64,000 nt of DNA. Source: Bugula neritina. Taxonomy: Eukaryota; Animalia; Bryozoa. The notes beneath the pieces are model-generated. The model worked only from the letters and a program-made list of their open reading frames with translations, did no database searches and was not told the DNA's origin. The position numbers were made by a program, and so were the translations under genes. The stretch covers positions 12,881,801 through 12,945,800 of the forward strand of contig OZ037767.1 in NCBI GenBank assembly GCA_964035545.1, written 5' to 3'. Positions 1-64,000 of this stretch are shown piece by piece (position 1 is the stretch's first letter; each line of letters begins with the position of its first letter).

Positions 1-671
1 AACAACAAAACAAAAAAGAACCATACTGAATTGAGCAAATATATCTGGAAACTAAAAGACAAGAACACCCATTTTGACATAACATGGAAAATTATGAAAA
101 AGACCAACTCATACAACAAAGTCACTAAAAGATGCAACCTCTGCCTATGGGAAAAATATTTCATAATATACCAGCCCAGCAAATCTTCCCTTAATAACAG
201 AAATGAAATTCTATCCACATGCAGACATGCGCGTAAACACTACCTGGGCAACATCACATAACAATACTAACAACTCTCAACCATAGTACTACCTATTATA
301 AATTAGCCTTTCCATCAAACATCTAGCTTTTATAGTTTAATCCTTTAGAAAAAGAGCAATTTAATTAATTAATAGATAACACCAAATCCACTACTATGTT
401 TGCATTTCGTTTTACGTTGTGTTTAGCATGATAATTTTCTTTATGTAAAAATTTGAATAATCGGTATGCTTCATAGATTTTATTTATTTTTAGTCTAACA
501 CCTGAGGAGTGCAGTTTACTGCACGAAACTATATAGTCGTGTAAGATTTTTTAAATAAAACATATATGTATCATTAACAATCTGAACACACTACATTATA
601 TTAGCTCTGTCACCCGTGATATCGAGCACTTTACTTTGCTGGAACTCCAACTAGATTGACAATCAGCATAC

Positions 672-672
<1 letters not shown>
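1..672 (+). mobile_element. 3' end of Penelope-like retroelement (C-terminal GIY-YIG endonuclease tail plus pseudo-LTR), probably Hydra clade
   Basis: Frame open from base 1 to 261: HTELSKYIWKLK...RCNLCLWEKYFI...LNNRNEILSTCRH, matching the C-terminal GIY-YIG region of PLEs with a CxxC motif; followed by a hammerhead motif (498-542) and ending at a (TA)n tract. Clade assignment is inference. Confidence 0.8.
498..542 (+). ncRNA. Minimal type I hammerhead ribozyme
   Basis: ACAC-CTGAGGA-GTGCAG(TTTA)CTGCAC-GAAA-CTATATAG-TC-GTGT: stem I ACAC/GTGT, CUGANGA core, 6-bp stem II, GAAA, palindromic stem/loop III, GUC cleavage triplet (cut after 538). Confidence 0.85.

Positions 673-673
<1 letters not shown>

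Positions 674-762
<89 letters not shown>
674..762. repeat. (TA)n microsatellite
   Basis: Pure TA tract directly after the PLE end. Confidence 0.97.
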
Positions 763-766
<4 letters not shown>

Positions 767-1831
767 TAGAGATAGTTTATTGAACAAAATAGAAAAAGTC
801 CTTGGCCAGCTTTAAAAAACTTTCTCCATTAAGGGTTCTCATAGGAATAGCGACTATTAACACACGTGAGTGTTTTTACTGGAAACATATTTAATCACTA
901 TTAAACGTGATACTAAGATTGGCATTTTTACTATGAGTAGGCTGGCTTATTAATGTCCAATAACGTATGAAAAGCTTTAGTAGTTAAATTCTACTTGACA
1001 CAGTGTACAATGTAGTAGAAGAAAACCTCTACGAAAATAAGTATATCCTGAACGCAATTACATTCATGCAAATATTTAAGCAGCAAATGTAGGAAAGTAA
1101 AATAAAACAAATACATGTATGTGAATTCAAAACTATTAGATAACTTAGAAGTATATTGCAATCTGAAGGCATGTACTTGTGAGCTGATGTTCAGAAAGAG
1201 AGAACAAGAGAAAATATCAACAGAGTCATGCCATCAAAATTGTTACACCAATTAAAACCTTACACTTTTTATCCTCATTATCCATATGCAAGGAAGAACG
1301 CACGTGTTCTAAAAACAAAAACCGTTTAGAAAAAGTGAAGAATGTTTTAATTGGTTAGTTAGAAAACAGTGAAAAAGCAAGAAGCTATCAACATGTATGG
1401 GTATGGCTACAGAAATCTGAACTGTTTAGCAAACCGCTACCCCACACATAGAAGGCCAAAGCTAACTTGCCTACAGACGTGGAGCCACTTCCTGGATGAT
1501 ACAATGGTTAAGAAATGATGCAGCATACTGAAGCTACAATTTAGGCACTGAGGCTAAGCTATCACAACATCTAAATAGTAAGCTGATGCAAATATAGACA
1601 AAAAACACACATTATTTACTGAAGGCTGTACAACTATACTGTTAAATATGAATATTGTATCAAAAAGTATGGCTATTAACAGTTTTAATGCCCATCAAAT
1701 TGTTATATCATATGGTTGCAAAATCAAAAACTATTATATTGCCATTTACAGTATAGTGGCCAGCTGAGCTGTAGTTACCATAAGAATATTCTGTCAGAAG
1801 TCGAGAAAGAGCAACTGTACCCTAAGCTTAC

Positions 1832-4561
1832 CCTCAGCTAAAAGTCTAGCCGTCTTTGGGGTAGAGCCACTAGGCATGGTTATCTTATACTTCCCTTCGT
1901 GCTCTGGCAACACCCGGCGACTCTTTGGAACCGGCACTTCCTCTTTCTGTACGACCTTTGACCGAGGGGGCGCGACTCTTCGTTGATGTGAGACTGCAGA
2001 CTTAGTCTTGGTTACAGCCGCAGTCACAGATTTACGGCTGGGCAACGAAGCCACTCGATCACTGCGCAACTTACTTTTTCTCATGACTTTTGCTAAAATA
2101 TTAGAAAATCACATATAGGAAAATATTATATAGAATTAAAATTGAAAAAGCAACAACTTAATTAAATCTAGACGATAAGAAATATTACATATATTGGCGC
2201 ATAAATTATATAGAAATAAAGTTAGCAATAATAAATTAGCAGAGCTTTCACAAAAACATCAAGCATAGAAGTTGGACTACCAAATGGCCTTCAATAAATT
2301 GCACATTGCAGGTATGAAATTAGCCCAAGACTATTACTTTCTCACCTATACGACAGCCTTCAGAGCTAAAATAACATTAAAATGTAGACGAGTCAATCAT
2401 ATGCATGAAGTCACAGTTGACAACCGATTACGACATCATCGGGGAATGACATGCCCCCATGACATCACTAAAATATATATCATGTAAAGTATAACCCTTG
2501 TAGCAGGGATAAACCCACCTGATAGTTAGCAGGGATAAACCCACCTGATAATTAACAGGGATAAACCCACCTGATTAGCAGGAATGAAACCATCTGATAA
2601 TTAGCAGGGATAAACCCACCTGATAGTTAGCAGGGATAAACCCACCTGATAGCTAGCAGGGATAAACCCACCTGATAGTTAGCAGGGATAAACCCACCTG
2701 ATAGTTAGCAGGGATAAACCCACCTGATAGTTAGCAGGGATAAACCCATCTGATAGTTAGCAGGGATAAACCTACCTGATAGTTAGCAGGGATAAACCCA
2801 CCTGATAGTTAGCAGGGATAAACCCACCTGATAGTTAGCAGGGATAAACCCACCTGATAGTTAGCAGGGATAAACCCACCTGATGTCAGGAGAGATACAT
2901 CCTCTTCTCCATCTGACACATCTTCGGAATTGTCTTCTTCTTGGTTCTCTGACTCACATGGGCTATCCTGGCTTTTCTCTTCAGACTTGAGGAAACTCTC
3001 CACCATACGACTGGCAGCTACCCATGTAGAAAGACATAATGATAATAAGAATGCTATTGCATAACTCTACCAACTAACAAAAACTGTGTGGCGTTAATGC
3101 AAGGTTGTTCATGGTGAAAGCTTTATCTATTCCAGTTTTAATACAATATATTACTATTAAAGTGAACACCCAAGTTAAGTCTTTTATTATTCTTTGTATA
3201 TAAAAAATATTTAAAAAGCATCCCCAACTTGCTATGTCAGAGTTTAGTAGGCTTGAAGAAGTAAATATTCCTGCACTAAGCACTGTTCTAGATAAGTAAG
3301 GTAAGTAACCTAAGTGGCTGAGAAGAAAAACACTAACGCGTAGATTTCTTTATCCCAGTTGCTGTTTTCTTAATCTGGATCTCTGAAGGCTTGTTCATCT
3401 AAAATATCAGTAGTCAGTATATATCACAGGGTATCAGTACTCAGTATATATCACAAGGTATCAGTAGTCAGTATATATTACAAGGTATCAGCAGTCAGTA
3501 TATATCACAAAGTATCAGTAGTCAGTATATATCACAAGGTATTAGCAGTCAGTATATATCACAGGGTATCAGTATTCAGTATATATCACAAGGCATCAGT
3601 AGTCAGTATATATCACAAGGTATCAGTAGTCAGTATATATCACAAGGTATTAGCAGTCAGTATATATCACAGGGTATCAGCAGTCAGTATATATCACAAA
3701 GTATCAGTAGTCAGTATATATCACAAGGTATCAGTAGTCAGTATATATCACAGGGTATCAGTAGTAAGTATATATCATAAGGTGTCAGTAGTCAGTATAA
3801 ATCACAAGGTATCAGTACTCAGTATATATCACAAGATATCAGTAGTCAGTATATATCACAGGGTATCAGTAGTCAGTATATATCACAAGGTATTAGCAGT
3901 CAGTATATATCACAAGGTATCAGTAGTCAGTATATATCACAGGGTATCAGTAGTCAGTATATATCACAAGGTATCAGTAGTCAGTATATATCACAGGGTA
4001 TCAGTAGTCAGTATATATCACAAGGTATCAGTAGTCAGTATATATCACAAGGTATCAGCAGTCAGCATTTATCACAAGGTATCAGTAGTCAGTATATATC
4101 ACTAGGTATAAGTAGTGGGTATATATCACAAGGTATCAGCAGTCAGTATATATCACAGTGTATCGGCATTCGGTAAATACCAAATATGATCATACATTTC
4201 TCATTATAAACCAGAGTACCCAATACCAGAATACCTTGGAAAACTTTTGCCAATGCAAAAAACTCACTAAAATGACCATTTGTAGGACTAAAAAATTGAA
4301 AAATGGCAAAAAGGCAAATAATACGGGTTTAGCAGCATAGTTGTCAAACCACCTGCGAGGACACCTTCTTTGCATGCTTCAATATTGCGATGATATCACC
4401 CAAAACTGTGATGCCAAGCTCCTTCAAATAGTCCTTGTCCAACTCAGTCAGCATGTCTTTCTCTATTCGGTTTTCCACAAAAGAAACAGCATAACTGGCA
4501 GCCTGGCTTGCAGGAATACCTGCAGCCAGGAGGAACTGCAGCCACTCAGAGAGAGTCTTTC
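1832..4561 (-). CDS. C19orf47: C19orf47-like (N-terminal SAM-like domain + DUF5577) protein, partial multi-exon gene
   Basis: Phase-consistent GT-AG exons 4561-4353 ([64 protein letters not shown]), 3398-3338, 3017-2880 ([10 protein letters not shown]), 2092-1832 ([23 protein letters not shown]); recognisable similarity to vertebrate C19orf47 motifs. First and last exons not located. Confidence 0.85.
2501..2884. repeat. 26-bp minisatellite (~15 copies) CAGGGATAAACCCACCTGATAGTTAG
   Basis: Direct tandem repeat; the last unit contains the donor site of the 3017-2880 exon. Confidence 0.95.
3406..4165. repeat. 27-bp minisatellite (~28 copies) GTATCAGTAGTCAGTATATATCACAAG
   Basis: Direct tandem repeat (9-aa VSVVSIYHK period in the ORF track); abuts the acceptor of the 3398-3338 exon. 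Confidence 0.95.
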
Positions 4562-5019
4562 CTAGAAATTACAGATATATATATATATACCAACTGAAGG
4601 TAGCAGATATTTTCTTCTGTGTGTACCTACATTGACGAACTAACTATAATATTATGTTTTCTTATTTTTATATCTCGCATTACATTGCATATCTTGCCAT
4701 TACATTACATCTTTCATATTACGTTACATCCCAACGTTCATATCAAATACACAAAAATACTTACTTTCAGACATTCTGTTTTGCCTGTTTTGTTTAAAAA
4801 TCCTTTATTCTTGGAGGAGGAATTCTGGTTATTGATTGCTGACTTGAGTTGAAACTTTTGATAAAGGCCAAGTACCATACAATGTCACATAAATTCGACT
4901 GCTGGTGGAAAAACCACTTTCTAAATTTAGACAGTCTTTGGATTGAAGAGCTGTGTATGAAATTAAAAACAAATTTGCTTTTACAAAATAACGGCGATGA
5001 TAGTATCCTAAAGACTGGA

Positions 5020-6470
5020 CTAGTAGTATTATTACCATTATGTGTAGAAGTTATAGTTATGTATGGTATAGTATAGATATAGTGTTAATCGAAATAAAAC
5101 TCAGTCTCATACATAGAGTTATACAGTAATTGACTAATACTCAGTGGTAAAGTTATACTTATAGTAATAATAGATTATAGATTATATGAGCTACAGTAAT
5201 AAGAGTAAGACTATGAGTAAGTATAATATTAATATTAAATTTATTACTCATACTGTAATACTAATGGTTTACTAATAGTGATAGTATTGACTTTGAGGGA
5301 ATTACTAAGTTCAATACTCATTATAGTTACTGTTACTAATAGTAATAGGAATCATTATGTTCATACTGATAGTAAAAAAGTTACACTAATAGTAATAGCA
5401 ATACTAATACTAACAGTATTAATTTTATTATTAGACTTAGTAACACTAAGAACAGTAAGAAGATTGGGAACAAGAATAATCAATAACCTATAAAGTTAAA
5501 CTTCAACTATATCAGTCTCAGATACTGATAAATATTAAAATTAACCAAATTACGTATTGCTGTATTGGTATAACTATATTATTATTAGCAAGTAATAGGA
5601 GAACTCAACTGTATAACATTAACTATAATTATAATAAACTAAAAGTATAATGTAAATATCAATATTATTATTATCAACAATATAATAGTAATAATAAAAT
5701 CTAATTGTTAATACTATATTATTATTAAAATCGAAAATAATTATAATACTGAATATAACAATAAGCATCATATTTAATAATATTGAAATTATTATAAAAC
5801 TAAAAGTAAAATCAAAATGATAAATTTAAAGTCATTAGTTAGACTTAGTTCAACTGTCACAGTTAAACTCAAAGTTATGTTAGACTCAAACTGTTAGTGT
5901 TAATGCTAATACTGAGTAATAGTAATAGTAATACTTATACTATTACTATTAGTATTAGTAATACTAATAGTAATATTAATAGCAGATTAAGTTTAGCATA
6001 ACTTTGAGTTTAACTATTACTTTTAAAGATATCAATGCTATCGTAACGGTAATAGTAATACTAATAGTAATACTAATAGTAATACTAATAGTAATACTAG
6101 TAGATTACTATTACTATTAGTATTAGTAATATTACTATGACTATGAGTATTACTACTAGTGAACTACTATTAGTATTACTAATACTATTAGTAATAATAA
6201 TAGTAATAGTAATACTATTACTATTAGATTTAGTATTACTATTAGATTTATTATTAGTAGTAGCATTACTATTATTATTTAGTATTTAGTAAATTAGTAT
6301 TACTAAAAGTAAATAATAAATACTAAAATAGTAAATGGTAAATAATTTACTATTACTCTAATACTATTACTATTAGTATTTACTATTTATAATTTAGTAG
6401 GTAATACTTATAGTTATACTAATACTAATACTTTTAGTATTACTATCACTATTACTAATAGTAATTGAGT
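5020..6470. repeat. AT-rich low-complexity region of TAGTAA/TTACTA motifs with local inverted repeats
   Basis: Degenerate hexamer motifs on both strands; inverted pair 5861-5886 / 5990-6015. Confidence 0.7.
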
Positions 6471-6756
6471 AATTGCACTTAAAGTAATCAGGCTCTTTTC
6501 AACAATTCTGATAATAACAACAGCTTAAATGAGTACAAAATATACCAACATTTAAAATATATCAAGTGGGTTAACGTTGTACTGGTATAGATGTGAAAAG
6601 AAAGCAATCACAATGAATGCGATTATCGTTATGATTATCATAATATATTACTAGAAGTAGAAGTGGAAACGCTAATAACAGAGGTAAAAATTGAGTTGTT
6701 GACAAAACGAAAAACGCGAGTCGACAATAATTTATTTCGAGCTACTGGAAGAGAGC

Positions 6757-7492
6757 AGTGTGGTATATTTAATAGTGTTGACTTTAAACCATGAAAAATC
6801 ATAATGCCGCTATTGGTACCGCGAGTTTTGTAAGTTATAAAGGAAAAATTTTGCCACTTTTGTGATTTTATTTTTTTTTATTTTATGTGTCCATTTTTTT
6901 AGTTTTGTTTATCGGTAAAGTTTTTAAACATATTTTCAATGCATATAAAATTTAAAAAAAAATTAAAACTCAATCATGCACGAAAATACAAAGCTATAAA
7001 GTTTAAGCTTCGCTGTGATTACAACGTGAATGTGAATTGAATAATGCTTGCAATAACAATTTTACACAACATACGTTACAGTTGCTATAAATGTACCACT
7101 AGTAAATTGGATGCAAATGGGCACGGTAATACTGTGGTGGTTCGTGGAACTACCAGCAGCGCGACATGTAGGGTCGCGTAATTGACCCGGAACAATGGAT
7201 AGCCAATTAGCGTAGTTGATAGTTAGCAGCAATTGTAGTTTCCCGCTGCTAACTCAGTCGAAGCTAGAGTGTGAAATAGATTAGATGTGTAACTTGTTTG
7301 GAAATAATGTATCGTGTTTTTATAATGTATAGTTGTGTATAAAATATACTCGTTCACTCGACTTATCCTGGTGCAGTTCTATAGTAGATAAATAGACTCT
7401 CTGGATAGCACATCAACCCTAAATCTGAAAATTATAACAATACTACTTGATTTATGCTATTTTTGAAATTTGTAGTAAATATTTGGCATGTA
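6757..7492 (+). repeat. Interspersed (TA)n-anchored repeat, copy 1 (interrupted by a solo LTR)
   Basis: Homologous to the reverse complement of 8911-9352 and to 9415-9647 + 18163-18325; ends at a TA tract. Confidence 0.8.
7133..7439. mobile_element. Solo LTR (307 bp) with 4-bp TSD ATAC
   Basis: TG...CA ends, ATAC on both sides; the empty site (GGTAATACTACTT) is seen in the inverted host copy near 8953-8968. Confidence 0.85.
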
Positions 7493-7497
7493 TTATA

Positions 7498-7547
<50 letters not shown>

Positions 7548-7579
7548 TATATATTATATATTGTTATATTACATATTAT

Positions 7580-7620
<41 letters not shown>

Positions 7621-8844
7621 CTAAGTATGCTAATACTATATATAATATATATATATTATAATATGATAATATATATTATTATATTATACATTATATTATA
7701 TTATATATTATTAATATATATATATTATATTAATATATTATATAATAATATATTATATATATATATATAATAATATCATATATAATATATATATATATAT
7801 TATAATATTATATTATATATTATATTATATATATATTATATATATATAATAATATCATATATAATATAAATAATATATTATTATATTATATATAATATAT
7901 ATATATTAAAATAATATATTATATTATATATATATATATTATATATATATATAATAGTATCATATATAATATATATAATATATTATTATATTATATATTA
8001 TATATTATTATATTATATATTATATTATATATATAATATCATATATAATATATATGTATATATATATATATATATTTTATAATAATATATTATATATTAT
8101 TATATTATATATATTATATATATATATATATAATAATATCATATATAATATAAATAATATATTATTATATTATATATAATATATATATATTAAAATAATA
8201 TATTATATTATATATATATATATTATATATATATATAATAGTATCATATATAATATATATAATATATTATATTATATATTATATATTATTATATTATATA
8301 TTATATTATATATATAATATCATATATAATATATATGTATATATATATATATATTTATATTTTATAATAATATATTATATATTATTATATTATATATATT
8401 ATATACATATATAATAATATCATATATAATATATATAATATATTATTATATTATATATTATATATAATATATATATATACTATATATATATTATAAAAAT
8501 ATATTATATATTATTATATTGTATATTATTTTAAATATATATTATATATAAATATAATAATATCATATATAATATATTATTATATTATATTATATACAAA
8601 ATATAATATATGTATATATTATAATAATATATTATATATTGATATACCATATATTATATTATATATATATACATTATATATATATATAATAATATCATAT
8701 ATAATATATTATTATATTATATATTTTATTATATACATTATATATAATAATATTATATATAATATATATAAAATATATATATCTATATATATATATTTTT
8801 TTTTTTTTATCTATGTATATATATATATATATTTTTTTTTTCTA

Positions 8845-8910
<66 letters not shown>
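7493..8910. repeat. Long degenerate (TA)n/ATT tract with internal block duplication
   Basis: ~1.4 kb of nearly pure A/T; a block near 7850-7970 recurs near 8135-8255. Confidence 0.92.
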
Positions 8911-8913
<3 letters not shown>

Positions 8914-9352
8914 GCCAAATATTTACTACAAATTTTAAAAATAGCATAAATTAAGTAGTATTACCGTGCCTATTTGCATCCAATTTACTAGTCTTACATT
9001 TATAGCAACTGTAACGTAATTTGTGTAGAATGGTTATTGCAAGCATTATTCAATTCATATTTACATTGTAATCACAGCGAAGCTTCAACTTTATAGCTTT
9101 GTATTTACGTGCATGATTGAGTTTTAATTTTTTTTAAAATTTTATGTGCATAAAAAATGTGTTCACAAACTTTACCAATAAACAAAACTAAAAAAAATGT
9201 ACACATAAAATGGAAAAAAAATAAAATAACAAAAGTCACAAAATGTTTCCTTTATAGCTTATATAAACTCGCGGTACCAATCTCGGCATAATGGCGCCCA
9301 TATGTTTCCGTAAAATTACCTAATGTCAACACTCCTAATATATACCACTCTG
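8911..9352 (-). repeat. Interspersed (TA)n-anchored repeat, copy 2 (inverted)
   Basis: Reverse complement of copy 1 without the LTR insertion. Confidence 0.8.
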
Positions 9353-9647
9353 GATGAAAGTATCAATCAGAGATAGTAGATATCTAGAGTTGCAACCTTA
9401 AGACCTAAGAAATCATCATGCCGCGTTTTGTGCCGCGAGTTTATATAAGTTATAAATGGAAAGTTTTGCCGCACCATTATTTTATTATTTTTTCATTTTA
9501 TGTGTACATTTTTTATTTTTGTTTACTGGTATAATTTTCAAACACATTTTGTATGCATATAAAATAAAAAACAATTTTAAAACTCAGGCATGCACATAAA
9601 TACAAAGCTACAAAGCTTAAGTTTCGCTGTGATTACAATGTGAATAT

Positions 9648-12600
9648 TGTAATGGCTAATAGAAGTGTAGTCATGGCGTTTGCTCTATAACCCCCATTTG
9701 TAATGCGGAAAAACAATGTGGCCAGTATACGAGCTTCCAATCAAATTTCGAGAAGGCATGCACAGGATAGTTAAGGGCATCCTCACTAAGAATATCATAA
9801 ATTTCTCCCGAAATGTAGTTCAGGTTCTTGAATAATATTGCTCTGCGGGTGGCATGCGTGTTGCCTATTTGCAATTGTTTAGCCTAAGATTAAACTACAA
9901 CCAATAAGCAGCAACCTTCATTAGGGCTGTGTTATCTATCAACATTCCATTATAGGCGCTACATAAACAAAGTACCAAGCAAGCTATTCATTGTAGCCTG
10001 TCGGCTAGCAAGCCTATAATTAGCATGTACGCGCCAATATCTTCTCATCCCTACGTGCTCATTGAAGCATGAAGCACTGCGCGCTGCTAATTTACTATGA
10101 AAAAATATGGCATTTTCAGTGTATAAATCACCAATTTGTGGGCAATTTAGAAGAGTTATTGGAAAAAGAAAAAAACTTACCCTGGAGAAATATCTCAGGA
10201 TTCCAGCAGTGCAATTTTTATTCAGATATCATGCTTTGCTGCTGAGATATTTTACTGGTACTGAAAAGTCAGCTTTTCAGGCAAAATTGGCCAAAATTGG
10301 GCAGTTTTTTGTCTATAACTTTGCAAAAAAAATGAAAATTGAAATTTCCAAAAAACTTACCCTGGAGAAAAAGAAGATCTACAGTATAGTTTTTAAATTT
10401 TGACTCTAGCACAATTAGGTGAGATTTTATTTTACTGGTACTGAATTCTTATATGATTACAATGCAAACCTCAGCAAGGTAGTTGCAGCTAAAAGGTTGC
10501 CCTTAACTATCCTGTGTGTGACAAACAGTTACCGGAAGACCTACCGGAACAAGAGTAGTAGAGCGACTAGGCTAGCTGTGGATAGATGATATATATCTAA
10601 CTGTAACAATATCAAATATTTTGTATCTTGCCATAAATAAATGTAACTCGTTTTATATTTTATATTGCTGTAAATATACATTCTTATTCACACGGTAGAT
10701 CAAGCGCCGCCTCTTCTCAATTGCATAGTTACAAATGCAGTAATTGAAGGCACATGAAACCCAACACAGTAACATAAGCTCAAAGATTAGAACATTGGTG
10801 GCAGCGGTAGGATTCACTGTGCGATGCACTCACTATCGAGACAGTAATCTAGAACCGATATGGCAGAGATTGACACAGGAACACCTCTAGTGGTAGAGGA
10901 ACCAGCTCAACACATGAGAGGGGAGCCTGTTTACCCAGTAATCCGAGAGGGCCCATATCACAAGATGGGGAGGCCTACAGGTACCACCTGGAAGCCCCTA
11001 CTTCTACTGGCAAGGAGGATGTAGAGCAGTTCATTCAAGAATTTAGTGATCTGATAGCCATCATACAATGGCCACCTAGGGTGGCTTTGATTCAACTGCG
11101 GTTGGCAATAACGGAACAGGCCAAGCCGTATGAACAAGTACCTAGCGTTGACGGGATCTTTGCTGCATCACGGGCCCGGTTCGGCATTTCCGCCATAAAC
11201 GCCAGGACCTGTCTACAAGGACTGCGGCGTGACTCATGTACACCCCTCCAAGAGCATGCCGCTACGGTGAAGAAGTTGGCGCAGATCACATATAGCGACT
11301 TGCAACCAGCACACCAAGGGCGCTACACTTTTGACGCCTTTGTACAGTCTCTCCCTGACTTGGGTCTTCACCACCAACTCTTGGCCAGGAGAGTGACTAC
11401 AGTAGAAAAGGCCTTGCAAGAAGGAGAGGCATATCTCCTAGCTATTCAGCTGCACAGAGACTGCGTGATTTCCCGACAAACCAACGTAGATCCCACAGAG
11501 GATAACTCTGATCCGCTCTATGCGGCTCACGTAGCGGCGACTGCTGCCGACCCCGGCCTTGACGCGTAGGTCACAGGCATGACTGAGATGGTTGAGAAGC
11601 TGTTGGCAGTCTTAGCCCACTCCCAACAACAAGCCCCGTTCAAAGATCTGTGCGGCTGCAGTCAAAGCCATCATGGTGGCAGCCAGCCACGTGTTGGGAA
11701 TGCGGCGGCTGTGGACACCTCCGTGTGAAGTACCCTCAGAACAAAAGAGAGTTAAACTCTCATGGCCCGCGAATGTTTCCGCCCACCGCGGGCCGAAAAT
11801 AAAAAACACCTCTCGGGGGAACCGCCATCCGCCCGTACGGATGCGACGACCTACCCCACAGGCATAGCAAGTGCAACCTAGGACGAGTCTACCAGACAGG
11901 CTACCCAGTACCTTCGCGCTGCTGCTTACTAACAGCTTTGATCAGTTACCAGCACCAGAATCTGATAGTGGACAGGACCTGGAGTCTGAGGGAAACTTTT
12001 CCCCCTTAAAGGTTAGCCCGTAACTATAGCAGGCCTCACCAACCACGTCTCAAAGCGGAGGAAGTTTTTCCTGTGGAGACAGAGCATGCTGGGGGAGTGC
12101 GGGTGCAACCTCACAGTGACAGCTATTTTTCACCGGGCAAAGTAGCCGGTAAGGCTGTCACCTTCCTGCTAGATTCAGGGTGCACGACGAACCTCATAAG
12201 CCGCTAGCTCTTTGACACCCTCAGCGCTAGAGACAAGGCTGGGTTAGAACCATATAACGGGGAACATGGCACATTGGCGGGCGGGTCATGTATTCCTTTC
12301 TATGGTATCATCGAGTTGACAGGATGTGTCCGGGATCAGGCCACTTAGGAGACGTTCATTGTCAGTCAACTCAAAGAGGATGCTATCCTCGGGATGCCGT
12401 TCTTGAAAAAGGCACAGGTGCCATAGAGACTTTAGCAAGTCTACAATGATTATGGCCGGGCATGAGCTCACATGTGTTGACAAGTTTGGTAGGCCCCTGG
12501 TGGGAGGCGTGTAGATAATAGGGAACTGTACGATACCAAGCCACTTCTATGCCACTATCCACTGCAGGTTAAACCGTAGGCGAGTCTCAAGACTTGAGGT

Positions 12601-15600
12601 GGTGGAAGGTGCGCACCAGAAAATCCAACTCGCCAGCAGTCTGAATTAGTTGACTGTGCGGAGAAAGATCTTGGTGCAGTGCGTTAACCCCTTCACAGAG
12701 TCGGTGAAGCTACCGGCTGGGTCCATAGTGGGCAGATTTTACTCCACTCAAGAAAGAGATATAGGACCGTCGTTAGGAGACACAACGGAAGATCTCCGTC
12801 AAACGACATAAGGGAGCCAGGAACCCGTCCCACCACACATCAAATAATTGTACGAGGCAGCCTGTCACGGCTGTGCCTGTAACGGAGAACGCCCGCCTAT
12901 GAAAAAGTTACTGCGCAAGTACAACTACGTATTCAGCAGTGGGAACCATGACGTCGGCCTGACCCAAGCCGTCCGTCATGAGATACCGCTGGCTGCGAGG
13001 ACTGTTCTGTTCTGACAACCTACACATAGGTTGGGGCCGAAAAAAAGAAGGAGGTAAGCCGGCAAGTCCGGGATCTTCTGGACCGCAGGCTCATAGAGCC
13101 AGCCCATAGTGCATGGAGCTCACCGATCGTGTTGGTCTGGAAGAAAGACGGGAGTTGGCGGTTCTGTGTGGATTACCGCAAACTTAACAGTGTGACCATA
13201 CAGCAAGCCTACCCTCTTCGCCGTATCGATGAATCTTTAGACGCCTTAGCCGGCAGCAAGTACTTCAGTATGCTAGACTTGCTGAGCGGGTACTGGCAGG
13301 TCCCTCTCAGTCCCGATGCTCAGGATAAGGCTGCATTCATAACATGGGAAGAACTCTGGAAATGGGAAGTGTTGCCATTTGGCTTGACCTCCACCCCGGC
13401 CACTTTTCAAAGACTCATGGAGCAGGTCCTCAGCGGCCTTCACTAGAAAACATTGTTGATCTACCTTGATGGCATCGTCGTAATCTCCCCAGATTTCACG
13501 ATTCACCTCAGCCGTCTGAGAGAAGTTTTTGGACGACTCAGATGTGCCGGTCGAAAGCTGAAACCTTTTAAGTGCGCTTTGCGACAGCTGGAGGTTAAGT
13601 ACCTGGGGTACGTCGTCGGTCGAAACAGCGTGGCGATGGATCTTGAAAAGGCACGGGCAGTGGAAGACTGGGTCACCCCCCAGAATTTACCCAGACTGCC
13701 TGCATTCCTGGGCTTGGTAGGGTTTTACCGGCAATACATACCAAACTTAGTAGAAATAGCACAGCCGCTAAACCGGCTCACCACAAAGGAAGTTCCTTGG
13801 CAGTGATCTCTGGTCAAACAACAGGCGTTCGACCGCCTTAAAGGCTGCTTGCTAAAAGCACCTAACTTGGCGTACCCTGACCTCAATCGAGAGTACATCT
13901 TGGACACAGACGCCAGTGACCACAATGTCGGCGCTGTGTTTTCACATGTTCAGGAGGGCCGAGAGGCGGTAGTAGCCTACTACAGTAAGTCTCTCTCAGT
14001 TACTGAAAAGAATTACTGCACTACCAGTAAGGAACTTTTGGCAGTAATCAAAGCAGTAAAGCATTTTCGGCCTTATCTGTACAGCAGACAGTTCCGGTTG
14101 CGTACGGCCTATGGCTTAGTGATTTGGCTGTACAAGACAGCATAACCATCAAGTCAGGTCGACTGGTGGCTCGAAATCCTGGTCGAGTTTTTTTATTTGA
14201 TAGAACACCGACTTGGCAAGAAACACGGCAATGCAAATGGCTTGAGCAGGCGACCAAATGGGGGATGTAGACAGTGTTTCGCTATTGAGAAGTGGGATGG
14301 AGGCCCCTCATGATTCAATTTAGAGACACTGAATGACAACGGGATGGAGCATTGTTGAAACCATGGCCAACTAAAACCAATAGCTGGCAAGGATACGGAG
14401 GCTGTAAAGGCCTTTCCTCACCAACCTCATCTTGACCTGTAACGTCACAGAGCTGAGGAAACTCCAGGAAAGTCTTCTAGGGGTGGTAGTCAGCGTGTAT
14501 TGGGCCAAGAAGAAAAAGAGGCGGCCTAGTGAAGAACAACTGAAGCAGGAATTCGTCGAATTCCTGCTGTTCTGCCAGCGTTGGGACTCACTGGGAATCA
14601 ACGATAATGGACTGCTAGCCATCACGCTAGCTGCCAACAGCAGACAAACGGCTGCCATACGCTGAGAGTTTATTTGGGATACCTACAAGCAGGTTCACGC
14701 AAAAATACAAAGGGTGATCACCAAGCTACAACTCCGGTGGTACTGGCCCAAGGATGGGGCGCGACGTGCGGCTCAGAATGAGACAGTGCGATGTCTGCCA
14801 GGCCAGTAAGCATGGTTGTCTTTCTGGTGAAGCGGGACAGCGGAGGTTATATGCTGGCCGGCCTTGGCAAGTGGTAGCTGTCAACCTGGCCGGGCCCATA
14901 CCCTCAACACCTCGAAACAACAAATGGATATTGGTACTAACGGACCACTTTACTAAGTGGGCTGATGCTCTGGCTATTACAGAAGCATCGGCTCCTACGA
15001 TGGCCAGAACGCTAGATTAGAATGTATACTGTTACTTTGGCCTCCCCGAACAGATACATTTGGACAAAGGCGCTCAGTTCCAGTTTCAACTGATGAGTGA
15101 CCTCTGTTGCCTCTGGGGGTGAACCACAGCAAGACTACTCTCTACCATTCACAAGGTAACAGGGTGGTAGAGCGCAATAACCGTATGCTGGGTGATGCGC
15201 TCCTGCTCCTCGTCCGCGGTCAAGAGAAATGGGACATGGTGCTCCTGCAAGTCATGCGGGCTTATCACAGCACTCTACACACCAATACTAGTGAGACCCC
15301 CAACCTCTTGATGCTCGGTCAAGAAATCCGGGTTCCTGACTACTTTACCTACCACGTTCCTGACCATGAGATCTCTGCCCATAAGTATGTAGGTGAACTG
15401 GTAGAACGTATGAGGGCTGCACACAAAATGCTTCGAGAGAAGCAATGGCTGGTGCAGACCGAGGATTCTGATAAGCCTCTTCTCTATTAGGTAAAGGATT
15501 GAGTCTGGATGGCCAACCACCGCAGGCGTCGCAGACAAGCGGCTAAATTACAGCCCAAGTTTGTGGGCCCCTACCTGGTAGTCGAGGTAATGCCCAACCA

Positions 15601-18162
15601 TACCTTCAAGATCAAGTGCTTGGAACATGTGTCTATTCAGAATGAGGCTAACTTGAAGCCGTATTGGGCTAACTCTGATGCGGTGGGAGAAGCCCCCCCA
15701 TTGCTGGAGCTCAAGAGGCAGACTGCAATGAGCAGGCAACAGCAGCACGGACCTGAGTATGAGGTCACAGTGCCGCGGGAGGAAGATCTAGGAAGAGACA
15801 AGCGATCATTTCCACCACCACAAGTGCAAACCAGATCTGACGCCCTCACTTCCAGAACTCGAGCCGGGCCTGGAAGTGGAGACCCCTGCAGAGGAGAGGC
15901 ACCTCACCGTGAAAACCTTTGGAAAAGTCGAGGCGGAGCCATTCATCTCCAAACCGGTAGCCCCACCCGTAGAGCTTTCGAGTCCACTAATAGAAGCACC
16001 GTCCTTTTTAGAGAGGGGCCAACACAGCAGACAACCTTCAACTTACTTCCAGGATTTCGTGTGTGACTGCGTTGGAAGCGGTCCAACGATAAGTTATGTG
16101 AAAGGTTGTCATACCGAGTGTGAGAGTTGTAGACTTGGGAGAGAAAGTGAAAATAACTTTTACGAGAGCGGAGCAGTGAGTGGAATCAATCCGCCCGAGG
16201 CAAAGAGCCCCAGTCACGTGCAACAAACACCCTGTTTAGCCCTTTCTTTTGCTGACATTGTTAATGGCAGACGTGTAAACACTTTTTCTTCAAAATTATC
16301 CTCAAACGTTGAGTATGCCTAAGAGTACCAAGTTCAGAAGTAAGTCACTCTAAATCAGTATCCTTATCTATAGAAACGGGTCTGTTATCAGCTAATCCTG
16401 GCTTGATTGATTCACTTGAGTCAGAGTTACTGGAAACCATGTCACTTACATATGACAACAAAGACATAGTAATGGCTGACAATCTTTTAGATCTTGAGCT
16501 AGACACTATGGTTCTTAGTCAGTCTACGCATTCAACTACTGTCTATCGAGTGCCTTATAAAAGGGTTCGTGACTCTCAGACTACAGAACGCCGGTTTTTA
16601 CAAGAATTATATTGTAACGATCAACCTCGATCTAACAATAATTCTGCTCTTTTAGACACCACTCGTGCTCTGCCTCTTTCAGGGATGCCCTCACTAGAAA
16701 TGGCCTGGGATCTGGATTGCACGCAATCCACCACAACGCTTCCAGTGACTAGCCGCAAATTACCACACGCTTTCAAGACCAAGCTTTGTTGGACGGCGCT
16801 GGAGACGGAGCGCATCATTTTACAAAAAGGGGTAATGCTGACAATACCACCTGCTATCTATGTCCGCAGCACTTTACGACCCCCGCAGGCTGCGAGTCTA
16901 CATACCGCAACACTATGTCACCACTTTCTGCTGATGCAGGGAATACAGTTATCATCAAGACTATGTATTACAGCACCAACGCACAATGAATTGCTTCACG
17001 GGACACATCTTCGATGTAAATAAATTGTCATACCCCACATTCTTCGAGCTAATTCAACCCTTTTTGTAGGACCCATCTAACTTGGAACGATTGCTACAAG
17101 AATTTCCAGCTCTCAGGGCCTTTACCCAAGGACCTGTTCCCAAACCTCCAAACTACAGGAAACCCGGTGCTACTCACAAGGAACCTAACCCCTTGTCCTT
17201 ACCTGGTTCCCTGCTCCACGTTGTGCAGCAGCGAGTAGATTTCCAATCCTCCCGCACAAGAAAGGTGGTGGAACTCTCCTTCTCTGCCCAGAACTCATTC
17301 TTCAGCCCGAAACTTGAGAGAGATAGAAAGCCACATGACAGAATTAGAAGGAGAGATACACAGACTTTCCCCTAGGATATTAGCAACAGCAAAAGAATTA
17401 CAGACCCTACGGGATTCAGTCTCTAGACTCAAGCGGTCAGAACGTAACAAGTGAGCACTAGCCTGCTACCTGCGTGATACTCATCCAGCCTGTGTGGCAC
17501 ATTCTCTATCTCATTTTCATTTGAGACAATCTGTGTGATGTTCTTCCAGTACATTGCCGATATTTGCCCGACCCTGTAACGTGCTTAATATCTAGCATGG
17601 TTAATCATGTGTTTATATCTTTCTTTATTTTATATATATATCAGGCGCAATTTTATTTGGATGGTATCCGTCTTTCTTTTATTTTGTTTTATATTTTTTT
17701 GGATGCATGTACAGATTATATCTTACATTTTGCATATTTTGTTTGGTACACTTCTCTGCTATAGTATAATTCTCAGGAAGTGGACTTCCTGCTGGAGGGG
17801 TGGTGTAATGGCTAATAGAACTGCAGTCATGGCGTTTGCTCTATAACGTTTATTTGTAATGCTGATCGAAACAATTTGGCCAGTATACGAGCATTTACTG
17901 AAGGACCTATTGAAACAAAAGTAGTAGAGCGACTAGGCTAGTTGTAAATAGATGATATATATCTAGCTGTAACGATATATTGAATATTTTGTATCTTGCC
18001 ATAACTAAATGTAACTCGTTTTATATTTTATATTGTTGCATATATACATTCTTATTCACCCTGTACATCAAGCGCCGTCTCTTCTTGATTGCATAGTTAA
18101 AAATGTAGTCATTGAAAGCACATGAAACCCATCATAGTAACATAATCTCAAGAATTATAACA
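9648..18162 (+). mobile_element. Full-length degenerate Ty3/Gypsy LTR retrotransposon (Gypsy-A1)
   Basis: 5' LTR 9648-10794 (with MITE insert), 3' LTR 17804-18162, tRNA-Leu-type PBS TGGTGGCAGCGGTAGGATT 10796-10814, PPT before 17804, TSD ATAT/ATAC; gag with CWECGGCGH knuckle, protease LDSG, RT (WRFCVDYRKLN, YLDG), RNase H (DTDAS), integrase with GPY motif; many stops and frameshifts. Confidence 0.95.
9761..10516 (+). mobile_element. 756-bp non-autonomous DNA transposon (CMC/EnSpm-like MITE), copy 1
   Basis: TIR CACAGGATAGTTAAGGGCA, 2-bp TSD TG; absent from the 3' LTR; second copy at 58806-59561. Confidence 0.9.
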
Positions 18163-18329
18163 ATACGAATAGAATGATGCTTGCAACAACCGTTTTACAC
18201 AAGATACATTACAGTTGCTATAAATGTAAAACTTGTTAATTGAATGCAAATAGGCATAGCAATACTACTTAATTTATGCTATTTTTAAAATTTTTAGTAT
18301 ATGTTCGACATGTATATTATATGCATATA

Positions 18330-18625
<296 letters not shown>

Positions 18626-18866
18626 TTAATAACTTTTGAAAAAAGATTTTTGGTTCAATTTGCATATTTAGTTATAGTTTTAAAATTTGTTGGTTGTCAA
18701 TTGCTATCAAAAAAGATTTATAAGCGTTATAATTGTTATCTTTATCTATTTAAAGTAAAGCTTTTTAACAATTTTGTAGTTTTAGCATAGATTATCATAC
18801 TAATACTGCATATCACTTGATCAATATGCATTATAAGCATTTCCAAGGTTGTTAGTGTATTTTTAG

Positions 18867-20073
18867 TTGTGACTGCATCACCAGTAATATTAGATGTGAA
18901 TCAATGTAACAACCCAGATATGAATGATTGTAGTCTTGATGCTGAATGCACTAATACTGACGGATATTACATTTGCACTTGTAATGAAGGTGAGTTTATA
19001 TGTGCGTGTGTTTGTGGGTTTGTGTGTGCATGCCATGCGTGCTTGCACAAAACAATATGCATAAAGCCTAAGGACTACAGTTGAACATGATGTTAAATTA
19101 CCAGCATTACTCTAGTATATAAATACTATAACAATATGTACATTCTAACACTATAATATGAAAATATTTATTTGAACTAACACAATTGTGATTATACTCA
19201 TTTTGCAATGTATAATAAATCACATGTATTGGTGGTTGCTGCTCACAAGTTATACACAAGTTTCTTAGATATTAAATTTTTTTTTTGCCGTTACAGAATA
19301 CCCTGCATATTTCTCATAGCTCTTGGATTTGAGAGGTAGGATTTGTGCTCAATCCTGTGAGAATTTTGCTTGTCAAACAACCCACGTCTGTAAGCAGGTA
19401 CCTGAAGATGAGCTAAAATGTGCTTGTGAAGGTAACAGACATTTTGCTTTACAGGTTATGATTTACTTATTGTTTGTTGCAGTGCGTATGATAATATATA
19501 TAAGTAATACAAAAATAAGTAGCTGCGTCTCTTTTGTAATAGTCAACGAAAAATTTGATTTTTTTTTTATATTTCTATACTCATGCGTTTTCTATCTAAG
19601 TTGTATTTTATGTTTTGACTTTGAAACCAAGCGGAAGCAAAGATTGTTGAAACATTTGATCTAGTGTTTTAATTGTAAATTATAATTGTTGCTTTTTACA
19701 GCATTGTGTGTTTTGTTTGAAAACTTGTATACATATTAGTTACAAAACCTTAAATTAAAAGTGCGACAATTGATTTGAAATGTAACAAACTATGAACATA
19801 TTGTATGCTGCAGCCGGCTATAAAACCTAAATTCTAATATACTTAACTTTGTTTATTGTGCTCACTGGATATAGATAGTAGTAGGTAGAATCTCTCTTCT
19901 CACAGTCACAGTGATCATTATCACACTGTGTGCCTGCTGCTTCAAGGGAGCTATAGCTCCAACGGTAAAACTCAAAGGATTCACAAGGAATAGAAAACAT
20001 GACCATGTATATGAATTCTTTCAACAATAGAAGAATGAGAGCTCCAACTCACTTTTATGCTGACAGAAATTAA
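18867..20073 (+). pseudogene. 3' remnant (EGF-Ca, EGF-like, TM exons) of a protease-mucin family paralog
   Basis: Exons 18867-18989 (123 nt), 19297-19431 (135 nt, in-frame TAG 19317-19319), ~19852-20073 (TM exon, TAG 19872-19874, acceptor lost); same exon sizes and sequence as the last three exons of the 21789-39690 gene; no upstream exons found. Confidence 0.8.
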
Positions 20074-21788
20074 GCAATGCGCCTGTATAGCAGTGTTTAT
20101 TTTTATTACAATATGTAGCCCAGGTTTTGCTTTGAACTGTTATTCCCTGCTTTTATTTATATTTATATTGTTTATAAGACCTCCTTCTTGAAAATAATGG
20201 TCACTATATAATTAAATTACTTTGCTTGATCGTTATGAATCAAAGTTTTCACTTTTATTTTTTTATGGTATTTCCAATATAGTTTTGCACCTTGTTTGGA
20301 AATCAACAAAATCACTTTTCACTAAATTTTGAGCACAACTCAAATAGAAAAAGCTACTTCACTAATCTGATATAGGATGCCATTTTTATATGCTATAACA
20401 CTGGTTTTGGTAGTTTGCATTTTGGTTTGTGTGATTCAGTTATTTAAAATACATTATATTAAAAATAAAAATTTCGATACGGAAATGCATTTATCATGAA
20501 ATAAATATAATAGTATTATTAGAGCCTGCAATATTTGGCTTAAGTTTGTGACAAAACTGTAAGCATCATGCCATAAAAAATGAAATAATTGAAAGAGCTA
20601 AATATTAGTGATATTATAAAATGTTGTGAGCTAAAAGTTATTAAAATTTTTTGATCTAGAAAACAATTTAAATAATAAATGTCATTCTAACTTTATGCTT
20701 TAAAATAAATACAAGATCTTTTTAAGGAGTGCTTGAACATAAATTTTCAAAACCAATGTTGGCCATCTCCAACTGCTATAGTAAACTATACATGTTATAA
20801 AGCATGAAATAGAAAATGAGATAATGCTTGATAGTACAGAAATTGATGTTGTTATGAAGAATTTTTGCTTTCTTTAACGAGCTCAAAATTTATGCTTTCT
20901 CTGATTATTATACGTAAGCTACTTGTTTTTTATATACTTGTATTAGCTTTGCATTTCTAAAAATTTAGAATGGCATTTATGGCACCTATATGAATGCAAA
21001 TTTTTACAATATATTAGTCAAACGAACAAGCTTAAAAGTCCACTGAAAACTAGTAAGAGTATATAGTAACTATAACATAATAACAGTAAAAAGTATGTAT
21101 ACAACATTAACTTTGTAATGCTATAAAATATTTGATATAATATAAATGTAAGGCATGCTTTGAACGAATTTTTGTTATTGGTCTCTTCAAAACAAAAACA
21201 GTGCTCATTTGAAATATTTCTTGATGATTATTTGAAAAAAAAATCACCAATTAAACTCTAAAAATGCAATATCTTTGTTTAATTATTCTATTGAATCAAA
21301 AATAAAAAAAGCTTTTTATTAGCTTATAATCAAACAGAAATAGTTATTGCGTCATTTCAAAATACGTAAGTAAGTTTGATTCATAAACTGAAAGTAGAGT
21401 AACATGTTACCCCACCCAGCATGTAATATGAGTATCATAGCATCCAGTAGGTCAATTATATTGTCTAGAATAAGTGGTTCAGCCTTACCTCATTGATTTC
21501 TATTTGTATAGTTTCTATTTAAGCTCTTACAATTGGAATAATACTCGCTATTGTTAACAATAGATTTATACAATAGTGTCAGTGCATATATAGAGTCAGG
21601 CGTGACCATTTTTGCAATCAACTATAAAGAATAAAACACTGCGATGTTTTTGCAATGTAATAGTTTGCTTACTGTTTGTCAAGCAAGCAAGACATGTAAA
21701 GATACTGGTAGTCAAAGTGTTGCATGAAAATCTGTGAGAGATAATTGTCGAAAAGATTTATCCTCCGTTATAACTCAACTATATTATA

Positions 21789-21924
21789 ATGGAGCAGATA
21801 CTGTTTCTGATCCTTGTACTGGCTGCTACTAGCAATTCAGGTTTGTGTATGTGTAAATCAACATTCTGTACTTTGAATAGTGGCTAAAATATTGAATAAA
21901 GTATATAATATATATATATATAAT

Positions 21925-22018
<94 letters not shown>

Positions 22019-25000
22019 AACTGATAATGTTAGTGTTGATGCTATGATCATGAAGATAGTTCAACTTTTATAAAAGCTAATTTATTTTAGATTGATTATA
22101 CATAATCTTTCAAGTAAATTGTTTGATCACATTTGATGTATGCATATGTACATGTATCTCTACACGTACAAGTACAACTTTGTACATATACATTCTATGC
22201 ATACATTCATGTATGCCCATGTATGCTAACATAAGTACGGGTATGTACCATATATACCTTTACCAAAATTTGAATAACTTAGCAAAGCAGAAAAACAGCC
22301 AATGCAAGTAAGTCTAAACTAAGTTAAAAAAAAGCTTTTACAACTATTTTGAATGAAAACACAGCAATTGTGTTGGTGAAGCAAAAATAAACATCGATTA
22401 TTTGCAGTTTCTAGCCGCCAAAAGTTCTAACATTAGCTTCTTGTTGAATCCAAAGACTAGTAAGTGCTTTTGAAGCAAGGCATTTTAAACCTCTCAGTTG
22501 ATAAATTGTTGTTCAGTTAATGTTTATCTTACAGAGTGGATAGCACAGCATTCTGGACTACCTCCTAGCTCAGAGAAGAAACCAAACACCTTTTCTCTAA
22601 ACATAACCTGGCAGGGCGAGGGTGACTCTGCCCCAAAGACTGTGACTCTCAACCTTCAGAGAAGCGAGGCTATAGAAAGCCGACTGCCAATATATAAACT
22701 AGATAAAGATGGCAAGCCATATCAAGCCTCTCTCTCCCATTTAAAGGTAGAGTAATAGTTATTACCATTTTAATTCCAGTTGAAATTATTTTACAAAAGT
22801 TTGGGTATCAGCACTTTGTTAACAAGTTTGTATGATTCAAAAATTAGCAGCAACTTTAACTTTTCTATATCCTGTTTGTGTTTTTGCTATTAGGTGAACA
22901 TTGCACTGAAGTCATTGTTGTATTCAAGGTCAAACTATATAAGGTGTATTGTCACGGTTGTTGGTTGAATAAACCAAAACTAAACCTTAAGACAAAACGT
23001 GTTTAGTATTCACCTATTGATCTGAATCAAACGATCGAACATACAATAGGTGAAACTCCGGGTGTGGTTAGCAAGTTGATGATTTGTATACTATGAAAGC
23101 ATTGATGACGTATGAAGCTGTGGTTGGGTGTTGCTTTTTATGTGCCATTGCAATTATCTTTGCTCGAAAAGATTTGAACTTTAGGACAAAGCCCAAAATA
23201 AATAGTTATATGTATCTTGACGCAGGCATTATAGAACTGATTAGGCGTGTTTGCTTATCTACAAATAAAAGAAACTTTCTCTTCAAATATTCTGCATGTC
23301 TTAGTGAACATAGCATCTTAGATTACTGGTTAATTTAGCAAATATTACTGGCATTTTAGCATTTCCAATTTCTCAAGCCAGCTCAACTTTTTTTTAGCTT
23401 GATGAATAGGTTAATTTCAGAATCACAAATAAAATATATGAATAAGATAGAATCATTCTACTAACAATGGTTTATTACAGTAGGGGAGTTATTATTGATC
23501 TATAGTTGTTGTTATGGTGGTTTTGATTCATTCAAAACAAACTGTTTTTGTGCGAAAGTAACAAGAAAAACATCTAACATGCAAATACTATGAATTAACT
23601 GGAAATAAAAAAGTATTTTCTTATAAGGGAAAATTTAAATACAGTTTGATTATTTTATGATTAATATGTTATAATGTATACATATTATGTAGTATGTGTA
23701 CATTACATAACTTTTAAGTGCATATTACATAATTTGTATATGTATTATAATATAATATATGCATATTATTAACTTGCATATGTATTTTATAATAGAAAAA
23801 AATATGCTTTCTGTCCCTCTTTTTGCAGTTTGCTGTTACATTTCATACTAGGTCAGAATTAGGATTTTGTTTTTTCATACATATCATATTCTTCTATCTA
23901 GATTCTCGCTTTCTGTAGCCTATATCTGATACATGTAATAGCCGGGTGCAACATTCTTGCATTGTTGCCTTTGCAAAAATATACACATTTAACTATAGAA
24001 ACTAATAACAAATTGAATGATAATAAAAAGCAAATGCTGTAACAGCACATAACAATACTAGAAAGCAGAAGTTTTATAATCTTCCCTTCCTTTAAATTTA
24101 TTTATACCTGGTTATATATGCATAATTTTTGTAAACATAGAAGAACTGACTTCATTCATTTAAATGACATTTGTTAAACAATTAATGCATTTCTAAGGCT
24201 TTGATTTATATTGGGCCAACTAAAATCAAAATTCTGACTTTAATATGCCTATAATATTTTACTCTTACTATATAATATATTAATTATTTTCCTCCTTCTT
24301 TATAATTGTGTAATATATTGTATACATGCATTATGGAACATAATTATTGTAGACATGAGCAGCAAGATAGTTTGCAATTATTACTAATTATATAAAAAAT
24401 TTATAATAATAGAGTGTAACAGAGTTATTTCAGTATTTACGTCTAATAAACAAATAAAAAAAATATGCTTTGACTCACATTCTCTACATAATTATAGTCA
24501 TTAGCTTAATAAACTTAAAAAATCTAGTTATATTGCTTGTAATTCTATACAAAACAGTCTGTTGGATTTTGAGATAGCTGATTTATGTTGTTGCATGTTG
24601 TGCAGTAAGATGTTTGTAGATAGTTATTATTAGGCACCTAATGCAAAAGTTATATAGGCATTGCATTTTTTCTTCAATAATATGAAAGTAGTAAGAAAAT
24701 AGATTATATATATTAGTATATACCAAAGCTTGCAGGTAACAATTGTTCGCCATATAACAAACATAAAATGACAGGAAGTAATGGTTGCGTAAACATTGAA
24801 GTGTATAATTTTATAAAACAACAATTAGGAAAACATAATTTTAATGTCGCCTAGAGAAACCTTTGATAAAAAAGGCTTTTTATAAAGACTAGCTAAGGAC
24901 TTATTCATATATGAAACAGGAGCAATTATAATGAATCACCTTTAGTGAGGTTCGAACTTATGATTTTGTGCTTACTAAGCAAACCCTTTAACTCCTAGAC

Positions 25001-26556
25001 CACAAATGTATATTTCAATATGCTAGGATTAGGTGGGCACACAATTTAATTGAATAAATTGACTCACTTTGGTCTCCAAAATGTAATAAGTTTCCCCCTG
25101 AACATTTGTTTGATTCTATTTTTAGCACTCAACATTTTACAATGATTTAAAAACGATGTCTTCTATTTCTCTTACAAGTTTCACCCAAGAAGATATGAAT
25201 GTGGTGAGTAGTGCAGTATGTGTTAAATGTTAGATTACAAACCATACATTTGATGTAAATGTTTATTTAATGCATCCTTACCCATCTCCACTCTCTATAG
25301 TGGGTAAACATTTATTTCATATTATAGCTAAGTTACGAAAACTTTTTAAAATTAATATTTTTGACTTTTAATTAAAGATATAAAAACTTTCAGTTTGTAA
25401 TCATTTTCTTTATGGTTTATTACTCCACTTGCTCTATCAATCTAACTCTAAGACCTAAGTAATCAACCAAGAATCTTTATAAAAAGCTTTTGAGGGTTAT
25501 GTAGTCAAAGCTTTGAAGCTGCATTCATAAATAATAAAAGAAAATAATTGTTAATATCTTAATGAGTATAAAAAGCTTAGGGCCTACCAGTAACAAAAGG
25601 AGTATCTTATTTCAAAAATATTAGAAAACCATAATCGGTACCACAAAAAAACTTATAATGAAATTAATGAAAGTAAGTTCTCCCTTCATATCTCAAGCAG
25701 TTCCATTTCTCACGAAGCTTCATAAATTTCTAAAAAGGTTTAAACTTCTGTTTTGCGGCTTATGTGTGTGTTTATAGAGGCAAAATGGCCAAATTAGTGA
25801 GTTAACCAGCATTCTGCTATGTCACAAATAGATACCCTAACTTTAGTGAGATATGGAGGGTGTGCTGTATTTTGATATAGATATAATTTGTTGTCTTGAA
25901 ACCTGATGAATGATTTTGCAAAACGTTTAGTATAATATTATGATAGAAATCTGCATATAGTTTCTTATTATTGGCAATAGATTTTTTTTAAAGTTTTGCT
26001 ATATGTACCTAAAAGGGTGTAATATATAATACACTGCATTCATAATATTATCAACTTCATTTATAGCAAATACTTGTTTATATTGTTCAAAACCATTAGA
26101 ATTTTAATGACTGTTCTATTGTTTACAGCACGGCAGTTTCATGTCTGGAGATGATAAGTATGACATTCAGCCGTATCAACCGAGAATACACAAGAGAAGT
26201 ACATCAGCTGGAAAAGGAGATCATATTATAACCAAGAGAGAAGTTAACAAGACGATTGAAAATAATGATTATGTCTGTAAGTAAAAGTACCGAATGAAAA
26301 GAATTAACTTTCTAGGTAGTCAAATTAAATTATTTTTTATTGTTTTTTGTACTTTAGCTGTAAAATGCTCATCAAATTGCCCAAGCAGCTACAGAATTTT
26401 ATCAAAAGTTAAAATTAAAAATTATTGATGGCATTATTGCATTGACTAGTTTCAAAAGAATGTAGATCACTATTGAATAGCGTCTAAAAAATGAAAAGTG
26501 ATATTTGATATGATAAAGTTTTGATTTGGCTAACTTTGCTTGCCTTCAAGTGCAGC

Positions 26557-26628
<72 letters not shown>

Positions 26629-29148
26629 CATATATATAATTTAATGTCATATACAGTACCTCCAGAAGGAAGTTCAGATTATCATACAATACTGGAAGCA
26701 GAGGAAGTATACAAAGAGAAATACCAGTCAAATAAAACCAATGAAAAGAACAGTGTATCTCTTGATGACAACTTGAAGAGAGATAAAAGGCAATCTTTGC
26801 CAGACACAACATATATTATACAGCTTTACATGGTGGTTGACTACTATCTTTCCGAAAAGTGAGTGATCTGTTTGCTAACAAGTTTAGAAGTGCATAAGTT
26901 GAACTTTGAGGATGAAAGAGACACTAAAACTAAAAATAGAAAACCATTCTTAAAGCTAGTGTTTACTTTGTAGGTTGAAAGAATCTAGAATTGAGGTTGG
27001 ATGGAGTGGTGACGATTCAGATTACATACACTTTGTCATGGGACACATGGCCAATGAAGTGAGTACATTATAATATTTTCTCTACACTCTGCTAGTGTAA
27101 CCAACAGGCGTAGATAATTGTTTAGTCTTAAATCATAAATGATTTAACAAATCCAAAAGGTTTTGTCATGTTGGATGTGTGCACAGGGATTTGTGTTGTA
27201 GTAGCTTAAATTGTTTAAACTTCAGGTATTCAAGCAGCTAGATTCATTTATTAAGCTGTGTTTGTGTGACAACAGCTAAGACTAAAATGTAATAGATAGC
27301 CTTAACTTTATAATCTCATGAACATATGATCAGTTTATCTATTGATCGACATTTTTTCAGCATCTATTCTCAAACATTCTCTAAACAATAGCTAAGATGT
27401 ATGCGAATATTTTAATACTGCATAAACGAACTTTATCAAAGATTCTTTAATATAAACTTTATAAAATCTAGATATCTTATAGGCTCTGATTTTTGTTTAT
27501 TTGTGTCATATATAATAACAAAAACACATAACTATATAAAAATGGAAATGCACATTTATCTTCTATGCAAAATACTGATGCTAGTAAAATAATTCATAAA
27601 CTACGTTATAATTTCAGATTGATGTTCGGTATAGAAACATAGACTCCAGTGTCAGTCCCGTGAGTGCTACTTGGACTATCGGAACAAAGCTATCATACTT
27701 GACAATTGCAGAAGTAAGTTTTTGTGCATAATTAATTGTTTTAATAGCATGTTGTTAGTTGCTGCATATATTATATAGGTCACACTATTCAGTAGCAGTA
27801 AATAAATCTATTGCTGTAGCAGCAATTTTTAAAAAAAATTAAAGTGCTAACTTTTTTTGTTCAAAACCTAATTTGCGCTTTTGGATTGAGGATTCCTCAC
27901 TCGCCTGAGTAACTGTAAGCCCAACTCAAAAAACCATTATGCAACATTAAGGTGTAAATAGTTGAGTGACCATCGCAGTATGTTTTATAAGGACCAAAAC
28001 CAACTTTGTTACTAAATGTACTGAATACTGGGGTACTACGCAACCAGAGATGCCAAACAAATGACTTAAACTATTAGCTTTAGTAAAACCAATGGCAACC
28101 ATCTGGCGTGTAATGCTATCATACAGATGAATGGCTGCTTTAGCTAACTTAATGTTAAATTTATTACATGAACACCGTAAATAGTTTTTTCATAGACATA
28201 TTTTTACAGATTTTCCTTCAATGTTATATATATAATAGTGTGTTCTATTGTTTGTGTAGCCATACCAAACTAGTAAACAAAGTGATAGGACTAGCATAAT
28301 TATATGTTGTAAAGTAAATTTGCACACTTATTATAGTTACTGTAATTTTGTTTAGATTGCTGGGTTGCAAACAGTGAAAATTACATAATAACATACTGTA
28401 TAGTAAATAGATATTTTTGTTGTAATTGTTTTGACAATTACAGACAAGTCTGGAATCTTCATGGACTTTTCCGAGCAGTTCTGGGCTTTTAGACTCTTCT
28501 ACAGGATTGAACTCATTTACTGTTTGGATTGGTGACAATGATGACACTCTGCCTTCTGATGCTGACCACTATATGCTCGTTACCAGGTGGGCTATGTTAA
28601 CTTTCACTGTGCACCTGCTTTTTTTTAAAAAATGATTGGTTTGGTAAGAAGTAGTGATAATATTTAACAGACATAATAAAGTTTTATTGAATGTTGACCT
28701 GCTTTATTTTTATGTTTTAAAGCAGATAAACATTTACAAAGTATTTGTTATAGCCTTGATCTGACATCAGCTGGTTCATCTAGTAATGCAGGTCTAGCAT
28801 TTGTGGGAGGAGTTTGTGGCAATAATCCTTCTTCAATCAATGAGTTTGGTGATACGACTGTTCTGGCTCACGAACTCGGACACAAGTAAGGTCAAAGCTA
28901 GACCAAAGTTGAATTTTGCATGAGCTGATAACTGATAAAAAATGTTCCAACTGTTATGCTGTTATGTAGCAAATTAGAACGAGTAAGAGCAATTCTTTTT
29001 AAATAGTCATTTTAAGATTAAGCCGTTGGAGTAGATGAAGCATTATATTTTTTCTTCCTAACAATTACATACCTACATACATGCATATATATATCCAAGC
29101 TGAAAATAGAAATATATATATATATATACATATATATAACACACACGC

Positions 29149-29213
<65 letters not shown>

Positions 29214-29243
29214 CGTACGCACGCACGCACACACGCACGCACG

Positions 29244-29278
<35 letters not shown>

Positions 29279-29925
29279 CTTTACGAGCTAGCAATTTGAT
29301 TATAAATAAGTATACGAGAAACATTGTTGATTTATTATTTTATTAGGTAAAGTAATTATACTGATATTTCGAGTACCAATGTACCCATCTTCGGAGTAGC
29401 AATGAATGGAATTCAAAAATTTATCAACACATCTCCACTACTAATAATGGAAACATGTCAATAGACAATGTAACAGTTTTAAATCATTCATTTAAAGGAA
29501 TCCACCATCGAAAAGTAGCCGAAGCTCTCTACATTAAACAAATAAAACCGCAACTCAATAAAAAAAATTACTCCATACCACTAAAACTATATCAATAGCT
29601 CCACACTACTCAACTCTCACATAGTTTCACTAATTCTTGCTGTTTTTATATTTGGATATCTATTTTTTTTGTCAACTCTAATTTATTTTTTATGCAAAAT
29701 AAATCAGTATAATTTTTGACCTGCGTAATATATAAAATAAGATTATCTCTAAGTTTCAATGGTTTACAATAACTGCCACTCTTTATTCTTTGTGTCATGC
29801 ATAACGTCTAACGTAGAATGAAGATCTAAGTTTATTTTTATATCCAAAATTGTATTAGTACCAAATATAAATACTCTATTTTTCGAAATATTGAGTTCTT
29901 TTGATTCATTTTTAATTATAGAAAC

Positions 29926-29956
<31 letters not shown>

Positions 29957-32900
29957 GTATATATATTTCTATTTTTAGCTTGGATGCAGCTCACGATGGA
30001 ACAGGAAATACCTGCTCGGCTAATGATCAGTTTATTATGGCACCTTCGAGTTCTCTTACTGGTGCGGCTACTAGAGGCAATCCTTGGAAATTTTCGATAT
30101 GTTCTGCAGAGAAATTTGATGCCTTTCTCACGACACTCAACAAGTATGTAAATGTGTAAAGTAATAGATTGCTGTTAGCTACTGCATGTGATTATTTTGT
30201 TATCTATACAAAACTCATGTTGCTTTATAGTTATTACTCCTTGAGAGAACCACTGTTGGAAGGGGTCTTTTTAGCTACAGAATAGCTTCTATATTGAGCA
30301 ATTATAGAACAATTATGACTGAATGCATTTCTTTACTTCACCAATGACGACTGACAGTATTTGAACCACTGACCATGTGTATACTATGCTAGTGCTCTAA
30401 CTGGTAGGCTGATCCTTCTCCTTGCACTTTTTTGTATGATTTTATATGTATAAAATTCAAGCTTGCATTTCTGTTTTAGTGGTGGTAACAACTGCTTAAG
30501 TAATGATGGCTCATACATAGCATCATGGAGTGAGCACTACACTGGATATATAGGTCAAACTATCCCAGTAGATGAACAGTGCAGGCTAACCTTTGGCGAT
30601 AACTACTATTATTCTGTAAGTCTGATCGTTTGTATCCAGCTACAAAAGTAGTTAGCATTTTATAGAGCAGTTTTTTCTATCAAAAAAATCCTTTGGTTCA
30701 AATGCAAAAATTGCATCAGAATATGTAAATTTTGTGAAATTAATAATTTTTATTGTGTGCATAATTATGTAAACGCAACTGTTTTTAAGTTTATGATTTC
30801 GAACACTATAAAATATCCTTAACTTGTTATATTGAGGTGTATTTTGCTATTAAACAGCTTAAAACAAATAATTAGCAAGTTGATGAAACAGTTTCAATAC
30901 TTTGACCAACAAATAATGTCAATTTAATTATGAAGGTTATATTATTTTTAATTCAATTTATATGAAGAATTATATAATTCTTTGTATGCTTCTTACAAAT
31001 AACATAATTAGAGTTTTACAGATGATGCATACTGAAAACTTACGTTTAGAAAATTGTTTTTAGACATCTTTTTTTTCTGACGTTTGCCATGCATTGTGGT
31101 GCACAGAAGACGGTTTAAGTTCTACTGCAAAAAGAGCCGCCCTTTCCTATACCACATGTGGAAATATGAAGGTAAAGCAATCAAAAGGGCATTGTGCATT
31201 TGGAAAGGGAAGAGTTGATCTAACCTGAAAAAAATCAAAATAATTGTTGAGATTTGGGGTAAATAAAATACGCTGGGGGGGGGAGGGGGATGAGGAATTT
31301 TTTTTAATAATATGATTTTAAGAGTGTGATAAAATAGTTGTAATTTTTACCCAAATTTACAGTCACCATCCCTGTCCAAAGCCACTGGTGAAACAAATTT
31401 TTGAAGGGAGCTAGAACTTATTCAAAGGTTGGCACAGGAGCAATTTTGACTGGATGCTCTCCCTAACCTTATCAATGGCCTTCACTGGGGTTAGAACCCA
31501 TGACTTTGTGTTTACTAAACTAGTGTTTCAACATTAGGCCACCGCTGTTATATAAAATAATTGTTCTTCTGTGCTGTAAAAAAAATATTTTTAGTCACAA
31601 AATAGTAATTCACAACCACTAACTTGATTATTTAACAAAGCAGAACGTGAAAGTTTTTAACAAATATGTCTGATCAAACCTTTTACAGTGGTGTGTTGAA
31701 GAGGAGTGTGTGGAAGATCCTAATGCTCCAGCACTAGATGGTAGGTAAAATGTTTCATTTCAAAACATATGTATTTTGTGAAAGTTGAAGATTATGTACT
31801 GTTGAGTTCAAGTTTTTATTTGATAGCTGAAATTATGAGGCAAAATATATTTTGTATATCGAAATATAAGTTAAATATAACCAATGCATTTAAAATATTG
31901 GTTGATAGAGGTCTTGGTGAAAATATTGAAAATAAATAAGAAAAGTATGAATACACCTTGTCAGTTGGGTAAACCGAGGGTACACCAGTCCCCAAATAAT
32001 GACTGCTATTGATTTAGTAGCTAGCTGATAAAAAGTCTATTACTTTAGAAACTATGCATTCTCTTGTGAAATAATTGATTTCCTTGTAGAAAATTGTCCA
32101 CTTGGGGATCAACCAGGTCAAATATTCACAAACTCAGATATGACATGTGCAACAGCAGAAGCTATAGACTGCGCTAGGTCATCTACTGTAGTGTCAAAAT
32201 GTTGTGCAACTTGTCCTTCACATGAGAAACCATGGCTGGGACCAGATTGTCCGTATGGAGATAAACACCCTATTTGTCCTCAACTGAATGACGCTAGCTG
32301 TGCTGTAAATGGTGCCATCTGTTGTGACAGCTGCTGTGATGTGAATGGACCAGCAGAAGGATACAGCTGTGATCCTACATCAACTACTACTACAACAACA
32401 ACAACCACTACAACACCTACTACCACCACAACACCAACTACTACCACAACACCAACTACCACTACAACACCAACTACCACCACAACACCAACTACTACTA
32501 CAACACCAACAACTACTACAACACCAACTACCACCACAACACCAACTACCACCACAACACCAACTACTACTACAACACCAACTACCACCACAACACCAGC
32601 TACCACTACAACACCAACTACCACCACAACACCAACTACCACCACAACACCAACTACTACTACAACACCAACTACCACCACAACACCAACTACTACCACA
32701 ACACCAACTACCACCACAACACCAACTACCACCACAACACCAACTACTACTACAACACCAACTACCACTACAACACCAACTACCACCACAACACCAACTA
32801 CCACCACAACACCAACTACTACTACAACACCAACTACCACCACAACACCAACTACCACTACAACACCAACTACCACCACAACACCAACTACCACCACAAC

Positions 32901-35900
32901 ACCAACTACTACTACAACACCAACTACCACTACAACACCAACTACCACTACAACACCAACAACCACCACAACACCAACTACCACTACAACACCAACGACC
33001 ACTACAACACCAACTACCACTACAACACCAACTACCACTACAACACCAACTACCACTACAACACCAACAACCACCACAACACCAACTACGACCACAACAC
33101 CAACTACCACTACAACACCAACGACCACTACAACACCAACTACCACCACAACACCAACTACCACCACAACACCAACAACCACTACAACACCAACAACTAC
33201 TACAACGCCAACTACCACCACAACGCCAACTACCACCACAACACCAACTACCACCACAACACCAACTACCACTACAACACCAACTACCACTACAACATCA
33301 ACTACCACTACAACACCAACTACCACTACAACACCAACAACCACCACAACACCAACTACGACCACAACACCAACTACCACTACAACACCAACGACCACTA
33401 CAACACCAACTACCACTACAACACCAACTACCACTACAACACCAACTACCACTACAACACCAACAACCACCACAACACCAACTACCACTACAACAACAAC
33501 GACCACCACAACACCAACTACCACTACAACACCAACTACCACTACAACACCAACTACCACTACAACACCAACAACCACCACAACACCAACTACCACCACA
33601 ACACCAACTACCACCACAACACCAACTACCACTACAACACCAACTACCACTACAACACCAACTACTACTACAACACCAACGACCACTACAACACCAACTA
33701 CCACCACAACACCAACTACCACCACAACACCAACTACCACCACAACACCAACAACCACCACAATACCAACTACCACTACAACACCAACTACCACCACAAC
33801 ACCAACTACCACCACAACACCAACTACCACTACAACACCAACAACCACCACAACACCAACTACGACCACAACACCAACTACCACTACAACACCAACGACC
33901 ACTACAACACCAACTACCACCACAACACCAACTACCACTACAACACTAACTACCACTACAACACCAACTACCACCACAACACCAACTACCACTACAACAC
34001 CAACTACCACCACAACACCAACTACCACTACAACACCAACTACCACTACAACATCAACTACCACTACAACACCAACTACCACTACAACACCAACAACTAC
34101 AACAACACCAACAACTACTACAACACCAACTACTACTACAACACCAACTACCACTACAACACCAACTACGACCACAACACCAACTACCACCACAACACCA
34201 ACAACCACCACAACACCAACTACCACCACAACACCAACTACCACTACAACACCAACTACCACCACAACACCAACTACCACTACAACACCAACTACCACCA
34301 CAACACCAACTACCACTACAACACCAACTACCACTACAACACCCACTACCACCACAACTACAGCTGTTTCAACTCCTAGACCAAGGAGAAAACGTTTTCG
34401 AAATAGACGTTTTTGGCTTCGACTTCGCATTAGAAGATTGATCAGACAAAACTTTGTCTGCTCTGATCCAGATTTTGCAGACAGAAGTTCTCTCACCTAC
34501 CAGCAGTTTGAAGTAAGTCATCTTTACCATTTTAATATATCGCTATAAACATCTGCAAAGCTTATTATTAGAAGTTGCCTAAAGATAGTTGGCTAGATCT
34601 AACTTCAACTAGATTGCTGAAAACAAATGAAAGTTTATTGCTACTAGTATAAAGCCGCACAAAGCAGTAATACTGAGCATTTTCAGCGTGACATGTTGCA
34701 CTTGGTAAACAAAAGTAAGCCAAATTCACAATTGATTCATAAAGCTTACTTGATGGTACGCTATCCATGGTATCTTTCAGCATATTAGTATACAAAGAAT
34801 CTTTTAAGCATGCAAATGCAAGAGTCTCACACTAAGTCAAGCCTAACCTTATGTGCATCCTATACTTTTGTATGATTACTGTGGATTATGAACTTCTTTT
34901 AGTCTATAGCACGTTTTTGAACCAAATACTTTGATATCACTCTAAGCAGTAAAATCGTAGGAATTACAAAACCCTATGTTAATGAAACTTAGCTGATTTG
35001 ATCAATGATCTCACTGTCACATACCCACGCACGTACGCACTCATCGTCAATGTTTAGTTTCAATTAAATTTTGGTTTATTACTATGCATCAAAAATTTTC
35101 GCAAAATATAGTTTTCCTGCATGCAAATCCTTTCTCATGACGTAAAAAATGTTGCATTAAGCAACTGCAGTAATGACCAACAATGCAACGTTATAAGTAA
35201 AGAAACTATTGTACACATGAAAATCTGGCAATCAATAAGAGTTTAATATTTATTTTATAGCCATACATGTAAACGAAATTGTTTATTTATTAGGTATTTC
35301 AGTAACAACTAGTGCTGTAAAAATGTGTATTGACTTATATTTTCAGACTTGGTATTTTTTTCTTACTTGTTGCATTCGCTTTATATTTTAAGCTTCATAG
35401 TTTCAATAAGCTAGGTTCACCTTTGAAAATAAAACTGGTATGTAGATTTCATTTTCTTCTGCACTTCGTAACTATATTTTTTACAAACTTGTTTTTTCTT
35501 TGTATGCAGAACCAGCTATGTGAAATCATCAACAATTATGTTCGGAATGTCAGATCCTGTGGACCATTCATAATATCTTGTGGCAGTATTATTGCTGAAA
35601 GTACTGTTGAAGTAGTTGAGAGAGATGATGATGACCCAGCCAATGCTGCTGCTGCCAATCAGTCACAGTTTACTCAACAAATTTCTTCCATTCTCAATGA
35701 TTCGGCATTAGGTAGTTAACTGCAACTTATACTGCTTTCATGGCAATCACTTTCAAAAATTTTTTACTACTGTGTTCGTTAACAATTTCGTAAAACTAAA
35801 AAAAAATTATCTGGTTAAAAACGTTTTCCCATAGCTTGACAGGTAGATCAAATCAAATTCTTTCTGTTTATGTATGTCTAGAAATATCAAGTCATCGACA

Positions 35901-38900
35901 TTATAAGCATTTTTCTTACAGTTGTTGCTGAAGCACCGGTAGTGTTAGATGTGAACGAATGTGAAGATTCAAATCTGAATGACTGTAGTCCTAATGCCAA
36001 CTGCACCAACACAGATGGGTATTATACTTGCACTTGTAATGAAGGTGAGAAATCTCTGTACATGATTTAAATGACTATACACACGAAGATTAGTCAAAAT
36101 TTATATATATTATTTTATGTCAAATTGACTTCAAAAAGTACCCTTTTTTATTCATTTATTTTATATTATTGGTTATATACACTTATCGCTATCGTCAACA
36201 ATGTATATTTCAGATTATCCAGTTGATATGTCCGAGTTTAGTGATGAATTGGGAAGAATTTGTGCCAAGTCATGTGACGGAGTTAGTTGTGATGTAAATG
36301 AAGTCTGTGTGACCCAAGCAGAAGCAGACCCTGTGTGCGTGTCACAAGGTTAGGATCTGTTTTACTTTCTGAGTTTATAACTGAAGCTGTATTTTATACC
36401 CACCTACAGCAATTACTACATAAAGTTTCTATATAGAGCATTTGGTTTCTAATGTTTATTGAGAAATTGTTCTGCATATTTCGGTGTACTGCTTATAAAT
36501 TATGTTACACTTTAGTACTATTAACTTGCAGTGCCTTGAGGCTTCTATAGTAGGCTAACTATTTCTAGGTGACCTAATTTAGCCTTTATCATATGCTATA
36601 TAATATATATTAGATTAACAATTGTTTTATGACTAGCTGAATTGTTCTTTTTACAATCTACTATTGCGTTGCATAGACTTAATTATGAATCTATTATTGC
36701 CATTTCCTGATACTACTGACTAACATTATTTGCACATGTGAGTCATTTATTTTTGGTTTTCGCTCAAAACTTCCGTTTCTGAACATTCTGTTTTTTCCAT
36801 TACACACCAAAACAAGCTAAAATTGCAATTAGTCATCATCACCACATCTATGTTATTTTGGGGCTGTCACAAAGCAGCAGGTTTGTGGTCTGTTTAGTTT
36901 TAATTTCTCCATTAGTACATTTAGTACTATATTCACATGAGTACTTAAGCTGGGCAAACGCTATCTTTTGCAAATTTTTAAAAATTGTGATTTCAGGCTA
37001 AGCAATTTGCTAGACATCAAAGTAGCTTGTAACTCCTAATTCAACAAAATATACACTTATGTAAAACAAAAATCTTTTGTATAGCATTACAATTGGGTTT
37101 TGCATTAAGAATGAGAATTTCCTTATCGCACACATTGCTTAAACTGAAATTGCCATTTTCATAATAGATGCTACAACTATTATAAGACATAAACAGAAAA
37201 TACTGTCATTGTCAAAGTTTGTTTTTTGTATTACCTAGTCTAAACAAATTTGTAGGCTATATATCTATAATATTTTCCTAATATAAAAAAAAAAATTTGC
37301 ATGTTAGGATTTGGGGACTGTTCGACTATTAAATTTTTGATTTTATAAGTAGGAACTTAATGATGTATTTCAATTTTATACAACTTTTTTGACTTTGTAT
37401 TGTAATTTTTAGCAACTACTACAGAGGCTGCTGTAACTAACTCTGAATCAAGTGAATCAACAATTCTTGGCTTAAAAACAAAGACATTCCAACTGGAGCT
37501 GACAATTGACAAGTTTATTTCATACAACTTTGACTGTGCCGATCCAGATTTACAGAATACTCAAAGCGCCAAATACTTAGAGCTTGAAGTAAGGGGAGAT
37601 GATTTTGTTAACAGGCTTGACAAAAATACCTTTTCTACAATCAAATGGTTGAAAGGGAACGGTTTTTTAAATTTAATTTAATTAAATGCAAAAACTTAAT
37701 AAGTTTGATTTTTAATGAAATATTATTTCAAATTGTTTTGTGTAGAACAACAAACTTGGCTCTACGATACGATAAAAATGATTACTTACTCATTTTCATG
37801 CTATAACCTATATTAAGTTTTAGTGATAAAAGTTATAGCAGTTTTAATTCTACTTCTGCAGCAAATAACTTGCACAGCAATAGGCAGACACGTCAACAAA
37901 GTACAGAGCTGTGACAGCCTCACAGTATCCTGTGGCAGCATCAAAATCAGCACTGTAGTACAGGTCTTAGAGAATATCTTAGACTCTGCTGCCGATGCTG
38001 CCCCTTCATCTACTGCAGAGTTCATTCAACAGATTGCTGGAATACTTAAAGATCTTGAACTTGGTTAGTTTTATACCAGTAGGCTATATAGCTTTATAGT
38101 ATTCAAAAATTTAGAACTTGGTTAGTGTTATGACAATATATACTCAGCAGTTTTTAATCCAAAACTTTTATGTGGAACAAAACAAATTTAACTAAACAAA
38201 TTAAAAATTAATTTTATTGTTTTAAAGTTTTTAGCAGATTAATAATCGAATTTGTACATAACCAAACCATTTTATGCAGTTTTAGTCATTGTGTACAATA
38301 ACTTTGTTTATTGTAGTTGTTACTGTGCAACCATCAGTATCAGATGTTAATGAATGTGAGAACTCAGAACTGAATGACTGTAGTCCTAATGCTGAGTGTA
38401 CCAACACAGATGGATATTATACTTGCCAGTGTAATGATGGTGGGTTCATCATATATCTGTTGAATCTATAGGATCTGAATCACATCTTCAAAGTTTAAAC
38501 AGATTCCTTTTCAGTTACATCAAATAGAACCACATACTTCTTTTACTTTATATATACAAATCGACAGAGTTTTATTACCAGATGTTACCAAGTCAAGAAA
38601 ATAGTTTTTAAAAACTCTCATCTTTCACAATTTATAGCAATAAAACCTCCAAAACAATCATTTGTACTTATCGCATATTAATATCATATCTACTGTAGAT
38701 GACTAATGTACATGTATTATTAACCATTTGTTTCTCCCTTGTTTTAGGCTACTCAGCAGATCTTTCAGAGTTCTTAGATTTGGGAGGTAGAATTTGCGCT
38801 CAATCATGTGATCGTTTTGCTTGTCCAACAACTCAAGTTTGTAAGGAAGTAGCTGAAGATGAGCCAAACTGTGTATGTGAGGGTAAGTAAATCATCTGAC

Positions 38901-39690
38901 TTTTCAATTCCATCACTGGTCAAAATTGCTTTCAACAGAATACATTGCATATGCCTTTCTCTCTCCATCAGCCATAGCAAATGTTTATGGAGTGTTAATA
39001 ATACCCAGTGGCCCCTGTGGTGTGATGATTAGCAAAGGTACTGTTGGCCAGAAATCTTGGGTTTGAATCCCAGTAGGGGTAAAAGTTGTATAAGCTATTT
39101 CGGAATTTAGTGAAAGAGTTGAGAGCCAAGTAAGCCTGAAAACTAATGGAATAATAGATTAAGGCCAGATATATTTTTGAGAACTAGAGGATGTAGTCTC
39201 GGATCACCCAGTCCCTCTTTAGTGAAATGCTTAGCTCGTCTGTTTGCAAGCCGAAGGTTTTAAGTTTGAATCCCAGACGGGACAAAAATTTTATCTTTTG
39301 TATTCTAAGAAAAATATTATTATGACACATTAGCATTCATACACCTCAACACACACTTATGAGCATATACTTGGAAAATTCATTGTAATTCTCCAACTTC
39401 ATAATATCAAAATAATGGTAAACATAACATAATATTACTTGTGTTTTCTAGGGTTCTGCCATCACTGGGTGTATGTGGTAATTGGAGTAACAACACTGCT
39501 AGTAGTTGCAACAATTGTCATTATGACCTGCGTGTGTGTTGCAAAAAAGTCCAAGCTCAAAGAAAAAGTCACTCCACAGCCACCTTATGGAAAATTTAAC
39601 CCAACTTCATTTATGAATCCTCAACTTACTGGTAAAAAAGTTCATCAACCTCTAACCTACGCCATCGATGAACAGAGAAATAATTATTGA
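21789..39690 (+). CDS. Type I membrane protein: reprolysin (M12B, ADAMTS-like) metalloprotease - Cys-rich - 2x PLAC-like - PTS mucin - 2x(SEA-EGF_Ca-EGF-like) - TM (gene A, ~1788 aa)
   Basis: 22 phase-consistent GT-AG exons: 21789-21840, 22535-22746, 25126-25203, 26129-26276, 26657-26858, 26974-27058, 27618-27713, 28444-28586, 28754-28885, 29979-30143, 30480-30615, 31064-31171, 31689-31740, 32090-34512, 35510-35711, 35922-36044, 36214-36348, 37413-37588, 37862-38063, 38317-38439, 38748-38882, 39452-39690 (5367 nt). Signal peptide MEQILFLILVLAATSNS; furin site RDKR; GLAFVGGVC; HELGHNLDAAHD; Met-turn FIMAP; GQTIPVDEQCRLTFG; SEA motifs CGSII/CGSIK; DVNEC EGF; TM WVYVVIGVTTLLVVATIVIMTCVCV. Confidence 0.88.
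24913..25005 (-). mobile_element. tRNA-derived SINE fragment
   Basis: Minus strand has A-box-like TGGTCTAGGAG and B-box AAGTTCGAACC; shares CAGGAGCAATT with copies near 30300, 31430 and 50270. Confidence 0.55.
26561..26629. repeat. (CA)n microsatellite
   Basis: Direct observation; just upstream of the exon 5 acceptor. Confidence 0.95.
28754..30143 (+). CDS. Zinc-binding exons of the M12B catalytic domain (28754-28885 and 29979-30143)
   Basis: AHELGH|NLDAAHDG...CSANDQFIMAP...WKFSICS across a phase-2 intron. Confidence 0.9.
29139..29280. repeat. Compound (GCAC)n/(CA)n/(TA)n microsatellite
   Basis: Direct observation. Confidence 0.95.
29359..29598 (+). mobile_element. 5'-truncated Penelope-like element remnant (GIY-YIG C-terminus) with an inverted hammerhead-like motif at its 5' junction
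   Basis: ~29413-29598 translates SKIYQHI...VTVLNHSFKGIHHRKVAEALYIKQIKPQLNKKNYSIPLKLYQ*, the EAxxIxxxxPxLN tail of PLE endonucleases; minus-strand HHR-like fold at 29359-29398. Confidence 0.7.
31431..31548 (-). mobile_element. tRNA-derived SINE
   Basis: Minus strand CAGCGGTGGCCTAATGTTG (A box) ... GGGTTCTAACCC (B box) followed by the family body; same family as 50270-50390. Confidence 0.6.
32090..34512 (+). CDS. Large exon: two PLAC-like Cys modules, (PTTTTT)n mucin domain, polybasic site, start of SEA domain
   Basis: 802-aa ORF in the track; acceptor at 32089 and donor at 34513 in phase with the flanking exons. Confidence 0.9.
32380..34360 (+). repeat. Coding 18-bp tandem repeat (~108 units, PTTTTT)
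   Basis: ACACCAACTACCACTACA-type units; variation mostly at synonymous third positions. Confidence 0.95.
39008..39290 (+). mobile_element. Two tandem tRNA-like heads (SINE or tRNA pseudogenes)
   Basis: GCCCCTGTGGTGTGATG...GGGTTTGAATCCCAGTAGGGG (39011-39079) and GTCCC...AAGTTTGAATCCCAGACGGGAC (39211-39283), each with acceptor-like stem and B box. Confidence 0.5.
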
Positions 39691-41038
39691 CATTTGAATA
39701 CCCAAAAAAACAATATCATTAACTCCACTTTATAGTTGGTAATTTATTGCACAGAAAACTGGTTTTGATACTCACACAAACATGCATACACATATGCACA
39801 TGTGCTTATAGTTGTATATATTTTTTTATGTATAAAACTGCCTTTCTTGCTAATCAAAATTTTTCTCATAAATAGTGATATTTTTTCATATTAAAAAAAC
39901 AGAATTATTTTGAGACATCTTATACTTTTACACGTGAATGCAATTGCGGTTCTGTCTGTTCTTCAGATCACTCATATTACAAACTTGTGTGGTTTATTAT
40001 AACACATTTTATTTTACTGCTAACTGATGCTACAAACTGCTGTAATTGCATGGAACCTAATTACATTCTTTTTTAGTAGAATTAGCAATGTTAAACAATA
40101 AAATTTTAAATTTCTCATCAAGTTGTAGCATTAACTAGGGTATGGGAAGAACTTATAGTAGCTATTTTTATGTGAAAGATGCACACATGAAGGAGGATTT
40201 GAGTAGTTTTAAGCATAAAAAAAACATATTTGCATAGCATACTTTTTAAACAACATGACTGCATTAATTTCTAGCTTTTTGAGTGCTGGCGCTGATAATG
40301 TACGAGAATACTTTGTATCTAACATGTTTTAACATTTCCAGTTTGTTTCATATAATAAAAAACAAAAACATGTATGCTACCATTTATTTTGTATTTCATT
40401 CATTAACTGCAAATGTAAAATGACATATTTTATAAATCTGGATTTTATTTCTAGATAGAAAGCAGTATCCACGCAAATGGAGACTATCTTGTCCCATAAA
40501 CTTCATAGTTAAGGTAACAAAGCCTGTTGACCCAGTGGTTTAATTTCTTTTTGTATCCATAGTTTATTTGTTGCCACAAATATTCAAGGAGTGTTTCAAA
40601 TAAACCTAATATATTTATTATCAAGAAACGAAGCAGAACCGGCTGTGAAACTATAAGATAGATTTTGAATTATTGAGCAAAACATTTCATAAAAGTCCTA
40701 AAAATTAAGCAGAATATAAGAGACTATCATAAGCAGCATACAAACAGCATAAATGGAATCACAAAATAAACAATTTATAATTTATAAAAAATAAAAACTT
40801 ATTTGAGAAGTTGCCAAATTTCAATGCAAAACTTAAAAAGAAAAATATAAAACATCAGAATGCATATGCAGCATAAAGCTAGATAATGATCATTAGATTT
40901 TCAGCTCACCCTCAAAAATCGCTGGAAGCAGCACCAAGTTGGCGGTAACTGGGTGCATTAGTTCAAAGTCTCCAGTTTATTGTTGGAGGCTTGGAGTTTG
41001 GAAAATATTGCCTACACAAGTTTTGCACTCAGTCACCC

Positions 41039-44000
41039 TCAACTCGGTGCTGCTTCTAGCAATATTCTTTGCTCTCTGTGTTTAAGCAACAGCTGGACTA
41101 ACTTTTTTCTTTTTGGAACAGCAGCAGACAGCAATCACAGATATTATGATTATCAGAACCACTACACTTCCAGCACCAATTAGTATGTAGACCCAGGTAG
41201 GTTGTCCTCCACATTTACCTACAATTAATTTATACAGATATTATCTATACATGTAATTTGTCTGCAGGTGCTATATACTTGTGCTATATATACAAATACA
41301 ATATGCAGAAAATGAATGCAACGATGTGCTTTTAACATCTGCTTAATTGAAGCAATAACTTTGCTGTGAACAGAAAGCTGATAACAGACCAAAGCTGCTG
41401 CCAATATTTTGAAATTATTGATTCATGAAATTTGCAAATGCAAAACTCAGTCATGTACATTTAAGGCATGCACTCAATGTAATGTACAACTACAATAAAC
41501 AATACATTTGACCTTGACCTACATGCCTTTACTATGAGTTGAAAGACACTGACCTGAGGTACACTGGCAAACAGGTTCTGATTCAGCCTTTTCTACACAG
41601 ACCTCACCTGCTGAGCAGGAGTTGTCAGAACAGAGCTTGGCACACACCCTACCCAACTCATCTGAGTACTCCGAAAGGTCATGGGAATATTCTAGAACAG
41701 AAAGCAAACGTTACTGTAGAAAGATTGTTACCAGTCACTGTGTTTTTGGCCCTGTGGTTTACATAAAATTGTGGTTGTGGTTTCATTCTATTCAGCAGTT
41801 TTTTAACCTCGACTGAAATTTGGGTAGTAACTATATAAAATGTTGACAATTAGACAAAAAGGTGTGTTAATCAGAAGTACAGCATTCACTTTCACCGGCT
41901 TTCGGTCTCAGATCAATTTCGGCGAGATCGATCCATTTAAAGACGTCAAAAATCAATCTCAGTCAATCTGGGCTGGTCGGTCTGTAAGGGTTGTGTCCCC
42001 ATGTACATATGCATGTGAAGAGTTGTGTTATCATGATGTAGCGAAAGGGCAGCTCTCTTAGTAGAACCTGTTATCCTAATGCGTAGCGTTCATCATCTAC
42101 TCAGCCTGCTAGTATCTGCCTACTACTCTATTAACATACGCTATGGACAATGGGAAGAGCTTAATAATTAGAACTAGTTTAATCCAGTTGATAGCTATCG
42201 TGCTTGGGTAGCCAGCAGTTAGGCAGTGGATTAGTTATAGCTAAATTGTGTATGCTCTTTCTGCAATTATGTAACGTATTTTTGTTGTGTTGTGTAGTTT
42301 ACTTTTTTATCTTGTGAATTAAATAAACGCTCTATAATCTACATCAACTTGGCAGTGTTGCATTACTTTTAATACTCAGCAATTAGTGAATGCACAGTTT
42401 CACAACAGTGATGGCAGTGGTGGGATTAATTTAATACAATTTAAATTAATTTTAAATTTCCTAGCCAAGGAGTAGGAAAAGGTAGCAGACGAAGAGGATG
42501 CGCCCGTCAATAGCGAGTCGAACCAGCAGCTATGGAGGATGACATAGGCGGCCCAGCGCTGCCTATGAGCAGGTACAACTTGCGGGCTCCCGTCTTTTTA
42601 GGTGGAGAGGATGTGGAGCAATTTATCACTGAGTTCAGTAATGTGGCAAGGCCCAAACCTAACCGGGTAAGGAAGCTGCCTTCGCCAGAGTGGCAAGCCC
42701 CACGGAGAGTTAGCAGACCGCAAGGTCCGTCAAAATCTTCGGCTTGGCTACTCACAAACCGCTTTGAAGGGTTGCCTGATGAGGGAGCATACGAAGAGTA
42801 GGAGCAGGACCGAGATTTCCTTTGGTTACACACGCGAGAGCAGTGCTGAAGTTTTACTCAGCCGCTCGTGTGGGAGCAGCACCGAGATGTAACTCGGCTG
42901 CCCACTAAACGTCGCCAATCCCATCGCAGTCAGAAAGCGCAGGTGCATCCCCAACTCCATGCACATGAGGTGTCACCTTCAGAGATGAACCGCTCAGTGA
43001 GCGCCCAGCTATATGGAAGCAGTCATTTCCTGCCGGAGAAACTTGCCGGCAAAGCTGCAACATTCCTGTTGGATACCGGGTGTACCACAAATCTCCTGCG
43101 CTGGTGTCTTTTCGACACACTCAGTGCCAGGGACCGGGCGAACCTGGAGCCATATAAAGGGGAATACAGCATGTTGGCTGACAAGTCGTGTATTTCCTTC
43201 TATAGAGTGATAGAGTTGATTGGTAGAATCCGTGATCAGGTGATCAGCGAGAACTTCCTCGTCAGTCAACTCAAGGAGGATGCCATTTTGGGAATGCCAT
43301 TCCTCAATCCACACAAGTGTCACATCGACTTTACCAAGTAGGCGGTGGTGATGGCTGGGTGTGAGCTTGCTTGTGTAGATCGGTGGTGGGGGAGTGGAGG
43401 TGGCATGGCACTGTACTGTACCTGGGCCCTCCCTGGCTACAGTTTGCTGCAGAATGAACTGTAGTGATATATCCGACTTAGGAGTGGTGGAAGGGGCACT
43501 GGGGGCGTCCAGCTCGCTAACAGTCTGAATAGGCCGGATGAGCGGGGGAAGTTTCTGGTACAGTATGTGAACCCTTTCACGTTGTCGGCTGATTTGCTAG
43601 TAGGGAAGTTTCACTCCAAACAGGAGGAAGATGTTGGGCCTGCCCTGGAGACGATGAAGGAGGCTCGGAGAGTACCCACTAGGCACGTCAGGGGGCCAAT
43701 GCCTGAACACTTGGTAGATTTGTACGGGGAAGCCTGAGATGGCTGTGAGAGCAAGCAAGAACGGCTAGTCGTGGCGCAGCTACTCCCTGAATACAAGGAT
43801 GTGTTCATTTGCGGCGTTCATGATATGGGCCTTGCCAAGACTGTCTGTCATGAAACACCCCTGGCGGTTGGAAAGGCGCCTATTAGGCAGCCTACTTGCC
43901 GGATAGGTCCTGAAAAGTAAAAGGAAGTGAGCCGACAGGTGCAAGACCTTCTAAACCAAAACCTGATTGAGTAAGCCCATGGTGCTTGGAGCTGTCTAGT

Positions 44001-47000
44001 TGTTTTGGTTCGGAAAAAGGATGGAAGCTGGAGGTTTTGCGTAGATTATTGCAAACTGAACAGCGTGACCATCCAGGACGCTTACCCTCTTCTTAGATTT
44101 GATGAGTCGCAAGATGCCTTAGCTGGTAGCAAGTTCTTCAGTATGCTGGACTTGCTAAGCGCATATTGGCAAGTGCCCCTGAGTCCTGATGTACAGGACA
44201 AGGCCGAGTTCATCACGCAGGACGGGCTCTGAAAATGGAAGGTGCTGCTTTTCGAACTTACGTCTGCGCCTGCTACCTTCCAGTGACTCATGGAGCAGGT
44301 CCTGAGTGGTTCACACTGGACGACCTTGCTTAGTTATCTTGATGATGTCATACTCATCTCCCACGACTTTGACACCCATGTCAGTCGGCTCAGAGAAGTG
44401 TTTGACAAACTTTGAGCTGCTCGTCTGAAGCTCAAGCCCTTTAAGTGTGCATTATTGCAACAAGAGGTTAAGTACCTGGGCCATGTAGTTGGTTGAGACA
44501 GGTTTGCCGTCAACCCCGGGAAAGTACAGGCTGTGAAGGACCGGGCGGTTCCTGTCGACTTCCCTGAAATGAGAGCGTTCTTGGGGTTGGTAGGGTACTA
44601 ACGACAGCACATACCCGACTTTGCAGGAATTTCTCAGCTGCTAAACCGGCTGACAGCAAAAGGAGTTTGTTGGCAGTAGGCGCATGCAGAACAGCAGGTG
44701 TTTGACCACTTCAAGGATCGCATGATGGAGGCACCCATCTTTGCGTACTCTGATCCAGCAAAGGAGTACATTTTAGACACTGATGCCCGTGACCACAATG
44801 TGGGGGCTGTGCTGTCTCAAGTCTAAGATGGCCGTGAGGTGGTGGTAGCTTACTATAGTAAAGCTCTGTCGGCGCCTGAAAAAAAACTACTGTACGACCA
44901 GGAGAGAGCTCCTGGGAGTAGTCAGGGCAGTCAAAAACTTTAGACCATATCTGTATGGGCACACGTTTAGGTTACAAACAGACCACACGTCCTTGATATG
45001 GCTGTGTCGATGAGCTGAACCTTCTAGCCGAGTAATGCGCCGGCTTGAGTTTTTATACTGAATCGAGTACTGACCCGGTAAGAAACACGATAACGCCGAT
45101 AGATTAAGTCGCCACTGGACAGATGGATGTAGGCAATGCCTAATTATTGAGTACAGGGATAGTGGACCCCCTCGCTCAGATGTAGAAGAGCAGATAAGCA
45201 AAACATATATATACAGCTGGGAGGAAGGACAATTCCGGTCTGAACCCCTCCCTTTAAAGCTGTTAACAACCTTCATGTAAACCCTACACTGCTCAAGAAT
45301 GTCAAGGAGCTGTGTCGGCTTCAAGCTACGCTACCTGGGGTGGTAGGTGATCTAGTCTGGGCCAAGAAGGAGAGACAGCTGCCTAGCGAGGCTAAACAGC
45401 AAGTCAAATGCACAGAGTCCAAGTATTTTTGCGACCGCTGGGACTCCCTTCAATTCAATGGTGATGGGTTGTTAACGATAACGTTAGCAACTGACCAAAA
45501 TTACCAGGAGCAGGTGAGCGTAGTCTGTCCCTTTGACTCAGGTGACTCGATGTTTTCAACTTCAGTGATACTGGCCCGGTATGATCCGGGATGTCCAACT
45601 TCGGGTGCGGAAGTGTGAGATCTGCCAAGCCAGCAAGCATGGCCGCTCCACTGAGACCGCGGGAAGGCGTCGCTTCCATGCCGGTCATCCGTGACAGGTA
45701 GTTGCTGTAGATCTGGTAAGCCCCATGCTCACGTCTGTGAGAGATAATAACTGGATACTGGTGTTAACTGACCACTTTATGCGGTGGGCTAATGCGCTGG
45801 CTATTCCAGATGCATCAGCCCTCACGCTGGTCAGGGCCTTAGATCAGCAGGTATTCCGTTATTTTGGCTTGCCAAAACAAACTTGTACACTCTGATCAAG
45901 GTGCGATCTTTGTAAGACGTGGGGGGTTAACCAGAGTCAGACGATCCCATATCACCCGCAAGAGAATGGGGTTGTGGAGCGGAATAACCGAATGCTAGGG
46001 GACTCACTGAGAAGCCTGCTTATTGGTAAGAGCCAGGAAGAGTGGGACTTGTTGCTGCTAAAAATAATGTGAGCCTACCGTAGTATTCCTCACTCCAGTA
46101 CACTGAATCCCCCTACTTTTCTCATGTTTGGTAGAGAAACATGGGTTTTTGAACACCTAACCTACAATGTTCCGGCTCCGGAGAGTGCATCCATTATTAC
46201 GTGAGTAAGCTCATTACATGAATGAGGACGGTTCCTGAGGTGTTACGTGAGCAGCAATGGCAGATAAGGAGTGGCGACTCTGATGACCCTCTTTTGTACA
46301 AGGTGAGCGACTGGGTCTGGATAAGCAGTCATTGCCGGCGGTGCGGACAGGCGGCTAAGTTACAGCCAAAGTTCGTGGGTCCTTTTTGCATGATTGAGGT
46401 GATGCCAAATCACACGTCTAAAGTGGAGCGTTCTGGCCAAGTATCGGTCCAAAACGAAGCACGACTGAAGACATGTCGGGTGAGTCTTGATGCAGCAGAA
46501 CAGGCTGCTTTACTCCTAGAGCTTGCACGCTGTTTGACCATGAGGAGACGAGGTATGGTATATAAGGAGTTGGAGGAGGTGCTGCAAGATCAGAAAGGAG
46601 TGGCCGACGTGCCGACCAACCAGCCTGGCCGCCCCAATTTCAGGAAAAGGTGGCTGACACACCAGAAGACCTGTGAGGGCTGGCCCCATCACCAGTGGAG
46701 CCGGCCGACATACCTGTCATTCCTGATGATATAGAAACTCCTTAATTTCATGAGGAGGAGGTATCTAGGGAAGAACCACTTGTACCGGTGAGCCCCCCGC
46801 ACTGTAGACTCCACCTATAGTCGTAGAGTCACCAGTGGCAGCAGCCTCCTCCCAGTACAGTTGGAACGTAGTCAACCTACTAGGGCTCCACCATCTTATT
46901 TAAAAAAATTATTTTGTGATGCAGTAGATAAACCACCATCAGCTATCATCAAATAAATTTGGAGGGACAAGCAATTGAGAGTTGTGGTTTTTAGATATAA

Positions 47001-50000
47001 GGAAACACAGCTGTGAGTTGCGTACCCAGTAGCGTATATATTAACGCCAGTGGGAATACAGAAAAAAGCAAAGCTAGCTCGTCGGTGAAAGGGGGTATTA
47101 TGTAATCACTTTCTTCATGAAGAGCATTCTTTTCAATGTTAACTGTCGAAGTGCGAGCACGTACTTGGCAAGCTGGCGACTACGGAGCTCAAGTGGACAG
47201 GCTGATAGCACGGCTGTCTTATGGTGAGTCTACTAGTGAAATTATATAATTTAATTAGAACTTAGCTTAGTTGCATGTATCAGCTTCACTTTATCATAAC
47301 GACAAAGTTGGATTCATGAAGCCAGATGATTTCATTGACGACTTAGAGTAGAATAGTCACCCGCACGATTTTGATAATTAGAAGATTGATAGACTGTTTT
47401 GCTCAGCTGTAACTGTCGTACTGACCGGTTGGAAGCCCCTACAACAGAATCTGGTACTCTGTTGCAAGTGAGACTTAGAGAGGACCTAGAAGATTTCTTA
47501 ACACCACCGTCACGAAGTCACCTTCCTTCTTACTCGTCTATCTGACACTGGATTCTTGGTGGATTTTTACTGCAGAGCAAGTAGCTGTCCTGACGAGTGG
47601 TGTTGCTCTTTCTCCATTATAATGTTTATTTTATATGAAAATGTAACTAGTGGATCACAGCGATCATCGTTAATACAATATCATAAACTCCTTATATTCT
47701 ATAATAATATCATAATTATCTGCGTAGAAAGGTTACCAAATGATAGTAATAGACAATTATTGTCATTCAATCGTTCGAGGTGGGAGAGCCTGTAATTTTG
47801 TTCAGTTTTCTTATTATGGTTATCACTACAGCAGTGTTACATGTTGATGATTGACTCTGGTTAGATCAGTAAATTCGGGTATGAGGCCTAAAACTTGTCC
47901 TCTCTTCTCCTCTGTGGCTCTTCACTTTGAGCCCCACACTCGTCATGTATGAAAATTTCATTATCAGAACACTTTTCTTCTGTCACACAGTGCAGCCGAT
48001 TATGTTCAAGTTGCCCTGTCACGTGATTTGACATTCTTTCTGTGTGTTTTATTTTATGTTTTATCTCTAAATGTTTCATACTGTGTGATTGTTTTTTGCA
48101 CTACTCTTTTGTTATCTTACGTGATATTCTATTGTATATTTCGTTGAATAATGCGGTATTGTTCTGTATTATTTTATGTTATTTTGTTTTATGTTTTCTA
48201 TTTGTAAATCTACAACCTTCACGCCAGCTAAGACTACCAATTACCGTTATTCGTTCCTTTTCTGGAACCAACCTCTTCTGTTTCTCTCTCTGATGAATAC
48301 ACAGAGCCCTGAGCTCCTCCAGTGACCCCTTGTTCTGTTACCTTCTACCAATATCCCAAGAGCAGGGCTCCTATTATCTTCGGCTTGGCCAACACAGATT
48401 TTGTGACGTTCTTTGGTGTATAAAGAGCAGGAGAGAGCAACCGCAAAGTTTCGTAGTCCTTGGTTAGTACCGACACCAAGGTTTCTGCCTCTATACATCA
48501 CCCGTAGCCTGAGGAGCTTGCCTTTTGATAGGTCGGAGGAGTGTAAGGGTTGTGCCCCCATGTACATATGCATGTAAAGAGTTGTGTTATCATGATGTAG
48601 CGAAAGGACAGCTCTCTTAGTAGAACCTGTTATCCTAATGCTTAGCGTCCATCATCTACTCAGCCTGCTAGTATCTGCCTACTACCCTACTAACATACGC
48701 TATGGACAATGGGAAAAGCTTCGTGATTAGAACTATTTTAATCCAGTTGATAGCAATTGTGCTTGGATAGCCGGCAGTTAGGCAGTGGATTAGTTATAGA
48801 TAAGTTGTGTATGCTCTTTCTGCAATTATATGTAACGTGTTTTTGTTGTGTTGTGTAGTTTAATTTTGTATTTTGTGAATTAAATAAACGCTTTATAATC
48901 TACTTTAATTTGGCAGAGTTGCATTACTCTAAATATCCAGCAATTAGTGAACGCACAGCTTTACAACAATATTAAAAATATTATTTTAAATTGGGCAAAT
49001 TACTTTACACTAAAACCTTTGCTGCGTATAGTTTATAGCTGGTGTTAAATTTTAGACTATGAAAATCTTGTTTTTCAACAACAGTAGCTTTAATCACTAA
49101 AATAGGTGAACAAATTATACTATTAAAGTACTCTTCACTCAAGAAGAGACAACTTTGCAAAATTGATCTGACACTCTCGTGGAAAAACGATCAATCTGAG
49201 CATACTTCTCAGATCGATCTCAGCAAGATCGATTTGAGATCGATCCATGGAAAGCCAGTGTTTGGTATTCGACTACTAGAAATCTACTTACTGGAAAATA
49301 ATTATTAAGTTCAACTAATGAACATACGTTATTATCTAAACAACATTGCATATACTACTACATGTTGTAAGTACACATTGAAATAAATGCTATAGTAGTC
49401 ACTCACCTTTATTACAAGTGCAAGTGTAATATCCATCAGTATTGGTACACCTAGCATTAGGACTACAGTCATTTAGATTGGGATCTTCACATTCATTCAC
49501 ATCTGATACTACGGGGACATCATTAACAACTATAAATGAACGACAAAATGAGGCATCTGTATTACTGTAAGAAAACAAAAGTCATCAGCAGATGGAGCAC
49601 AAAAAACATTTTTTTGTCTCGCAATTTTAAGTGCCTACAATTATGGTAAAGCAAAAAGGTAACAAAGCTATCACATTAAATATTCCGGAAAGATTGACTC
49701 TACCTTAGACTGCTAGCAAGCATATATCACAAACTCAAGCATTTGAAAAACACTGACTTTTCATAAATAGAAGATCACAAATGTGAGGTCAATCAATGAG
49801 AAAAAGCATTAACTCTCTTTTACAGCTAAGGTATAACAAGTGTCTTAAAATCTTTCTTGCCACGCTTAGATGCAGTTGCTTCTTGATGTACGGAATGCCA
49901 GTGACAAAGGCTAGAAAAATAATGCTATAATAACATAACCCAATATCTAACCAAGATTAGGGTTGCTGGTGATGGCCGAGATTTGCTGAATGAACTCCGC

Positions 50001-53000
50001 AGTGTTGGCCGGTGCAGAGGAAGTGACATTATCATCATCTTTCTCCTCAACAGCAATAGTAGCGTTCACAATAAAGCTGCCGCATGAAATTCGGAAAATG
50101 CTACACTCGATGACTCGGGTCACAGCTGTCTGTATGCTGTCACACACCACCAACTACACAAATATACTCTTTTGTAAGACACACCCAAGCTTATAGTTCT
50201 TGTTCCTGTGAGAAATATTTTATGAAAAAGCATTTTACCAAATTGTCCTAAGAATTTATTCAGATGAGACACAGGAGCAATTATGACTGAATATTTTTCC
50301 TAACATCACCAATGGCCTTTGTCAGAGTCTAAACCCTTGAGTTTGCGTTTAATAGGCAAATGCTGTAACTTATAGACCATGACTGCTCTTTTTTGTGAGA
50401 CACTAGTACAACTATATAATTGTTAGTTAGGCATAAACTATGAGTCAGTTTACTTCATTTAGTACACACCAGCAAATTATGAGTTTAAGGTTTGCTCAAA
50501 ATCTATTAAAATTTACTATACATGGTGTTTTTATGTGCTGGTTTTAACTACGCATAACAGAAAAGGCTGGGAGGGGATTCCCCAACATTAAAGCACAAGT
50601 CATTGTCATATGCACTTAATATTCTATATGTGCAGACCGTTACGAAAAAACCGTAACGGTTTGTAACCAAAACTAGCTAAATAATTATAGGGAAAAACAT
50701 GGAAAATGAAGCAAAATTAAAACGAACTTTGATTATTTAGGTGTATTTATTGGTGTTTTACTAGTTTTGGCCAAAAAATCATGTTCATTACCAGCTAAAT
50801 TGTGAAAAATAGCCAAAAACTGAAGATTTTGAGTGTGTACTAAATTAAGTAAAATGACCCCTATATATCTGTACACTTTTGTGCAAAGCACAAACTACAG
50901 CATTATGCTCTTTAGTGAGCTGGCTAAGTGAGACATTTAGGTGAAACTTACGTAGAAAGCCTGATAGGATTCCGAAGACGTATCCTGCAGTGCCGAATCA
51001 TCACAAGTAAAATACAGGCTTGTAAAAGAAATAATTCTAATGGAAACTGAAAACAGCTTTGTTCGACTTCCTTTTTTAGGCTTAGCAAAAGCAGTGGTAG
51101 TAGGAGTAGTAGTAGCAGCAGTAGTAGTAGTACTGGTAGCAGTAATAGTAGTGGTAGCGATAGCGGTAGTGGTAGAAGCAGCAGTAGTGGTAGTAGCGGT
51201 CACAGTGGTAGAAATAGAAGTAGTAGTACTAGTAGGAGCAATAGTACTAGTGCCGGTGGTAGTGCTAATAGCTGTAGACGTAGTAATACTAGTAGGAGTG
51301 GTAGTGCTAGTAGCAGTAGTAGTACTAGGGATAGTAGTGCTAGTAACAGCACTGGTGGTAGATGGTGTAGTGGTTGTAGAAGATGTAGTTGTCTGCGTGG
51401 TTGTGGGTGGAGGATCACAGCTGTATCCTTCTGCTGCTCCATTCACATCACAGCAACTGTCACAACATGAGATAGCATTTACAGCACAGCTGGCTGCATT
51501 TAGTGAAGGACAGAGAGAGTGTAAATCTCCATGCAGACAATCTGGTCCCAGCCATGGTTTCTCATGTGAAGGACAAGTTGCACAACACTTTGACAGTACA
51601 GTAGATGATGTAGCACAGTCTATAGCTCCTGCTGTTGCACATGTCAAATCTGAGTTTGAGAAAATTAGACCTCGCGCATCGCCAAATGGGCAGTTTACTG
51701 AAAACCAGATCAACAGTTTAAATTAGTAAAATTAAATCCGTAAATTTCAATGTGCACAATAAGACAAAGACAGTTTACAGGCAAATTGCAGGCTTCATGC
51801 AATCATAACACTTTGTAAAAAGGCAAAATAATCATTTTATACCCGAGTCTCAATTAAGTAAGAAACACAAAGGACTTCAGGCAATAGGAAAAGTTGGGAG
51901 CTAAAAGTTCAACGTCAAGTTAAAAGTGGCATAGTTTCAAGATAATTCCTTGTGTAGCTAGCACATTGTATCACCCTTCACCTCTGTAAAAATTTCAACT
52001 TGCATTACAAATAAAAAGAATAAAATATAACTTTTAACAGATATTTATAGATTTCAAGAGTACTCAAAGCTATTACTATTTCAAAAACACAACAGACATG
52101 TTTTTTTTTGGTAATAGGACAAAAAAGGTTAGATCATGTAAGAATTATACTAGAATGTTCTTTATTTGCATAGTGGAATTTAAGGCTTACACATTGTTTT
52201 GTGTTGTTTTGTGTCATTGTTTCAGCTATCATGAAAAAGAGAGAACGTCCCCAAGTTAGTTGATTTATGGAAGACGCCGAAGCCATGATTTTAGTTGCCT
52301 TTATACCTTCACGATTTTCGGTCAAAAATTCAATTTGGCCGGGTTGAAATTTCTCCGAGTCGCATTGCATTGTAAAAGGCACTCGTTGAATTTTTTGTAC
52401 TGTGATAACTTGTTCGGCCAATTTTAGAATAGGAGTAATTACTCCTTGTAAACATCGTTATTTAGTTATTACTTTGGAGATTAGACAACGTACTTATACG
52501 GTTATAATTATATAGCCTACGCTTTTTCAATTATCGCTTTTATGCTTTCCGCTTCACTAATTCACGACGTTTACAAAAGGCATCAAATGGCTATTATACG
52601 AGTCAAATTTCAATTTTAGAAAGTGAGCAACCGCATCAATATGATTTCAAAAAGTTTCAGTTTGACTATAAAGGGGTACTGGACAAGCATTATTAACTTA
52701 AACTCGGTACTTTTTCAGCAGAGGTATAAACGCAACTTTATTACCACAAAATATAATACAAGATAATACTAAAATTATTACAAGATAAGTGAGACAATTG
52801 ATTATTGTGATTATGCACAAAATAATAAATTAATAAAATAGCATTACAAATAAATGTTTACATAAATACGGAACATCTCCCACAGAATAGAAAAAGGCTA
52901 GATGTTTTAAGAGGGCACCTAATCTGCCATCTAACTAGGAGGCTTCCGTTCTCTGGCTGAACGTCGTAGGTTGTCGCAATGATATGATTGGTGGTGTCAA

Positions 53001-56000
53001 CTTGAGTGCTACACTAGCATTTTTTTAAAGATCCTCAGGTGTCTCAGGACTCGCTGGCTCAGTGACAAGCGGTCTGATATCTCGTCGGTTTCTTCGAAAG
53101 AAGTTGTTGTTGAGCTGTACAGCATAGGCTCTGTTAGTCAATTAATTGTTAATCTGTGCCTTCTGCTATTTTTCCGGTGCTAGCTTCAGTTCCAAATCAA
53201 AAGTAGTTGCCCTTCTTCAAAACTACCAAATCTCTTGCACTGTCATTAAATCTCTGCTGCAGTTTTTCGTTGCGACTATGCTTTTCTCACCAACCCTGAT
53301 TGCCCTCTGCTTCTGGCTTGACTTGTAGTGGAACTGACCTGGTGGGCTTTCCGATAAATTGCTAAATTGGGCTGGCCGTCAAGTCTTCTTTGGTGGTATT
53401 GATATGTTCTAGCGAAGCAAGTTTGGGCTCTTCACATATTCAGAGTATGCGTTTAATTATCTTCACAGCAGACTTTGCCGTCCCATTATATTGAGGATGA
53501 TATGGAGAGCTGGTGGTGTGTCTGAAATTCCATGATTGGCTAAAAGTAGAAAACTGGTGTAAAGTAAAGTAAAGTAAAGTCCAATGTCAGTGTGAACTTG
53601 TCTGGGTATCCCCAGTTTTCCAAAACAGCGCTTTAGAGAGTCTATTACAGTCTCTGCTGTTTGGTTGTTCAGTTGGTTGTCCTCAAGGTAGTCAGTCGTA
53701 TGGTCAACAATAGTAACGTAATGAGTGTGGTTGTATTCAAACAAGTCGACTCCTACTTTTGTCCAAAGTTGTTGGAGAACTGTGTAGAGTAAAAGCGTTT
53801 CCTTCTGTTGTCGGGGAGCATCTATTTGACATTGTCGACAGCTAGCAATATTGTTTTTGATGTCCTTGCTGATGCCAAGCCAGAACACTGTGTGGCAGAT
53901 ATATTTTAGTGTAGAGTTAATTCCATTATGGCCAGTGTGAAGTAGTTGGAGAAACATTCTCTGGAATGCCTTTAGAATAATGGCTCTTACCCAATTGTAA
54001 ACAATGCCATTGTCAATGAATAGTTGATCCTGAAAGTGTTTGTACCTGTCATAAGTTGTGCAGTTGGAAATGTTCCAGTCATGTTTAATAAGGTTTGTCA
54101 GTGTTGTAAGTTCATTGTTCTGTGCAGTAGCAGTTCCGCTGTTGTAAATCAAGTCATCACAAACAGGAGCATCATTATTTTGAGAGTCAATGTGGAAGAT
54201 GTGTTCTGGTAGTTGTTGATAGTTGGGAGAGTCAAAGTATGAGTCTCTTGAGAGTAAGTTAGCCGTGATTTGTTTAGCACTTTTTTGCCAAGTTACTCTA
54301 ATGTTAGGGTATCTTTGTAAGTGAAGAAGCATAGCCTTCAACCTCCGGGATGCCTTATAAATGGATTTTCTGAAAATAGATACAAGGGGTTTGTGGTCAG
54401 TTTGGATAATGACAGCATGGTGACCAAAGATATACTGGTCAAAGCGTTCAGTGCCAAACACTATGGCAAGAAACTCAAGCTCTAGTGATACATAGTTCTG
54501 TTCTGATTTTGTTGAACTGCGAGGTGCATATGCTACAGGCTCGCCTCCTTGCATGAGTGTTGCACCCACACCAGTATTTGAAGCGTCACTTTGTATAGTT
54601 ATTGGCTTGTTGCAGTTGAAGTATTGTAGAGTTTTGGAGTCAATTGTTAAGGTGTTCACTATTCAGTCTATTAGAAGCGTTCAATTGGTGGTCAGTCCAG
54701 TGAAAGTCTCGGGCATTGTCTTGTGTCAGTAAACGCCGTAATGTTTCAGATTCCGATGCTAGATTGCTAATAAATTTTGACATGTAGGTTATGTGACCAG
54801 GGAACCGTTTTACTTCTTGTGGAGATGACGAAGGTCTCATCTTAAATATAGCATTCACTTTGTTAGGATCAGGTTTATTTCCATTAGTTGTTAGTATATG
54901 CCCAATGTAAGGTAGTTCGTCCTGAAGGAAGGGGGATTTTTCCTTGTTCAGTCTCAGTCTTGTCTGTCAAGCATGTTTGAAAAGCGCTTCAAGGGTGCTA
55001 TCATGCTCTTTCCTTGTCCTTCCGAAAATTAGGATGTCATCTGCAACTATGGTGATGCCATTAAGATTAGCAAGATTTTTCGTGAGCCTTTTCTGGAACT
55101 CCTTCGGTGCTGATGCAATTCCGAAGGGTAGCCTTAGGTACTTGTATTTTCCTATGGGCGTCCAGAAAGTTGTCAGATTTGTAGATTATTCAGCTAGAGG
55201 AATTTGATAGAAACCTTCTTTGGGGACACACAAAGAGAACAACTTGGCATCGTTTAATTGTAGCAAAACATCTTTCAATGTTGGCATGACAGAGTGGTTT
55301 CGTTTAATTGCTTGATTAGGATTTTGCAGATCTATGCGAGTGCGTATTATTTCATTAGGTTTGCGTACTGGCTGTAGATGACTTATCTAGTCTGTAGGTT
55401 TTTCTACCTTGGTGATAATTTGGCATTGTTCCAGTTCAAGAATATTCCTGATGAGATCTGATTTCATTGACAAGGGCACCTCTCGCTGTCGGATTTGCAC
55501 AGGTACAGCTTCAGCTTTTAGCTCTATCCTATATTCCTGTTCAAATTTTCAAATTCTAGTAAATATGTCATCAAATTCAGTCAGTAAAGTCTGAAGGTCT
55601 GAGTCAGTGGTGGCAAAGTTTACATTCTAGCTTTTGGTGCAGGGCATTTTTAATAAATCCAGGTGCAAAAAATGATTTCTATGACAGCAAGCTGTGTTGG
55701 ATGGTTTCCATAACTAAGAATTTTAATGTAGTGTAACGTTCTTGCTTGTTTAGTATCTGTATACGTGTCCACCCCAGTGGTGCACACTTGCTCTGGTCAT
55801 ACAAAGTTAGTACAGTATCAGTCGGTGTAAGTTTCGGTCTACCTAGCTTGCCGTGGTCAACAATATTCAAAATATTGCATGATGCACCAGTGTCAAGTTG
55901 GAATTCAATGTCATAAATAGTATCTGCCTGCTAAGCAGTGAGTATCACTAATAGTTTATCATCCCGTACTGTAGTGGAGATAGTACTTACATTTTGATAG

Positions 56001-57698
56001 TCACTGTCTGAAGAGTAATTCCAGGTGACTTGATTGGCTGCTTCGTTTGGGTCGCAATAATGATGCATACGTGACCTGCAGTATGCGGCAAAGTGGTTAA
56101 ACTTTTTGCAATGATTGCACTGTTTCCCATAAACTGGGCATGCTCGAGGTGGGTGCATGCCTCCGCAGTTTCCACACCTAGAAACACCAATTGATCTTCT
56201 GACGTTGGGCTGAGAGCAAGTGTGTGAAAGCTGCCCTTTGTGTTTATCAGTGTCACGAGTGTAGTCAGAGTGGTATTGAAGAGTCGGAGGTCTATGTTTT
56301 ACCAAATTCACTTGTTCGAGTCTATAAGTGTTATCATTAGTCATAGTCTTGTAGTCAATGGCTGATGCTTCTTTCTGTCTACAGAGTTCAATTGCTTTGT
56401 CAAAGTCAGAGTCAGTCAAGTCAAACAGTTTCTTTCTAAGCTTGTCACTTTTAATCCCCAGTATTAGCCCTTGTAGTGTAAGTTGGTTGTACATGTCTTT
56501 TAAGTCATGTAGTCTTGCAAGGGAATGTAGTTCAGTCAAAAATTCGTCAATAGTTCTTTTCCTTTGCTTGCAAGTCAGTAGTGAGTGAATGTTAGCGACT
56601 AAGTTTAATCTTGGCTTGCAGTAGTCATCAAATTGCGTCACAAGTTTGTCGTAGTCAGTCTTGTCATTGTTGTCAGTTCATTTGAAATATTCGTATATTT
56701 GGTTGCCGCGGCAATCGATAGTTTTTAGTAGGTATGCAGTTTTCACTCTGCCTTCAGCTGTATCCTTCGATGTGGCAGTTAAAAAAAGTTCAAAGTCAGG
56801 TTTAAAAATCTTCCACTTCTCAGGTAGATTCGGTCCATCTGCTATTGGTTTTGGCGCTAGTAATTGCTCCATGTTGTCTCAGTGTAATGATAATAATAAT
56901 AATTAGACTTGAGGCACCATGTTTTGTGTTGTTTTGTGTTATTGTTTCAGTTACCGTGAAAGAGAGAGAACGTCCTTAAGTTAGTTAATTAACGAAAGAG
57001 GCCAAAGCCGTGATTTATTACCACAATATATATTACAAGATAATACTAAAATTATTACAAGATAAGTAAGACAATTTATTATGATTATGCACAAAAATAG
57101 TAAATTAATAAAATAACATTACAAATTAATGTTTACACACATATATGTCTATCTAAAGTTGAACTAACTGTTGGAAGTAAGTGGTTACATACCATCCACC
57201 GCTGGAGCGTTGACATCCTCAACACACTCTTCTTCAACACACCACTACAGAAGAAATATGCTGATGCAATAAATTGTATATTCCCAAGACCTGTCACACC
57301 ACTTTTTTTCTAGGATAGACACATGGAAGTTATTTTTAGAGTATAAATTATTGCTACTTAACTAGATAAATAAATTTTGTATAATTACTGATTTTATGAT
57401 AAAAAAAATGTCTACTCTAAGTACGCTAAATAGAGATGGGCAAGGCATGCTGAAAAATCACTTGTCTCAAAATTTGAGTGCAAATGTGCAGTCTGACAAT
57501 ATGCGTAATATAATATATAGTTTTTATTCACAATGTATGAATAAAAAAAATAAGCCACAAGTAACACTTCAGGCATCACATTTTACATACTTTTCCATCA
57601 CCACAACTGGTGTAAAGCAGAGCTGCACTACCTGCGGTCCTAGAGGAGCCATCAGCTGTGCACCACAGCTTCTGGCAGATCTCTAAATATGTAGTTGT
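41039..57698 (-). CDS. Convergent paralog (gene B), 3' part: Cys-rich - 2x PLAC-like - short Thr-rich stalk - SEA - EGF_Ca - EGF-like - TM
   Basis: Phase-consistent exons 57698-57591, 57244-57193, 51697-50952, 50153-49952, 49529-49407, 41691-41554, 41218-41039; sizes 108/52/202/123 equal to gene A; no internal stops. Exact C-terminus uncertain (possible extra intron near 41101-41012). Protease exons presumably lie beyond the window. Confidence 0.82.
41893..49260. mobile_element. CACTG-ended CMC-like MITE hosting Gypsy-A2
   Basis: Ends CACCGGCTTTC / GAAAGCCAGTG, 2-bp TSD TT, subterminal GATCGATCT-type repeats in both arms (41893-41982, 48969-49260). Confidence 0.6.
41983..48968 (+). mobile_element. 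Degenerate Ty3/Gypsy LTR retrotransposon (Gypsy-A2) with gag deletion
   Basis: LTRs 41983-42407 and 48542-48968, degenerate tRNA-Leu PBS 42409-42427, protease LDTG, RT YLDD, RNase H, integrase; same lineage as Gypsy-A1. Confidence 0.93.
50270..50388 (-). mobile_element. tRNA-derived SINE (same family as 31431-31548)
   Basis: CAGGAGCAATTATGACTG...CAATGGCCTT shared with the 31431 copy. Confidence 0.55.
52195..57137 (-). mobile_element. Degenerate Mag-clade-like (K02A2.6-like) Gypsy LTR retrotransposon (Gypsy-B)
   Basis: LTRs 56920-57137 and 52195-52875 (with MITE), 5-bp TSD CACAT, PBS starting TGGTG, gag with double CCHC (CGNCGGMH...CNHCKKFNHFAAYC), protease LDTGAS, RT, RNase H QSDAS, integrase. 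Confidence 0.92.
52293..52737. mobile_element. ~445-bp MITE in the LTR of Gypsy-B
   Basis: 16-bp TIR AGTTGC(C/G)TTTATACCT; absent from the partner LTR; T-rich target (Kolobok-like, inferred). Confidence 0.8.
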
Positions 57699-58064
57699 CT
57701 GCAACAGAAATACTGTATGATGCGGATGCTTCTTTGTAGATACCATACAAGAAATGTACAATTTAATAAATAGATTATCACTGAAAAATAATTGCCCTCA
57801 CTGGGATTCAAACTCGGGACTACTGAGTAATCACAACACTACATCCCACCGGTGTCATCCCAGATAGACAATTTCCAGTTAGACGCTATTTATTTATTTC
57901 AGTACAATATATATTTTGTTTGCAATTCTTTTGAATACTTTTAAAATATATGTATATTTAAATGAACTTAGATTAGTTGTTTATTACTTAGCACATAAAA
58001 AGATTTATTTGCGCTGTATTAACTTATTAATTTTGCATTTTCTATACTTCTTGTTGTTTGAAAA

Positions 58065-61000
58065 TGTTGTATTATAATGCACTCGCTACAGTGTTACGCT
58101 TTAGTTAGGCCAAGGTTACTTTCAGTTTTAATAAAATATTGCCATCTTTAATACTATACTTGCTTGTGTTCATTGTCTAACAAATTATAACTTACTACAT
58201 CCACAGTCATAATAATACATGTTGGTCGGTACGTGTTGCTGAAGCCAAGTTGAGGTTATTAGCTATTTTATATTTATAAAGTTTAAGTGTGTTTTATTGT
58301 TATTGCTAAGTTTAACCTCTCTAAAAAGTTTGAATTTGATCAGTTTGGCTGGGCAGAATAGTTTGCTTGCTGGGGTCGTTAAAGGACACTGTCAAAGCTC
58401 AATGAGGAAAAAGAACGGTTACAAGTTGAAAGCTTTCTCTATTGTATGGGAAATAAAAACGAGAGAATCTTCAATGGTTTAGCACTGCCGGATGAATGAA
58501 CTAAGAACTACCAAAAAGCATCCAATGCTTTTCACAAGTATTTTTCTCCACGTAAGCACGTAAATTATGAAAGAGCTCATTTCTTTAGACGCTGCCAACA
58601 ACAAGGAGAAACCTTTGAACATTATCTTAGGCCTCTAAATGACATAGCAGATAGGTGTGATTTCTCCAATAGATCAGAGCAAATGCAAGGCAGAATTGTA
58701 GTAGGAACCATGGACACTAATTGCAGTCATGAAATGCAGAAAATGAAAGTTTAGGACCTAACTGGAGAGGTTGCCATAAATATGGTTAGACAATTTGAGC
58801 AAGTACACAGGATAGTTAAGGGCAACCTTTTAGCTGCAACTGCCTTGCTGAGGTTTGCATTGTAATCATATAAGAATTCAGTACCAGTAAAATAAAATCT
58901 CACCTAATTGTGCTAGAGTCAAAATTTAAAAACTATGTTGTAGATCTTCTTTTTCCCCAGTGTAGGTTTTTTGGAAATTTCAATTTTCATTTTTTTTGCA
59001 AAGTTATAGACAGAAAACTGCCCAATTTTGGCCAATTTTGCCTGAAAAGCTGACTTTTCAGTACCAGTAAAATATCTCAGCAGGAAAACATGATATCTGG
59101 AAATAAATTGCACTACTGGAATCCTGAGATATTTCTCCAGTGTAAGTTTTTTTCTTTTTCCAATAACTCTTCTAGATTGCCCATAAATTGGTGATTTATA
59201 CACTGAAAATGCCATATTTTTTCATAGAAAATTAGCAGCGCGCAGTACTTCACGCTTCAATGAGCACGTAGGGATGAGAAGATATTGGCGCGTACATACT
59301 AATTACAGGCTTGCTAGCTGGCAGGCTATAATGAATAGCTTGCTTTGTACTTTGTTTATGTAGCACCCATAATGGAATGTTGATAGATTACACAGCCCTA
59401 ATGAAGGTTGCTGCTTATTGGTTGTAGTTTGATCTTAGGCTAAACAATTGCAAGTAGGCAACACGCATGCCACCCACAAAGCCATATTATTCAAGAACCT
59501 AAACTACATTTTGAGAGAAATTTATGATATTCTTAGTGAGGATGCCCTTAACTATCCTGTGTAGACAAGAACATTAAAGACTTGACAGAAAGTCATATTC
59601 AGGGTAGTACCAGTAGTACTCCGGTAGATGCTGTCTCCAAATTTAGTAGCAGTGGTGGTCACACAAACAACAAGTCTTGGAAGCACAGCTCTAGGAGTAA
59701 CAGTACTAAGCAAACTAATAGCTTTACTCCCTGTGGCCGATGTGGTGGTGTGAACCACACAAGAGGTACATGCACTGCTAAAGATTGTAAATGTAAGGGC
59801 AGTGGTAAACTCGGACACTGCGCAAAAATGTGTAAATCTAAGCCTGCCACTCAAGTTCAGCAAGTCGAAGAAGAAGTGCACACCGTACTTCTGGGTGAGA
59901 TAGCAGAGATAGTTCAGAAATGTGAGTCCTGTAGGAAGGAGTCAAACATTCAGCAATCTCCACTCCCTCTGATTTTTCTAGTTGTCCTTGGGAAAAACTA
60001 GGCAGTGACTTGTTTTATGTTGACAATAAGTGGTTCTTGCTAGTAGTTGATTGCTGTTCTCGTTTTATCGAAGTTGCATTGTTGGAGGATCTTACCAGTT
60101 TCAAAGTTATACTCCATTTGAAGAGCATATTTGTTCGACATGGTGTCCCAGAGATCCTAATTTTTGATGATGGTGTGCAATATGCTTCAGAAAAATTTAA
60201 ATCCTTCGCCCGAGAGTTTGGTTTTACCCATGTTACCAGTTCTCCTAAACACCCTCTGGGAAAAGGTGCAGCTGAACAAGTTGTTCAGGCTATCAAAAAC
60301 ATTTTGAAAAAAAAACAAGATCCGTATTTAGGGTTGATGGCTTATAGGTCTTCACTGCTGGAAAATGGTGTCTCTCCAGCTGAGTTGTTGATGGGTTGGA
60401 AACTGCGCACTACGGTGCTTTCTTTGCCACCAGTGTTGGTCCCAAAGCAGCTCGATGTAGAATGGGTTAAGTAAAAAGAAGCTCATGCTAAAGCTCAGAG
60501 CAAAAAAATATTTGACTTGAGACATCGAGTTTTGGTCCCTCTATCGTTAAGTCCTGGTAATAGAGTTCATGTGTGTGATCTGAATCGTGATGCTGAAGTT
60601 GTTGTACTTCTCTGCAAGGCCCCGATCCGTTGTTGTTAAAAGTACTAATGGTGTCCCATTCAAACGCACTGTTACCAATCTAGTGCGATTAAAAACTACT
60701 GAGTTGTCTGATGACAATAATGTTGCTAAAAATCTAGTTTTGGTAGAACTATTAAATTTAGACAGATTTTAGATTTGTAAATATACTATGTGCTGTGTTT
60801 GTTTTCATTTTATTACGTATTGCATGGCCATTGTGTTTTCAATAGTGTATTGAAATGTTTCTGTGTAGTATCAATATGTTGCCAATGTGTGCTTTCTTCC
60901 GTCTTACAATTTTGTGCAGTCTCTTCATTTTTATTGTTGTCTTGAGAAATGGAAGTGTTGTATCATAATGCACTCGCTACAGTGTTACACTTTAGTTAGG

Positions 61001-61111
61001 TCAAGGTTACTTTCAGTTTCAATGAAGTTATTGCCATTTTTAATACTATACTTGTTTGTGTTCATTATCTAACCAAATATAATTTACTTCATCCACAGTC
61101 ATAACATTACA
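58065..61111 (+). mobile_element. Internally deleted Mag-clade-like Gypsy element (Gypsy-C): gag joined directly to integrase
   Basis: LTRs 58065-58219 and 60956-61111; gag with CCHC knuckles (CGRCGGVNH...GHCAKMC) runs into integrase (VQKCESC, HGVPE, SPAELLMG); no protease, RT or RNase H. Confidence 0.88.
58806..59561 (-). mobile_element. 756-bp CMC/EnSpm-like MITE, copy 2
   Basis: Reverse complement of 9761-10516, same length and TIRs, 2-bp TSD TA. Confidence 0.9.
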
Positions 61112-64000
61112 AAAGCTTGTCCACGTAATCGTGGACGTTGCTCTCTGGAGCCGGAACATGGTAAGTTACGTGCTCAGAAACCTATGTTTCTTTCCCCAGC
61201 ATGAGAAAGTTAGGGGTCTCCAGTGTACTGGAGTGAAGGGTACTACGATAGGATTGCATTATTTGCGGCAGTACCAAGTCCCACTCTTCCTGGCTCTTAC
61301 CGATAAGCAGGCTTCTCAGTGAGTCCCTTAGCATTTGGTTGTTCCGCTCCACAACCCCATTCCCTTGCGGGTGGTACGGGGTTGTCCGACTCTGGTTAAC
61401 TCCCCATGTCTTATAGAGATTGCTCATAAGTTGCGACTAAAACTGGGCACCTTGGATAGAGTGTATTTGTTCTGGCAAGCCGAGATAACAAGACACCTGC
61501 TGATCCAAATCTCTGGCCACCGTGGAGGCCGACACATCTGGAATAGTCAGCGCATCAGCCTACTGCGTGAAATGGTCAGTTAACATCAGTATCCAGTTAT
61601 TACCTCTCAATGTCATGGGCATGGGGCCTACTAGATCTCCAGCAACTACCTGCCACGGATCACCGGCATAGAGGCGGCGCCTCCCTGCAGTCTCAGTGGA
61701 GCAGCCATGCTTGCCAGCTTGGCAGATCTCACACTTTCGCACCCGGAGTCGGACATCCCTAGTCATACCATGCCAATACTACTAGAGTTGAAGACACCGA
61801 GTCACCCACCTGGCTCCTGCATGAGCCTGCTTATGGGTGTCCCAGATCAACTCCCGCCGCAGAGCAAACGGACAGACTACCCTCTCTCTCGTTCTCGGTG
61901 ATTTGCACCGGTTGCCAACATTATCGTTAACAACCCGTCACTGTAAAACTGGAGGGAGTCCCAGCGGTTACAGAAAAACTTGAACTCTGCACACTTAACC
62001 TGCTGTTTGGCCTTACTAGGTCGCCGCCCCTCCTTCTTAGCCCGGACTAGGTCAGCTACTACCACAGGTAGTATAGCTTGGAGCCGACACAGCTCTTTGA
62101 CGTTCCAGAGCAGCGTGGAGTTTGCATGAAGGTTGTTGACAGCTTTATTAGGGGGTTCGAACCGGAGTTGTCCTTCCTCCCAGCTGTATATACCTGCTTT
62201 TCCCACCTGTTCTTTCACGTCTGAGCAAGGGGGTCCATCATTCCTGTGCTTGATATTTAGGCATTGCTTACATCAACCTGCTTGGCATGAGGCTTAATCC
62301 GTTAGCATTACCATGTTTCTTACCGGGTCGGTGTTCAATTTGGTACAAAAACTCTGCCAGGATTTCAAGCCAGCGTGCCACACGGCTAGATGGTTCAGCC
62401 TGTCGACACAGTCATATCAAAGACGCATGGTCCGTTTGTAATCTGAACGTACACTCATACAGATACTGTCTAAAGTGTTTTACTGTCTTGACTACTGCCA
62501 GAAGCTCTCTCCTGGCCGTGCCGTAGTTCTTTTCAGGCGCCGACAGAGCTTTACTATGGTAAACTACCACCACCTCGCAACCATCTTGGACCTGAGACAA
62601 CACAGCCCCTACATTGTGGTTACTGGCATCAGTATCCAAAATGTAATCCCTCGTCGAATCAGGATACGCCAAGATGGGCGCCTCCACTAAGCGATCCTTG
62701 AGGTGGTCAAATGCCTGCTGTTCTGCATACGTTTACTGCCATCGCACCCCCTTTGCTGTCAGCCGGTTTAGTGGCTGCGCAGTTCTTGCAAAGTGCGGTA
62801 TGTACTGATGATAGTACTCTACCAGCCTCAGGAATGCCCGCAATTCAGAGAGATCAACAGGGACGGCGCAGTCCCTCACAGCCCGTACCTTCTCGAGGTC
62901 GGTGGCGACCCGGTCTTGACCGACTACATGGCTTAGGTACTTGACCTCTTGTTGCAGTAATGCACACTTAGAGGGATTGAGCTTTAGACAAGCAGCTTGG
63001 AGTCTGTCAAACACCTCTCTGAGCCGACTGACGTGAGTGTCGAAGTCGGGGGAGATGACAATGACATCATCGAGATAGATGAGCAAGGTCTTCTAGTGGA
63101 ACCTACTCAGGATCTGCTCCATGAGTTACTGGAAGGTGGCCGGCGCAGACGTAAGTAAGAACGGCGGCACCTTCCACTTCCAGAGCCCGTCCCGCGTAAT
63201 AAACGCAGCCTTGTCCTGTGCATCAGGTGTCAGGAGCACCTGCCAATACCCGTTTAGCAAGTCCAGCGTACTGAAGAACTTGATACCAGCTAAGGCATCT
63301 AGCGACTTGTCGATCCTAGGAAGAGGATAAGCGTCCTGGATAGTCACGCTGTTCAGTTTGCGATAATCCACGTAAAACCTCCAGCTTCCATCTTTTTTCT
63401 GAACCAGGACAACTGGAGAGCTCCAAGCACCATGGGCTGGTTCAATCAGGTCTCGGTTCAGAAAGTCTTGCACCTGTCGGCTCACTTCCTTTTTCTTTTC
63501 AGGACCTAACCGGCGGGTTGGCTGCCTGATAGGCACCGTCCCAGCTGCCAGGGGTATCTCATGACAGACAGCCTTAGCCAGGCCTATGTCATGGTCGCCG
63601 CAACTGAACACGTCCTTGTACTCAGAGAGTAGCCGCCCCATGACTAGCCGTTCTCGCTTGCCCTCACAGCCATCACAGGCTTCCCTGTACAAATCTACCA
63701 ATCGTTCAGGCACCGACCCCCTGTCGTGCTTAGTGGGTACTCCCCGAGCCTCCTCCGCCGTCTCCAGGGCGGGCCCGACATCCTCCTCTTCTATGGGGTG
63801 GAACTTCCCCACTAGTGATCTAGCCGGCAATTCTACCGGCTCCGTGAAAATATTCACACTGGACCAAGAACTCCCCCGCTCATCCAGCCTATTCAGACTG
63901 TTAGCGAGCTGGACACCCCCCAGTGCACCTTTCACCACTCCTAAGTCGGAGATTTCCTTACAGTTCACTCTGCAGCGAACTGTAGCCCGAGAGCGCTCAG
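61112..64000 (-). mobile_element. Degenerate Gypsy pol (RT-RNase H-integrase), Gypsy-A lineage, truncated in integrase (Gypsy-A3)
   Basis: ORF fragments WRFYVDYRKLN, LIYLDD, DTDASN, TTPYHPQGNGVVER; colinear with Gypsy-A2; continues beyond the window. Confidence 0.93.

What the first reader, a model, noticed from the sequence alone, without database searches (positions are those of the whole stretch)
21789..39690. Metalloprotease on a mucin stalk: ADAMTS-like reprolysin fused to a SEA/EGF transmembrane mucin
Seen: a 22-exon, stop-free, phase-consistent ORF joins an M12B protease head (no TSP1 repeats, no ADAM disintegrin) to ~660 aa of PTTTTT, two SEA-EGF-EGF cassettes and a TM helix. Known: ADAMTS proteases are secreted and carry TSP1 repeats, ADAMs lack long mucin/SEA stalks, and PTS-SEA-EGF-TM is the layout of MUC3/MUC13/MUC17-type mucins. 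Inference: the stalk (roughly 150 nm or more if extended) would hold a zinc protease above the glycocalyx, e.g. for surface defence, antifouling or digestion. I do not recognise this architecture from any named family.
Basis: partly seen in the sequence, partly recalled or inferred. Interest (0 to 1): 0.85.

Follow-up and report, generated by a model that had tools for sequence, protein, structure and literature searches.

The report
Zinc protease on a membrane mucin stalk
A probable moss-animal (bryozoan) gene joins an ADAMTS-type zinc protease to a 662-residue sugar-coatable stalk and a membrane anchor; the layout recurs in sister genes and in a second bryozoan species, so it is very likely real, but no RNA or protein data exist.

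Summary
A 22-exon, all GT-AG, phase-consistent, stop-free model (21789-39690, + strand) encodes 1785 residues. In order:
- signal peptide and pro-domain ending in RDKR;
- M12B catalytic domain and ADAMTS-type disintegrin-like domain;
- two PLAC-like six-cysteine modules;
- 662 residues of PTTTTT (110 x 18 bp);
- two cassettes of an SEA-like module, a calcium-binding EGF and a small cysteine module;
- one membrane helix and a 49-residue tail.

There is no TSP1 motif.

One-gene evidence:
- One exon carries the protease's cysteine-rich ancillary domain, the whole mucin and the first half of the SEA-like module, with no start codon or signal peptide of its own.
- The same exon order recurs in at least three paralogs.
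- It also recurs in Watersipora subatra, where the public annotation breaks the gene at the mucin repeat.
- Both halves are under purifying selection (dN/dS 0.11-0.30).

Not confirmed:
- SEA identity. The Pfam SEA model and PDB profiles are blank, and the fold of one half is only compatible.
- The second "EGF" of each cassette.
- Expression (no RNA run).
- The metzincin glycine reads Asp.

Verdict: a new variant of known kinds, a TSR-less MIG-17-like ADAMTS head on a transmembrane-mucin scaffold. Unchecked first-reader notes report other protease-on-mucin mosaics elsewhere in this genome.

The parts
21789..21840 (+). Exon 1: start codon and 17-residue signal peptide
   Evidence: ATG in a good context, hydrophobic core, donor GT. 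It parallels the N-terminus of Watersipora P0014.
22535..22746 (+). Exon 2: pro-domain
   Evidence: 36% identity to P0014 22-91 and P0045 20-89.
25126..25203 (+). Exon 3: pro-domain, 26 aa (the exon my first pass missed)
   Evidence: tblastn with P0014 80-125, E 8e-6. AG/GT sites, phase 0 to 0.
26129..26276 (+). Exon 4: pro-domain
   Evidence: 41-46% identity to P0014 and P0045.
26657..26858 (+). Exon 5: end of the pro-domain with the furin-type site RDKR (26779-26790) and the start of the catalytic domain
   Evidence: aligned to P0045 167-223.
26974..27058 (+). Exon 6: catalytic domain
   Evidence: 50% identity to P0045 227-254, contiguous with the neighbouring exons.
27618..27713 (+). Exon 7: catalytic domain
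   Evidence: 66% identity to P0045 255-286. 100% identical in the contig 6 paralog.
28444..28586 (+). Exon 8: catalytic domain
28754..28885 (+). Exon 9: catalytic domain ending in HELGH (28869-28883)
   Evidence: Pfam Reprolysin_3 at 21.1 bits, plus Reprolysin_2/5/4. 65% identity to P0045.
29979..30143 (+). Exon 10: rest of the zinc site (N-LDAAHD; Asp codon GAT at 29983-29985 in place of the metzincin Gly), and the Met-turn IMAP (30034-30045)
   Evidence: Pfam Reprolysin_2/Reprolysin, weak. Paralogs read D, N or G at this position and Watersipora P0045 reads A.
30480..30615 (+). Exon 11: start of the ADAMTS-type disintegrin-like domain
   Evidence: Pfam ADAMTS_CR_2, profile positions 2-24, 18.8 bits.
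31064..31171 (+). Exon 12: middle of the ADAMTS-type disintegrin-like domain
   Evidence: Pfam ADAMTS_CR_2, profile positions 27-62, 23 bits.
31689..31740 (+). Exon 13: end of the disintegrin-like domain (WCVEEECV)
   Evidence: 82% identity to P0045 517-533.
32090..34512 (+). Exon 14 (2423 nt): two PLAC-like six-cysteine modules (32092-32382), the PTS mucin (about 32377-34360), the basic RPRRKR patch (34378-34395) and the first half of SEA-like module 1 (about 34411-34512)
   Evidence: A single open frame with an acceptor in phase 1 and no signal peptide of its own. TRF finds 18 bp x 110.1. Cysteine-rich model at pLDDT 92. The same fused exon occurs in paralogs and in Watersipora.
35510..35711 (+). 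Exon 15: second half of SEA-like module 1, with SCG-S at 35576-35596
   Evidence: Alignment A1. Model at pLDDT 81 with helix, strands and helix, and GS in the hairpin.
35922..36044 (+). Exon 16: calcium-binding EGF 1
   Evidence: Pfam EGF_CA 30.9 bits (cut-off 27) and EGF_3 29.6 bits.
36223..36348 (+). Exon 17: last cysteine of EGF 1 plus a small cysteine module
   Evidence: No Pfam family.
37413..37588 (+). Exon 18: short T/S linker and the first half of SEA-like module 2
   Evidence: Alignment A2. 36% identity to the exon 14 end.
37862..38063 (+). Exon 19: second half of SEA-like module 2 (SCG-S at 37928-37948)
   Evidence: 41% identity to exon 15, with the same length (202 nt) and phases.
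38317..38439 (+). Exon 20: calcium-binding EGF 2
   Evidence: Pfam EGF_3 30.6 bits and EGF_CA 30.4 bits.
38748..38882 (+). Exon 21: last cysteine of EGF 2 plus a six-cysteine module
   Evidence: Only a weak TILa match, 16.2 bits.
39452..39690 (+). Exon 22: membrane helix (39469-39540), 49-residue basic/proline-rich tail, and the stop
   Evidence: The only 19-residue windows with mean hydropathy above 1.8. Coordinates.

Best explanation
This is one gene for a type I membrane glycoprotein. It belongs to a bryozoan-type expansion of TSR-less, MIG-17-like ADAMTS-type metalloproteases that have acquired a mucin stalk and a membrane anchor.

Shown here:
- A signal peptide, and a pro-domain closed by a furin-type RDKR.
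- An M12B catalytic domain with the Glu, all three His, the Asp and the Met-turn.
- An ADAMTS-type disintegrin-like domain.
- Two PLAC-like six-cysteine modules.
- A 662-residue Thr/Pro repeat.
- Two cassettes of an SEA-like module, a cbEGF and a cysteine module.
- One membrane helix.

Inferred:
- The pro-domain is removed by a proprotein convertase.
- The Thr/Pro block is densely O-glycosylated and stiff, about 0.25 nm per residue and so roughly 150 nm. It would hold the enzyme at the outer edge of the cell coat, much as fractalkine displays a chemokine on a mucin stalk.
- The head may then be released, either at the RPRRKR site at the foot of the stalk or at the conserved Gly-Ser of the SEA-like modules.
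- The role is most likely apical-surface or cuticle-side proteolysis. The substrate is unknown.
For: 1. The 22-exon GT-AG model is stop-free.
2. Domains are split across introns, which ties the exons together. The catalytic domain spans exons 5-10, ADAMTS_CR_2 spans exons 11-13, each SEA-like module spans two exons, and each EGF_CA spans two exons.
3. The one junction not bridged by a split domain (exon 13 to 14) is contiguous in the RefSeq protein P0014. Exons 2-14 map to its residues 22-661 without a gap.
4. The cysteine-rich domain of exon 14 occurs elsewhere directly after Reprolysin plus ADAMTS_CR_2, in Watersipora, Patella, Nucella and Helobdella proteins. It is therefore part of the protease, yet here it shares an exon with the mucin and the SEA-like start.
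5. The same genome holds at least 14 copies of that exon. At least 10 have protease exons 2-4 kb upstream on the same strand. Full collinear exon order is seen at contig 3 10.90-10.93 Mb, at 11.34-11.36 Mb, and in the minus-strand neighbour inside this window.
6. In Watersipora locus L020, protease exons are followed by a single 464-codon open exon (cysteine-rich domain, 314 aa of S/T/P, SEA-like start). After it come the SEA-like second half, EGF_CA, a cysteine module and a membrane-helix exon.
7. dN/dS against paralogs is 0.11-0.18 for the head and 0.27-0.30 for the tail.
8. The PTS length and repeat type differ in every copy (PTTTTT, PSTPSTQ-type, ST runs, non-repetitive), as expected for a mucin spacer.
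Against: - No RNA run holds the locus. The only holder is a DNA-like run, so splicing and expression are unproven.
- The Watersipora annotation models the orthologous locus as separate genes. One of those 'genes' is the antisense frame of the repeat, so I read this as an annotation break.
- SEA is not recognised by Pfam or by PDB profiles.
- The Gly of HExxHxxGxxH is Asp here, Asn in the contig 3 10.9 Mb paralog and Ala in Watersipora P0045. This could weaken or alter catalysis.
- O-glycosylation, stalk extension, surface location and release are all inference.
Confidence: 0.72

Rival explanations
1. Two transcription units: a secreted MIG-17-like protease ending at or just after exon 13, and a separate membrane mucin starting in exon 14. 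The continuous frame would be a by-product of tandem duplication of a two-gene block.
For: There is no RNA evidence. Retaining intron 13 gives a stop after three codons, so a short secreted isoform is possible. The Watersipora annotation splits the orthologous locus.
Against: - Exon 14 opens at an acceptor in phase 1. Its first in-frame Met (32140) is not followed by a signal peptide.
- Its first 97 residues are the ancillary domain of the protease in other animals, and they are contiguous with the disintegrin-like domain in P0014.
- The Watersipora split coincides with the repeat and with an antisense false gene.
Confidence: 0.1
2. One precursor, but not a tethered enzyme. A proprotein convertase cuts at RPRRKR, or the SEA-like module self-cleaves at Gly-Ser. 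The protease-mucin would then be secreted into mucus or cuticle, and only the SEA-like/EGF/TM stub would stay on the cell.
For: RX[KR]R motifs cluster at residues 1300-1310, exactly between the stalk and SEA-like module 1. A basic patch sits at this position in every paralog, and Gly-Ser is kept in 6 of 8 SEA-like second halves.
Against: - The strict furin consensus is seen only in this copy. Paralogs have KKR, SKR or no site.
- The basic residues overlap the first strand of the SEA-like module.
- The SEA fold and its self-cleavage are unverified.
Confidence: 0.3
3. The head is a pseudo-protease used for binding, because the invariant metzincin glycine is lost.
For: Asp, Asn or Ala replaces Gly in this subclade. 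A first-reader note reports an ADAMTS-type pseudo-protease elsewhere in this genome (s1-481342, unchecked).
Against: The Glu, three His, the Asp after the third His and the Met-turn are all kept, and the head has the lowest dN/dS (0.11-0.18). Asp and Asn tolerate the backbone angles usually taken by Gly (general knowledge).
Confidence: 0.15
4. Assembly artefact or decaying pseudogene.
For: Long 18-bp arrays are prone to mis-assembly. An orphan 3' fragment of a paralog lies just upstream (18869-20027).
Against: No stop occurs in 5358 nt across 22 exons. All splice sites are canonical, selection is purifying, and the layout is the same in paralogs and in another species.
Confidence: 0.04

Closest known systems
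C. elegans MIG-17 (TSR-less ADAMTS-family protease: signal, pro-domain, metalloprotease, disintegrin-like, PLAC)
   Same: The head has the same order of modules and no thrombospondin repeat (PMC4856095, figure legend). NCBI names one Watersipora family member 'mig-17-like'.
   Different: MIG-17 is secreted and ends at PLAC. Here two PLAC-like modules are followed by a mucin, SEA-like/EGF cassettes and a membrane helix. PLAC identity is only weakly supported.
Canonical ADAMTS proteases, including ADAMTS7/12 with a mucin domain
   Same: M12B catalytic domain plus the ADAMTS-type disintegrin-like domain. ADAMTS7/12 also carry a mucin/proteoglycan insert (PMC4448532).
   Different: [quoted passage not shown] This protein has no TSP1 and does have EGF, a TM helix and a tail.
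ADAM proteases
   Same: Type I membrane reprolysins with EGF next to the membrane.
   Different: There is no Disintegrin or ADAM_CR match. The ancillary domain is the ADAMTS type. ADAMs have no long PTS stalk.
SEA-type transmembrane mucins (MUC1, MUC3, MUC12, MUC13, MUC17)
   Same: A PTS repeat, then a juxtamembrane module with Gly-Ser, EGF, one TM helix and a short tail. The PTS repeat is hypervariable.
   Different: Those mucins carry no enzyme at the tip. SEA could not be confirmed here. The order here is SEA-like then EGF, rather than EGF-SEA-EGF.
Fractalkine (CX3CL1) and type II serine proteases with SEA (enteropeptidase, matriptase)
   Same: The design principle of a functional head on a mucin stalk (PMC11311528), and a protease combined with SEA at the membrane.
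   Different: A different head (chemokine) or a different catalytic class and the opposite membrane topology.
Watersipora subatra XP_067943399.1 (P0014) and the split model P0045
   Same: Homologous exon by exon, at 29-82% identity. P0014 ends in a short T-rich stretch plus a TM helix. The P0045 locus has the extended layout in its DNA.
   Different: Both are uncharacterised. P0014 lacks the SEA-like/EGF cassettes. The P0045 model is cut at the repeat and has an (ST)n stalk of 314 aa and one cassette.

Membership tests
Metzincin M12B (reprolysin/adamalysin) catalytic domain | HExxHxxGxxHD zinc motif | tested here: inconclusive
   The motif reads HELGHNLDAAHD. The Glu, three His and the Asp are present, but the Gly is Asp. 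Paralogs read G, N or D, and Watersipora P0045 reads A.
Metzincin M12B (reprolysin/adamalysin) catalytic domain | Met-turn and profile match | tested here: met
   IMAP sits 13 residues after the third His. Exon pieces give weak Reprolysin_2/3/5 matches. Homologs that are collinear exon by exon match Reprolysin and Reprolysin_5 at 1e-9 to 3e-13.
ADAMTS | ADAMTS-type disintegrin-like domain (ADAMTS_CR_2) | tested here: met
   The domain is split over exons 11-13. The pieces score 18.8 and 23 bits (cut-off 27.3 for the whole domain; a rough sum). Homologs score 6.5e-17 (P0045) and 3.7e-13 (P0014).
ADAMTS | Central thrombospondin type 1 repeat, cysteine-rich domain and spacer | tested here: not met
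   No TSP1 signature occurs in any + frame of 21000-40500, and no TSP_1 or spacer match was found on any exon.
ADAMTS | Secreted, without EGF, TM or cytoplasmic modules (PMC4448532) | tested here: not met
   EGF_CA twice, one hydrophobic helix and a tail.
MIG-17-like TSR-less ADAMTS | C-terminal PLAC module (six cysteines) | tested here: inconclusive
   There are two modules with CxxGD...C...C...CCxxC spacing. Pfam PLAC matches 1 of 18 members at E 0.01 and does not match this one. Atlas shape rows place residues 49-86 on PLAC-bearing ADAMTSL4 clusters at rmsd 3.0 over 37-38 residues, with TM only about 0.3.
ADAM | Disintegrin (PF00200) and ADAM cysteine-rich domain | tested here: not met
   No such match on any exon at E up to 1-10.
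SEA-type transmembrane mucin | Long Pro/Thr/Ser tandem repeat | tested here: met
   662 aa, 99% T+P, 110 x 18 bp. The repeat is variable in paralogs and in Watersipora.
SEA-type transmembrane mucin | SEA domain with a G/SVVV-type self-cleavage site | tested here: inconclusive
   Blank results:
- Pfam SEA finds canonical SEA exons elsewhere in this genome but none at this locus.
- No Pfam match on the halves.
- PDB profile searches are blank.

Weakly compatible results:
- The model of the second half (pLDDT 81) has helix, strand, GS hairpin, strand and helix.

The whole module lies on two exons, and the joined piece was not searched.
SEA-type transmembrane mucin | EGF module(s), single TM helix, short cytoplasmic tail | tested here: met

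The most novel reading that the evidence does not exclude
Bryozoans have evolved naturally membrane-tethered ADAMTS-type proteases, 'enzymatic mucins'. An active zinc protease would be displayed about 150 nm above the membrane on a hypervariable O-glycan rod. It could be let go by a convertase cut or by force-sensitive separation of an SEA-like module. This would be a multigene surface system for remodelling the coat, for defence or for antifouling, with no described counterpart among ADAMTS, ADAM or mucin families.
Probability: 0.4. Interest if true: 0.7.

Novelty: new variant of a known kind. Interest (0 to 1): 0.55.

Why it matters
ADAMTS-type proteases are defined as secreted enzymes that lack EGF, membrane and cytoplasmic modules (PMC4448532). 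Transmembrane mucins are regarded as passive barriers and sensors. A conserved, multi-copy gene family that puts an ADAMTS-type head on a transmembrane-mucin scaffold would join the two concepts. It would offer a natural model for how enzymes can be positioned within or above a glycocalyx.

It also shows a practical point. Annotation pipelines break such genes at the mucin repeat, as in the Watersipora case, so this class of architecture is probably under-counted in public protein sets.

Tried and rejected
- **RNA evidence.** The run index returned one DNA-like holder and no RNA run. I therefore did not use read laying, because it could not show splicing.
- **SEA by sequence.** Pfam on each exon half, the Pfam SEA model over the whole genome, PDB profile searches with alignments A1 and A2 and an ESM Atlas feature search with exon 19 were all blank.
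- **Two SEA-like halves as two chains in complex prediction.** No verdict (score 0.05). This is no evidence either way.
- **PLAC.** The Pfam PLAC model over the genome does not hit this locus.
- **SEA-like half model.** No Foldseek match at E of 0.001 or less.
- **Joined protein.** The 1785-residue product has no reference, so it was not sent to any search, fold or family tool. All searches were done exon by exon by reference. The joined translation was built only inside local scripts, to check frame, length, hydropathy and motif coordinates.
- **Full-length annotated homologs.** The length window of the search for homologous proteins (415-1321 aa for P0014) could not reach proteins of about 1800 aa. 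The length-free representative search returned nothing longer than 1110 aa.
- **My first 21-exon model.** Replaced once the 22nd exon was found.


Full report
**Scope and rules.** The locus is a spliced animal gene. The joined 1785-residue product has no reference, so it was sent to no tool. It was assembled only inside local scripts, to check frame, length, hydropathy and motif coordinates.

Stop-free segments on the + strand and inspection of the splice sites first gave a 21-exon chain. Mapping the exons onto a Watersipora protein exposed a 26-residue gap. That gap led to one more exon at 25126-25203.

The final model has 22 exons. Every intron is GT...AG and all phases agree. The CDS is 5358 nt and gives 1785 aa, with one stop at the end.

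The order of features is:
- signal peptide (exon 1);
- pro-domain (exons 2-5), ending in RDKR at residues 205-208;
- catalytic domain (exons 5-10), with HELGH at the end of exon 9, N-LDAAHD at the start of exon 10, and the Met-turn IMAP;
- ADAMTS_CR_2 over exons 11-13;
- exon 14 (2423 nt), which carries 97 residues of cysteine-rich sequence, 662 residues of Thr/Pro, a basic RPRRKR patch and the start of the next module. The Thr/Pro block is 552 T and 104 P, encoded by 110.1 copies of an 18-bp unit at 92% match;
- two cassettes with identical exon sizes and phases (202/123/126-135 nt);
- an exon with the only strongly hydrophobic stretch and a 49-residue tail.

EGF_CA passes its Pfam cut-off in both cassettes. 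No TSP1 signature exists in any + frame. No ADAM disintegrin match appeared.

**2. One gene or two?**

There is no RNA run for this organism in the index, so the argument is structural and comparative.

(a) Almost every intron splits a domain, which ties the exons together.

(b) The one junction that does not split a domain, exon 13 to 14, is contiguous in the RefSeq protein XP_067943399.1 (P0014) of the bryozoan Watersipora subatra. Exons 2 to 14 map to its residues 22-661 in order and without a gap.

(c) The 97-residue cysteine-rich domain has only 25 relatives among 1.84 billion representatives. The annotated ones place it directly after Reprolysin plus ADAMTS_CR_2, in Watersipora, Patella, Nucella, Helobdella and (without the catalytic part) Paralvinella proteins. 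It is therefore the protease's own ancillary domain. Here it shares an exon with the mucin and with the first half of the juxtamembrane module. That exon opens at a phase-1 acceptor and has no signal peptide of its own.

(d) The genome (216 Mb; the window is contig 3, 12,881,801-12,945,800) holds at least 14 copies of this exon. At least 10 have protease exons 2-4 kb upstream on the same strand. Complete collinear exon order is seen in three places:
- contig 3 10.90-10.93 Mb (two cassettes plus TM);
- contig 3 11.34-11.36 Mb;
- the minus-strand neighbour inside this window.

In every copy the one exon holds the cysteine-rich domain, a PTS block of different length and repeat type, a basic patch and the module start.

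(e) At the Watersipora locus of P0045 (L020), protease exons are followed by a single 464-codon open exon. It carries the cysteine-rich domain, 314 aa of S/T/P and the module start. After it come the second half of the module, EGF_CA, a cysteine module and a membrane-helix exon. The public annotation cuts this locus at the repeat and calls an antisense 'gene' on it, so the split there is an artefact.

(f) dN/dS against paralogs is 0.11-0.18 for the head, 0.27-0.30 for the tail and 0.32-0.53 for the cysteine-rich part.

I put one gene at about 0.85-0.9.

**3. What the modules are.**

*Head.* It is an ADAMTS-type M12B protease without thrombospondin repeats. This is the MIG-17 layout: signal, pro-domain, metalloprotease, disintegrin-like domain, PLAC (PMC4856095).

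*Cysteine-rich piece.* It is two tandem six-cysteine modules with PLAC-like spacing and folds confidently (pLDDT 92). It has no solved-structure match. PLAC support is weak: Pfam at E 0.01 in 1 of 18 members, and Atlas shape rows for residues 49-86 on PLAC-bearing ADAMTSL4 clusters.

*Zinc motif.* It has Asp where metzincins have Gly. The nearest paralogs read Asp or Asn, more distant ones read Gly, and Watersipora P0045 reads Ala. All liganding and catalytic residues are kept, and the head is the most constrained part. I therefore think it is active (about 0.7), but this needs an assay.

*'SEA' module.* I could not confirm it.
- The Pfam SEA model finds canonical SEA exons elsewhere in this genome but not here.
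- The exon halves give no Pfam or PDB match.
- The second half folds at pLDDT 81 as helix, strand, a hairpin holding the conserved Gly-Ser, strand and helix.

I call it SEA-like.

*Second 'EGF'.* The second 'EGF' of each cassette is an unassigned cysteine module.

**4. How it probably works.**

Shown: the module order and a type I topology with the protease farthest from the membrane.

Inferred:
- convertase removal of the pro-domain at RDKR;
- dense O-glycosylation of the Thr/Pro rod, giving a stiff spacer of roughly 150 nm, so the enzyme sits at the outer face of the cell coat;
- possible release at RPRRKR, which sits exactly between the stalk and SEA-like module 1, or at the Gly-Ser of the SEA-like modules.

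The strict convertase consensus is specific to this copy. Tethered and shed forms may therefore differ between paralogs.

The tandem expansion, the hypervariable stalks and the signs of exchange between copies fit a fast-evolving surface or secretory system. The Cys exon dS is 0.2-0.3, against 1.2-1.9 for the head, in two comparisons. Substrate and tissue are unknown.

**5. Comparison and novelty.**

ADAMTSs are described as lacking EGF, transmembrane and cytoplasmic modules, and only ADAMTS7/12 carry a mucin insert (PMC4448532). ADAMs are membrane reprolysins but have other ancillary domains. MUC1-, MUC3- and MUC13-type mucins have no enzyme. Fractalkine shows the 'head on a mucin stalk' principle with a chemokine (PMC11311528).

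The paper library holds no natural membrane-tethered ADAMTS. The nearest public record is the uncharacterised Watersipora protein with a short T-rich stretch and a TM helix.

This is a new variant built from known kinds, not a new kind of system. Unchecked first-reader notes of this scan report further ADAMTS-like heads on other mucin scaffolds elsewhere in the genome. Other agents also judged the organism to be a bryozoan, which my Watersipora matches support.

Noticed in passing
window 41085-57700 (- strand), continuing beyond the window end (L016 = contig 3, 12945801-12955800): A second family member lies tail to tail with this gene. Its pieces are: TM exon 41240-41085; cysteine module about 41561; EGF_CA about 49408; SEA-like second half 49953-50150; the Cys-rich/PTS (about 140 aa, non-repetitive)/SEA-like-start exon 50937-51713; disintegrin-like exons about 57194 and 57591; catalytic exons in L016. 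Its zinc motif keeps the canonical Gly.
   Followed up: partly
window 18869-20027 (+ strand): An orphan 3' remnant of another paralog (EGF_CA exon, cysteine module, TM exon) lies just upstream of the gene's start. No matching 5' exons were found within 30 kb upstream.
   Followed up: partly
window 11081-17023, 42868-46734, 53463-56641, 59582-63968: GC-rich (about 0.5) blocks with reverse-transcriptase- and integrase-like ORFs, read by eye as retrotransposon copies. Two of them sit inside introns of the minus-strand paralog.
   Followed up: no
window 32280-34496 (-) and 32345-33949 (+): Long ORFs in other frames of the mucin repeat (poly-Val/Gly, poly-Gln/Leu/Pro) are by-products of the 18-bp array. 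In Watersipora the equivalent antisense ORF was annotated as a gene (L020:33438-34433), which split the real one.
   Followed up: yes
exon 14 versus exons 5-13, against the paralogs at contig 3 10.9 Mb and window 51414-51695(-): Synonymous divergence of the cysteine-rich part (dS 0.23-0.25) is far lower than that of the protease head (1.2-1.9). This suggests gene conversion or exon exchange between family members.
   Followed up: partly
L012/L013 (contig 6, 10,680,001-10,700,000): A close paralog with a complete protease head and an 864-codon open exon (a long PTTTTT array). The exon ends without the SEA-like start, and no tail exons were found in the next 11 kb. It may be a secreted or truncated form.
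   Followed up: partly
contig 2, 24,017,711-24,018,304 (L006/L008): Two tandem copies of the cysteine-rich domain in one open frame. No protease exon was detected nearby.
   Followed up: no
window 28869-29997; L009, L012, L014, L016; P0045: The metzincin Gly varies as Gly, Ala, Asp or Asn within one family, while all the other active-site residues stay fixed.
   Followed up: partly
window 18260-18790, 21924-22070, 26560-26640, 29080-29290: Long (TA)n, (CA)n and compound microsatellites in introns and between genes.
   Followed up: no
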